Shown: in pieces, positions 1 through 64,000 of the stretch
How the letters are laid out: each line of letters begins with the position of its first letter
How positions within the stretch are numbered: position 1 is the first letter of the stretch
Assembly: GCA_002269645.1 (NCBI GenBank)
Contig: NIVC01000218.1
Span: forward strand, 13,231-77,230
Source of the DNA: Macrostomum lignano
Lineage: Eukaryota
Direction: 5' to 3'
Length of the DNA stretch: 64,000 nt
The notes under the pieces: model-generated
The model's input: only the letters and a program-made list of their open reading frames with translations
What the model was told of the DNA's origin: nothing
The model's database searches: none
Program-made: the position numbers and the translations under genes

Positions 1-1356
1 AGTCGAGAGTCCGATGCTCTAGCCACTAGGCTAAAACTCGCTGGGGGAAAGTAACATGTACCACCTTAAATGGCCAGCTTGACGCAGTGCGCAGTGCCAT
101 TGGGAAGCATGAAAGCTTCGATCGCTTAACAGTTGATTTCAGAAAATTTGCCCAGATCCACTTAGCGAAATGGGGTTTTTCGGATACAAATGCAACTTTA
201 GTGGATTTACCATAATAAATATTTATTCGTCACTACTTGATAGCAGGTGAAAAAGCCCCTGCGCTCTCAGATGAGAAGTGAACTTGGTCTCAGAGCTCCA
301 TGACAACCAACTCTCTTGAGACTACGCGGACCCGGGGTCGAAGCGGCACTCATCAATTATCAACTGGGGCGAAAGTGGACTTGCTGCGTTCTCCCCTCCC
401 TTCTCCCCTCAGCATCTGCTGCTTCATGATGCGCTGGCATGTCTGACATCGCGCGTCTCATCACGGGGCACATTGCCTGACAAGCCTTCTCACTGCCTCT
501 GTCAGTAAATTGGAAGCCTATTCCAGCATCCATTCAGCGTCTGAAAATTATCCCAATCAGCCAGCCATGCTGATGACACTGCCCGAGATGAATAAAAATG
601 AATCAATTACAATTTTTCTTATCTGTTCTTTTCGACCGCTGGACAACGAAAAAAGATTAACCAATTTTACCAGTCAGCTGATGGCCATTGAAGCCGTCCA
701 AAAGGTCAACAGTTATTGTTTGACGAAAGAACTTCAAATTTATTGGATTATGTTTAACAAGCAACAACTACAAAGTAACTCTTTCACTGTATGTGGTCTT
801 AAACTGAGAACAACGTCACAGAGCGCGCCTGCGGGCTAAACTTAGGAGTGACGCTTCTATGGATAAAATTGAGTCTTAGCTGGGATCCAACTGAGATTCG
901 CCCTGGAGTGAGATACTCGCGCAAGATTGAACTTATGGTCGAAGTGTTTTATAAAGACACTCCATTCATGGCATTCCATGGCTGAAACCCCAGACTTTGA
1001 TCCTAATTTTAGGGCACACCGAGAGCTGTCCAAAGTTGAGTGGCATCGAGTATGAATAATAAAATTTTGTTTCCTGTCTCTGATATTCGTATCAGCCACA
1101 GACTACTCGTACCATAGATGACCATAGAAGGATTATCCAGACACTCACAAGGCTTACTGGACAGAGAGTTTCTTTATCAGCTCTCCATCAGCTCTTCTCC
1201 TTACGCATGAGCTCGATCTAAGCTAAGATGGAAGTTAGAAGTCAGATTATAAAACAAACTTATGAATGAGTCCTAAGTTAGAGCTTAAGTTAGAACTTGA
1301 GTCAGTCTTAGGACACAATTTATGAAACAACCCCCTTGCATTCCGTTCTCTCTTAC

Positions 1357-1556
1357 CTTTGTCGTGTCAATTCCCTTCGTAATTGCCCATGACGACGTTA
1401 CATAGTCCATTACCCGCTCGCCCAGTTCTCTAGGCACGTCGTGTATCTTCATGAACTCTTTCACGCTGTTCATCATCTCGTGATAGCGCGCCCTAGACGC
1501 GTACATCTGCTGGAATATTGTTGTCACATTTCCGAATATGGTCGCGTAGACTAGGG
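1357..1556 (-). CDS. eag: EAG exon 7 (S6 end and C-linker); gene continues off the left edge
   Basis: [28 protein letters not shown]...[17 protein letters not shown] donor. The CNBHD exon is not found in 1-1356. Confidence 0.95.
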
Positions 1557-2324
1557 CTGCATGGAAAGTGAAGAATTTTAATAAGGAGTTCTTATGCTCG
1601 TAGTTTATTGAAGAAAATGACATTTATATTGATTATTAGTTGATTTAGCTCCATCCACTTGCGATCAAGTCACAGTCTGATCAAGTCACAAACTGAATCT
1701 CTAATTTTGCACGAGTTCACAGCGAGTTCGGGTTGAAATTTCAATCCCTAGCATTTAAAAATCTATTAAAATTTATCTTTGCGCTGAAAATACACTCGAA
1801 ACGAAGCAAATTAATGAAGCAATGCTGTTCCGATCGCGAAAAGAGAAGAGGCTGCATAGGGGCTTCCTAGATAAACCAGATTCATCTCAGAGCTGCCCCC
1901 AAGCCTACAAGCGCGCTGCTTCAAAAGAGCAAAGAGCAGCACGCAGATCTGCAGCGACTCGGCAAGCAATTTAGATCGCGCTCGGAGCCTGCCGAAATTT
2001 TGCAAAACATTTAACCGCGCACACGAAATTGCAGAGACTAAACTACAGCCTGATGCTCCTTAATTGCAGCCTCTCGAGCAAACACCCCCATCAACTGACG
2101 AGACCGGAAGCTGAGGGCCCGTCCGATTGGGATGCCTCAACTGCGCGCTCAGTTGAGGGCAGAGCAAAACGGCAAGATCGAGCCCCATCTGCCGAAGAGT
2201 CCAGCTAATTGCGATACGGCAAATTTGGAGATCCAGGTGAGAAACTGCTTGTTTAGCTATTGCGAAAATTTCCCGATTTATGCTGTCTAGCTGCTTTGAG
2301 CTCTGCCGAGAATCAAGGCAGTTC

Positions 2325-2440
2325 TGCCCATTGCGCTGGCCTCTAAGCACGCAACGCACACGGATACGGTACGCAGGCACACACTCACGCAGGTGTACAG
2401 CGGCCTTTACTTCTCATCGTCAGGCAGTGCACATTCTTGT
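2325..2440 (-). mobile_element. SINE family A fragment
   Basis: Degenerate body TTCTGCCCATT...GTACGCAGGCAC...GTACAGCGGCC. Confidence 0.6.
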
Positions 2441-2705
2441 ACACAGAAGCCTCAGGCCAATTTTCGTTATCAGGAACGGCAATTGAAACCAGGCGTGAGA
2501 TCTGCTAGCTTGTACTTAGCCCCACCATTATAAGAACTTTTTGTTTTGACCATTTACATTGCTATGAAATGTTCGTGTTAATGAAGAGCTGGTCAGCTTC
2601 TCAGCGAAAGCCTGAGACAGTATCGACCTCGATGTTTGTTTAGGACCGCTATAGTTATTAGCAATACACTAATAGCTCGAAAGAAAACGAATGGTTGGTC
2701 CTCAC

Positions 2706-3117
2706 CTCCCAGCAGCATGAACAAAACTACCACAGCCTTCTCGCCCTCGGTGTAGGCGGCAACATTACCAAATCCGACGCTGGTGAGCAGCGACAGGGTA
2801 AAGTACAGCGAGGTGAGGTAAGTCAACGATTTGTCTGGCAGAGCCGACTGATAGGTGGCCTTGGTCCAGTTCTGCGGCGCCAGAGTGTCGTTAACAAGGC
2901 GGGGTATCCAGCCGTACCAGATCTCCAGCTCCAGGTCGCGCACACCGATGGTGTACCAGATACAGGCCATCCAGTGGGCCAGTAGGACAAAGCCGAATAT
3001 CATTAGGATGAGCAGGGCAGCGCCGTACTCAAGATACTGGTCAACCTTGCGGGCTACGCGACCAATTCTTAGTAGGCGCACCACTTTTAGCGCGCTGAAT
3101 AGACTGCTGATCCCGCC
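2706..3117 (-). CDS. eag: EAG exon 6 (S4, S5, pore with GFG filter, start of S6)
   Basis: GGISSLFSALKVVRLLRIGRVARK...HWMACIWYTIG...LTSVGFGNVA. cag acceptor, GTGAGG donor, phase 0 to 1. Confidence 0.95.
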
Positions 3118-3773
3118 CTGAAGTTGGCGATAGCATGGGGGACCCCCATGAAAACTGATTTTGTAAAAACGCAGGAGAGACTTTCTAAAGGCTCTTAAGT
3201 ATAGCTCCGCGTGAATCGAAGATTGTTCAAACCAGTTTTAAAAGACGTCAACTAACTTCACATCGATTTAAGTTATGTCTGATGAAGTGTGATGCTTGAT
3301 TCTTTAAGATCGAGGGTTTACGTGTGCCCTAGCAGTCCAGCATCTGGCCCCTTAAAGAAGATGCTATAGCTTCCCGCGTTCAGGAAGATGACCGCATGAA
3401 GTTCCTTTGCGCTAGATAAACCTACCTTCTATAGGGAGCAAGTAAATGGACCCCCTGGAAGACGTCATGTCTGAAAGCTGGTACCCTGCCATTGTGATCC
3501 ACATGGGAATTCGGGGATCCTAGACAGGTAATAGATGAAGTGTTCGCTACGATCGTCATAACGAATGTCTTTATCATTCTGGAGGACCCGCTCTCTCCGC
3601 GACAGAGCCCATCTACATGTAGGGCTGATCCGCCCTTGCACAGGCAAACCTTGTTTAACAACAAAAAGGCTTCTTCACACCGCAGTTGAAGAATGCGGCC
3701 GATTTCTGCATGATCATAAGGCTGGACGATTTCGCTTGGTGCTGCTACGAGCGTGTATCGATTATCTAACCGG

Positions 3774-4154
3774 GGGTCCCCGAAACCTCAACCCTGTCTT
3801 TCTACCCCAGTTTGTCAACTGTAAGCTTTTCAGCGACGCCCTGTGCGCGTGCAAGGGATGTGTTATCGATTTTCTGGGCAACCGATGCTTTCCTTACCCC
3901 GGGTCCCCGAAACCTCAACCCTGTCTTTCTACCCCAGTTTGTCAACTGTAAGCTTTTCAGCGACGCCTTGTGCGCGTGCAAGGGATGTGTTATCGATTTT
4001 CTGGGCAACCGATGCTTTCCTTACCCCGGGTCCCCGAAACCTCAACCCTGTCTTTCTACCCCAGTTTGTCAACTGTACGCTTTTCAGCGACGCCCTGTGC
4101 GCGTGCAAGGGATGTGTTATCGATTTTCTGGGCAACCGATGCTTTCCTTACCCC
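3774..4154. repeat. 127-bp tandem repeat x3
   Basis: Units start at 3774, 3901 and 4028; near-identical. Confidence 0.93.
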
Positions 4155-5042
4155 CCTGACTAAGCCCTGTGTACAGCTGCTGGCTAGGGGGCCTTACATT
4201 GATACTCTGTTCCAAGTGTACTTTGTCACTTTTTTTACAATAGCTAGACAATGAATAATAGCCATGAGTTATTGTATTGTATGACTTTGTCTTTGGCTCA
4301 TTGGCTCATTGTCTTTGTCTGCGCAGAAATTTTTTTCTCAGAATCTCTTTGCTATATGTTTGATAGAAAAGCAGAGAAAAAGCTAATCTATTCCCGAATT
4401 TTATGCTTCCATTTTTTACCTTCTGCCTGTAAGAAGGTATCCAAAGAGAAAGCATACTGTCTCTACTCAAACACTAAATGTCAAGCTTAAAAAGCTTTTT
4501 AGGCAGCGTTGAGGGTGTGTGACTTCTCGAAAAAAAGCCCAATCCCAATTAAACACCTGATGGTTTGCCGTCAATTGAAGCTTATCAAATCGAATGACTA
4601 AAGCATTTTTACCTTTAAATTTCCATCTCTTTAGCGTATTTTTAGACGGATTTTCCTGTGCTGATTTTTTTCTGAAAAAGCAAATCCTTGTGAAATCCGT
4701 TGAAAAAACAGCTGTATTTTGACTTGCCGCTCTCAAATCAATTAATTCTTTCTGTTTAAGTTTTTCGCTACAAACTTGTAAGCGTACCTCTAATGCGCTT
4801 ATGCACAATCTCTAATGCACAAGTGGGACAGCTCAAGCCATAACTCTCCACTCTCTGCTCACCAGCCTAAGCTGGGACCTTGTGACGCAAAAATTGCATC
4901 ACCCACTGTTGAGACGCGAACCGCGGGCGTGGTGTGAGTTGCGTCATTTGGGGCTGAGGTTTCCGACCACTGGTTTCGGGGCGGAAACTGTAACTTGTTG
5001 AGTGCACTTGCTCCATTTAGAAGAAGAAAAAGAACGCAATAC

Positions 5043-5441
5043 CTCTGAGGACTCCGGTTGAAAAGCGTTGAACACATCGTAGGGCAGACAGGAGAGCAGG
5101 TCAATAACGAACCAGCCCTTGAGATAATTGACTCTGATCACTGACGGGTCCGATATCACTTCGCCGTTGGGTCCAACAAAGGTGGTGTGAAAGTTGAGCA
5201 CAATGTCAATAAAGAACACGACGTCGACGATGCTGTCTAACACTAGGAAAGCTACGTCGTCCATGGTTTTGTTCTTGAATGCAACATTGAACGGCACCAT
5301 GACGGCAGTGTAGCCGGTTAGTATCAGTATGATCCAATCCCAGGTTGTCTTGAATGCCGCGTAGTGAAGAATTATATGGGGCGGAGTTTTCGGCGCCTCC
5401 TGCTTGTACTGCGGCAGCACGTCCGAGTGCAGGGCGACCAC
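5043..5441 (-). CDS. eag: EAG exon 5 (S1-S3)
   Basis: [36 protein letters not shown]...[17 protein letters not shown]. 399 nt, phase 0 to 0. Confidence 0.95.
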
Positions 5442-6149
5442 CTGCGGGATTCGGACAAAGGAGGTTACGTCGGGTGGTTGCTGAGAATTCGCAACACATG
5501 TGAGCAACTGGAGCAGCAGATCTGGAAAGGTAATTTGATCCGGGGGGGGGGGGTAATCCAGCAGACATGCTTTCCTCATCTACTCCCATGGCGACACGCT
5601 CAAATGAGCAAAGGGTGGAGCCGAGGCACCGGGGGATCAAAGGCAGGCAGGCCAAGTGCTAATCCAGAGCTGGTGCGGGCTAGCGAAATGGCACACAGGC
5701 AAGGCGCTGCTGACATGAAACGCAGGAGAAGACCACGCCACCGCCGCCCATGGTTAATAATTCAGACTCACGCCACCCCGGTGTCAAGGGCTGACGAATT
5801 ATAATCATTATTCGATGACTATCTCTACACTGAGCCCAATGTCGAATGGGATACAACCGGCACTGGGAAGCGCCAGGCCATCGGAGCCGAAAAAAAACGG
5901 TGGGCTATCAGGAGTCACCGCGAGAGGAGAAAGTGGGATCGGGGCGCGATGCGGATGGGGAAAAAAGTGCAGATCGCATTATATATAACACAAAATTTGG
6001 ACTCCTTTTTGAAATGCATATCATATCTCTATATTTGGCATTCAGAGTTTTTTATAATAAAACTACGCTCGTGTGTACATGCATTCTAATGCTAAAAGGA
6101 AACCACTGAAGTTCTATTTGTACTCCTGAATACCGAGTGTCTCAACGCA

Positions 6150-6452
6150 TGAATATTTCGCTTTGAGGCAATTCTTCCCATTCCACTGACTCCTGAGCAC
6201 ATGCAAGCGCGCCAATGCTGTACGCAGGCACAGCACTCATGCACAGGCTCGCAGCGGCCCTGACTGTCTAATTGTCGGGCATGTACACTCTGTGCACCTT
6301 GGAGGCTGGCCTTTATGGCTGTGAATAGCACGACAACCCCCCCGGCTAATTTTTCGTGCTCAAGCGACAAATAAACGCGTTCGCGCACGGAATCGAACCA
6401 GGGGTCGTGGCGCAAGTCAGACGCGTTCGCCGCTGAGCTGCTCTGCCCCTCC
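6150..6452 (-). mobile_element. tRNA-derived SINE family A
   Basis: Head GGGGCAGAGCAGCTCAGCGG (A box), GGTTCGATTCC (B box); body shared with other copies. Confidence 0.8.
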
Positions 6453-6849
6453 ATCCCAATTAAACACCTGATAGTTTGCCGTCAATTGAAGCTTATCAAA
6501 TCGAATGACTAACGCAGAGAGGGAACGAAAAAGTACGTACAAACCGCGCGATGTCTAAAAAAACTGGCCCCATTTGATTACTGTGTTAACGAGCCTTAAA
6601 ACATCTGAACGCTGTTTAACTTAGGAAGGCTTAATATGTTTATGGATATGCAAACAGACGGATCTTATATGTTTAGTATATGCGGATGGATAGTCTCAAC
6701 ACCATGCAGACGCCAGAAGTCTAATCTGAGATGTCTGAAGCTCTGTCTGAGACAACTTTCAGCATATCTGAAGACATCTGAGAAATTTTAAACTCAGGTT
6801 TTTCGTGTATTTTAATTCGGTACAAAGTCCTGCTATACTTTTATCCACA

Positions 6850-7140
6850 ATTGATTACACCTGCCCTAGTGGCCAAATGCGCAACCGACAGCTCAGCCGC
6901 AGCTATTGCGCGGCGCATCTGAAGGCTGCTTACGGCTGTTCAGTCCAAGGACTGGGGGGTCGCCACACACACCCTCAATTACCCCAGCTAATGCTGGCAC
7001 CCACTTTACAGCTGGGTGAGCTGAAGCAATGCAGAGTTAAATGTCTTGCTCAAGGACACAAATTGTTCCGAGTGAGTCAAGAATCGAACCCCCGACCTTT
7101 CAGTCGTGAGTCCGACGATCTAAACACTAGGCTGCAATCC
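6850..7140 (-). mobile_element. SINE family B; another head fragment at 1-35
   Basis: Same head, CCTTGAGCAAGACA core and 3' body as 52960-53250. Confidence 0.8.
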
Positions 7141-7226
7141 CTTACAGATTTTGTAAAACACACAAGTCACAAGCTGTAAAAAATATCCGTCGAATGGACT
7201 CATCCAATTTTTGTTTGCCCACTCAC

Positions 7227-7396
7227 AGCTCCCAGCTGCTCAGATTTCGTCTCGTCCGGCCTGGTTGAAGACGGCGAGGCGGTGCTGGCGCCGGCGGCCG
7301 AGGCCGAGGGGGCGCCCGGAGCGCCTGGCAGTTGCACCAGCACAGAGCGGCTGCGGGTGACGGACCGAGCCAGCCGGGCAAACTTGCTCAGTCCGA
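7227..7396 (-). CDS. eag: EAG exon 4 (linker)
   Basis: GLSKFARLARSVTRSR matches the EAG GLSKFAKLARSVTRSR motif; missed by the ORF track. ccgcag acceptor, GTGAGT donor, phase 1 to 0. Confidence 0.88.
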
Positions 7397-7526
7397 CTGC
7401 GGGAGATGATGGAGAAGCACTGATGCTGGCTGAGCTTGCGCTAAATTCTCACCGCGTGAGAATGTTCGAGCTAAAATTGCTCAATCAGATTCAATTCACG
7501 CAGTAACGCGATGGCGGAACACTCAC

Positions 7527-7673
7527 CAGCCGTCTGAGCGCCTTTTGACTGCTCATCCTCCTCAAGAGGCTGCCTTAGCGCCGTAATGTCGCGGAAGGTC
7601 AGCAAAAACAGGACCACAACGTCCTTCTCGTTCTTGATTGGCGCCAGGTACATCAGTAACCACAGGGGCGTCT
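7527..7673 (-). CDS. eag: EAG exon 3 (PAC)
   Basis: (K)[35 protein letters not shown]. ctgcag acceptor, GTGAGT donor, phase 1 to 1. Confidence 0.92.
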
Positions 7674-8071
7674 CTGCAGTTTAGCAAGTGGTGTACAGTT
7701 GTTAAAGAGGGCCAATCCCAAGCTACAGAGTGTGTACTTGAGAAACGTGACTCAGGCCGAAGTGAACTGAATCAGATAAGACTTCTGTGAAATACTGCCT
7801 GAATAAGCTACGGACATTCGATATTTTATTTCAGTAGTAAACTAAATCAAATATCATGTAAAAGTGCAGTTAGTTACTTTGAATTTAATTTCGGATTCAC
7901 AAGTTCTATAGAAGATATAGGAGAACTATAGAAGATCTGTGTTGAATAAGGATCAGAGTTGCTTTAAAATTTTTGCCTTCTGTTCAGGCAACAGCTGCAT
8001 TTTACGGTTCTGTTAAAGGAGTTAAGCTAACAAGCGGTTTGCTGTTAGCACCACCAACACACGTTTTAAGA

Positions 8072-8523
<452 letters not shown>

Positions 8524-8543
8524 CAAGTACATGGACACTCAAC

Positions 8544-8777
8544 TGTTCTTCTTGTACAGAAGCACCTCCTGCTGGTCAGACTCGGACTGTTCGAGACTCC
8601 GCTCGATCCGCTGGATGGTCTCAGAGTCGGTCTGCTCGCCGTGCATGAAGCTGCAGGTGCAGGACTTCTGCATCACCTCCGCCCGGCTGAAGCCGGACAG
8701 GCGGGAGAAGCCGTCGTTGCAGAATACGATGGGGTAGTCCACGATGCGGGCGTTGGCTAGCAGGAAGCTGCTGTCTG
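8544..8777 (-). CDS. eag: EAG exon 2 (PAS domain)
   Basis: (P)DSSFLLANARIVDYPIVFCNDGFSRLSGFSRAEVMQKSCTCSFMHGE...LLYKKN. AG/GT boundaries, phase 1 to 1. Confidence 0.93.
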
Positions 8778-9584
8778 CTTCGGCGGAATTTTGGAAGCAG
8801 TTTTTAATAGCAATGGTAATTGAACTTCTGCTCCTTATTGATTTAACTCTGCTGCAGAGAGCAATCTAGATGGGAATGATTCCTGTCTAGATGGAAATGT
8901 TTTCTTGTCTAGATGGGAATGTTTTCTTGTCTAGATGAGAATGTTTTTGTCTAGAGATGAGAATGATTAGCACGTCTAGATGAGAGTTACCAGTGCCTAG
9001 ATGAGAATTACTAGTGCCTGGAAGAGAATTACCAGTGCCTAGATGAGAATGATTATACAGAAGCGCTATTTTTATCCTGGTTACAAAAACGAGTGTTCGA
9101 CTTAATTCCTCAACCTCTCAAACGTTTAGCGACCTCCATTTTTTACTCTGTTCAAAGGCAGCCCACCAACGTCTGGCTGTTGTCTGTGCATTGTGATTTC
9201 CCAGGAGGGGTGCCCGGCTCGATCTGCACTAGTCGATTTTGGCAGCCTCTATACTAGCGTAGTTATCGCATAGTGCATTGCGACCCTTAGTTAAGCGTGC
9301 ATTTTATAATATGCGTACTTGGGATAAGCGAGCACTTTAAATACCGCAGTTTCAGGATCGAATATTTGTATCGAATTTATCAAAACTTTTTTACTGAAGC
9401 CAGAACTAAATTAATATGTGTAGTTATCTCCAATTTTGAAGTGTCGTCTTGACCAGGGGCAAACTTCTTTAGTTAAAGTAGTGAAGTGATATTGCTCATT
9501 ATTTAATTATAGTCACATACTAGGATACTTATAGTCGATTAACACGATACGCATTGTAACGCCTTTATCCATATTGGAATGTAC

Positions 9585-10410
9585 TATAGAGGTATATCCG
9601 CATTCTAGAACCTGTATCCGCATTCTAGAGCCTGTATCCGGATTTTAGAGCCTATATCCGCATTCTAGAGTCTGTATCCGCATTCTAGAGTCTGTATCCG
9701 CATTATAGAGTCTGTATCCAGATTCTAGAGTCTGTATCCGCATTCTAGAGTCTGTATCCGAATTCTAGAATCTGTATCCGCATTCTAGAGTCTGTATCCG
9801 CATTCTAGAGTCTGTATCCGGATTCTAGAGTCTGTATCCGCATTCTAGAGTCTGTATCCGGATTCTAGAACCTGTATCCGCATTCTAGAGCCTGTATCCG
9901 CATTCTAGAGCCTGTATCCGCATTCTAGAGTCTGTATCCGGATTCTAGAACCTGTATCCGCATTCTAGAGCCTGTATCCGCATTCTAGAGTCTGTATCCG
10001 CATTCTAGAGCCTGTATCCGGATTCTAGAGTCTGTATCCGCATTCTAGAGCCTGTATCCGGATTCTAGAGTCTGTATCCGCATTCTAGAGTCTGTATCCG
10101 GATTCTAGAGTCTGTATCCGGATTTTAGAGTCTGTATCCGGATTCTAGAGTCTGTATCCGCATTCTAGAGTCTGTATCCGGATTCTAGAGTCTGTATCCG
10201 GATTCTAGAGTCTGTATCCGGATTCTAGAGTCTGTATCCGCATTCTAGAGTCTGTATCCGGATTCTAGAGTCTGTATCCGGATTCTAGAGTCTGTATCCG
10301 GATTCTAGAGTCTGTATCCGGATTCTAGAGTCTGTATCCGGATTCTAGAGTCTGTATCCGGATTCTAGAGTCTGTATCCGGATTCCAGAGTCTGTATTCG
10401 CATTCTAGCG
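9585..10410. repeat. 20-bp minisatellite TCTGTATCCGGATTCTAGAG
   Basis: About 40 copies in eag intron 1. Confidence 0.95.
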
Positions 10411-10446
10411 TCAGTAATTGACTAAGAACAACAATGTCAGACTTAC

Positions 10447-10525
10447 GCTGCCCGCTGCACCTTCGAATGATATTATCCAAAAAGGTGTTCTGCGGAGCTA
10501 CCAATCCACGCCTTGAGCCAGACAT
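10447..10525 (-). CDS. eag: EAG voltage-gated K+ channel, exon 1 (PAS-cap)
   Basis: MSGSRRGLVAPQNTFLDNIIRRCSGQ matches the EAG N-terminus (RRGLVAPQNTFL). ATG at 10525, GTAAGT donor, phase 1. Confidence 0.93.
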
Positions 10526-12034
10526 ATCTAAGCCAATTCAGTCTCTAACGTGATAAATAACAATGGAGGGCGATCAGTTTCCAAGCGGAACGGACAGTCG
10601 AACAGGCGGTCTTGTCGGCGACATCGAACGGCAGTTGCGGCATTGTTCCAGCGGCAGAACACCGGACCAATTAGAGCTCGGGCGCTAAAGGAAACGCCAG
10701 CAGCTCGTTCACTTCCACTATATGTAAGCAGCGATTCCTTTTATAGAGAGTAAAGAAGGTTATAAAGTGCAGTGCAGCGAACGGCGGAAGGCGATTCCTT
10801 TATTATTCCGTCCAATAGGGAGTAGCAGTCTTTAACTTGAAAAGATTTTCGCTTTGTATAAAAATCGATAAATTCCCAGCTATAGAATAATGGATAGTGC
10901 TAGACTTGGACAGGTGAATAAACAATAAACAGGGAATACACAATTGAAGAAGAGAGAATTGAGAGGCTTTTTCAGGCGTTTGGCACCTGCCGAGCCTCTG
11001 CGCTAAAATTGGTCGGGAAGGGGACGGAGTTGAGCAGACACGTCAGTAAAACTGAGCCATTTTGAGCTGCTGCTGCTGTATTTAAGGCCTTGGCTATGCG
11101 GCACTGGGACTGGCCCGGCCATGCACTGCTCCCGCGGGTCTCACCAGTTGGGACCAATTGGGACCCGACCTCCCAAGCCTCTGCCAGCCAGCCAGACTGT
11201 TCCGCGCTCCATGGTCCCGCAATTAGCAATTGAAAATTGGCGACTCAATTTTGCTCGGATAAATCAAAGGGGGCAGGCGAGCTCGGGGGCTGGCGCGCGT
11301 AGGGCTTTGAGCATTCTCATGCTCGAACTCTATGATGCACGATTGCACTGGCACTGCCAGTAGATGAACTTGAAACGGACCAGTTCAAGAGCATCAAATA
11401 TGGCTATATATTTAACTTTTATATCAATACGAAAGTTACGGAAATCAGCCTGCGCTGATGGCCAGCCGTCATCATGCCATCAAGGACCACTGTAGTAGAA
11501 GGACTCTGCACTGCTGCTTTGTCTTCACCTGAAATATTTAATTGCCTACTGAGAGCTCCGAATGCATCACAGAAGAAAGCAACGGGCAGAAAAGTGAGCA
11601 GTTGTGACACAAACTTATACACTTATACAAAAAACATTAAGCCGCGAGTGCAGACTCGTACTACAGTGGTCCATGCGTGCCCGCAGCAACTTCCACCCCG
11701 AAACCAGTACTTTTCTCAGGTCTTAGCTCCAAGTGACGCAATTCACGTGTCTCAACAGCTTAGGCTGGTGAGGATCCAGAGTGGAAAGTCAAGGCTTCAG
11801 TTGGATTAAAACTGCCACTTGTTGACCACTGGCTGGTTTCAAAGTGGAAACTTTAGCATGTCGCTGATCTATTAAAAAAACTACATCCAATCGCGTCAGA
11901 TCGCAAACTTGGGTTACAAAGTACTCATGTAGGAATTTATTCATGTAGAATTCTTGGCTTTGTCCCCCCACCATCAGACTGCATGCCAAGCCTGCTGATC
12001 AAGGCTCTGCTGGTTAAAAGACAATCAAGTAGAG

Positions 12035-12290
12035 CAGGGGTCGGCAAACTCTGGATTGCGCGGGCCACTGCGGCTCGCGAAGCCTCTCTATCCGGCCCTC
12101 GGTCCTTTGAAACCTCACAATAGCAATTCGGCCCGCTGAAGGTTTGTCTCTTCTCAGCTCTCTTAATTAGCCCCTCGCCTCTCCTTTCTCCTATCTCTCT
12201 TCTCTATTCACTCTCCTCTCTCTCCTCTGGCCCGCAGTAATGCGTTAGGTTCTCTACCTGGCCATTGAGGTAAAAGTTTTCCGATCTCTG
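12035..12290. mobile_element. hAT (Charlie/Buster-like) MITE
   Basis: TIRs CAGGGGTCGGCAAAC / GTTTTCCGATCTCTG; perfect 8-bp TSD AAGTAGAG with central TA. Confidence 0.88.
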
Positions 12291-12615
12291 AAGTAGAGGA
12301 TTTCAAAGCAGGTTTACTCAACAACATTAAAAAGTCGCCACCTTTGACAGTGCGCAGTAAATTCCAGCTTAGTATTGACTTTTGAGTGACGCAACTTGCG
12401 CCACGCGACGCAGAGCTGGGCTGGGTGAGGAGGGATTGGGAAGAGCAGAGGGCGAAGACTGGATAGATTGAAGCTTCCGCCCGGTTTTCATTGTTTTTTT
12501 CTAGAATTTTTAAAAATCAAAATGGTTGGCCAGGTGATAAACACTGGTTGCAAAACATTGCTCACTGGGGCAAAGACTGCGACTTTTCAATGTTGCTGAG
12601 TATATTCTGACCGCA

Positions 12616-12975
12616 GGGGCGCCGTAATCTAGCGGTCTAGCGCGGCGCTCTGATGTGCCACGGTCGAGGTTCGATTCCAAGTGCAGTCACATTAATTCGG
12701 GGCTAAATTGGAATCTCGGCTTGGCTCTGCTTGTGCAATTAACCGCTCAGCTTGAGGGCCAACCCGTAAGTCACAGTGAAGTGTACATGCCTAACGATAA
12801 ATAAAGTTAGGGCCGTTGTACACTCCTGTGTGAGTGTGTGCCTGTGCGTATGACTGCGTACGTATCCGCGAGCTTGTGTGCCTGCTCAGGGGAGTCGGCG
12901 GAATGGGCAGCAATGCCTCTCGCCAGTTGTGTGACAATGTCGCTTAAAGTGCGCCAGGGTGCACACAGCGCCCTG
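12616..12975 (+). mobile_element. SINE family A (alternative head); paralog at about 25640-26012
   Basis: GGGGCGCCGTAATCTAGCGG A box, GGTTCGATTCC B box; 3' body AGGGCCG.TGTACAC...GGAATGGGCAG. Confidence 0.78.
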
Positions 12976-13853
12976 CCTCTGATGAAAATTTTTTTGACCG
13001 CAGAACTTCATTTCTACATTTGGTGCTGATTTTAAAAGAAATTATTAATTTATTATCCACTGCGATTGCCTTTACTAGCTATCGTCGAATGCAGTTCTAT
13101 AGCAGTGGATGGGGGCTCTAGACTAGACTAAAAAGTTCCCTTAACGAATTTATGCTCATCTGAGTTTCAAATTAGCCGCATGTCGTGTACCAATTTTAAT
13201 TGACCCTTAATACGAGTACTAACCGCCAAAGTACAGTCAAAGCCGTGCTCAGACACATAAATCAATAATTAATAAATAAGCAACCAAATAGTTTACAATT
13301 ATGTATAAAACACGCGATAAGCTGATTGCGAACAATAACGAATGCTGTTTTTATTAGAGTTGCAACTTATGAAATGTTTAGCAATAAAAAGCTGACAGGA
13401 AGTCATGCCTAAGCACCAGTTGAAAAGTACAGTCACACACAATAGACAGCGGGCCACAGCATATTAGCTAAATGTGATGATATTTTAGATACAATAACAA
13501 AATAGATTGAAAAACTGGAAATGCTAGCTTGTTAAAAAAGTATTGAAATAATTACTTTATCATTGCTGCTAAATGCAAGCACAGCAAATAATGCGACACA
13601 CCAATAAAACGAAGGTAACATTGTTTTACAAAAATAGAATGAATATATAAGAGAGACCAAATCGAGAACAATGATTGCACAAACACAGGAGAAATGGCAT
13701 TATTTAGCTAGCTAATAAAAATGTAGGACAAAAAAGTCCCGACAACACTCAAAAGCTACTATAAGTAGACAAGTAGCAGTTTACACGATATACTGATTAA
13801 AAATACAAAAATAAGTGATTGGTGAAGATCAGTGACCAGCGATCGGATTCCAC

Positions 13854-14238
13854 TCACTCCTGACCAGCCACCGGCGAGGTGCCGCGACCTCCGCAGTGCG
13901 GGCAGGTGCCGCTGCCGTCTTCAGCGACGGCGTAGGCAGCGGACTCGGCAATAGCAGCGGCGGCGGCGTCGGCGTCGTTAATCATGGCAGCCAGCAGGTC
14001 GGTCAGCTGCCGATTCTCCTCGGCCAGTTTGGCATTCTCTTCCAACGATTCGGACAGAGCCTGTCGGCGACTCTCGGCCAGTCTGGCCAGATATTCAGGC
14101 GAGTCCGGCTGCTCCTCGGCCGTCAGCCAGGCCAGCTCGGCGTCCGGCACACCGGTCTGGACGTTGGCATCAGTCAAAGCTGGCGGCAGCTCCGTCTGGG
14201 TGGCGGCTTCGCCGACGCGACGCCGATTCGAACGGCTG
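13854..14238 (-). CDS. GMNN: Geminin-like gene copy A, exon 2 (coiled coil)
   Basis: EEQPDSPEYLARLAESRRQALSESLEENAKLAEEN resembles the geminin [29 protein letters not shown] segment. tttctcag acceptor, GC-rich codon usage. The TGA overlaps a GTGAGT, so a further exon is possible. Confidence 0.72.
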
Positions 14239-14242
14239 CTGA

Positions 14243-15625
14243 GAAATGGGAGATTGAGTAGTTAGCCTACAGTGACTGGGTGCTAAGAATGGGAGATTGA
14301 GTAGTTAGCCTACAGTGACTGGGTGCTAAGAATGGGAGATTGAGTAGTTAGCCTACAGTGACTGGGTGCTAAGAAATGGGAGATTGGGTAGTTAGCCTAC
14401 AGTGACTGGGTGCTAAGAAATGGGAGATTGAGTAGTTAGCCTACAGTGACTGGATGCTAAGAATGGGAGATTGAGTAGTTAGCCTACAGTGACTGGGTGC
14501 TAAGAAATGGGAGATTGGGTAGTTAGCCTACAGTGACTGGGTGCTAAGAATATGAGATTGAGTAGTTAGCCTACAGTGACTGGGTGCTAAGAATGGGAGA
14601 TTGGGTAGTTAGCCTACAGTGACTGGGTGCTAAGAATGGGAGATTGGGTAGTTAGCCTACAGTGACTGGGTGCTAAGAAATGGGAGATTGGGTAGTTAGC
14701 CTACAGTGACTGGGTGCTAAGAATGGGAGATTGGGTAGTTAGCCTACAGTGACTGGGTGCTAAGAATGGGAGATTGGGTAGTTAGCCTACAGTGACTGGG
14801 TGCTAAGAAATGGGAGATTGAGTAGTTAGCCTACAGTGACTGGATGCTAAGAATGGGAGATTGAGTAGTTAGCCTACAGTGACTGGGTGCTAAGAAATGG
14901 GAGATTGGGTAGTTAGCCTACAGTGACTGGGTGCTAAGAAATGGGAGATTGAGTAGTTAGCCTACAGTGACTGGGTGCTAAGAAATGGGAGATTGGGTAG
15001 TTAGCCTACAGTGACTGGGTGCTAAGAATGGGAGATTGGGTAGTTAGCCTACAGTGACTGGGTGCTAAGAATGGGAGATTGGGTAGTTAGCCTACAGTGA
15101 CTGGGTGCTAAGAAATGGGAGATTGAGTAGTTAGCCTACAGTGACTGGATGCTAAGAATGGGAGATTGAGTAGTTAGCCTACAGTGACTGGGTGCTAAGA
15201 AATGGGAGATTGGGTAGTTAGCCTACAGTGACTGGGTGCTAAGAATATGAGATTGAGTAGTTAGCCTACAGTGACTGGGTGCTAAGAATGGGAGATTGAG
15301 TAGTTAGCCTACAGTGACTGGGTGCTAAGAAATGGGAGATTGGGTAGTTAGCCTACAGTGACTGGGTGCTAAGAATATGAGATTGAGTAGTTAGCCTACA
15401 GTGACTGGGTGCTAAGAATGGGAGATTGGGTAGTTAGCCTACAGTGACTGGGTGCTAAGAATGGGAGATTGGGTAGTTAGCCTACAGTGACTGGGTGCTA
15501 AGAAATGGGAGATTGGGTAGTTAGCCTACAGTGACTGGGTGCTAAGAATGGGAGATTGGGTAGTTAGCCTACAGTGACTGGGTGCTAAGAAATGGGAGAT
15601 TGAGTAGTTAGCCTACAGTGACTGG
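14243..15625. repeat. 43/44-bp minisatellite (about 32 copies)
   Basis: GAAATGGGAGATTGGGTAGTTAGCCTACAGTGACTGGGTGCTAA; fills most of the geminin-like intron. Confidence 0.95.
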
Positions 15626-15985
15626 CCGCTCTCAGACTACGTCTAACCTGAGCCAAGAAGTTCTATAAATGTTCAGATTTTCTAGAGTAGAAAAGTTAAG
15701 CAAAAATAGCCATAGTTAGCACCCAGGCAATAAGGGATCTTTTATATGGTATTTTATTGATCATAAATCGAGGATAGTCGTTAGAGTTTGCACAGTGGTA
15801 TCTTTAACTTTCAAACCATCAGACACTGCACATTTTTTCATACATAGGGATGGACCTAAAGACAGATTCTAGTACCAAGCAAAGATCCCAAGGATACCCG
15901 ATTTCTAATCTCTAATTGACAAAACCAAGCACCAATAATCCCATTGATATTGTATTTGAATTCATAAATCTGCATAGACACAGAC

Positions 15986-16116
15986 CTGCTAATAGTTGAT
16001 TTAGCATCAGCAAATGGCTTGAATGCTGTCTTCTTCCGCAGCACAGTTGGCTTCAGCGCTTCCATTCTCAGACTGTGAGCAATATTTTCTTGGCCCAGAT
16101 CAAACTTGGATGCCAT
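15986..16116 (-). CDS. GMNN: Geminin-like gene copy A, putative exon 1
   Basis: ATG at 16116, MASKFDLGQEN...RKKTAFKPFADAKSTIS. The AG/GTCTGT donor in phase 2 fits the exon 2 acceptor. Same peptide in copy B. The join is inferred. Confidence 0.5.
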
Positions 16117-17966
16117 TTGAATTTATTGGATCTGATAATCTGCAATGATTATTGGTTCATTAGGGGTAGATAATGGCAAGTTCATTTTACCAATTGAATG
16201 CATGATTATATTATCATAAATAGGTAATAGTTATAGCAACATTTTCAGTTAAAATCAAGCTGCCAAAATCAACTAGTAGGGGCCTAGCTTTAAAGATTGC
16301 ACATGAATGACTTCAATTATTAAAATAATAGAAAACACAAAGTAAAAAGTTCTAATCCAATAAAAAATATTAAAATGACTAATGACTAAGAACATGTTTA
16401 ATGTGAAAAAAACATTTGAATGTTTTTAATACTAAGTGGGGGTAAAAAACTACCTAGATTAAATTTTAAATTTAATGGCTTACCATAGCTTGTTCCTACT
16501 ATAACAATAACAATTAGACTTTTACTAATCCTTTTTCTTCTAAAAGTCAAACCCTATTAGATGGCAGATAAACTAGTTTTCTAGGCTTATTTTGCTTCTA
16601 TTTTATTTATATAACAGGTTCACAAATATCTTAACATTTCCTAAATTTTCTAACAGTTTTTTTAGATTTGATAGGCCTTCTATATTGGCAAAATTTGTTT
16701 TAGAATAGTTTTTTTTTAATAAGTTATATATTATTGAAATAGGTACTAGCTAATAGAAAAAAGCTTATAATATAATAGAATAAATATATATGTTTATTTG
16801 CTAAAATTTTCTACCATACACATGGGTAGCGGGAACTTATAGCACTGGGGGCATGTACCCCCAGAAAATGAATCAATGTGGTAATTTTTAATGCTTTTTC
16901 TGATTTTAGGCCCTAATTAACAGCTTATAAAGGTATATATACCCCCTTGCCCTGTGCCCGATGCTCCCCCCCTCCTTAAAATATTAGGCTCTACCACCCC
17001 TGAGCATACAGGCCACTTTCTTGATTATAATAGTAGAGAATTGAAGTACACTATTTCAACAAATGTGTATAATGTATTAGTAACCTAGGCCTTTGAAATA
17101 AATATATAAAAAGAGTTAAGAATCTTTTGAATTATCGAACAACCATTAGTAATGCCATAGGCCTATAGGATTTGTAATTGATAATTAGGCCCCCTAACAA
17201 TGTTTGCCACTTGAGCACTGAAACTATTAGGTATAAATTATATTGACAATTATATTAAGTTTAGTTAGTTTTACTTGGTAAATAGTTTAACAATAAAAAA
17301 AGAGATAATATAAAGAAGCAAAAGGATAATATTTTAGATAATAAAAAGCAGCTATTTTTTAGGGTTTTTAGATATGACATCAGAATTAGATTAATATTTA
17401 CTATGAATGATATTGATAAATCTTTATTAAAGTCTAAAAAGTTATTATTTAATAGCTTCATTTACTTTAAATAAGATACAATTTCATTTTACATTAAAGC
17501 CAGAAAAGGGGCTAAAAAGTGTATAGATAAAGCTAGGGCAGGGCCTATAGGCTATGCCTATGCCTATATTTTGCATAGTCTATTTGGCTATATAAGCCTA
17601 CTACATTATATCAGCCACATGTAGAAAGAAAAATATAATGTTCCATCTATATTACAATGGCACTGCCAGATCTATAGCCGTTAGAAAATGGGTTCTGGTG
17701 CCCCGGAACTCTAGCCATTGCCTATTCTACTATTGAATACTTCAATACTGTGAGCCGGCAATTGTCAAGTTCCATTTGTTAAATTTTTTGACTCAAGAAA
17801 AGTAATCTACAAACTATTTTAAGTAGGCCTACAAATAAATACTTTTAAGAGACATAAATAATTATGTCTCTTAAGCACTAAGCACTAATTCTAATCTAAA
17901 GTTGTCTTGTACTCTGTTTTTTAACTTGTGTCGATCGCGTGTGCTACATCCCAAAAATTCAGGTAG

Positions 17967-18228
17967 GAGGCTTTTCATATTACCAGTTCCAGAATCAGAA
18001 TCGGATCGGATCTTCCAAGAAAAACAGCAGTAAAACTATTTAATTCTGTTGAATGTTTGACTGCCTTAACAACCTCACTTAGCACAATTTTTCACTTTCT
18101 TCTTGGCGATTGTCATTCAATAATAAAAACTTTATAGCACGTATCTCCCTCTACTTATGGAGACAAAAAGTTATACTTCACATATTGGTTCTGGTTCTGG
18201 AACCAGAACAAGTAATATGAAAAGGCCT
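17967..18228. mobile_element. 262-bp MITE (3-bp TSD family), present only in copy A at this site
   Basis: Ends GAGGCTTTTCA / TGAAAAGGCCT, TSD TAG; empty site near 29964. Confidence 0.82.
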
Positions 18229-20434
18229 TAGGTTTTCAACCAACCTATTATACCGGCCGAGATCGATCTTGACGTGCGACAGTTAACATAATTTGAATTC
18301 GTCCCTCAATGCGTGTATGATTTGAATGTATCGCAAATGCAATTCTGATATTGTAATATAATCTTATTTTTATTTTACAGTCAAATTTCATGTGCTTATA
18401 TACATGCTATATTTTGATTCTTCCTAAATTTAGGATGACAGAAAATACATGTATGTCCATTTGAACTCACCGGCTTTGTAGAGCCCTCAATTAAGATTTA
18501 AGTATCAAGTAGAACTTAGCAGTGCTACGAAAACATTACTGATAAATAATATTACTGTACCTCGTGAGCTTTTTGCTTTTTGCAAAATACATGATGGATG
18601 GACTTTCATATGCATAAATGTATACTTATAAAGGTAGTACATGTATGACGTTGCATTCCTGCACGATAGCTCAAATGCATGTACAGCACGCACTAACTTT
18701 TGTTGCAATTTCCAATTAATTACACATGGTTGATGGCTGTGAATATACAATTCTACTTTTTACTGTTAAGAGTGCATCTAAATTAATTTTTAATTAGAGT
18801 AATTAATTCACAAATTTGTGCCGCGTGCGTTCATTTTTTTACAATAGTAACATGTACATGCATGCCGAGCTTTGAATTAAAATAATAGGAAAATCGCGAC
18901 TTGTGCAATAATCTATAGGCCATACAATAATAACACACGAACAGTTAAAATGAAAAGAAAAGTGTGTACGAACTTTGTTCACTTTAGTCACAAACAACGA
19001 ATAAAATTGCGCTATACACTGCGCACATAATACTGAACTGATGCGTGCTAGCATATATTTATATTTAAAATTCATTTTATAAAGAACAGGCAATAGAGAG
19101 TAAAGGGCTTTGATATATAATTTGAGATTGGGTCAGATAAGCACCCGTGGATTTAGGAAGATAAAATTGGCGACACATGCTTGGAAAACACAGTAAGCGG
19201 AGCAAAAGCTGCTGGTAATAAGTTTTAATAAATATTTAAACGAAAAAACACCCAGACAAACTAACTCAATGAGTACAATAGCTATTATTTTAACAATGAG
19301 AGGTATGAAGGGTGAGTTGAATTGATGCAGCAATCAGACAGCTAATCCTGTAACTCTTTGAATGAGAACGGGTAAAAATTGACAAGACGAAATAAAACAA
19401 AATCTGACGGAGAGGCGTGCAGCTGTTGCTAACAAGTCCGCGGCTGTTTGAAACCAAAACGGCAAGGGTTAAGTAAAACACGGGGGAGATTTTACAGAAA
19501 ACAGGGCATTCCGTGGACTGAGAGCGATACGATAACAAACTACTACCAGCTATAAGGAACAGTAGAGCTGCTTAACAAGAATGGAATGCAAAAATGTACA
19601 GAATATAAAATGAGATTAACGGCATATAAAATATGCATATTGGGAAGTAATAAAAATGAGAACACTAAAATGGTGTACCAATATGACGAGGCAAGCAAGG
19701 AGAAGCGCACCGAACACACAAGTCTAATGAGAAATCACAATTGAAACAATGACAAAAATAGTTGGAGCACAAAAACCTAATAAAAACTGGAATGTTGCCA
19801 TCGAAGCTGTGGGGTTTGGAGAATTTTGGGTGAGCAAAACAGCCAAATAGGTGTGGACAAAATAACCGGTAATATATATATAGCTCACAGGCTTGCTTGG
19901 TCTTCTCTCTATTAGAAGCAGCAACAGCAATTCGATACTAACAAGGCCAATTATTCTCTTTCAGCCAGTCCACCGGAAACTAAGAAAACATCAACTCTGA
20001 TAAGAGTTATCAACACAGCGCCCACCAGAGGCAAACTCAAACACCAGGAAAAATGAGATTACACATTAATTTGATGGGACTCGGCAAAAAACTATGAGAT
20101 TAAGACGAATTTTTGATGAGGACTTTGCGACTAGATGGAAATTTGCTCTGTTAGAGCAAAAACATTTGTTGGAATACATGTAGCCACAGATACTTAAATA
20201 GCTAGACATATCACTGAAATAAAAAATCTAATAAACTTTAATTGATTCAACGTTATTAAGCTGCAACAACCGCCGCTGGCTTTCTACAAGCAGACCCAAT
20301 AAATTAGCAACTTAATTCTGTTTGATTGTCCTGTGTGCATAGCGAGCAAGAGGGAAAAGGGCCCCAAGTCCCAGCCAGACCGATACACAGTTAGGTTTTC
20401 CTCCCTTTTGTCCGCTTGTCTGAATTTGATCTCT

Positions 20435-20660
20435 TTACTTTCTGCTCTCTCATTGGCTGAGCTAGATTTCCCTGCCCCCCTTAGCCTGAGTTTCGTCCGT
20501 CTAACTTTGACTTCTCTCTCCTTACTGCTCTCTCATTGGCTCAGCTAGATTTCCCTGCCCCCCCCTTAGGCTGAGTTTCGTCCGTCTAACTTTGACTCCT
20601 CTCTCCTTACTGCTCTCTCATTGGCTGAGCTAGATTGGGCCAGACTGAGTTTCGTCCGTC
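20435..20660. repeat. About 83-bp repeat x2.5 (paralog about 32440-32665)
   Basis: CTGCTCTCTCATTGGCTGAGCTAGATT recurs at about 20442, 20525 and 20610. Confidence 0.8.
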
Positions 20661-21337
20661 TTGCGTTCAATTGTTTATCAAGTTAAATGCTTTCTCTTTA
20701 TTCTTAACCCTATATGCTCCTGGGGCCTCAACCCTGAGGAAGGAAAGAAAATTTAGCTGCTACATTAAATTTAAGTAGCATGCGCAGACATATTACTGAA
20801 AAAAGAGTAGACGCTCTGCTTTTCATAACTTCAATTTCTAGTGGCATAGGAAGCTATTCTAGTATCTGTGTATGTAGCTAGGCTTTTCTCAGACAGATTC
20901 GATTGTTTCTTTAGACATCTCTTAATAAAGCGGCTAATGTATTGAGAAAGACTAAAAACTGACTTAAAAAGTTGACAAAAATGTAACAATTAAAGGAGCA
21001 AATAATAAAGGAGATCGCGCGTGTTTTTTAGTTAATTGTTTAGAAACATTCTGACAATCATTAAAGCAGATCAGTTGAGACAAAATAAATTAAATTGGAT
21101 GATTTTATTGCTAAGTTGAAAGGCAATATTTAGGAAAGCTTATTAATTGCAGTTCATAAAAAAGGTATAGAGCGATTTTTTGAGTTGTTTAAGGGGCGTT
21201 TCTTGGAATAGCTTAAGGCCTAAGGGCTACTTTTACAGTAGTTTAAGGAGTCTCTTGGAATAGCTTAATGACGATTCTTATACTTACTGAACAAGGAGAA
21301 TTTTTAGTTAGGCAACCTGTGGGCTGATTTTTGGAGC

Positions 21338-22040
21338 TCACAGCGTCGACTTTGCCGACTCTTTGTTACCGCCGCCGCGTCGGCCGGCGCTTTCGCTGCG
21401 CGCCTTCCGCCGACGGAACAGCCAAGATCCGGACAGCCGCTTCCGCCAGCTTTGCTGACCGGACTTGCCAGCTGCTTGCATCTGGTGAAGACCGCCGCCA
21501 GTCACGGAGCGAACGCTGCCAGTGACGGAGCCGCCGCCAGCATTGGCGGATTCGTCCTGCTGTTGTTGCGGAGGCCGCGGCGTCTCCAGCGGGCTGACAA
21601 CCCACAGACGGAGTGCCGATCTGCTCTCCCGGATTAGACGGCTCAGGTGCTCGTGCGATGCCCATTTCACATCCTGGTCGCCGACTCCGATGACTACATC
21701 ACGCGGCTCCAGGCCGTTCGCCTTCGCCTGGCCGCTGTCGTCTACTGAGGCCACGGTCACTGGAGCCTCGCCGGCCAGGCTGAACCCGAAGCTGCCGCTG
21801 CCGCCGCCGTCGCCTTCGCCGCGATGTAGCCGAATTTCCCGCGGCTGCGACCAGGCGTTGCGCGAATTGAAAAACCCGATTGGGCCCAGCGCGGTGAACA
21901 GGTCCTGCACCGGGTGGCGGTGGAAGTTCGGCTCATCTGGCGACAGGGCGCGGCCGATGCGGGCCCGGATGCCGCTGGAGTAGAATGAGACCAGCTGGGC
22001 GCTGGGCTCCAGCTCGATGTCCATGTGCAGCGTGCGGGCT
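21338..22040 (-). CDS. RHPN: Duplicated (orphan) rhophilin terminal exon encoding the PDZ domain; expression unknown
   Basis: Copy of 33339-34041 with intact ccgccag acceptor and stop. I see only two synonymous differences (21491, about 21563). Confidence 0.6.
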
Positions 22041-22104
22041 CTGGCGGGCAGGGGTAGGTGAAACAAGTGTTTATAATAATAATAAATATTCGCAAGAGAG
22101 CTGC

Positions 22105-22318
22105 AAGCATCCTGGAGCAATGCCTTCGACGACATCGTCCCACAACCAGCGCTGAGGCAATTCTGCCCATTTCGCTGACTCCTGAGCACGTGCCAGCGCG
22201 CCAGTACTGTACGCAGGCACGCACTCACACACACGCTCACACAGGGTGTACAGCGGCCCTGACTTTCTAATCGTCACGCATGTACACTCTCTGTGCCCGC
22301 TAAGCTGCTCTGCCCCCT
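22105..22318 (-). mobile_element. SINE family A, internally deleted (no B box)
   Basis: A-box head jumps directly to the body; 3' end lies just upstream of the PDZ exon acceptor. Confidence 0.72.
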
Positions 22319-22529
22319 GAAAGGATGCCTTCTGCAAACACGAAAGTTTGAAGCTCGAAACCTCACAAGCATGAAACATCACATCGTCGAAAACAAAAAA
22401 TTGAAGCTTGTAGTTTTACAAAACTGCTTGGAAGTTTCGTGCTTGTAGAAATGATTGACAAGACTTTTCGACGATAGGAAATTTGGAGCATGCGAAAGTG
22501 ACTCGGCGAAATAATTTTATTGATGAGCA

Positions 22530-23742
22530 GTTGAGGATCTGGGAGGGTGCAGGCGGTGGCCTGGCAACTGAGGATCTGGGAGGCTGGCTCAGCAACTGAG
22601 GATCTGAGAGGCTGGCTCAGCACCTGAGGATCTGAGAGGCTGGCTCAGCACCTGAGGATCTGAGAGGCTGGCTCAGCACCTGAGGATCTGGGAGGCTGGC
22701 TCAGCAACTGAGGATCTGAGAGGCTGGCTCAGCACCTGAGGATCTGGGAGGCTGGCTCAGCAACTGAGGATCTGAGAGGCTGGCTCAGCACCTGAGGATC
22801 TGGGAGGCTGGCCCAGCAACTGAGGATCTGAGAGGCTGGCTCAGCAACTGAGGATCTGAGATGCTGGCTCAGCAACTGAGGATCTGGGAAGCTGGCTCAG
22901 CAACTGAGGATCTGTGTGGCTGGCCAGGAACTGAGGATCTGAGAGCCTGGCTCAGCATCTGAGGATCTGAGAGCCTGGCTCAGCACCTGAGGATCTGAGA
23001 GCCTGGCTCAGCATCTGAGGATCTGAGAGCCTGGCTCAGCAACTGAGGATCTGAGAGCCTGGCTCAGCAACTGAGGATCTGAGAGCCTGGCTCAGCAACT
23101 GAGGATCTGAGAGCCTGGCTCAGCAACAGAGGATCTGAGAGCCTGGCTCAGCAACTGAGGATCTGAGAGCCTGGCTCAGCATCTGAGGATCTGAGAGCCT
23201 GGCTCAGCAACTGAGGATCTGAGATGCTGGCTCAGCAACTGAGGATCTGGGAAGCTGGCTCAGCAACTGAGGATCTGTGTGGCTGGCCAGGAACTGAGGA
23301 TCTGAGAGCCTGGCTCAGCATCTGAGGATCTGAGAGCCTGGCTCAGCACCTGAGGATCTGAGAGCCTGGCTCAGCATCTGAGGATCTGGGAGGCTGGCTC
23401 AGCAACTGAGGATCTGAGAGCCTGGCTCAGCAACTGAGGATCTGAGAGCCTGGCTCAGCAACTGAGGATCTGAGAGCCTGGCTCAGCAACTGAGGATCTG
23501 AGAGCCTGGCTCAGCAACTGAGGATCTGAGAGCCTGGCTCAGCATCTGAGGATCTGAGAGCCTGGCTCAGCACCTGAGGATCTGAGATGCTGGCTCAGCA
23601 ACTGAGGATCTGGGAGGCTGGCTCAGCAACTGAGGATCTGGGAGGCTGGCTCAGCAACAGAGGATCTGAGAGCCTGGCTCAGCAACAGAGGATCTGAGAG
23701 CCTGGCTCAGCATCTGAGGATCTGAGAGCCTGGCTCAGCAAC
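22530..23742. repeat. 28-bp minisatellite CTCAGCAACTGAGGATCTGAGAGCCTGG
   Basis: About 43 copies; ends at the duplication junction. Confidence 0.95.
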
Positions 23743-25639
23743 ATTAGGGAGTAATATATAGTATATATATAGTATATAGTATATAGTATATAGTATATAC
23801 TAATATATAGTATATATAGGGAGTAAAGAAGGTTATAAAGTGCAGTGCAGCGAACGGCGGAAGGCGATTCTTTTATTATTCCGTCCAATAGGGAGTAGCA
23901 GTCTTTAACTTGAAAAGATTTTCGCTTTGTATAAAAATCGATAAATTCCCAGCTATAGAATACTGGATAGCGCTAGACTTGGACATGTGAATAAACAATA
24001 AACAACAATTGAAAAAGAGAGAATTGAGAGGCTTTTTCAGGCGTTTGGCACCTGCCGAGCCTCTGCGCTAAAATTGGTCGGGAAGGGGACGGAGTTGAGC
24101 AGACACGTCAGTAAAACTGAGCCATTTTGAGCTGCTGCTGCTGTATTTAAGTAAGGCCTTGGCTATGCGGCACTGGGACTGGCCCGGCCATGCACTGCTC
24201 CCGCGGGTCTCACCAGTTGGGACCAATTGGGACCCGACCTCCCAAGCCCCTGCCAGCCAGCCAGACTGTTCCGCGCTCCATGGTCCCGCAATTAGCAATT
24301 GAAAATTGGCGACTCAATTTTGCTCGGATAAATCAAAGGGGGCAGGCGAGCTCGGGGGCTGGCGCGCGTAGGGCTTTGAGCATTCTCATGCTCGAACTCT
24401 ATGATGCACGATTGCACTGGCACTGCCAGTAGATGAACTTGAAACGGACCAGTTCAAGAGCATCAAATATGGCTATATATTTAACTTTTATATCAATACG
24501 AAAGTTACGGAAATCAGCCTGTGCTGATGGCCAGCCGTCATCATGCCATCAAGGACCACTGTAGTAGAAGGACTCTGCACTGCTGCTTTGTCTTCACCTG
24601 AAATATTTAATGTAATTGCCTACTGAGAACTCCAAACGCATCACAGAAGAAAGCAACGGGCAGAAAATTGAGCAGTTGTGACACAAACTTATACACTATA
24701 CAAAAAACATTAGCCGCGAGTGCAGACTCCTACTACAGTGGTCCATGCATATCCGCAGCAACTTCCACCCCGAAACCAGTACTTTTCTCAGGTCTCAGCT
24801 CAAAGTGACGCAATTCACGTGTCTCAACAGTGGGTGATGTAATTTGCGTCACAGAGGCCCCAGCTTAGGCTGGTGAGGATCCAGAGTGGAAAGTCATGGC
24901 TTCAGTTGGATTAAAACTGCCACTTGTTGTCCACTGGCTGGTTTCAGGGTGGAAACTTTACCATGTCGCTGATCTATTTAAAAAAACTACATCCAATCGC
25001 GTCAGATCGCAAACTTGGGTTACAAAGTACTCATGTAGGAATTTATTCATGCAGAATTCTTGGCTTTGTCCCCCCACCATCAGACTGCATGCCAAGCCTG
25101 CTCTTCTTTGTCTCTTTTCAGCTTCAGGTTTGTCTCTTCTCAGCTCTCTTAATTAGCTCCTCTTTTCTCCCCTCTCCTCTCTTCTCCTTTATTCCCTCCC
25201 CTCTCCTTTCTCCTATCTCTCTTCTCTATTCACTCTCCTCTCTCCCCTCTGGCCCGCAGTAATGCGTTAGGTTCTCTACCTGGCCATTGAGGTAAAAGTT
25301 TTCCGATCTCTGAAGTAGAGGATTTCAAAGCAGGTTTACTCAACAACATTAAAAAGTCGCCACCTTTGACAGTGCGCAGTAAATTCCAGCTCAGTATTGA
25401 CTTTTGAGTGACGCAACTTGCGCCACGCGACGCAGAGCTGGGCTGGGTGAGGAGGGATTGGGAAGAGCGGAGGGCGAAGACTGGATAGATTGAAGCTTCC
25501 GCCCGGTTTTCATTGTTTTTTTTCTAGCATTTTTAAAAATCAAAATGGTTGGCCAGGTGATAAACACTGGTTGCAAAAAACATTGCTCACTGGGGCAAAG
25601 ACTGCGACTTTTCAATGTTGCTGAGTATATTCTGACCAC

Positions 25640-26012
25640 AGGGGCGCCGTAATCTAGCGGTCTAGCGCGGCGCTCTGATGTCAGATGTGACATGGTCGAG
25701 GCTCGATTCCAAGTGCAGTCACATTAATTCGGGGCTAAATTGGAATCTCGGATTGGCTCTGCTTGTGCAATTAACCGCTCAGCTTGAGGGCCAACCCCCA
25801 AGGCACAGTGAAGTGTACATGCCTAACGATAAATAAAGTTAGGGCCGCTGTACACTCCTGTGTGTGTGTGCCTGTGCGTATGACTGCGTACGTATCCGCG
25901 CGCTTGTGTGCCTGCTTAGGGGAGTCAGCGGAATGGGCAGCAATGCCTCTCGTCGGTTGTGTGAAAATGTCGCTTAAAGTGCGCCATCTGGGTGCACACA
26001 GCCCCTGCCTCT
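25640..26012 (+). mobile_element. SINE family A (duplicate of 12616-12975)
   Basis: Same head and body. Confidence 0.75.
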
Positions 26013-26880
26013 GATGAAAAATTTTTGACCGCAGAACTTCATTTCTACACTTGGTGCTGATTTTTAAAGAAATTATTATCCACTGCGATTGCCTTTACTA
26101 GCTATCGTCGAATGCAGTTCTATAGCTAGTGGATGGGGGCTCTAGACTAGACTAAAAGGTTCCCTTAACGAATTTATGCTCATCTGAGTTTCAAATTAGC
26201 CGCATGTCGTGTACCAATTTTAATTGACCCTTAATACGAGTACTAACCGCCAAAATACATGTACAGTCAAAGCCGTGCTCAGACATATAAATCAATAATA
26301 AAAAATAAGCTACCAAATAGTTTACAATTATGTATAAAACACGCGATAAGCTGATTGCGAACAATAACGAATGCTGTTTTTATTAGAGTTGCAACTTATG
26401 AAATGTTTAGCAATAAAAAGCTGACAGGAAGTCATGCCTAAGCACCAGTTGAAAAGTACAGTCACACACAATAGACAGCGGGCCACAGCATATTAGCTAA
26501 ATGTGATGATATTTTAGATACAATAACAAAATAGATTGAAAAACTGGAAATGCTAGCTTGTTAAAAAAGTATTGAAATAATTACTTTATCATTGCTGCTA
26601 AATGCAAGCACAGCAAATAATGCGACACACCAATAAAACGAAGGTAACATTGTTTTACAAAAATAGAATGAATATATAAGAGACCAAATCGAGAACAATG
26701 ATTGCACAAACACAGGAGAAATGGCATTATTTAGCTAGCTAATAAAAATGTAGGACAAAAAAGTCGCGACAACACTCAAAAGCTACTATAAGTAGACAAG
26801 TAGCAGTTTACACGATATACTGATTAAAAATACAAAAATAAGTGATTGGTGAAGATCAGTGACCAGCGATCGGATTCCAC

Positions 26881-27265
26881 TCACTCCTGACCAGCCACCG
26901 GCGAGGTGCCGCGACCTCCGCAGTGCGGGCAGGTGCCGCTGCCGTCTTTAGCGGCGGCGTAGGCAGCGGACTCGGCAATAGCAGCGGCGGCGGCGTCGGC
27001 GTCGTTAATCATGGCGGCCAGCAGGTCGGTCAGCTGCCGATTCTCCTCGGCCAGTTTGGCATTCTCTTCCAACGATTCGGACAGAGCCTGTCGGCGACTC
27101 TCGGCCAGTCTGGCCAGATATTCAGGCGAGTCCGGCTGCTCCTCGGCCGTCAGCCAGGCCAGCTCGGCGTCCGGCACACCGGTCTGGACGTTGGCATCAG
27201 TCAAAGCTGGCGGCAGCTCCGTCTGGGTGGCGGCTTCGCCGACGCGACGCCGATTCGAACGGCTG
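26881..27265 (-). CDS. GMNN: Geminin-like gene copy B, exon 2
   Basis: Intact paralogous exon; differs from copy A at YAAAKDG vs YAVAEDG plus a synonymous change. Confidence 0.72.
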
Positions 27266-27268
27266 CTG

Positions 27269-27790
27269 AGAAATGGGAGATTGGATAGTTAGCCTACAGT
27301 GACTGGGTGCTAAGAAATGGGAGATTGGGTAGTTAGCCTACAGTGACTGGGTGCTAAGAAATGGGAGATTGGGTAGTTAGCCTACAGTGACTGGGTGCTA
27401 AGAAATGGGAGATTGGGTAGTTAGCCTACAGTGACTGGGTGCTAAGAAATGGGAGATTGGGTAGTTAGCCTACAGTGACTGGGTGCTAAGAAATGGGAGA
27501 TTGGGTAGTTAGTCTACAGTGACTGGGTGCTAAGAAATGGGAGATTGGGTAGTTAGCCTACAGTGACTGGGTGCTAAGAAATGGGAGATTGGGTAGTTAG
27601 CCTACAGTGACTGGGTGCTAAGAAATGGGAGATTGGGTAGTTAGCCTACAGTGACTGGGTGCTAAGAAATGGGAGATTGGGTAGTTAGCCTACAGTGACT
27701 GGGTGCTAAGAAATGGGAGATTGGGTAGTTAGCCTACAGTGACTGGCCGCTGAGAAATGGGAGATTGGGTAGTTAGCCTACAGTGACTGG
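27269..27790. repeat. 44-bp minisatellite (about 12 copies), copy B
   Basis: Same unit, shorter and more homogeneous. Confidence 0.95.
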
Positions 27791-28151
27791 CCGCTCTCCA
27801 ACTACGTCTAACCTGAGCCAAGAAGTTCTATAAATGTTCAGATTTTCTAGAGTAGAAAAGTTAAGCAAAAATAGCCATAGTTAGCACCCAGGCAATAAGG
27901 GATCTTTTATATGGTATTTTATTGATCATAAATCGAGGATAGTCGTTAGAGTTTGCACAGTGGTATCCTTAACTTTCAAACCTTCAGACACTGCACATTT
28001 TTTCATACATAGGGATTGACCTAAAGAAAGATTCTAGTTCCCAAGCAAAGATCCCAAGGATACCCGATTTCTAATCTCTAATTGACAAAACCAAGCACCA
28101 ATAATCCCATTGATATTGTATTTGAATTCATAAATCTGCATAGACACAGAC

Positions 28152-28282
28152 CTGCTAATAGTTGATTTAGCATCAGCAAATGGCTTGAATGCTGTCTTCT
28201 TCCGCAGCACAGTTGGCTTCAGCGCTTCCATTCTCAGACTGTGAGCAATATTTTCTTGGCCCAGATCAAACTTGGATGCCAT
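28152..28282 (-). CDS. GMNN: Geminin-like gene copy B, putative exon 1
   Basis: Same 43-codon peptide and donor as copy A. Confidence 0.5.
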
Positions 28283-31200
28283 TTGAATTTATTGGATCTG
28301 ATAATCATGAATGATTATTGGTTCATTAGGGGTAGATAATGGCAAGTTCATTTTACCAATTGAATGCATGATTATATTATCATAAATAGGTAATAGTTAT
28401 AGCAACATTTTCAGTCAAAATCAAGCTGCCAAAATCAACTAGTAGGGGCCTAGCTTTAAAGATTGCACATGAATGACTTCAATTATTAAAATAATTGAAA
28501 ACCCAATTAAAAAGTTCTAATCCAATAAAAAATATTAAAATGACTAATGACTAAGAACATGTTTAATGTGAAAAAACATTTGAATGTTTTTAATACTAAG
28601 TGGGGGTAAAAAACTACCCAGATTAAATTTTAAATTTAATGGCTTACCATAGCTTGCTCCCACTATAACAATAACAATTAGTCTTTTACTAACCCTTTTT
28701 TCTTCTAAAAGTCAAACCCTATCAGCTGGCAAATAAACTAGTTTTCTAGGCTTATTTTGTTTCTATTTTATTTATATAATAGGTTTACAAATATCTCAAC
28801 ATTTCCTAAATTTTATTTTCTATAACAGTTTTTTTAGATTTGATAGGTTCCCTATATTGGCAAAATTTGTTTTAGTATAGGCCCTAGTTTTTATTATTAT
28901 TAAGTTATATATTATTGAAATAGGTTTTGGCCAATAGGAAAATGCTTATAATATAATGGAATAAATATATTTGTTTATTTGCTAGAATTTTCTAGCATGC
29001 GCATGGATGGCAGGAGCTTGTGGCACTGGGGGCATGTGCCCCCCAGAAATTGAATCAATGTAGTAATTTTAGTGCTTTTTCTGATTTTAGGCCCTAATTA
29101 GCAGCTTATAAAGGTACCTGTGCCCCCCTTGCCTTGTGCCCGATGCCCTCCCCATCCCCTAAAATATTAGCCATTAGGCTCTACCACCCCTGAGCATGCA
29201 GGCCACTTTCTTGATTAGGCCTATAATAGTTAATAGTAGAGAATTGAAGTACACTATTTCAACAAATGTGTAATGTATTAGTAGCCTAGGCCTTGGAAAT
29301 AAATATATAAAAAGAGTTAAGAATCTTTTGAATTATTAAACAACCATTAGTAATGCCATAGGCCTTAAGCAGCGCAGCACTGCATTTGAGAATAGGCCTA
29401 TGGCTATATAGGTATAAGAGCAGTGGACAATGTGCATGATGTAGTGATTCTTCAACAATCAGTGGTAAATAAAATATTAGGCCTAGCTAGGCTAATTAAG
29501 ATTTTGAACATAATAATGTATGAGCATATCTAAATGTTTTAGCATGCACATTTTATAAAAAAAACTTGGCAAAAAGGCAACAACGCCAACAAGCTTAATG
29601 AAATATAATGTCCACTCCATCACGCTTAGGCAATGCCACTCCTATTCTGCTATTGAATACTTCAATACTGTGAGCCGGCAATTGTCAAGTTCCATTCGTT
29701 AAATTATTTTGACTCAAGAAAAGTAATTTACAAACTATTTTAAGTACAAATAAATACTTTTAAGAGACATAAATAATTAGGCCCTATGACATAGTCAGGA
29801 ATGACTATGCCCTATGACATAGCCTATGTCTCTTAAAATAGTTATTTAAGAGACATAAATAATTATGTCTCTTAAGCACTAAGCACTAATTCTAATCTCA
29901 AGTTGTCTTGTACTCTGTTTTTAACTTGTGTCGATCGCGTGTGCTACGTCCCAAAAATTCAGGTAGGTTGTTAAGTCCAACCAACCTATATACGGCCGAG
30001 TGAGAGAGATCGATCTGACGTGCGACATTTAACATAATTTGAATTCGTCCCTCAATGCGTGTATGATTTGAATGCATCGCAAATGCAATTCTGATATTGT
30101 AATATAATCTTATTTTACAGTCAAATTTTATGTGCTTATACTAGTATACATGCTATATTTTGATTCTTCCTAAATTTAGGATGACAGAAAATACATGTAT
30201 GTCCATTTGAACTCACCGGCTTTGTAGAGCCCTCAATTAAGATTTAAGTATCAAGTAGAACTTAGCAGTGCTACGAAAACATTACTGATAAATAATATTA
30301 CTGTACCTTGAGCTTTTTGCAAAATACATGATGGATGGAGCTTTCGTATACATAAATGTTTACTTATAGAAGGTAGTACATGTATGACGTTGCATTCCTG
30401 CACGATAGCTCAAATGCATGTACAGCACGCACTAACTTTTGTTGCAGTTTCCAATTAATAACACATGGTTGCTTGCTGTGAATATACAATTCTACTTTTT
30501 ACTGTTAAGAGTGCATCTAAATTAATTTTTAATTAGTGTAATTAATTCACAAATTTGTGCCGCGTGCGTTCATTTTTTACAATAGTAACATGTACATGCA
30601 TGCCGGGCATTGGCTTAAAATAATAGGAAAATCGCGACTTGTGCAATAATCTATAGGCCATACAATAATAACACACGAACAGTTAAAATGAAAAGAAAAG
30701 TGTGTACGAACTTTGTTCTTTTTAGTCACAAACAACGAATAAAATTGCGCTATACACTGCGCACATAATACTGAACTGATGCGTGCTAGCATATATTTAT
30801 ATTTAAAATTCATTTTATAAAGAACAGGCAATAGAGTAAAGGGCTTTGATATATAATTTGAGATTGGGTCAGATAAGCACCCGTGGATTTAGGAAGATAA
30901 AATTGGCGACACATGCTTGGAAAACACAGTAAGCGAAGCAAAAGCCGTTGGTAATAAGTTTTAATAAATATTTAAACAAAAAAACACCCAGACAAACTAA
31001 CTCAATGAGTACAATAGCTATTATTTTAACAACGAGAGGTATGAAGGGTGAGTTGGATTGATGCAGCAAGCAGACAGCTAATCCGGTAACTCTGAATGAG
31101 AACGGGTAAAAATTGACAAGACGAAATAAAACAAAATCTGACGGAGATGCGTGCAGGTGTTGCTAACAAGTCCGCGGCTGTTTGAAACCAAAACGGCAAG

Positions 31201-32122
31201 GGTTAAGTAAAACACGGGGGAGATTTTACAGAAAACAGGGCATTCCGTGGACTGAGAGCGATACGATAACAAACTACTACCAGCTATAAGGAACAGTAGA
31301 GCTGCTTAACAAGAATGGAATGCAAAAATGTACAGAATATAAATTGAGATTAACGGCATATAAAATATGCACATTGGGAAGTAATAAAAATGAGAACACC
31401 AAACTGGTGTACCAATATGACGAGGCAAGCAAGGAGAAGCGCACCGAACACACAAGTCTAATGAGAAATCACAATTGAAACAATGACAAAAATAGTTGGA
31501 GCACAAAAAACCTAATAAAAACTGGAATGTTGCCATCGAAGCTGTGGGGTTTGGAGAATTTTTGGTGAGCAAAACAGCCAAATAGGTGTGGACAAAATAA
31601 CCGGTAATATATATATATATAGCTCACAGGCTTGCTTGGTCTTCTCTCTATTAGAAGCAGCAACAGCAATTCGATACTAAAAAGGCCAATTATTCTCTTT
31701 CAGCCAGTCCACCGGAAACTAAGAAAACATCAACTCTGATAAGAGTTATCAACACAGCGCCCACCAGAGGCAAACTCAAACACCAGGAAAAATGAGATTA
31801 CACATTAAATTGATGGGACTCGGCAAAAAACTATGAGATTAAGACGAATTTTTGATGAGGACTTTGCGACTAGATGGAAATTTGCTCTGTTAGAGCAAAA
31901 ACATTTGTTGGAATACATGTAGCCACAGATACTTAAATAGCTAGACATGTCACTGAAATAAAAAATCTAATAAACTTTAATTGATTCAACGTTTTTAAGC
32001 TGCAACAACCGCCGCTGGCTTTCTACAAGCAGACCCAATAAATTAGCAACTTAATTCTGTTTGATTGTCCTGTGTGCATAGCGAGCAAGAGGGAAAAGGG
32101 CCCCAAGTCCCAGCCAGACCGA

Positions 32123-32384
32123 GAGGCTCTTCACGGCAATCGATTCCAGAACCAGAATCGGTTCGGATTTCCAAGAAAAAAAGCAGTATAACTTTTTAAC
32201 TTTGTTGAATGTTTGACTGCCTTAACAGCCTCACTTTGCACAATTTTTCACTTTCTTCTTGGCTATTGCCATCCAATAATCAAAATTTTAAAGCACTAAT
32301 ATCTCTCTAGTTTAGGAGACAAAAAGTTATACTTTACAAATTGGTTCTGGTTCTAGAACCAGAACAAGCAATATGAAGAGCCTC
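32123..32384. mobile_element. 262-bp MITE (same family), present only in copy B at this site
   Basis: TIR GAGGCTCTTCA / TGAAGAGCCTC, TSD CGA; empty site near 20380. Confidence 0.87.
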
Positions 32385-33338
32385 CGATACACAGTTAGGT
32401 TTTCCTCCCTTTTGTCCGCTTGTCTGAATTTGATCTCTTTACTTTCTGCTCTCTCATTGGCTGAGCTAGATTTCCCTGCCCCCCTTAGGCTGAGTTTCGT
32501 CCGTCTAACTTTGACTTCTCTCTCCTTACTGCTCTCTCATTGGCTGAGCTAGATTTTCCTGCCCCCCTTAGGCTGAGTTTCGTCCGTCTAACTTTGACTT
32601 CTCTCTCCTTACTGCTCTCTCATTGGCTGAGCTAGATTGGGCCAGACTGAGTTTCGTCCGTCTTGCGTTCACTTGTATATCAAGTTAAATGCTTTCTCTT
32701 CATTCTTAACCCTATATGCTCCTGGGGCCACAACCCCGAGGAAGGAAAGAAAATTTAGCTGCTACATTAAATTTAAGTAGCATGCGCAGACATATTACTG
32801 AAAAAAGAGTAGACGCTCTGCTTTTCATAACTTCAATTTCTAGTGGCATAGGAAGCTATTCTAGTATCTGTGTATGTAGCTAGGCTTTTCTCAGACAGAT
32901 TCGATTGTTTCTTTAGACATCTCTTAATAAAGCGGCTAATGTATTGAGAAAGACTAAACACTGACTTAAAAAGTTGACATAAATGTAACAATTAAAGGAG
33001 CAAATAATAAAGGAGATCGCGCGCGTTTTTTAGTTAATTGTTTAGAAACATTATGACAATCATTAAAACAGTTAAGTTGAAACAAAATAAACTAAATTGG
33101 ATGATTTTATTGCTAAGTTGAAAGGCAATATTTAGGAAAGCTTATTAATTGCAGTCAATAAAAAAGGTATAGAGCGATTTTTGAGTTGTTTAAGGGGCGT
33201 TTCTTGGAATAGCTTAAGGCCTAAGGGCTACTTTTACAGTAGTTTAAGGAGTCTCTTGGAATAGCTTAATGACGATTCTTATACTTACTGAACAAGGAGA
33301 ATTTTTATTTAGGCAACCTGTGGGCTGATTTTTGGAGC

Positions 33339-34041
33339 TCACAGCGTCGACTTTGCCGACTCTTTGTTACCGCCGCCGCGTCGGCCGGCGCTTTCGCTGC
33401 GCGCCTTCCGCCGACGGAACAGCCAAGATCCGGACAGCCGCTTCCGCCAGCTTTGCTGACCGGACTTGCCAGCTGCTTGCATCTGGTGAAGGCCGCCGCC
33501 AGTCACGGAGCGAACGCTGCCAGTGACGGAGCCGCCGCCAGCATTGGCGGATTCGTCCTGCTGCTGTTGCGGAGGCCGCGGCGTCTCCAGCGGGCTGACA
33601 ACCCACAGACGGAGTGCCGATCTGCTCTCCCGGATTAGACGGCTCAGGTGCTCGTGCGATGCCCATTTCACATCCTGGTCGCCGACTCCGATGACTACAT
33701 CACGCGGCTCCAGGCCGTTCGCCTTCGCCTGGCCGCTGTCGTCTACTGAGGCCACGGTCACTGGAGCCTCGCCGGCCAGGCTGAACCCGAAGCTGCCGCT
33801 GCCGCCGCCGTCGCCTTCGCCGCGATGTAGCCGAATTTCCCGCGGCTGCGACCAGGCGTTGCGCGAATTGAAAAACCCGATTGGGCCCAGCGCGGTGAAC
33901 AGGTCCTGCACCGGGTGGCGGTGGAAGTTCGGCTCATCTGGCGACAGGGCGCGGCCGATGCGGGCCCGGATGCCGCTGGAGTAGAATGAGACCAGCTGGG
34001 CGCTGGGCTCCAGCTCGATGTCCATGTGCAGCGTGCGGGCT
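33339..34041 (-). CDS. RHPN: Rhophilin terminal exon (PDZ)
   Basis: DLFTALGPIGFFNSRNAWSQPREIRL...FGFSLAGEAPVTVASVD...DVKWASHE matches the rhophilin LGP...W..PR-PDZ region. Phase 2 acceptor fits the upstream exon; TGA at 33339. Confidence 0.9.
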
Positions 34042-34105
34042 CTGGCGGGCAGGGGTAGGTGAAACAAGTGTTTATAATAATAATAAATATTCCCAAGAGA
34101 GCTGC

Positions 34106-34319
34106 AAGCATCCTGGAGCAATGCCTTCGACGACATCGTCCCACAACCAGCGCTGAGGCAATTCTGCCCATTCCGCTGACTCCTGAGCACATGCCAGCGC
34201 GCCAGTACTGTACGCAGGCACGCACTCATACACACGCTCACACAGGGTGTACAGCGGCCCTGACTTTCTAATCGTCAGGCATGTGCACCCTTGGTGCCCG
34301 CTAAGCTGCTCTGCCCCCT
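34106..34319 (-). mobile_element. SINE family A, internally deleted (duplicate)
   Basis: As 22105-22318. Confidence 0.72.
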
Positions 34320-34504
34320 GAAAGGATGCCTTCTGCAAACACGAAAGTTTGAAGCTCGAAACCTCACAAGCATGAAACATCACATCTTCGAAAAAAAATT
34401 GAAGCTTGGAAGTTTCGTGCTTGTAGAAATGATTGACAAGACTTTTCGACGATAGGAAATTTGGAGCATGCGAAAGTGACTCGGCGAAATGATTTTATTG
34501 ATGA

Positions 34505-34942
34505 GCAGCTGAGGATCTGGGAGGGTGCAGGCGGTGGCCTGGCAACTGAGGATCTGGGAGGCTGGCTCAGCACCTGAGGATCTGGGAGGCTGGCTCAGCA
34601 CCTGAGGATCTGAGAGGCTGGCTCAGCAACTAAGGATCTGAGAGGCTGGCTCAGCAACTGAGGATCTGGGAGGCTGGCTCAGCACCTGAGGATCTGGGAG
34701 GCTGGCTCAGCAACTGAGGATCTGGGAGGCTGGCTCAGCATCTGAGGATCTGGGAGGCTGGCTCAGCACATGAGGATCTGGGAGGCTGGCTCAGCAACTG
34801 AGGATCTGGGAGGCTGGCTCAGCAACTGAGGATCTGAGAGGCTGGCTCAGCAACTGAGGATCTGGGAGGCTGGCTCAGCAACTGAGGATCTGGGAGGCTG
34901 GCTCAGCAACTGAGGATCTGGGAGGCTGGCTCAGCAACTGAT
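34505..34942. repeat. 28-bp minisatellite, copy B
   Basis: About 15 copies in the last rhophilin intron. Confidence 0.95.
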
Positions 34943-35229
34943 GATTTGAGCAACAATGGCAAAAACTACTATCAGTAGCTTCAACTCAAATGAGTTAGTC
35001 CTTCAACGAGTTAAAAGTTAGTATCCCACTATAAACACTTGATGTCAAGAAATATTTTCAAAACAGAGAGCTAAACAGACAGTTGAACACTATTTCAATG
35101 CAAAAATCGTTTCGGTTAAAGACAGGATTCTCATACTGAGCAGTTCTATTTTTAGTGCTGCAGGTACAGATCGTACCGGCTAATTCCGCTAAGTAAAGAA
35201 TCTTTTAAAACCAATTCATTAGAACTTAC

Positions 35230-35350
35230 TTAGAGTGCAGCCGATTTAGCGTGTTGCTGCACACTGCCAGGTCACTCAGCTTCTTGTTAAGCGACATCAA
35301 CCGGATGGCCTCCTCGAAGCACGACATGGCCTCGGCTGCGTACAGTCGGG
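35230..35350 (-). CDS. RHPN: Rhophilin exon (end of BRO1)
   Basis: (A)RLYAAEAMSCFEEAIRLMSLNKKLSDLAVCSNTLNRLHS. ccctcag acceptor, GTAAGT donor, phase 1 to 2. Not in the ORF track. Confidence 0.8.
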
Positions 35351-35436
35351 CTGAGGGATTCCGTGTGAGAGTTGAGTGAGCCGAATAGAATACTAGATTT
35401 TTAATGCTATCATGCAGTCACGGATTGAGAGGGGCA

Positions 35437-35440
35437 GACA

Positions 35441-35497
<57 letters not shown>

Positions 35498-35552
35498 CAC
35501 ACACACACACACAGACAGATAGACATACAGACAGACAGACGGGCAGACAGAC

Positions 35553-35639
<87 letters not shown>

Positions 35640-35642
35640 GGC

Positions 35643-35675
<33 letters not shown>

Positions 35676-35676
35676 G
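35437..35676. repeat. (CAGA)n microsatellite
   Basis: Direct reading. Confidence 0.95.
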
Positions 35677-35691
35677 TAGCAGGTAACTAAC

Positions 35692-36045
35692 CAAAGGCCC
35701 GCAGCTCGCCGGAGGTGGTGGGTTTCCTAGAATTCCTGGCCAGCAGGACTTCGGTCAGCCTGGTGACAACCTCGGCCACTGGAACGGCCGTCCCGGACAA
35801 GGCCAGGGCGTCCACCATGAAGTTGGCCAAGGCGAGTCGGGCCAGTCCTTTGAAATAGTTGGTTTTGAGCTGCACCAGAGTCAGCCAGGTGTCCGGTATG
35901 AAGTCCGAGTAGCGCAGAATGTCGCCGGACAGTCGAGTGTCGACATTGTTGAATACGTCGCTGATAAACTCGGCGGCCTGAGCCCGGACCAGGTAGAACT
36001 CGGCCAGGCCCTGGATTGAATTCGGCTTTGACTGCGGCTGCTGGG
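35692..36045 (-). CDS. RHPN: Rhophilin exon (BRO1)
   Basis: [21 protein letters not shown]...[23 protein letters not shown] matches the BRO1 IP..W...V..K..YF motif. Phase 1 to 1. Confidence 0.85.
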
Positions 36046-36099
36046 CTGTAGGTTAATGCAGGTAAATTATTTGGGGTCATTTGAGGTCACTAGTTGGAG

Positions 36100-37505
36100 C
36101 AACTGAGTTGCTGAGATGCCATGGCTCAGTGGGGAGTTGCTGAGATGCCATGGCTCAATGGGGAGTTGCTGAGATGCCATGGCTCAATGGGGAGTTGCTG
36201 AGATGCCATGGCTCAATGGGGAGTTGCTGAGATGCCATGGCTCAATGGGGAGTTGCTGAGATGCCATGGCTCGATTGGTGAGTTGCTGAGATGCCATGGC
36301 TCAATGGGGAGTTGCTGAGATGCCATGGCTCGATTGGTGAGTTGCTGAGATGCCATGGCTCGATTGGTGAGTTGCTGAGATGCCATGGCTCAATGGGGAG
36401 TTGCTGAGATGCCATGGCTCGATTGGTGAGTTGCTGAGATGCCATGGCTCAATGGGGAGTTGCTGAGATACCATGGCTCGATTGGTGAGTTGCTGAGATG
36501 CCATGGCTCAATGGGGAGTTGCTGAGATGCCATGGCTCAATGGGGAGTTGCTGAGATGCCATGGCTCGATTGGTGAGTTGCTGAGATGCCATGGCTCAAT
36601 GGGGAGTTGCTGAGATACCATGGCTCGATTGGTGAGTTGCTGAGATGCCATGGCTCAATGGGGAGTTGCTGAGATGCCATGGCTCAATGGGGAGTTGCTG
36701 AGATGCCATGGCTCGATTGGTGAGTTGCTGAGATGCCATGGCTCAATGGGGAGTTGCTGAGATGCCATGGCTCGATTGGTGAGTTGCTGAGATGCCATGG
36801 CTCGATTGGTGAGTTGCTGAGATGCCATGGCTCAATGGGGAGTTGCTGAGATGCCATGGCTCGATTGGTGAGTTGCTGAGATGCCATGGCTCAATGGGGA
36901 GTTGCTGAGATACCATGGCTCGATTGTTGAGTTGCTGAGATGCCATGGCTCGATTGGTGAGTTGCTGAGATGCCATGGCTCGATTGGTGAGTTGCTGAGA
37001 TGCCATGGCTCAATGGGGAGTTGCTGAGATGCCATGGCTCAATGGGGAGTTGCTGAGATACCATGGCTCGATTGGTGAGTTGCTGAGATGCCATGGCTCG
37101 ATTGGTGAGTTGCTGAGATGCCATTGCTCAATGGGGAGTTGCTGAGATACCATGGCTCGATTGGTGAGTTGCTGAGATGCCATTGCTCAATGGGGAGTTG
37201 CTGAGATGCCATGGCTCGATTGGTGAGTTGCTGAGATGCCATGGCTCAATGGGGAGTTGCTGAGATGCCATGGCTCAATGGGGAGTTGCTGAGATACCAT
37301 GGCTCGATTGGTGAGTTGCTGAGATGCCATGGCTCGATTGGTGAGTTGCTGAGATGCCATTGCTCAATGGGGAGTTGCTGAGATACCATGGCTCGATTGG
37401 TGAGTTTCTTAGATGCCATGGCTCAATGGGGAGTTGCTGAGATGCCATGGCTCAATGGGGAGTTGCTGAGATGCCATGGCTCAATGGGGAGTTGCTGAGA
37501 TACCA
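36100..37505. repeat. 29/30-bp two-variant minisatellite
   Basis: CTCAATGGGGAGTTGCTGAGATGCCATGG and CTCGATTGGTGAGTTGCTGAGATGCCATGG interspersed. Confidence 0.95.
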
Positions 37506-37575
37506 TTTGGGGAGTAATAAAAAGGTGGGGTGATAAAAATGCATTTCTAAGAAAACGACTTATTCAAGCACTCAC

Positions 37576-37934
37576 AAGGCTGCTGCTGCTGATAGTCCAA
37601 TTGATATTGACACTCGTAGGCTTGCGCTCTCAACAGGTTTGCAGTCATCTCCAGTACGGCCGACTTCATATCCATACTGGGCGCATTTGTGTAGTTCTCC
37701 GCCACGAACAGGATTGCGCCCCAGCTGCGCAGCAGCCATTTTAGCGCCGCCTCCGGCTGCTGACGGGCCGACGAGAGCGCCAGCTGGCTGCATACGGCCG
37801 CCAAATTGTAGGCCATGCAGGCCTTCTCGAATGCCAAGCTGCGCTGGGTGAAGGCCACACCGGTGAACGAGTCGAACCAGTGGAAGAATAGGCTGTGCGA
37901 GCGCCACGGGGCGAAGAACCTGCGGTCCAGGTAC
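37576..37934 (-). CDS. RHPN: Rhophilin exon (BRO1)
   Basis: YLDRRFFAPWRSHSLFFHWFDSFTGVAFTQRSLAFEKACMAYNLAAVCSQ is the hallmark rhophilin F.W.DS.TG...Q..L.FEKA..L.N motif. Phase 2 to 1. Confidence 0.92.
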
Positions 37935-38043
37935 CTGGGTGAGAGAGCCAGTTAGCGACTGATTCAATGAGCGAGTGAATTCCTAACTGAGTTCACAAGT
38001 TTACGAGTTCAGGAGTTTATGAGTGAGTTCAAGGTTCAAGGTT

Positions 38044-38320
38044 CGTCCACCATCCTGCGCCGGCGGCGACTTCAACTGGCGGGCCACGTGATCCGGGCCG
38101 AGGGCTACTGCCCCCAACCTGTTCAGGACGTCCTGCTGCTCACCTTGCAGGGTCCGTTCAGGCAGGGTCGGGCCCGAACCCGTCGATACGTGGACGACAC
38201 TGCCAACGAAGCGGACTTTGTTCGCTCCCAGGCTCTGCGGCGCGCCATCTGACGCGCCCTGCTCTAACTGTGACTGTGCATGCGGGGTCGCGTATTTTGT
38301 TGTTGTTGTTGTTGTTGTTG
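38044..38320 (+). mobile_element. 5'-truncated RTE-like non-LTR retrotransposon fragment
   Basis: ILRRRRLQLAGHVIRAE...QGRARTRRYVD is the RTE-type C-terminal RRRL.W/LAGH...GR...R.D pattern. (TTG)n tail, TSD TCAAGGTT. Confidence 0.8.
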
Positions 38321-38578
38321 TCAAGGTTGAGTTCATGAGTTCATGAGTGAGTTCATGAGTGGGTTTATGACCAAGTTCAAGGTTGAGTTCATGAGTTCAT
38401 GAGTGAGTTCAGGAGTGGGTTTATGACCAAGTTCAAGGTTGAGTAAATGAGTTCATGAGTTCATAAGCGAGTTCATGAGCGAATTTATGAGTGAGCTCAT
38501 GGGTGAGCTCATGAGTTTATGAGTGAGTTCATGAGTGAGGTTATGAGTTAATGAGTTTACAAATGATTAATTCATGAG
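38321..38578. repeat. Degenerate GAGTTCAT-type repeat
   Basis: Continues to the left of the LINE insertion at about 37985-38043. Confidence 0.8.
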
Positions 38579-38622
38579 CGAGTTAATCAGCTACAAGCAG
38601 TCAGCTGAAGCGGCCAACTTAC

Positions 38623-39578
38623 CACAGGTGATTCAAGTAGACAAAGATGTCCGCCACGCCCTGCTCGGAGCGCAGCGGCCTGCGCGCGGCCTCTCGCAGG
38701 CGGTTGAGCTCAACAAAGCAGTGCCGATAGTCGTCCCGCCTGGCGCTGTAGTGCTCCTCGATGAAGTCGGCCAGCGCAGGCTCATAGTCCAGCGGCCGAG
38801 TCTCCTTCAAGCCCAGCGGGATCATAGGCAAACAGGCGCTGGTGTCCTGGTACACCTCCAGCGCCTCGTTGATGTCGGCGAGTTCCCGCTGAAGCAGGTC
38901 CAGATTAGAATAGGCGTATTTCAATTCAACAGAAATTTGCGCCTTGGCCTGTTTGTCTCGCGTCACCCTCAGCATGTTCTCAGCGCCTTTGGTCAGCTGC
39001 AGCTCGCGGTGAATTTTCTCGTTCACCTCGCAGCGCTTCACCTGAAGGCGGGACCGGCCGGTCTGGCGGACAGCCTGGCCTCGTTGTGGCTGACCGGGCA
39101 ATTCTGATTGCCGCTCTTCCTGCTGCTGCTGTTGCTGTTGTTGCTGCTCTTGACGCTTGCGCAGATGCTCTAAATATTGTTGCTGCAAAAGCAGCTTCTG
39201 CTCTTCTAATTGTTGCTTTTTTTGCTGCGATAATTGCAGCGAAGCGGCGCCATTGCTGGTGGCGACGTGTGTCGGCGTAGCTGACGGCCGAGGCGGAGTC
39301 GGCGGCGGCTGAGGCTGCGGCTGCTGAGGCGAAGTTGGCGCTGATTGGCGGGGCGGAGGCCGCGGCGCCGGCGGCTTGTTGGAGCGAGGCGCCCGGCCAG
39401 CCGACTGGCCCGGCTGCTGCTGACGGTGCAGCCCCAGGCCGTTGCTCACTGCAGCTCCGCCGGAACTGGTACCGTTTTGCTGCTGTTGCTGCTGTTGCTG
39501 CTGCTGCTGCCGCTGCTGCTGCCCGTTGCGAGGCAACTCTTCAGCGGTAGCCGACTTGCGGTATCCCACTGCTGTCGC
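38623..39578 (-). CDS. RHPN: Rhophilin exon (polyQ N-terminus, HR1 Rho-binding domain, start of BRO1); start codon not located
   Basis: GRSRLQVKRCEVNEKIHRELQLTKGAENMLRV (HR1) and PMIPLGLKET...DFIEEHY (BRO1). ttttcag acceptor at 39579, GTAAGT donor. Confidence 0.9.
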
Positions 39579-39679
39579 CTGAAAATGGGCACGCGGAAGA
39601 GGCAGAGGTGTAGAATAGTTAGTATGTTTCAAATGTTCTCACAAATCAGTATAAACATGCGCTTACAGTTCACAGATGC

Positions 39680-39890
39680 AAAGTGAAAGGAAGAAGAGGG
39701 TGAGAGGTGAGTGGGAGGTAGAGAAAGAGGGCAGAAGGGGAAGGAGGATAAGAAGAGGTGAAGAGGGAGAAGCTGTGGTGGAGATGGAGAGGGAGAGAGT
39801 CAGAGTGAAGATGGGGAGAGGTAAAGGTAGATAAGAGAGGGAGAGAGATAGAGGTAGAGAAGAGGGAGAGAATAGAGCAAGTGAAAGCAG
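39680..39890. repeat. GA-rich low-complexity tract
   Basis: Purine-only runs on the + strand. Confidence 0.8.
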
Positions 39891-40674
39891 ACAATAGATT
39901 TCGGCTATTGAAACAATTTTCTAATGCCTACTAGATAAAAAAGAAATAAATAAGCAATTGAAATATCTTTAAACAAGTTTTCGGCAGAAAAAAATGAGCA
40001 AAAAAGTAAAACTCCTAAAAATTGATTTATCTGCTTAGTTTGTGCTTCAGTCAGTGTAGCGCATGGAGTTCAGTTTTAGGCTTTGGGCTTTGTGTATACT
40101 AGTAAAGCCTGATGCTTAAAGTCGGTTAAAGTCGCAGAAATGGATAGCAGTAGGACTGAGCGCGCATTAAGTAGTATACAACCAATTTAATTAGTAAATT
40201 ACTTAGAAAAGGTTTGAAAAAAGCAATAAATTTTAATTTAAAACAAACACACGCTTGGCTTAATTAAAAGTACTCTAATGCCTAATAAAGGCAATCTAAA
40301 GGCTGTTTATGGAGTATACGAGTAATAAACCAGTCAAGAGACCACGGTAGCTTAAAAATTTTTAAATCCTTTAAAAACCTTATTAAAGTACAGCAGTATA
40401 CTCGTATTGTCATAATTGCATGGTCTTTTGACTGGTTAACGTTGCCTATACTACAGATTATAAAAGTCCATTTTAATAGACTCCTGTTCGTGCTCTGATT
40501 AATAATAGTTGGGAGTACGCACCAGGGCCAGAGGTTGGCTCTCCTTTTAAAGCAACTTCTGCCAACATTTTCAAGGGCTACAGAACAGGAGTCAATTAAA
40601 TTATCAATTAAAAGAGAAACTTAGCCAAAACAAAAACAGTAGTCCATCCAGTATTAATATCGCTAGCCAGAAGC

Positions 40675-40866
40675 TTAAACAATCGCCCTAGCTGCATTGT
40701 ACTGCAGGCTGGCTTTGAACTGGTGCAGGTCTCCAGTCCAGACGATGCACTCTTCTTCGTCGCCGTCCTTGGTTTGGCTGTCGACAGTGTCTGTTGAGTA
40801 GCAAAGCGGCATGGCGAATGGCTTCTTGCCAGCCCGGCCGGACACTTTCTTGGTCGCGCCTTCCGC
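40675..40866 (-). CDS. NRDC: Nardilysin-like M16 peptidase, terminal exon
   Basis: AEG...IVWTGDLHQFKASLQYNAARAIV* resembles the nardilysin C-terminus (ITDIRAFTTTLNLLPYHKIVK). Phase 0 acceptor. Confidence 0.7.
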   Translation of the reverse strand, partial: AEGATKKVSGRAGKKPFAMPLCYSTDTVDSQTKDGDEEECIVWTGDLHQFKASLQYNAARAIV

Positions 40867-40892
40867 CTTGAACAGTGTGGGGGATGAATAGT

Positions 40893-41176
40893 GATTATTG
40901 CAGGAGGGCTGCCAGCGCAACGCCTTCGGCGATATCGGCTCACAACCGGCGCTGAGGCCATTCTGCCCATTCCACTGACTCCTGAACACATACAAGCGCG
41001 CCAATACTGTACGCAGGCACGCAGTCATGCACACGCTCACGTGGAGTGAATAGCGGCCCTGACTGTCTAATCGTTCACACAAGCCCCAAGTGAATGAATG
41101 TGCCTGCACACGGAATCCAACCAGGGGTCGTGGCACGAGAGTCAGAACCGTTTAATAAAGTGAGCTACTCTGCCCC
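40893..41176 (-). mobile_element. SINE family A
   Basis: Head GGGGCAGAGTAGCTC, degenerate B box GGTTGGATTCC, family body and 3' end. Confidence 0.75.
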
Positions 41177-41218
41177 TGTGTGTGACAGGAGGCTTAGAGA
41201 CAGTTACGAGTATATTAA

Positions 41219-43768
41219 CAGTAGGAATACAAAGCCATTTTTCCGCCCGTCGAACTACCAAGAGGGGGGGGAAAAATTTCCCCCCCCCCTGACAATTTTT
41301 TTTGCTGCGCCGGAACGGAGCAACGCAGGCACACGAAATTCAAGAACACGGGCTAACTTTTTGTTGCGCACCTTCTCAAACAAGAATCAAGTCGCCAGCC
41401 CTTCGGACCGTCGAGATATTCGACGATTCTGCCAGAAGGTCGGATTTTTCCCATAAGCGCTAGTGTATTCAGTACACCCCTGTGCGCCAAATAGCACTGC
41501 GCCTCAGTGCAGCCTTGCCAAGTCTCCAAATTTCATCAGCACGTCGACCAAATGTGTCTGCATCAGTTCTGACTTCGTTGGTTACTGGCCTTCCCCGAGA
41601 CGGAGCTTCTAGACCTTCAACAGGTGGCACCAGGTGACTATGAACACCTTGATGCGAATTTCTCTAGTTTCACCGATCAAGCCTCGACAGTAGGCAAGCC
41701 TCAACTGCCAGACACCCTCAGCTAGTCTCCTGAGCATTCCTTCATCATCCCGACACCGTCGGCACCTTCAACAGGTGGCATCAGGTGACTATGGACGTCC
41801 TATTGCAAATATGTCAGGTCTTTCTTATCAAGCTTCAATAATGGGCAAACCTCAACCAACGGACATTGTCAGCTAGTCTCTCAAGCATTCCGTCATCATC
41901 CCGACGCCGTCGGCTCCTTCAACAGATTACACCAGGTGACTATGGACAGCCTGTTGCAAATATGTCAGGTTTTTCTTATCAAGCTTCAATAATGAGCAAA
42001 CCTCAACTGCTGGACATCCTCAGCTAGTCAGTCGAGCATTCAGCCATCACCCCGACGCCGTCGGCACCTTCAACAGGTGGCACCAGGGGACTATGGACAG
42101 CCTGATAAGAATTTCTCTAGTTTCGCCGATCAAGCCTGGATAGTGGGCAAAAATCAACTGCTGGACATCCTCAGCTAGTCAGTCAAGCATTCAGCCATCA
42201 CCCCGACGCCGTCGGCACCTTCAACAGGTGGCACCAGGGGAGTAAGGACAACTGAGCGTGATTTTTCATCATGCTCTTAACATTTCTGAATCATTAAAAA
42301 ATGAAAAAACGGATTGAATTTACTGGCTTCTGTAGGGCGTAGGCCGTGCGCTGCACTCTCTGCCCCACATTATTATTCATGACTCATTTTCTCGCCTAAA
42401 CTTGTTTACCAATTCTCGACCAATCGCGCATCGCTGCACCCCACCCCACAATATTGACTAATAAATATATTGAGTAAACAGAGCCATACAGAGGCCACCT
42501 TTTCGGCACGCAAACCCAGACTTCACAGCTTCTTAGAAGCATAACCCTTTCTGCATAAAAATTGGGTTCAATATTATAGTTGAATAAACTAAACAGCTTT
42601 TCGAATAAAATATGTATGTAGCTCCTATGTATAAAAGTATGTGTAATAATAATAATAAATATACAGCAACATGAGTTCAAGCTTAACTATAGCAATTTCC
42701 GTGCTTTGAAAATTTTGAGAGCTTCAGAAATGTTAAGAGCATGATGAAAAATCACGCTCAGGTGTCCTTACTCCCCTGGTGCCACCTGTTGAAGGTGCCG
42801 ACGGCGTCAGGGTGATGGCTGAATGCTTGACTGACTAGCTGAGGATGTCCAGCAGTTGATTTTTGCCCACTATCGAGGCTTGATCGGCGAAACTAGAGAA
42901 ATTCTTATCAGGATGTCCATAGTCAGCTGGTGTAATCTGTTGAAGGTGCCGACGGCGTCGGGGTGATGGCTGAATGCTCGACTGACTAGCTGAGGATGTC
43001 CAGCAGTTGAGGTTTGCTCATTATTGAAGCTTGATAAGAAAAACCTGACATATTTGCAACAGGCTGTCCATAGTCACCTGGTGTAATCTGTTGAAGGAGC
43101 CGACGGCGTCGGGATGATGACGGAATGCTTGAGAGACTAGCTGACAATGTCCGTTGGTTGAGGTTTGCCCATTATTGAAGCTTGATAAGAAAGACCTGAC
43201 ATATTTGCAATAGGACGTCCATAGTCACCTGATGCCACCTGTTGAAGGTGCCGACGGTGTCGGGATGATGAAGGAATGCTCAGGAGACTAGCTGAGGGTG
43301 TCTGGCAGTTGAGGCTTGCCTACTGTCGAGGCTTGATCGGTGAAACTAGAGAAATTCGCATCAAGGTGTTCATAGTCACCTGGTGCCACCTGTTGAAGGT
43401 CTAGAAGCTCCGTCTCGGGGAAGGCCAGTAACCAACGAAGTCAGAACTGATGCAGACACATTTGGTCGACGTGCTGATGAAATTTGGAGACTTGGCAAGG
43501 CTGCACTGAGGCGCAGTGCTATTTGGCGCACAGGGGTGTACTGAATACACTAGCGCTTATGGGAAAAATCCGACCTTCTGGCAGAATCGTCGAATATCTC
43601 GACGGTCCGAAGGGCTGGCAACTTGATTCTTGTTTGAGAAGGTGCGCAACAAAAAGTTAGCCCGTGTTCTTGAATTTCGTGTGCCTGCGTTGCTCCGTTC
43701 CGGCGCAGCAAAAAAAATTGTCAGGGGGGGGGAAATTTTCCCCCCCCCCCCTCTTGGTAGTTCTACTG
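41219..43768. mobile_element. Non-autonomous foldback DNA element with about 1.04-kb inverted arms
   Basis: Arms about 41219-42290 and 42723-43768 are reverse complements, each holding about five 120-bp subrepeats. Termini CAGTAG...CTACTG, flanked by TTAA on both sides. AT-rich 430-bp spacer with no credible ORF. Confidence 0.88.
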
Positions 43769-44089
43769 TTAAATAGCCACCTGGCAGCAGGTCGGTAATA
43801 AGTATATATTCTAATAAAAATGAGTCAGGTTTACGGGCACGAGCTTATAGCAGATGTCACCCAGTATATTAGATACAAAGTATTAGGCAGAAACCGCAGC
43901 TGGAAAATTAAAGATCAAAGGTGCTAAGCTATTAACAACACCGACTGCTTGCATCGCACCTTCCAGTGACGAATTGTTTCTGCAAACTTCGTGCCATTGA
44001 ATTATTAGCATTGAAAGCCAGTCTAGACACCTTTAAACTTGAGCTGACCCGCTCTACTGAACTCGAACCTATTCTCTACTCTGCCGAAT

Positions 44090-44820
44090 CTACTCAGACA
44101 CCCATTCTACTCTTACTTCACAAAAAAATCTACCCATTTCCACTCTACCCTACTAAAGCCTACTCAGATACACTCTACTCTACCAAAACCTATCAACATT
44201 CAATCTACTCTACCAAAACCTATCAACATTCAATCTACTCTACCAAAACCTATCAACATTCAATCTACTCTACCAAAACCTATCAACATTCAATCTACTC
44301 TACCAAAATATATCCAGATTCAGTCTACCAAACCTACCAAGACGCACTCTACTCTACCAAATTCCACCAAGACTCACTCTACTCTACCAAAATCTACCAA
44401 GACTCACTCTACTCTATCAAGACTCACTCTACTCTACCAAGACTCACTCTACTCTACCAAGACTCGCTCTACTCTACCAAGAGTCAATTTACTCTAACAA
44501 AATCTACCAATACTCACTACTCTAGCAAAATCTACCAAAACTCAGTCTACTCTACCAAACAAGACTCACTCTAATGTATCAAAATCTACACAGACTCATT
44601 CTGCCAAAACCTACCAACATCCAATCTACTCTACCAAACCTACCAAGACCCACTCTACTCTATTACGAGCTATAATCTACAAAATCTACTCTACTATATA
44701 AAAAACGATGAAGCCTCTCTACCATAATCTATCCCCGATTTTACTATACTCTACCAAAACACCCAGACGCACTCTACTCTACCATGTACCAAAATCGACT
44801 CCACTCCACCAAAAGCTACA
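44090..44820. repeat. Degenerate CTACTCTACCAA minisatellite with a 30-bp sub-array
   Basis: AACCTATCAACATTCAATCTACTCTACCAA x4 within a looser array. Confidence 0.85.
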
Positions 44821-44846
44821 AAGATCTAAACCATGACCCAACTCAC

Positions 44847-45305
44847 CTGAAAGGTGAATGACCGCCTGCCAGTGGAGCGCAGAGCCCGCTGATAGAACTC
44901 GATGGCCTCAGCCTTAGTAACCGAGTGCAGCAGCATCTCAGCCTCGGTGTAGTGCAGTCCAAAAGCGGCAGGCGGACAGGCCGGGCCATTGTCCAGTATC
45001 GCGCACCAGTACCGATCAGCCTGCTGAGTCATGCCGACATCCTCAACCAGCAGCAGGTCGACAAGAGATCTGGCGTAATTCGAGAACGCCTCGTCCGACA
45101 TGCCGGTCAATAGCTTGAGAAAGCGGCCGCCAGTGAACTTGTCCACCCTGGCCTGCAGCTGGGCCATGCTGAACTGGTCCGCCTGGCTGTTCACCTGCAC
45201 CATGAACCCGATGGCGCCGTTAGTCTGCCGACTGTCGCAGTACACTTGGTAGCCTAGCTGGTGCTTGGTGCGCAGATAGTCGTAGCACGGCTCGGACATC
45301 ATGTG
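44847..45305 (-). CDS. NRDC: Nardilysin-like exon
   Basis: HMMSEPCYDYLRTKHQLGYQVY...GAIGFMVQVNSQADQF matches nardilysin HMEEPCFDFLRTKQTLGYHVY...TQATKY. 459 nt, phase 0 to 0. Confidence 0.92.
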
Positions 45306-45488
45306 CTGAAACCAGTCGGCAGGTTGGAACTTGTTTGTTTGACTACTTACAGTAGCAAAAAACTACACAGGTATGTCTAATCAGAAAGTGAGCATTCGAA
45401 AATGCTTCCTATATAAAAACTATTGCTATTTTTGTGCCGAAAAAACAATGAAAAAGTTTATATCCCCGTGTAGTGTATTTTTCTGTTT

Positions 45489-46090
45489 AGGGGTGGCCGT
45501 ACCGGCCCTCTCATGTGCCAGCGACCCAGGCTCAATTCCAAGTGCAGTCACATTAATTTGGGACTGAATTGGAACCTCGGCTTGGCTCTGCTCGTGCAAT
45601 TAACGGCCTTGAGAGCCAACCCCCCCAAAGGCGCAGTGAAGTGTACATGCCTAACGATAAATAAAGTTAGGGCCGCTGTACACTCCTGTGTGAGTGTGTG
45701 CCTGTGCGTATGACTGCGTACGTATCCGCGCGCTTGTGTGACAATGTCGCTTAAAGTGCGCCAGGGTCATACATGCGCAACCTCCAAAATTCGGTCGGCC
45801 ATGCGACTTAGTTTTAACAAAAATGCGACGTAGTTTTTGGCCAAAAATGCGACTTACACATCAAAAAACTCTAAAGCAAAATAAACGCAACTTTGGGTAA
45901 ACGGCAGGAGTAACTATAACTGTCTTATTAAGCCAAAATGCCTCGTCAGCTACTTAGTACTACTACTTAGGTAAATTTTTGGGTGGGTATTTTTGCGACT
46001 TCCTTGGTTGGCCGCCAAATCGGTCGGCCGAATCGGCCGACTCGGCCGACTGTTGCGCATGTATGGCCAGGGTGCACACAACCCTCCTGC
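45489..46090 (+). mobile_element. SINE family A interrupted by a hAT MITE
   Basis: Body matches 12616-12975 and resumes after the TSD at 46066. Confidence 0.75.
45768..46065. mobile_element. hAT-type MITE inserted in a SINE
   Basis: TIRs CATACATGCGCAAC / GTTGCGCATGTATG; perfect 8-bp TSD GCCAGGGT. Confidence 0.88.
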
Positions 46091-46804
46091 CTTATAAAAA
46101 GTCCATTTGTCTGGTAAAGTCAGTCTTCAAATATTTTCTAAGAAAGCAGTTTTTCCTTGCCTAGTACTTGAAATTTGTAATGGCTAGAGAATCTAAACCT
46201 GTAATGTTGCTTTAACTAATGCTTTTCTAATATAGAAATTAATAGAAGAAATGTGGCAGGTGTGGCAGCCAACCTTTATTAATTTGCCACCCTCCGGTCT
46301 GCTCTGCTTAACTTGCAGCGCTGGCGGTGGGGTTTCTTAGAATATGGCATATTCTATGAATAACTTTTCGGTAAATCCTTTTACAAATACATGTACAGTC
46401 ACAGTACTATGCACACTAGCAGTGCGACAGTTCCGGGATAGATTGAAAGCACACAAACTAGGCTAGCATGGCATATCATTGCCGGCGATTCGTGCATAAT
46501 TTGCGACAGAATGAAACCTGAAACCGGGGCTAGTAATAGGATCTTCCACTGAATCGCAGCAGTAACAAAAAGGGATATAAAAAGGTTCTTAATCTTAATA
46601 CGGATACGGAATGGAATTGAGAGGGAGTCAGCTGACTGATACTGACTGATTAAGATGATTAAACCCGGATCCCGACCGAACTCGAGGGTAATATGTATAA
46701 TGTGTTAAGCGGCGGAGCAATCAGCAGGGAAACCGTACATTTGACTAAAAGGAGGAAATTAAAGTACATTTAGACATTTTCGGAAGTACTGAGGTGAGGT
46801 GTCG

Positions 46805-47075
46805 CTGGGGGTACTCTAGTGAGGTACCACTGAAGGTAATCTAGTTAGGTATCTCTGGGGGTCCTTTAGTAAGGTATCTCTGGGGGAGGGATCTCTGGGG
46901 GTACTCTAGTGAGGTACAGTTGAAGGTACTCTAGTTAGGTATCTCTGGGGGTACTCTAGTGAGGTACAGTTGAAGGTACTCTAGTTAGGTATCTCTGGGG
47001 GTACTCTAGTGAGGTACAGTTGAAGGTACTCTAGTTAGGTATCTCTGGGTGTACTCTAATGAGGTATCTGTGGGG
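46805..47075. repeat. 50-bp repeat (x3 plus degenerate copies)
   Basis: GAGGTACAGT recurs at 46911, 46961 and 47011. Confidence 0.88.
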
Positions 47076-47174
47076 TTCTATAGGGAGACCTAAAAACTAA
47101 AACACCTGCCATCCAAGTTCCCATAAAAAGTAAACTTAAAAGCAATTAAGAAACGTAAAGGCTATTGCACAAAC

Positions 47175-47321
47175 CAGCAGCAGATTCGAGATCACGTAGT
47201 CGCGTAGAGTTGGCGGGAATTCGAACTGAAAATACTCCAACAATGCGCTATTCACGTCGCCAGATTTGAGATTCTCAACGCAGACGCCGCAGCGGCCCGG
47301 CGGCAGAGTGGCGCACGTGTT
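47175..47321 (-). CDS. NRDC: Nardilysin-like exon
   Basis: LPPGRCGVCVENLKSGDVNSALLEYFQ resembles LPSGHHLCKVKALNKGDANSEVTVYYQ. 147 nt, phase 0 to 0. Confidence 0.88.
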
Positions 47322-47454
47322 CTGCGGGAAAGGCGGGGATATCATGGAGTACACGATAGGTATTGATAGCTGTTAATCAAAAAGGAGTGGTTCATGGAGA
47401 TCTGTCTAGAAATCTGGCGTTGAAAACCACTTTTTATTTAGCAAAAAACTTCCA

Positions 47455-48110
47455 AAAGTCTTCCTTCATAGCCAAATGTCTTCCATTATAGCCAAATGTC
47501 TTCCCCCATAGCCAAATGTCTTCCATCATAGCCAAAAGTATTCCTTCATAGCCGATGTCTCTCTTCATAGCCATATGTCTTCCATCATAGCCAAATGTCT
47601 TCCTTCATAGCCAAATGTCTTCTTTCATAGCCAAATGTCTTCCTTCATAGCCAAATGTCTTCCTTCATAGCCAAATGTCTTCCTTCATAGCCAAATGCCT
47701 TCCTTCGTAGCCAAATGTCTTCCTTCATAGCCAAATGCCTTCCTTCGTAGCCAAATGTCTTCCTTCATAGCCAAATGCCTTCCTTCATAGCCAAATGTCT
47801 TCCATCATAGCCAAATGTCTTCCTTCATAGCCAAATGTCTTCTTTCATAGCCATATGTCTTCTTTCATAGCCATATGTCTTCCATTATAGCCAAATGTCT
47901 TCCATCATAGCCAAATGTCTTCCATCATAGCCAAATGTCTTCCTTCATAGCCAAATGTCTTCCTTCATAGCCAAATGTCTTCTTTCATAGCCATATGTCT
48001 TCTTTCATAGCCATATGTCTTCCATTATAGCCAAATGTCTTCCATCATAGCCAAAATTATTCCTTTATAGCCGATGTCTCTCTCCATAGCCAAATGTCTT
48101 CCTTCGTAGC
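47455..48110. repeat. 20-bp minisatellite CCAAATGTCTTCCTTCATAG
   Basis: About 32 copies. Confidence 0.93.
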
Positions 48111-48660
48111 AAATTTACTGCTTTTTACGAGCTATTAAATAGTATAAAACAACTAGCAACCGTTTATTGCAAAGAAATGAGACTCAAGATAGAATCCGCT
48201 ACTCCAGATTTTATATTAGGAGTTCCTTGGTTCTGGGCGCATATTTACGTAGCTAATCAATCACGGAGAGAGAAATAAAATTTGGCAATCCAGCAAAAGT
48301 GATAGCTAGTGGACTCATCAATCTGAAAATAGCGCAAAAAGAGAAGAGATGCCTAATTTCAATCTTCTCTCAGCTTCTTCTAGAATTTTAAAAAAGCTCA
48401 TTTTTCAACGATAGTTTAACTCTCCGCATAGGAGTTCCTGAAAATCCAGAGTCCAGACCGAGGATAACTCTGCACAATTGGACAACAGATCCGTTAGCCA
48501 ATAGAACTCCTTGCTAACTCGCTAGATAGCTAGCTAGTGAGTTAGTCTGAATATACATGGATACTGCAGTAACCATTATACAGCGTTGTAGTTAATTTCA
48601 ACCGAAAAAATCTTTCATAATCAAAACGACACAGCACAAACAGTGCAACAGCAAACAGTC

Positions 48661-48850
48661 ATGCCGTTTGTACCCCCAACAAGAAAGATGCAGACCAACA
48701 TGAGCACAGTAGGAGGCGACGGACGCGAGGAGAAAGTGCTATCGGACAAGCGGAAGCTGATAGGCAGCGCTATTGGCGTGCTAATGCACGGCGCCATGGC
48801 TGCCACGGCCGATGTGGTTTTCGCTGCCAATTCATGCAGCAGCGTCACGG
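48661..48850 (+). CDS. Putative nested four-TM membrane protein, exon 1
   Basis: ATG at 48661 (alternatives downstream). Hydrophobic LIGSAIGVLMHGAMAATADVVFA, then an ACGG/GTGAGT donor in phase 1. Confidence 0.5.
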
Positions 48851-49029
48851 GTGAGTGACGGACAGCGATTGGTTCGAATTGAGAACACATTCTTGTACGA
48901 TTTAATAGAAAAATCTGTTTTAAGAAACAATTCTACAAAATGCCCTTGATTTTTCGTCCTACAAAATTACTAAGATGGACCAGGTTTAAGGGACATTCGA
49001 GAACCTTTAAAATTACTTCATTCAAGGCC

Positions 49030-49548
49030 AGGTGTCTTCCTTCGTAGCCAAATGCTTTCCTTCATAGCCAAATGTCTTCCTTTATAGCCAAATGCTTTCC
49101 TTCATAGCCAAATGTCTTCCTTCATAGCCAAATGCTTTCCTTCATAGCCAAATGTCTTCCTTCATAGCCAAATGCCTTCCCTCATAGCCAAATGTCTTCC
49201 ATTATAGCCAAATGTCTTCCATTATAGCCAAATGTCTTCCATTATAGCCAAATGCCTTCCCTCATAGCCAAATGTCTTCCTTCATAGCCAAATGTCTTCC
49301 TTCATAGCCAAAGTCTTTCTTCATAGCCAAATGTCTTCCATCATAGCCAAATGTCTTCCATCATAGCCAAATGTCTTCCTTCATAGCCAAATGTCTTCCT
49401 TCATAGCCAAATGTCTTCCATCATAGCCAAATACCTTCCTTCATAGCCAAATTTCTTCCTTCGTAGCAAAATGCCTTCCTCTGTAGCCAAATGCCTTCCT
49501 TCATAGCCAAATGCCTTCCTTCGTAGCCAAATGCCTTCCTTCGTAGCC
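49030..49548. repeat. Second array of the same 20-bp unit
   Basis: Same consensus and orientation as 47455-48110. Confidence 0.93.
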
Positions 49549-50714
49549 ATTAAATGAAGTCCAACAGAAGACCTTGAGCTCATTAAAATGGAGCCCTGGT
49601 TAACCAAATATGTTGACAAGCAAGCATCCATCAAGCATATTTCGCATTCTATAGCAAAATATCTAATACAGCCTTCAATATTTTCGCCCCCAGCAAGCCA
49701 TTAGCCATTAGCGGTGCTCATATTTGGCTACAATTTTCGGATATTGTATTCGTGAGAAAACGAATATTGATACTAATTATCTATACTCGTAGCTATGTTC
49801 AAGGAGACACGCAAATATCATTTGATAATATATAGTAGTATATGCCAAGCTATACTCGCCTGCCCAAAATTTACATCAGGAGTTAAAGCGAATCCCAAGC
49901 GCTATGAAAAAATGGTTGGTTGGTAGCAACTAGTTGCGACCACACTGCTAATGTGGGCCCAAATCGCATTACACTGTAGAAAGGAAATAAAGAATGGGAA
50001 ATATTTAAGAATTCTGCTCCATTCCCCGATCCGACGTTGATTTAATATTCATAATTAATAGATCCAACCAACTTATACGCACTAGAAAGTATATTTGCAT
50101 TAGATGAGGACTGGGAACCCCACGGTAAGTAATCGAACCGATTAACTAGATTTCAGCAATTGAGACTCGCTAATCATTTCAACTAGAACCACCGCCTTTG
50201 AAGTCTAAAAAAACTCTACTCTCTACTTTAGCACAATATTGCGCAGCAGCCCCCACACCACCTATTAGTTAGAATCGATTGAGAACTGAGAATCTGGTCT
50301 CGGTTTGTCTCTATGCAAGCAGCAAGCATCCTATAGGAATCCGTAAAGATAGAAACGAAAGCTGCAAAGGAGAGCCAGACAGCAGTTGCAGTTAGTAAGA
50401 TAAATAGCCCCTACGAGCGCACACTTCGTCAAGCAATGCTTTCTTATATGAGAGATGGCAGGGGAAGAAGAGCAGGCCGAGCATGTCCGGTTCGAGTAGA
50501 TTGGCTAATATACTAAATTGAGTAGCCTAGCCTAGCATTCACAGCCGGTCAGCCGTGAGGCAACGGACAGCATCCAGGCAGCATACAAAACTTGCTTTGT
50601 CTGACCAACGGCTGATGAGAGCAATGCACTCTTAATCTGTAGGCGTCTTTACTTTTGTTAACTAATCGGTCTGATGTCGTTCGTTTTGAATAGGAAATAG
50701 TTGTGACAAACTGA

Positions 50715-51340
50715 AAGATCTGGGGAGTATCAGTGACCCAGTGAATGATCCGGATAGTATCAGTGACCCAATGAAGGATCTGGGGAGTATCAGTGACCCA
50801 GTAAATGATCTGGAGAGTATCAGTGACCAAGTGAATGATCCGGACAGTATCAGTGACCCAATGAAGAATCTGGAGAGTACCAGTGACCCAGTGACTGATC
50901 TGGACAGTATCAGTGACCCAGTAAATGATTTGGAGAGTATCAGTGACCCAGTGACTGATCCGGACAGTATCAGTGACCCAATGAAGGATCTGGACAGTAT
51001 CAGTGACCCAGTGAATGATACGGACAGTATCAGTGACCCAATGAAGGATCTGGACAGTATCAGTGACCCAGTGAATGATACGGACAGTATCAGTGACCCA
51101 GTGAATGATACGGACAGTATCAGTGACCCAATGAAGGATCTGAAGAGTATCAGTGACCCAGTGAATGATCTGGAGAGTATCAGTGACCAAATGAAGGATC
51201 TGGAGAGTACCAGTGACCCAGTGACTGATCTGGACAGTATCAGTGACCCAGTGAATGATACGGACAGGATCAGTGACCCAATGAAGGATCTGAAGAGTAT
51301 CAGTGACCCAGTGAATGATCTGGAGAGTATCGGTGACCTG
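50715..51340. repeat. 30-bp minisatellite GTATCAGTGACCCAGTGAATGATCTGGAGA
   Basis: About 21 copies. Confidence 0.93.
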
Positions 51341-52712
51341 ACTGAAAAGTTCAGGATTTTTTACTCTGACGGCTAAGCGCAAAACCTTTTGCAAGCACTT
51401 TTTCGGTAGCCAAATAGCTAGGCTTATGAAATGAATAACAGCTGAAGGAGTACAGAAGCTGAGCCGGAGTTTAGTTGGAAATCACGGCCAGGTCTGATAG
51501 TGCCAAAATGAGGCTGCGTGGCCTTGCCAGGGGCTGGCGCGTGAGTCGGGGAAAGAGGAATTGCATAGCGCGCGATCGAGCGTAGCGTAAGCGAATTAGA
51601 ATTCGGCAACGCTGGGACTGTAAGCATTCAAGCGTTGGATCGGAAGGGTTTGAGAAAAATCCCATTAACTGTCCATCGCGGGCCTGAGTTAACACACCCC
51701 GGGAGGGGGGGGCACAAAGCTTTATTCATACTTTCAGACTTTTATTATAACTAATAGACTGAATAATTATGCGCAGTAGAATTAAAAATAGGGCCCAATA
51801 ACTTTAGAAGCCGCACGAGGCCAGTATTATTTTTCTATATTATAGTTTCCTCAAATTCCATTATGCGAAGCCACTCGCTCTCAATAGTTTTCGCCCCCCG
51901 CAACTTTCCGCACTGCCTAAGAATCCCATTATGCCCTTGTGCTGCAGCCGCGGTGCTTCTCTATGCTTTTGCAGTAGGAAAATATTCCAAGCTACATTTT
52001 AAGAAAAAGTCGTGTTCCCTCCTAACAACTGACGGACTGGACTTAAAGTGCAGACGGGCCTAACAACCAAGATGTTTATAAAAGTTTAGAAAAGAGTTCA
52101 CAAAAAGTGTCAAACCTTCGGGTTACTGCCTCCACCCGCCCCTCCCTTTTCCATGCCGACTGCTGCCTGTTGAAGCGACAGACAGAAGCAAGTAACCAAA
52201 ATGTAAGGAAAAATCTACCCCCTACCACAAAGCCAACTTAAACACGGAAATGCAATTTAAAATTGGCGTCGAAGGGCTAATTTGTTTGAGCGCCAGAGCG
52301 GTATTAGAGGACCCGGGCTCGAATCCCAGGAGTTAAGCTGCGCGAATAACAACCGTTAATGTCAATCTTAAAAGAGGATGCTAGAATGCTCAGGTGAGAC
52401 GGCACCCTCCTGACTTGCCACCCTCCGTAGGATTTAGATAATCCACATGTTGCACCGACAGTGACCGGAAGAAAAGCAGTTGCAGAAATTAATTATGATT
52501 TATTTTTAAACCGAATTTCTATAACAATATGGTTGAATACAAAGCATACGCTCGTATATCAGGTACCGTCACCAGCATCTAAATATCTCAATTCCATATG
52601 CCTATGTATAGTTCAGAACATGATATCTAATCCGAATCCTAATTTCTTCAATTCTTCAATTTTTTTCGATCCCAGATCCCATCCATCAAATATTAATCCA
52701 TAGTATCTAGAA

Positions 52713-53385
52713 GGCAGCTCAGCGGTAAAAACGCGATCGACTCAAGCGCTAGGACCCCTGGTTCGATTCAGTGCGCAAACATTCATTTGGGGCTTCTGTG
52801 CACGAAGTTTTGGGGTTGTCGTCCTATTTACAACCATGAAGGCCAACCCCCCAAGGCACAGAGAGCGTACATGCCTGACGATTAGAAAGTCAGGGCCTCT
52901 GTACAGCCTGTGAGCGTGTGTTTGAGTACGTGTCGGCGTACAGTATTGGCGCGCCTTTTTTGATTACGCCTTCTTCCCCAATTGGACCAGATGTGCAACC
53001 GACAACACAGCCGCAGCCATTGCGCGGCGCATCTGAAGGCTGCGTACGGCTGTTCAGTCCAAGGACTTTGGTCGCCACACACACCCTCAATTACCCCAGC
53101 TAATGCTGGCACCCATTTTACAGCTGGATGAACTGAAGCAATGCAGAGTCAAGTGTCTTGCTCAAGGGCACAAATTGTTCCAGTGGGATCGGGAATCGAA
53201 CCCCTGACCTTAATCGTGAGTCCGACGCTCTAACTACTGGGCTACAGCCCCTAACCACTATGGGGGGGCTTTTATGTGCTCAAGAGTCATTGTAAGTGGG
53301 ATAGGCAGAATTACCTCAGCGCTGGTTGTGGGACAGTGTCGCCGAAGGCATTGCGCCAGGGTGCCCACAAGCAGCCTACAACCAG
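52713..53385 (+). mobile_element. SINE family A interrupted by a family B SINE
   Basis: Head AGCTCAGCGG / GGTTCGATTC, body to about 52957, resumes about 53267. Confidence 0.72.
52960..53250 (-). mobile_element. tRNA-derived SINE family B with CORE-like domain
   Basis: TAGCCCAGTAG A box, GGTTCGATTCC B box, then GTGCCCTTGAGCAAGACACTT...CAGCTGTAAAATGGGT. Confidence 0.8.
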
Positions 53386-53427
53386 AGATAGGCCTAAATT
53401 TCCCCATTCCATCCCTCCCACACGCAG

Positions 53428-53738
53428 GCCTGGGTTTCGCTACGTGCGCAAGCAGCGCCCTGACCGCCGGACTAAGCGTGGCCCTGAGCTGCCTAAGCGG
53501 CCGACTGTTTCTCAATGCCCGTCTACAGCTGGGCGCGTGCGCAGCGCACGGCCTGGTGCTGGCCACCGGCCTGGCATTCGTATTGGCCAGTTTCCTAGCC
53601 CAGGTCGGCTCACACAGGCAATGCGTTGCTATGCTAGTTGGCTCAGCTGCTGTTAGCCTACTGGTCTGCCTGCCCAGCTGCATTGTGGCCGCGGCTGTGC
53701 TAGTCAGCTGGTACAGGGAGCGCGGAACGCTGGCCTAG
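53428..53738 (+). CDS. Putative nested four-TM membrane protein, exon 2 (three hydrophobic segments)
   Basis: Pyrimidine tract plus cacgcag acceptor in phase 1. GC-rich ORF GLGFATCASSALTAGLSVALSCL...GLVLATGLAFVLASFLA...AAVSLLVCLPSCIVAAAVLVSW, TAG at 53736. Confidence 0.6.
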
Positions 53739-54054
53739 CGCATCGGCTACTTTGAAAATGGCATTCGTTTATCATTGAAACTTTTACTGACACTCAAAAT
53801 GAGATTTGTTATTCAAGCAAATTGTATGCTTCGTATGCAATTCAGGGCTAAGTATCTGTTGTCTGGGTGGCTTGGCCATAGACTATAGACAATCAAGCCG
53901 AGGCCGAGATCTATGGTGCCGATCTCAGTTTGATTGTCCGAGTCGATTGTCTATGGTCAAATCATCCCAGTACCCATGCAGCCAGAAACAGAGTTACGTT
54001 AGGGCTGACTATTGATTAGAAATTGCTAAGACATTTTTTACCTGAAAGGGCTGC

Positions 54055-54140
54055 GGGCACCCTGACGCAACGCCTTCGGCGACATCATCCCACACACCAG
54101 CGCTGACGGCAATTCTGCCCATTCTGCTGACTTTTGAGCC
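54055..54140 (-). mobile_element. SINE family A 3' fragment
   Basis: CCTTCGGCGACATC...CCAGCGCTGA...AATTCTGCCCATT. Confidence 0.6.
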
Positions 54141-54664
54141 CTCATTTAATAATCTTGTTACGAATACTTTAAGCAAATTTTGCACGCCATGCCTCTATAT
54201 GAAGATCGCATATGTATTCTAATATTATGTATATATGTACTGTACCGCATCACACAGAGCTTTGTAGATTTGTTTGGCTGAGAGAATAATTTTTAAGTCA
54301 CACTCTGAAATCCTACTTGCAGTAGAATAGACGAAAAGTGTATTAAAATCTCTGCATGAAATTTGCTACTCAATTTGATTAGCGACAGTACTGCAAAACT
54401 TATGACATAGCATAATTAGCATAATATTTTCATGTAGGTATGCGGTATGTTCTTTTGATTTCTTTTTTAAATATGCTACTTTTTCAGGAGTGCGGCCACA
54501 AAGGCGTGCGCTCTGATACCTCCCCCCTCTGTGGCCACTCGTGACCGGAGCGAGGTGTATTTTGTTATTGTTTTTAAATGCCTAACTGATGACAGCTGAT
54601 AGAAAATCAATATTGACACTTTTCTTCAAAAATAAATTACCAAGTAGTAACTGTACTCTCTCAC

Positions 54665-54733
54665 CTGGCAGTTGGCAACTTCGCAGCCGGGATCCAGGAC
54701 GGACACAATATAACGAAAGTAGTTCTTTGCGTC
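54665..54733 (-). CDS. NRDC: Nardilysin-like short exon
   Basis: DAKNYFRYIVSVLDPGCEVANCQ aligns with ESMDFLKYVVDKL. gacag acceptor, CAG/GTGAGA donor, 69 nt, phase 0 to 0. Confidence 0.7.
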
Positions 54734-54929
54734 CTGTCAGCAGGGAAATAATTATAAGGAAAGCTCTTCTAAGCCGATCATAACACACAGAGTGGGAAAA
54801 TCAAACAAATAATCCAGTGCATATTGAGCTATGGAGTGGCTAATTCAATAAAAATGATGTGCTCATTATATATACCTGTTGTGGCTAACTAATTATGCAT
54901 ACGTGCTGTGCTAATTAAATTTACTTGTG

Positions 54930-55665
54930 GCCAATTCATTATAATTGATGTGGCTGGTTGAATATACCATTGTGGCTAATTAATATACCTGATGTGGCTG
55001 ATTAATATACCTGATGTGGCTGATTAATATACCTGATGTGGCTGATTAATATACCTGATGTGGCTGATTAATATACCATTGTGGCTGATTAATATACCTG
55101 ATGTGGCTGATTAATATACCTGTTGTGGCTGATTAATATACCTGATGTGGCTGATTAATATACCTGATGTGGCTGATTAATATACCTGATGTGGGTGATT
55201 AATATACCTGATCTGGTTGATTAATATACCTGATGTGGCTGATTAATATACCTGATGTGGCTGATTAATATACCTGATGTGGCTGATTAATATACCTGAT
55301 GTGGCTGATTAATATACCTGATGTGGCTGATTAATATACCTGATGTGGCTGATTAATATACCTGATGTGGCTGATTAATATACCTGATGTGGCTGATTAT
55401 TATACCTGATGTGGCTGATTAATATACCTGATGTGGCTGATTAATATACCTGATGTGGCTGATTAATATACCTGATGTGGCTGATTAATATACCTGATGT
55501 GGCTGATTAATATACCTGATGTGGCTGATTAATATACCTGATGTGGCTGATTAATATACCTGATGTGGCTAATTAATAATTAATATTGCCGTTTTAGCTG
55601 ATTAAATATACCCGTTATGTCTGACTGAATATACCTGATGTGGTTAGTAAATATGCCTGATGTGG
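54930..55665. repeat. 22-bp minisatellite GGCTGATTAATATACCTGATGT
   Basis: About 28 clean copies with degenerate flanks. Confidence 0.93.
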
Positions 55666-55751
55666 ATAGGACAAAAACACCTGTATTTGCCAGTATATAC
55701 CAAAAACACATGGCTGACAAATCTATCACAAGCATTTATTCATTAACCTAC

Positions 55752-55911
55752 CTCGGGTCCATGGTTGCCATGCACGTAGACTTTAATAGATAGCTTTGAT
55801 AGCAGTCGCTTGTGAAACTGGCCAACTTGGGCCAGGGTTAGCGACTCCAAGCAGGCCAGCTGATCGTTGCGCAGGTAGCGATCCCGTTCCAACAGGTACA
55901 GCCGCATCTCG
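55752..55911 (-). CDS. NRDC: Nardilysin-like exon
   Basis: EMRLYLLERDRY...LTLAQVGQFHKRLLSKLSIKVYVHGNHGPE, the M16 R..L.....L....F......L....L.HGN pattern. Phase 2 to 0. Confidence 0.88.
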
Positions 55912-56384
55912 CTGGTATAATGGAAAAGTACAAGAAAAACACACACGCTCAGTTTAGGCTACTTGCAGTAGTTAGATGCGACTCAACTGAACAACATTTT
56001 TATGCTACTTATTGCCGAAGCCATTAAATATATACATCCTGAGCCAAAAATAGGTATTTTTGATTAACTATTAAGCAGAACTGGGTCCAACAGAGGCAAA
56101 AAACAGCAGAACGATACACTCACAAATGCACAATTTCTTAGCTCTTCTACTTCAGTTGAGTTTATTGGCAACGGAGTTTTTATTGGCAACGGTTGGCCCA
56201 ATTCCACTGACACAGCAATCAAGCTGGGCCAGCAGCCCCGCCCAACAACAAACAATTAGCCATAAGCTATTGGAATCAAATCGCAAGTCGCTTTATTTAA
56301 GCTTGCTGATTGCTGAAATTCTGCAAGGTCTTGCTGCCCTTTCCTTGAAGAGAACTTTACCCCTGGCGTCCTATCAGTCCAACG

Positions 56385-58717
56385 CCCTTTCTCACCGGTG
56401 CCATTTCTCTCTGGTGCCATTTCTCTCTGGTCCCCTTTCTCTCTGGTCCCCTTTCTCACCGGTGCCCTTTCTCACCGGTGCCATTTCTCCCTGGTGCCAT
56501 TTCTCTCCGGTGCCAATTCTCTCTGGTGCCCTTTCTCTCCGGTGCCAATTCTCTCCGTTGCCATTTCTCTCCGGTGCCATCTCTCTCTGGTGCCATTTCT
56601 CACCGGTGCCCTTTCTCACCGGTGCCACTTCTCCACACCGCCAATTCCCTACATCGCCAATTCACTACACCGCAAATTCACTACACCGCCAATTCACTAC
56701 ATCGCCAATTCACTACATCGCCAATTCACTACACCGCCAATTCACTACATCACCAATTCACTACACCGCCAATTCACTACATCAAAAATTCACTACATCA
56801 CCAATTCACTACACCGCCAATTCACTACATCGCCAATTCACTACACCGCCAATTCACTACATCACCAATTCACTACATCACCAATTCACTACATCACCAA
56901 TTCACTACACCGCCAATTCACTACATCACCAATTCACTACATCACCAATTCACTACACCGCCAATTCACTACATCGCCAATTCACTACATCACCAATTCA
57001 CTACATCACCAATTCACTACACCGCCAATTCACTACATCACCAATTCACTACATCACCAATTCACTACACCGCCAATTCACTACATCACAAATTCACTAC
57101 ATCACCAATTCACTACATCACCAATTCACTACATCACCAATTCACTACATCGCCAATTCACTACACCGCCAATTCACTAAATCACCAATTCACTACACCG
57201 CCAATTTACTACATCACCAATTCACTACATCGCCAATTCACTACATCACCAATTCACTACATCACCAATTCACTACATCGCCAATTCACTACATCGCTAA
57301 TTCACTACACCGCCAATTCACTACATCACCAATTCACTACACCGCCAATTCACTACATCACCAATTCACTACATCACCAATTCACTACATCACCAATTCA
57401 CTACATCACCAATTCACTACATCGCCAATTCACTACACCGCCAATTCACTACATCACCAATTCACTACATCGCCAATTCACTACATCACCAATTCACTAC
57501 ATCGCCAATTCACTACATCGCCAATTCACTACATCACCAATTCACTACATCACCAATTCACTACACCGCCAATTCACTACACCGCCAATTCACTACATCA
57601 CCAATTCACTACACCGCCAATTCACTACATCACCAATTCACTACACCGCCAATTCACTACATCAAAAATTCACTACATCACCAATTCACTACATCACCAA
57701 TTCACTACATCACCAATTCACTACACCGCCAATTCACTACATCACCAATTCACTACACCGCCAATTCACTACATCACCAATTCACTACATCGCCAATTCA
57801 CTACACCGCCAATTCACTACATCACCAATTCACTACACCGCCAATTCACTACATCACCAATTCACTACATCACCAATTCACTACATCACCAATTCACTAC
57901 ATCGCCAATTCACTACATCACCAATTCACTACATCGCCAATTCAATACATCGCTAATTCACTACACCGCCAATTCACTACATCACCAATTCATTACACCG
58001 CCAATTCACTACATCACCAATTCACTACATCACCAATTCACTACATCACCAATTCACTACATCACCAATTCACTACATCGCCAATTCACTACATCACCAA
58101 TTCACTACATCGCCAATTCAATACATCGCTAATTCACTACACCGCCAATTCACTACATCACCAATTCATTACACCGCCAATTCACTACATCACCAATTCA
58201 CTACATCACCAATTCACTACATCACCAATTCACTACATCACCAATTCACTACATCACCAATTCACTACATCACCAATTCACTACATCGCCAATTCACTAC
58301 ATCACCAATTCACTACATCACCAATTCACTACATCGCCAATTCACTACATCACCAATTCACTACATCACCAATTTACTACATCACCAATTCACTACATCA
58401 CCAATTCACTACATCACCAATTCACTACATCGCCAATTCACTACATCACCAATTCACTACATCACCAATTCACTACATCGCCAATTCACTACATCACCAA
58501 TTCACTACATCACCAATTCACTACATCGCCAATTCACTACATCACCAATTCACTACATCACCAATTCACTACATCGCCAATTCACTACATCACCAATTCA
58601 CTACATCACCAATTCACTACATCACCAATTCACTACATCACCAATTCACTACATCACCAATTCACTACACCGTAAATTCACTACACCGCCAATTCACTAC
58701 ACCGCCAATTCACTACA
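56385..58717. repeat. Compound 16-bp satellite (CTCTCCGGTGCCATTT-like, then CACCAATTCACTACAT)
   Basis: Switch near 56635; about 130 copies of the second unit. Confidence 0.95.
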
Positions 58718-58749
58718 GCACCGAGTATATTGGGTTTCATAAAACTTAC

Positions 58750-58895
58750 GCTATAAGCCGGGCTGGAGTAAGCAGCGAATTCACCATCATCTTTCGCACC
58801 TCCTCTTTGGCTAATCCAAAGTTAAGCCGCTGATCCATCAAGCTGAGCATCTCGCCAAATTGCTTCAGCTTTCGCCCGATGGTCGCATAGAGATT
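58750..58895 (-). CDS. NRDC: Nardilysin-like exon; upstream exons lie beyond the window
   Basis: NLYATIGRKLKQFGE...KEEVRKMMVNSLLTPARLI(A) aligns with EQLKKTYFNILIKPETLA. ttcag acceptor, GTAAGT donor, phase 0 to 2. Confidence 0.8.
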
Positions 58896-59344
58896 CTGAA
58901 ATGAGTCGGCGAAGAACCGGAGTTGACAGTAGCGGCCTCACAAAAGGACTATATATAGTACATTTAGTAACTAAATAAAAATATAGCAGTAATAACAATG
59001 ACAAACGAAAACTTACTAATGATATTTCTAAGTCTAACTGATTTTGGCTTGCGTTCCTTATACTAGTAACTATGACAAAATAGTTTGTATGCTCGCTTGG
59101 CTAGCAACAAACAGTGAAAGCAACGAAAAAGTCTTAATAGCAGGCATAAGGTAGCACATGGCACGGGAATTGCATATTCATGAGGCCCCACAGTTAAACA
59201 GTGGAGAATACATTTAAACAGCTCTTTAATTTAGTGGAATTGGAAAGGTAAACAGCTGCAGGCCTTCTATTCATGCTGCTTCAGAAATACATGCTGCAAT
59301 ACAGTTTCATTCCAACCAGTGCATTCCAACCAGTGCATTCCAAT

Positions 59345-62300
59345 TACAGCTTCTCATTGTAGCCTTCAACACGAATCACTTACAAACAGCTTGTTATTGT
59401 AGCCTTCAACACGAATCACTTACAAACAGCTTGTCATTGTAGCCTTCAACACGAATCACTTACAAACAGCTTGTCATTGTAGCCTTCAACACGAATCACT
59501 TACAAACAGCTTGTCATTGTAGCCTTCAACACGAATCACTTACAAACAGCTTGTCATTGTAGCCTTCAACACGAATCACTTACAAACAGCTTGTCATTGT
59601 AGCCTTCAACACGAATCACTTACAAACAGCTTGTTATTGTAGCCTTCAACACGAATCACTTACAAACAGCTTGTTATTGTAGCCTTCAACACGAATCACT
59701 TACAAACAGCTTGTCATTGTAGCCTTCAACACGAATCACTTACAAACAGCTTGTCATTGTAGCCTTCAACACGAATCACTTACAAACAGCTTGTTATTGT
59801 AGCCTTCAACACGAATCACTTACAAACAGCTTGTCATTGTAGCCTTCAACACGAATCACTTACAAACAGCTTGTTATTGTAGCCTTCAACACGAATCACT
59901 TACAAACAGCTTGTTATTGTAGCCTTCAACACGAATCACTTACAAACAGCTTGTTATTGTAGCCTTCAACACGAATCACTTACAAACAGCTTGTTATTGT
60001 AGCCTTCAACACGAATCACTTACAAACAGCTTGTTATTGTAGCCTTCAACACGAATCACTTACAAACAGCTTGTCATTGTAGCCCTCAACACGAATCACT
60101 TACAAACAGCTTGTCATTGTAGCCTTCAACACGAATCACTTACAAACAGCTTGTTATTGTAGCCTTCAACACGAATCACTTACAAACAGCTTGTCATTGT
60201 AGCCTTCAACACGAATCACTTACAAACAGCTTGTCATTGTAGCCTTCAACACGAATCACTTACAAACAGCTTGTCATTGTAGCCTTCAACACGAATCACT
60301 TACAAACAGCTTGTCATTGTAGCCTTCAACACGAATCACTTACAAACAGCTTGTTATTGTAGCCTTCAACACGAATCACTTACAAACAGCTTGTTATTGT
60401 AGCCTTCAACACGAATCACTTACAAACAGCTTGTCATTGTAGCCTTCAACACGAATCACTTACAAACAGCTTGTCATTGTAGCCTTCAACACGAATCACT
60501 TACAAACAGCTTGTTATTGTAGCCTTCAACACGAATCACTTACAAACAGCTTGTCATTGTAGCCTTCAACACGAATCACTTACAAACAGCTTGTCATTGT
60601 AGCCTTCAACACGAATCACTTACAAACAGCTTGTCATTGTAGCCTTCAACACGAATCACTTACAAACAGCTTGTTATTGTAGCCTTCAACACGAATCACT
60701 TACAAACAGCTTGTTATTGTAGCCTTCAACACGAATCACTTACAAACAGCTTGTCATTGTAGCCTTCAACACGAATCACTTACAAACAGCTTGTTATTGT
60801 AGCCTTCAACACGAATCACTTACAAACAGCTTGTCATTGTAGCCTTCAACACGATCACTTACAAACAGCTTGTCATTGTAGCCTTCAACACGAATCACTT
60901 ACAAACAGCTTGTCATTGTAGCCTTCAACACGAATCACTTACAAACAGCTTGTCATTGTAGCCTTCAACACGAATCACTTACAAACAGCTTGTCATTGTA
61001 GCCTTCAACACGAATCACTTACAAACAGCTTGTCATTGTAGCCTTCAACACGAATCACTTACAAACAGCTTGTTATTGTAGCCTTCAACACGAATCACTT
61101 ACAAACAGCTTGTCATTGTAGCCTTCAACACGAATCACTTACAAACAGCTTGTCATTGTAGCCTTCAACACGAATCACTTACAAACAGCTTGTCATTGTA
61201 GCCCTCAACACGAATCACTTACAAACAGCTTGTCATTGTAGCCTTCAACACGAATCACTTACAAACAGCTTGTTATTGTAGCCTTCAACACGAATCACTT
61301 ACAAAAAGCTTGTCATTGTAGCCCTCAACACGAATCACTTACAAACAGCTTGTCATTGTAGCCTTCAACACGAATCACTTACAAACAGCTTGTCATTGTA
61401 GCCTTCAACACGAATCACTTACAAACAGCTTGTTATTGTAGCCTTCAACACGAATCACTTACAAACAGCTTGTCATTGTAGCCTTCAACACGAATCACTT
61501 ACAAACAGCTTGTTATTGTAGCCTTCAACACGAATCACTTACAAACAGCTTGTCATTGTAGCCTTCAACACGAATCACTTACAAACAGCTTGTCATTGTA
61601 GCCCTCAACACGAATCACTTACAAACAGCTTGTTATTGTAGCCTTCAACACGAATCACTTACAAACAGCTTGTCATTGTAGCCTTCAACACGAATCACTT
61701 ACAAACAGCTTGTCATTGTAGCCTTCAACACGAATCACTTACAAACAGCTTGTCATTGTAGCCTTCAACACGAATCACTTACAAACAGCTTGTCATTGTA
61801 GCCTTCAACACGAATCACTTACAAACAGCTTGTCATTGTAGCCTTCAACACGAATCACTTACAAACAGCTTGTCATTGTAGCCTTCAACACGAATCACTT
61901 ACAAACAGCTTGTCATTGTAGCCTTCAACACGGATCACTTACAAACAGCTTGTCATTGTAGCCTTCAACACGGATCACTTACAAACAGCTTGTCATTGTA
62001 GCCTTCAACACGAATCACTTACAAACAGCTTGTCATTGTAGCCTTCAACACGAATCACTTACAAACAGCTTGTCATTGTAGCCTTCAACACGGATCACTT
62101 ACAAACAGCTTGTCATTGTAGCCTTCAACACGAATCACTTACAAACAGCTTGTCATTGTAGCCTTCAACACGAATCACTTACAAACAGCTTGTCATTGTA
62201 GCCTTCAACACGAATCACTTACAAACAGCTTGTCATTGTAGCCTCAACACGAATCACTTACAAACAGCTTGTCATTGTAGCCTTCAACACGAATCACTTA

Positions 62301-64000
62301 CAAACAGCTTGTCATTGTAGCCTTCAACACGAATCACTTACAAACAGCTTGTCATTGTAGCCTCAACACGAATCACTTACAAACAGCTTGTCATTGTAGC
62401 CTCAACACGAATCACTTACAAACAGCTTGTTATTGTAGCCTTCAACACGAATCACTTACAAACAGCTTGTTATTGTAGCCTTCAACACGGATCACTTACA
62501 AACAGCTTGTCATTGTAGCCTTCAACACGAATCACTTACAAACAGCTTGTTATTGTAGCCTTCAACACGAATCACTTACAAACAGCTTGTTATTGTAGCC
62601 TTCAACACGAATCACTTACAAACAGCTTGTCATTGTAGCCTTCTACACGGATCACTTACAAACAGCTTGTCATTGTAGCCTTCAACACGAATCACTTACA
62701 AACAGCTTGTCATTGTAGCCTTCAACACGAATCACTTACAAACAGCTTGTCATTGTAGCCTTCAACACGAATCACTTACAAACAGCTTGTCATTGTAGCC
62801 TTCAACACGAATCACTTACAAACAGCTTGTCATTGTAGCCTTCAACACGAATCACTTACAAACAGCTTGTATTGTAGCCTTCAACACGAATCACTTACAA
62901 ACAGCTTGTCATTGTAGCCTCAACACGAATCACTTACAAACAGCTTGTCATTGTAGCCCTCAACACGAATCACTTACAAACAGCTTGTCATTGTAGCCTT
63001 CAACACGAATCACTTACAAACAGCTTGTATTGTAGCCTTCAACACGAATCACTTACAAACAGCTTGTATTGTAGCCTTCAACACGAATCACTTACAAACA
63101 GCTTGTCATTGTAGCCTTCAACACGAATCACTTACAAACAGCTTGTATTGTAGCCTTCAACACGAATCACTTACAAACAGCTTGTCATTGTAGCCTTCAA
63201 CACGAATCACTTACAAACAGCTTGTCATTGTAGCCTTCAACACGAATCACTTACAAACAGCTTGTCATTGTAGCCCTCAACACGAATCACTTACAAACAG
63301 CTTGTCATTGTAGCCTTCAACACGAATCACTTACAAACAGCTTGTTATTGTAGCCTTCACACGAATCACTTACAAACAGCTTGTCATTGTAGCCCTCAAC
63401 ACGAATCACTTACAAACAGCTTGTCATTGTAGCCTCAACACGAATCACTTACAAACAGCTTGTTCATTGTAGCCTTCAACACGATCACTTACAAACAGCT
63501 TGTCATTGTAGCCTTCAACACGAATCACTTACAAACAGCTTGTATTGTAGCCTTCAACACGAATCACTTACAAACAGCTTGTATTGTAGCCTTCAACACG
63601 AATCACTTACAAACAGCTTGCATTGTACTTCAACACGTCACTTACAAACAGCTTGTCATTGTAGCCTCAACACGAATCACTTACAAACAGCTTGTCATTG
63701 TAGCCTTCAACACGAATCACTTACAAACAGCTTGTCATTGTAGCCTTCAACACGAATCACTTACAAACAGCTTGTCATTGTAGCCTTCAACACGAATCAC
63801 TTACAAACAGCTTGTCATTGTAGCCTCAACACGAATCACTTACAAACAGCTTGTATTGTAGCCTTCACACATCACTTACAAACAGCTTGTCATTGTAGCC
63901 TTCAACACGAATCACTTACAAACAGCTTGTTATTGTAGCCTTCAACACGAATCACTTACAAACAGCTTGTCATGTAGCCTTCAACACGAATCACTTACAA
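59345..64000. repeat. 40-bp satellite AGCCTTCAACACGAATCACTTACAAACAGCTTGTCATTGT, more than 4.6 kb, runs off the window
   Basis: About 116 copies; C/T variant at one site; single-base losses increase to the right. Confidence 0.97.

What the first reader, a model, noticed from the sequence alone, without database searches (positions are those of the whole stretch)
21338..24500. Duplication places the eag upstream region in front of an intact orphan rhophilin PDZ exon: possible new chimeric PDZ-only gene
Seen: copy B starts with a duplicate of the region from about 220 bp upstream of the eag ATG, without the ATG exon. In the transcribed direction it now leads through the 28-bp satellite into an exon with an intact acceptor (22040) and an in-frame ATG at 22024, giving a 228-aa ORF holding the whole PDZ domain. 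The 703-nt exon differs from its parent at only two synonymous sites by my reading, while flanks carry many substitutions and indels. Inference: it may be expressed as a PDZ-only protein under eag regulatory sequence, or as an alternative last exon giving rhophilin the same protein with a different 3' UTR.
Basis: partly seen in the sequence, partly recalled or inferred. Interest (0 to 1): 0.72.

Follow-up and report, generated by a model that had tools for sequence, protein, structure and literature searches.

The report
Spare rhophilin PDZ exon from tandem duplication
A young 11-13 kb tandem duplication left an intact spare copy of the last (PDZ-domain) exon of the rhophilin gene behind a spare copy of the eag potassium-channel gene's upstream region; this is the usual raw material for a new chimeric gene, but nothing available here shows that it is switched on.

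Summary
All genes lie on the minus strand. The order is rhophilin (HR1, BRO1, PDZ exons), a small geminin-like gene, then eag. A tandem duplication (copy A 10742-23742, copy B 23815-34945) runs from a 28-bp satellite in rhophilin's last intron to 217 nt upstream of the eag ATG. The spare exon (22040-21338) keeps the parent's acceptor, a 228-aa ORF holding the PDZ domain, and an AATAAA signal 229 nt after the stop. It differs from the parent exon at two synonymous sites. Non-exon sequence differs at 1.85%.

The layout is that of a chimeric gene born by tandem duplication. The only strict Inr with a TATA-like box in the eag flank lies inside the duplicated part.

No expression data could be reached. 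Divergence along the unit is patchy. The exon's identity rests on one 528-nt identical run, about what I recall for a gene-conversion tract.

My ranking:
- Untranscribed or non-functional by-product kept identical by youth and conversion: about 0.5.
- Transcribed chimeric eag-5'/PDZ unit: about 0.27.
- Assembly artefact: about 0.1.
- Alternative rhophilin last exon: about 0.05.

It is a new member of a known kind, of modest interest.

The parts
10447..10544 (-). eag ATG exon (ATG at 10525-10523, donor AGC|GTAAGT after 10447). A possible acceptor ...tatcacgttag| lies before 10544. This exon is outside the duplication.
   Evidence: Sequence read. Donor score, acceptor. Downstream eag exons carry Pfam Ion_trans and have eag/KCNH5 homologues.
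10742..23742 (.). Copy A of the tandem duplication, about 13.0 kb. It runs from 217 nt upstream of the eag ATG to the end of the 28-bp satellite.
10742..13349 (-). eag 5' flank, copy A, lying between the geminin-like poly(A) signal and the breakpoint. It holds TATAAAAG at 10745-10738 (cut by the breakpoint), TATAAAAG at 11423-11416, Inr TCAGTT at 11055-11050 with TTAAATA at 11084-11078, and donor candidates ending at 11145 and 11529.
   Evidence: The block 10949-11453 has 1 substitution and one 4-nt indel.
13854..16116 (-). Geminin-like gene, copy A. Exon 1 is 16116-15986, the intron is a 43-bp satellite, exon 2 is 14238-13854, and AATAAA lies at 13355-13350.
   Evidence: Pfam Geminin scores 23.3 bits against a cut-off of 22.2.
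21104..21109 (-). Poly(A) signal AATAAA 229 nt downstream of the orphan exon's stop codon. It is conserved at 33106-33111 in copy B.
21338..22040 (-). Orphan copy of rhophilin's terminal PDZ exon. The acceptor lies before 22040, the in-frame ATG is at 22024, and the stop is at 21340-21338. The ORF is 228 aa.
22041..22563 (-). Retained 3' part of rhophilin's last intron. It includes a copy of a dispersed repeat at 22117-22277 and a copy-A-only GTGAGT at 22228-22223.
22564..23742 (.). 28-bp satellite with 42 units in copy A. The distal units are a GAGAGCC variant that copy B lacks.
23743..23817 (.). Duplication junction: att, then AGGGAGTAA, a 63-nt TA-rich stretch, and AGGGAGTAA again at 23818-23826. 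This sequence is not present at either outer boundary.
   Evidence: There is no N in the window.
23815..34945 (.). Copy B of the tandem duplication, about 11.1 kb.
23815..26379 (-). Duplicated eag 5' flank, copy B. It lies directly upstream of the junction and the orphan exon in the transcribed direction. Inr A+1 is at 24118, TATAAAAG at 24492-24485, and donor candidates end at 24214 and 24598.
26881..28282 (-). Geminin-like gene, copy B. It is complete and differs from copy A by V/A, E/K and one synonymous site.
33339..34041 (-). Parent terminal PDZ exon of rhophilin, the first acceptor met after the donor at 35230.
34542..34945 (.). 28-bp satellite with 14 units in rhophilin's last intron. 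The right-hand breakpoint lies in it or at its end.
35230..35350 (-). Rhophilin penultimate exon with donor TAA|GTAAGT. It leaves 2 nt of a codon, which matches the phase of both PDZ exon copies.
37550..39632 (-). Upstream rhophilin exons with the HR1 and BRO1 domains.
   Evidence: Pfam HR1 7.8e-10 and BRO1. BRO1 3.9e-23. Reading frames.

Best explanation
This is a real, young tandem segmental duplication. The unit is about 11-13 kb and the copies differ by about 1.9% at substitutions. One breakpoint lies in the 28-bp satellite of rhophilin's last intron. The other lies 217 nt upstream of the eag start codon. Each copy therefore carries rhophilin's terminal PDZ exon with its 3' end, a whole geminin-like gene and about 2.6 kb of eag 5' flank.

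Rhophilin keeps using the first exon copy it meets (B, 34041-33339). eag keeps using the flank next to its ATG exon (A). The second exon copy (A, 22040-21338) and the second flank copy (B) are left over, side by side at the junction.

My most likely reading is that this leftover pair is a by-product and not yet a working gene. The spare exon is intact because the duplication is recent and because a patch of about 0.5 kb covering most of the exon has been kept or made identical. Non-allelic gene conversion between the tandem copies is the most probable cause of that patch.

Shown: the duplication, its boundaries, and the intact acceptor, ORF and poly(A) signal. Inferred: absence of function, and conversion as the cause of the identity.
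For: Structure.

The duplication is real, not stacked haplotypes:
- The window has no N.
- The junction joins the satellite to the unit's first bases through a TA-rich stretch bracketed by AGGGAGTAA. That sequence exists at neither outer boundary.
- False duplications are typically separated by assembly gaps or by unsupported sequence (PMC9516828).

Patchy divergence:
- The index of dispersion of substitutions in non-exon windows is 1.9-2.9 (p = 0.002-0.007).
- The longest perfectly identical runs are 528 nt (21564-22091: 477 nt of exon plus 51 nt of intron), 367 nt (geminin-like 3' UTR) and 272 nt (eag flank).
- With random placement of differences, P(longest run of 528 or more) = 0.0013 and P(second-longest of 367 or more) = 0.002.
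- These lengths are close to the few-hundred-base conversion tracts reported in Drosophila (my own knowledge).

Selection alone is a poor fit. Even with both exon copies fully constrained, the chance that the run carries no synonymous or intronic change is only 0.04. The remaining 3' 226 nt of the exon carries 2 substitutions, not far below the flank rate.

Obstacles to expression as a protein:
- 2.08 kb separate the only strict Inr (24118) from the ORF's ATG, and 1.2 kb of that is satellite.
- That stretch holds 17 ATG triplets.
- The start context cacATGg is weak.
- No good 5' splice site lies downstream of that Inr within the duplicated flank.
Against: There are no nonsynonymous changes in 519 sites. 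The expectation is 9.6 if both copies drifted (P = 6e-5) and 4.8 if only the orphan drifted (P = 0.008). The exon is the least diverged 703-nt stretch of the whole unit.

The three identical patches coincide with sequences that look functional: the coding exon plus acceptor, a 3' UTR, and the putative eag promoter or first exon. Selection predicts that coincidence. Randomly placed conversion tracts do not. The third label was given after seeing the conservation, so it counts for less.

High GC content does not explain the low divergence. Other GC-rich windows (11500-11751, 12677-12928) carry 10 substitutions per 250 nt.
Confidence: 0.5

Rival explanations
1. A chimeric transcription unit. The duplicated eag 5' flank (copy B) still fires. 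Its transcript runs across the junction and the satellite, or is spliced from a duplicated eag 5' non-coding exon. It then uses the orphan acceptor at 22040 and ends at the AATAAA at 21109-21104. The first reading frame of any length is the 228-aa PDZ-only ORF, so a free rhophilin PDZ module would be made wherever eag regulatory DNA is active, presumably in neurons. A weaker version is that the unit is transcribed but the protein is made poorly or has no function.
For: Orientation and order are right.

This is the standard route to chimeric genes. [quoted passage not shown]

Promoter elements survive in copy B:
- The only strict Inr in the 2.8-kb flank (TCAGTT with TTAAATA at -31) is duplicated unchanged at 24118.
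- A consensus TATAAAAG lies at 24492.
- The breakpoint TATA is replaced by TATATATA.

Splicing is plausible:
- Two 5' splice-site candidates are conserved in both copies: CTG|GTGAGA (last exon base 11145 in A, 24214 in B) and CAG|GTGAAG (11529 in A, 24598 in B). They score as well as the proven donors in this window.
- eag's ATG exon is preceded by a plausible acceptor. eag may therefore have an upstream non-coding exon whose duplicated donor would find 22040 as its best next acceptor (pyrimidine fraction 0.8).
- The satellite units are already skipped in the native rhophilin intron.

The exon shows 0 of 519 nonsynonymous and 2 of 180 synonymous differences. The flank block 10949-11453 has 1 substitution in 504 nt. 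A derived change found only in copy A creates GTGAGT 188 nt upstream of the acceptor.
Against: - No transcript evidence is available. The eag TSS is unknown, and a perfect TATAAAAG sits on the breakpoint, which would put a TSS in the unduplicated 217 nt.
- If transcription starts at 24118, the leader is about 2 kb with 17 ATGs, and the start context is poor.
- If the donor at 24214 follows the upstream ATG at the copy-B equivalent of 11213, the junction reads TG|A. That is a stop codon, so no fusion protein forms and the ORF would need reinitiation (read).
- The conservation signal is matched by the conversion model.
Confidence: 0.27
2. An assembly artefact, that is, a false 'heterotype' duplication. 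Copies A and B would be the two haplotypes of a single-copy locus laid end to end. The exon's synonymous-only differences would be ordinary allelic polymorphism.
For: - The pattern looks like alleles of a constrained locus: neutral-level divergence of about 1.9% with indels and satellite length differences, plus strong conservation of the exon, a UTR and the promoter-like block.
- The join lies between a satellite and a TA-rich low-complexity stretch. This is the kind of place where assemblies go wrong, and false duplications are sometimes joined by unsupported sequence (PMC9516828).
Against: - There is no gap.
- The junction sequence (satellite, att, AGGGAGTAA, TA-rich stretch, AGGGAGTAA, unit) is novel and in register with the unit's first bases. 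It must come from reads, and a single-copy locus has no such adjacency.
- The copy-A satellite carries a derived sub-variant array (GAGAGCC units) next to the junction.
- One boundary is not in a repeat.
Confidence: 0.1
3. An alternative last exon of rhophilin. Some rhophilin transcripts skip the proximal exon and its poly(A) site. They run on for about 12 kb and splice from 35230 to 22040. The protein is the same but the 3' UTR is different.
For: Phase and acceptor are identical to the parent's. The 3' UTRs differ at several sites.
Against: - The proximal acceptor is identical in strength and is transcribed first.
- An AATAAA follows the parent stop by 229 nt.
- The path crosses a complete geminin-like gene with its own poly(A) signal, and then the eag flank.
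- An identical protein gives no reason for constraint on the coding sequence.
Confidence: 0.05

Closest known systems
Chimeric genes formed by tandem duplications that cut across two genes. The class is surveyed in Drosophila yakuba by Rogers et al. 2017 (PMC5460883). Sdic and Quetzalcoatl in D. melanogaster are named from my own knowledge.
   Same: A tandem duplication has one breakpoint in or next to each of two same-strand neighbours. The junction places the 5' region of the downstream gene (eag) in front of the 3' exon of the upstream gene (rhophilin). Both parent genes stay intact.
   Different: The 5' partner contributes only flank, possibly with 5' UTR, and no coding exon. The product would therefore be an N-terminally truncated rhophilin (PDZ only), not a fusion protein. 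Transcription across the junction is not shown here, whereas the published cases are defined by expression.
Rhophilin (Rhp, RHPN1/2): a Rho-GTP-binding scaffold with HR1, BRO1 and C-terminal PDZ domains.
   Same: The parent gene in the window has HR1, BRO1 and PDZ in that order. The PDZ matches solved rhophilin-2 PDZ structures. The orphan exon encodes exactly the parent's last 233 codons.
   Different: The orphan ORF lacks the HR1 and BRO1 domains. It could bind PDZ ligands but could not respond to Rho. That could make it a competitor of the full-length protein (inference).
Non-allelic (interlocus) gene conversion between young tandem duplicates in Drosophila (my own knowledge of the literature; not retrieved here).
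   Same: Patches of a few hundred identical bases sit in a background of about 2% divergence. The substitution counts are over-dispersed.
   Different: With only two sequences and no outgroup, conversion cannot be shown directly. The patches coincide with functional-looking elements, which selection would also produce.
False heterotype duplications in genome assemblies (Ko et al. 2022, PMC9516828).
   Same: The two adjacent copies differ at a level comparable with heterozygosity, and the functional elements are conserved.
   Different: There is no assembly gap, and the junction is specific and novel. Read depth could not be tested.

Membership tests
Rhophilin terminal exon (paralogous copy) | Encodes a PDZ domain of rhophilin type | tested here: met
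   Pfam PDZ E = 2.6e-8, residues 75-141. PDB hits include rhophilin-2 PDZ 1vae and 2vsv over residues 55-149. Other PDZ proteins (RGS12, RGS3) score slightly higher, so the assignment to rhophilin rests on the identity to the parent exon and on the gene context.
Rhophilin terminal exon (paralogous copy) | Parent gene has HR1 and BRO1 exons upstream on the same strand, with a phase-compatible splice junction | tested here: met
   HR1 7.8e-10. BRO1 3.9e-23. The donor at 35230 leaves 2 nt and both exon copies start with the third codon base.
Chimeric gene born by tandem duplication | Tandem duplication with breakpoints in or next to two different same-strand genes, both parents left intact | tested here: met
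   The breakpoints lie in rhophilin's last intron (at or before 34945) and 217 nt upstream of the eag ATG (10742).
Chimeric gene born by tandem duplication | The 5' partner's promoter and TSS lie inside the duplicated segment | tested here: inconclusive
   Inr plus a TATA-like box at 11053/24118 and TATAAAAG at 11423/24492 are duplicated. Another TATAAAAG is cut by the breakpoint. These are motif matches only. No TSS data are available.
Chimeric gene born by tandem duplication | A transcript crosses the junction and includes the 3' partner's exon | not testable with these tools
   No RNA data are available. Exact-protein look-ups found nothing.
Chimeric gene born by tandem duplication | Open reading frame in the 3' partner's exon | tested here: met
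   228-aa ORF from the ATG at 22024.
False (heterotype) assembly duplication | Assembly gap or unsupported filler between the copies | tested here: not met
   The window has no N, and the junction is a specific sequence in register with the unit start. Whether reads support it could not be tested.
False (heterotype) assembly duplication | Half read depth and haplotype-specific k-mers over both copies | not testable with these tools
   No reads are available.
Retrocopy or processed pseudogene of rhophilin | Intron-less copy with a poly(A) tail, away from the parent's flanks | tested here: not met
   The copy keeps 523 nt of the intron, the satellite and 10 kb of collinear downstream DNA.
eag (KCNH1/5-type) channel gene as the downstream neighbour | eag-type N-terminus and ion-transport domain | tested here: met
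   N-terminal exon read. Pfam Ion_trans. Best named homologues are eag/KCNH5 at 77% identity.

The most novel reading that the evidence does not exclude
The duplication has already produced a working new gene. The copy of the eag promoter and first non-coding exon would drive a two-exon mRNA that splices into the orphan exon. That mRNA would encode a free rhophilin PDZ module in eag-expressing neurons. Purifying selection would be holding both halves: 0 of 519 nonsynonymous changes in the exon, and 1 substitution in the 504-nt promoter block. By a rough clock, the gene would be less than about 1 Myr old.
Probability: 0.12. Interest if true: 0.6.

Novelty: new member of a known kind. Interest (0 to 1): 0.3.

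Why it matters
If the junction is transcribed, this would be a cleanly dated, very young example of domain release. A single tandem duplication would have turned the last exon of a multi-domain Rho effector into a stand-alone PDZ protein under the control of a neuronal ion-channel gene. Both parents and all breakpoints are still readable. Such cases help to measure how often exon shuffling by tandem duplication yields functional genes, as opposed to debris.

If it is not transcribed, the locus is an ordinary young segmental duplication. Its main practical value is then as a warning for annotation. It creates an extra rhophilin-like PDZ gene model and a second geminin-like gene. Short reads will also map ambiguously here.

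Tried and rejected
- Protein database search with the 300-aa ORF found no hit.
- A search with a conserved eag exon found only fragmentary hits at 87% identity or less, and no close relative. The organism could not be named and no orthologous locus could be fetched.
- Exact-sequence look-ups of the 300-, 265- and 228-aa ORFs in public assemblies found nothing, so there was no independent assembly or transcript contig.
- Rfam and tRNA scans of the window found nothing. The tRNA-like look of the dispersed repeat is therefore unconfirmed.
- The single-sequence AlphaFold model of the 228-aa ORF had mean pLDDT 37.8 and is uninformative. The strand and helix order is PDZ-like, but I do not rely on it.
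- A literature search for the eag TSS or promoter returned nothing usable.
- GC content as the cause of the exon's low divergence was rejected, because other GC-rich windows are among the most diverged.
- A uniform-rate model for the flanks was rejected, because the flanks are over-dispersed. I therefore give the negative-binomial P of 0.004 alongside 2e-4.
- A retrocopy origin was rejected, because the intron and flanks are retained.
- The apparent second 'segmental duplication' at 59346-64000 is just a 40-bp satellite array.
- The 5' splice-site matrix uses frequencies I wrote from memory, so I used it only for ranking against the proven donors in the window.


Full report
**What is in the window.**
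- All genes relevant to the finding lie on the minus strand.
- eag. Its exons occupy 1285-5579 (Pfam Ion_trans). The best named homologues are eag/KCNH5.
  - The start-codon exon has its ATG at 10525, encodes [26 protein letters not shown], and ends with a GTAAGT donor after 10447.
- Rhophilin. Its exons run from 39632 down to 33339.
  - They include an HR1/BRO1 exon, BRO1 exons and a 121-nt penultimate exon (35350-35230, donor TAA|GTAAGT).
  - A 1.2-kb last intron holds 14 units of a 28-bp satellite. The 703-nt terminal exon (34041-33339) encodes the PDZ domain.
- Geminin-like gene. Between rhophilin and eag lies a two-exon gene of 171 codons (Pfam Geminin 23.3 bits against a cut-off of 22.2). 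Its intron is a 43-bp satellite.
- I could not name the organism. The databases reachable here hold no close relative. The gene content is insect-like.

**The observation.**
- A tandem duplication is present. Copy A is 10742-23742 and copy B is 23815-34945. They are collinear except for four differences:
  - satellite copy number (43-bp array 32 versus 12 units; 28-bp array 42 versus 14 units);
  - a 260-bp repeat inserted in copy B;
  - an AT-rich stretch that aligns poorly;
  - about 45 small indels.
- Substitution divergence in well-aligned non-exon columns is 142 of 7,671, or 1.85%.
- The left end of homology is 10742, 217 nt upstream of the eag ATG. It falls inside a consensus TATAAAAG at 10745-10738.
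- The right end lies in or at the end of the 28-bp satellite.
- The junction (23743-23817) reads: satellite, att, AGGGAGTAA, a 63-nt TA-rich stretch, then AGGGAGTAA continuing into the unit.
- In the direction of transcription, the order is therefore:
  1. rhophilin;
  2. PDZ exon B;
  3. geminin-like B;
  4. eag flank B;
  5. the junction and satellite;
  6. PDZ exon A;
  7. geminin-like A;
  8. eag flank A;
  9. eag.
  - Exon A (22040-21338) has the parent's acceptor, identical for 51 nt into the intron.
  - An in-frame ATG at 22024 gives a 228-aa ORF with the whole PDZ domain.
  - There are only two differences from the parent, both third-position and synonymous: 21491 GGT/GGC and 21563 CAA/CAG.
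- I add that both copies keep an AATAAA 229 nt after the stop. The orphan is therefore a complete terminal exon.

**Is the exon's conservation more than chance?**
- Under a uniform rate, the chance of 2 or fewer substitutions in 703 columns is 2e-4.
- There are no nonsynonymous differences in 519 sites. The expectation is 9.6 if both copies drifted (P = 6e-5) and 4.8 if only the orphan drifted (P = 0.008). Synonymous divergence (2 of 180 sites) is close to the flank rate.
- No 703-column window elsewhere in the unit has 2 or fewer substitutions.
- The flanks are not uniform, however.
  - The index of dispersion is 1.9-2.9 (p = 0.002-0.007). With a negative binomial the exon's P rises to 0.004.
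  - The signal comes from one perfectly identical run of 528 nt (21564-22091: 477 nt of exon plus 51 nt of intron). This is the longest run in the duplication.
  - It is followed by runs of 367 nt in the geminin-like 3' UTR and 272 nt in the eag flank.
  - With random placement of differences, P(longest run of 528 or more) = 0.0013 and P(second-longest of 367 or more) = 0.002.
  - The 3' 226 nt of the exon carries both substitutions and is not clearly below the background rate.
- Even if both exon copies were fully constrained, the chance that the 528-nt run shows no synonymous or intronic change is only 0.04. If only the parent were constrained, it is 0.0015.
- A gene-conversion tract of ordinary length would explain the run directly (my own knowledge of Drosophila tract lengths).
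- Selection and conversion therefore fit the data about equally well. With two sequences and no outgroup, I cannot separate them.
- High GC content is not the explanation.

**Could the junction be a gene?**
- The layout is the textbook one for chimeric genes made by tandem duplications that cut across gene boundaries. In D. yakuba lines, 76 such structures were found and 24 showed raised expression of the duplicated segment (PMC5460883).
- Whether it works here depends on where eag transcription starts, and that is unknown.
- Motif scanning of the 2.8-kb flank gave the following:

| Element | Copy A | Copy B | Note |
|---|---|---|---|
| Strict Inr TCAGTT with TTAAATA at -31 to -25 | A+1 at 11053 | A+1 at 24118 | The only strict Inr in the flank; duplicated unchanged |
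| Consensus TATAAAAG | 11423 | 24492 | Duplicated |
| Consensus TATAAAAG on the breakpoint | 10745-10738 | replaced by TATATATA | Would place a TSS in the unduplicated 217 nt |
| 5' splice-site candidate CTG\|GTGAGA | last exon base 11145 | 24214 | Scores as well as proven donors in the window |
| 5' splice-site candidate CAG\|GTGAAG | last exon base 11529 | 24598 | Scores as well as proven donors in the window |

- The eag ATG exon is preceded by a plausible acceptor before 10544.
- Scenario 1: eag has an upstream non-coding exon ending at 11145. Its copy at 24214 has lost its normal acceptor, and the best next acceptor downstream is 22040 (pyrimidine fraction 0.8). The satellite units are already ignored in rhophilin's native intron.
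- Scenario 2: the TSS is at 24118. The leader to the ORF is then 2.08 kb with a 1.2-kb satellite and 17 ATG triplets, and the start context cacATGg is poor.
- Scenario 3: the TSS follows the TATA box on the breakpoint. Only the upstream elements are then duplicated.
- The block 10949-11453, which holds these elements, has one substitution and one 4-nt indel in 504 nt.

**The alternative-last-exon idea.** This is unlikely.
- The parent acceptor is identical and is met first.
- It is followed by its own poly(A) signal.
- A complete gene with a further poly(A) signal lies in between.

**Artefact?**
- The pattern of neutral-level divergence with conserved functional elements is also what two alleles of one locus would show. 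False heterotype duplications are common in assemblies of heterozygous genomes (PMC9516828).
- Against this, there is no gap.
- The junction is a specific, novel sequence in register with the first bases of the unit, and the adjoining satellite has a derived sub-variant. A single-copy locus contains no such adjacency.
- I put the artefact at about 0.1. Only read mapping can settle it.

**Verdict.**
- My ranking:

| Reading | Probability |
|---|---|
| By-product of a real, young duplication, kept intact by youth and a conversion (or constraint) patch | about 0.5 |
| Transcribed chimeric eag-5'/PDZ unit | about 0.27 (about 0.12 for a selected, functional PDZ-only gene) |
| Assembly artefact | about 0.1 |
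| Alternative rhophilin last exon | about 0.05 |

- A rough age, if the organism has fly-like neutral rates (my own knowledge; inference only), is a few hundred thousand to just under one million years.
- This is a new member of a known kind, of modest interest until transcript data are examined.

Noticed in passing
window 13854-16116 (copy A) and 26881-28282 (copy B), minus strand: A complete two-exon geminin-like gene of 171 codons (Pfam Geminin 23.3 bits, just above the cut-off) lies inside the duplicated unit, so there are two whole copies. They differ by V/A, E/K and one synonymous site in exon 2. Exon 1 is identical, and so are 367 nt of the 3' UTR.
   Followed up: partly
window 14237-15625 versus 27264-27790: The single intron of the geminin-like gene consists almost wholly of a 43/44-bp satellite, with 32 units in copy A and 12 in copy B. 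The acceptor of exon 2 lies in the last satellite unit.
   Followed up: partly
window 10738-10745 and 23800-23826: The left breakpoint falls inside a consensus TATAAAAG 213 nt upstream of the eag ATG. In copy B the same position reads CTATATATAC. The junction's TA-rich stretch is bracketed by a 9-nt direct repeat, AGGGAGTAA.
   Followed up: partly
window 22223-22229, minus strand: A derived A-to-G change found only in copy A (at 22228) turns ATGAGT into GTGAGT, a consensus 5' splice site 188 nt upstream of the orphan acceptor. Copy B and two other copies of the same dispersed repeat have A there. This could be chance, as it is one of about 10 substitutions in the intron remnant.
   Followed up: partly
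window 10545-10643, minus strand: A 32-codon upstream ORF (MPQLPFDVADKTAC...) ends 20 nt before the eag ATG, at the TAG of the putative acceptor.
   Followed up: no
window 2316-2440, 6164-6291, 12772-12942, 22117-22300, 25802-25972, 34118-34301, 40917-41078, 45503-45740, 52855-53364, 54050-54139: A dispersed repeat family of 160-300 bp has at least 9 copies at 77-93% identity in both orientations. One copy sits 77-237 nt upstream of the PDZ acceptor in both duplicates. Part of it looks tRNA-like by eye, but ARAGORN and Rfam found nothing.
   Followed up: partly
whole window, e.g. 8073-8523, 9595-10416, 36105-37506, 47452-48114, 49033-49549, 50712-51338, 54946-55578, 56624-58717, 59346-64000: The density of tandem arrays with 16-151-bp units is unusual, with at least 14 arrays, many of them inside introns. 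They include 20-bp x41 in eag intron 1, 29/59-bp in a rhophilin intron, 16-bp x131 and 40-bp x117. The right-hand 8 kb has strong negative GC skew.
   Followed up: no
window 44829-45302, minus strand: An exon encodes the C-terminal lobe of an M16 (insulinase/pitrilysin-type) peptidase (Pfam PqqF-like_C_4 1.9e-16, Peptidase_M16_C 8.5e-6). It probably belongs to a neighbouring gene upstream of rhophilin.
   Followed up: partly
window 19704-20453: Another low-divergence stretch between the copies has 5 substitutions in 750 nt. It is AT-rich sequence about 0.9-1.6 kb downstream of the PDZ stop codon. It may be a distal 3' UTR, a regulatory block, or a further conversion patch.
   Followed up: no
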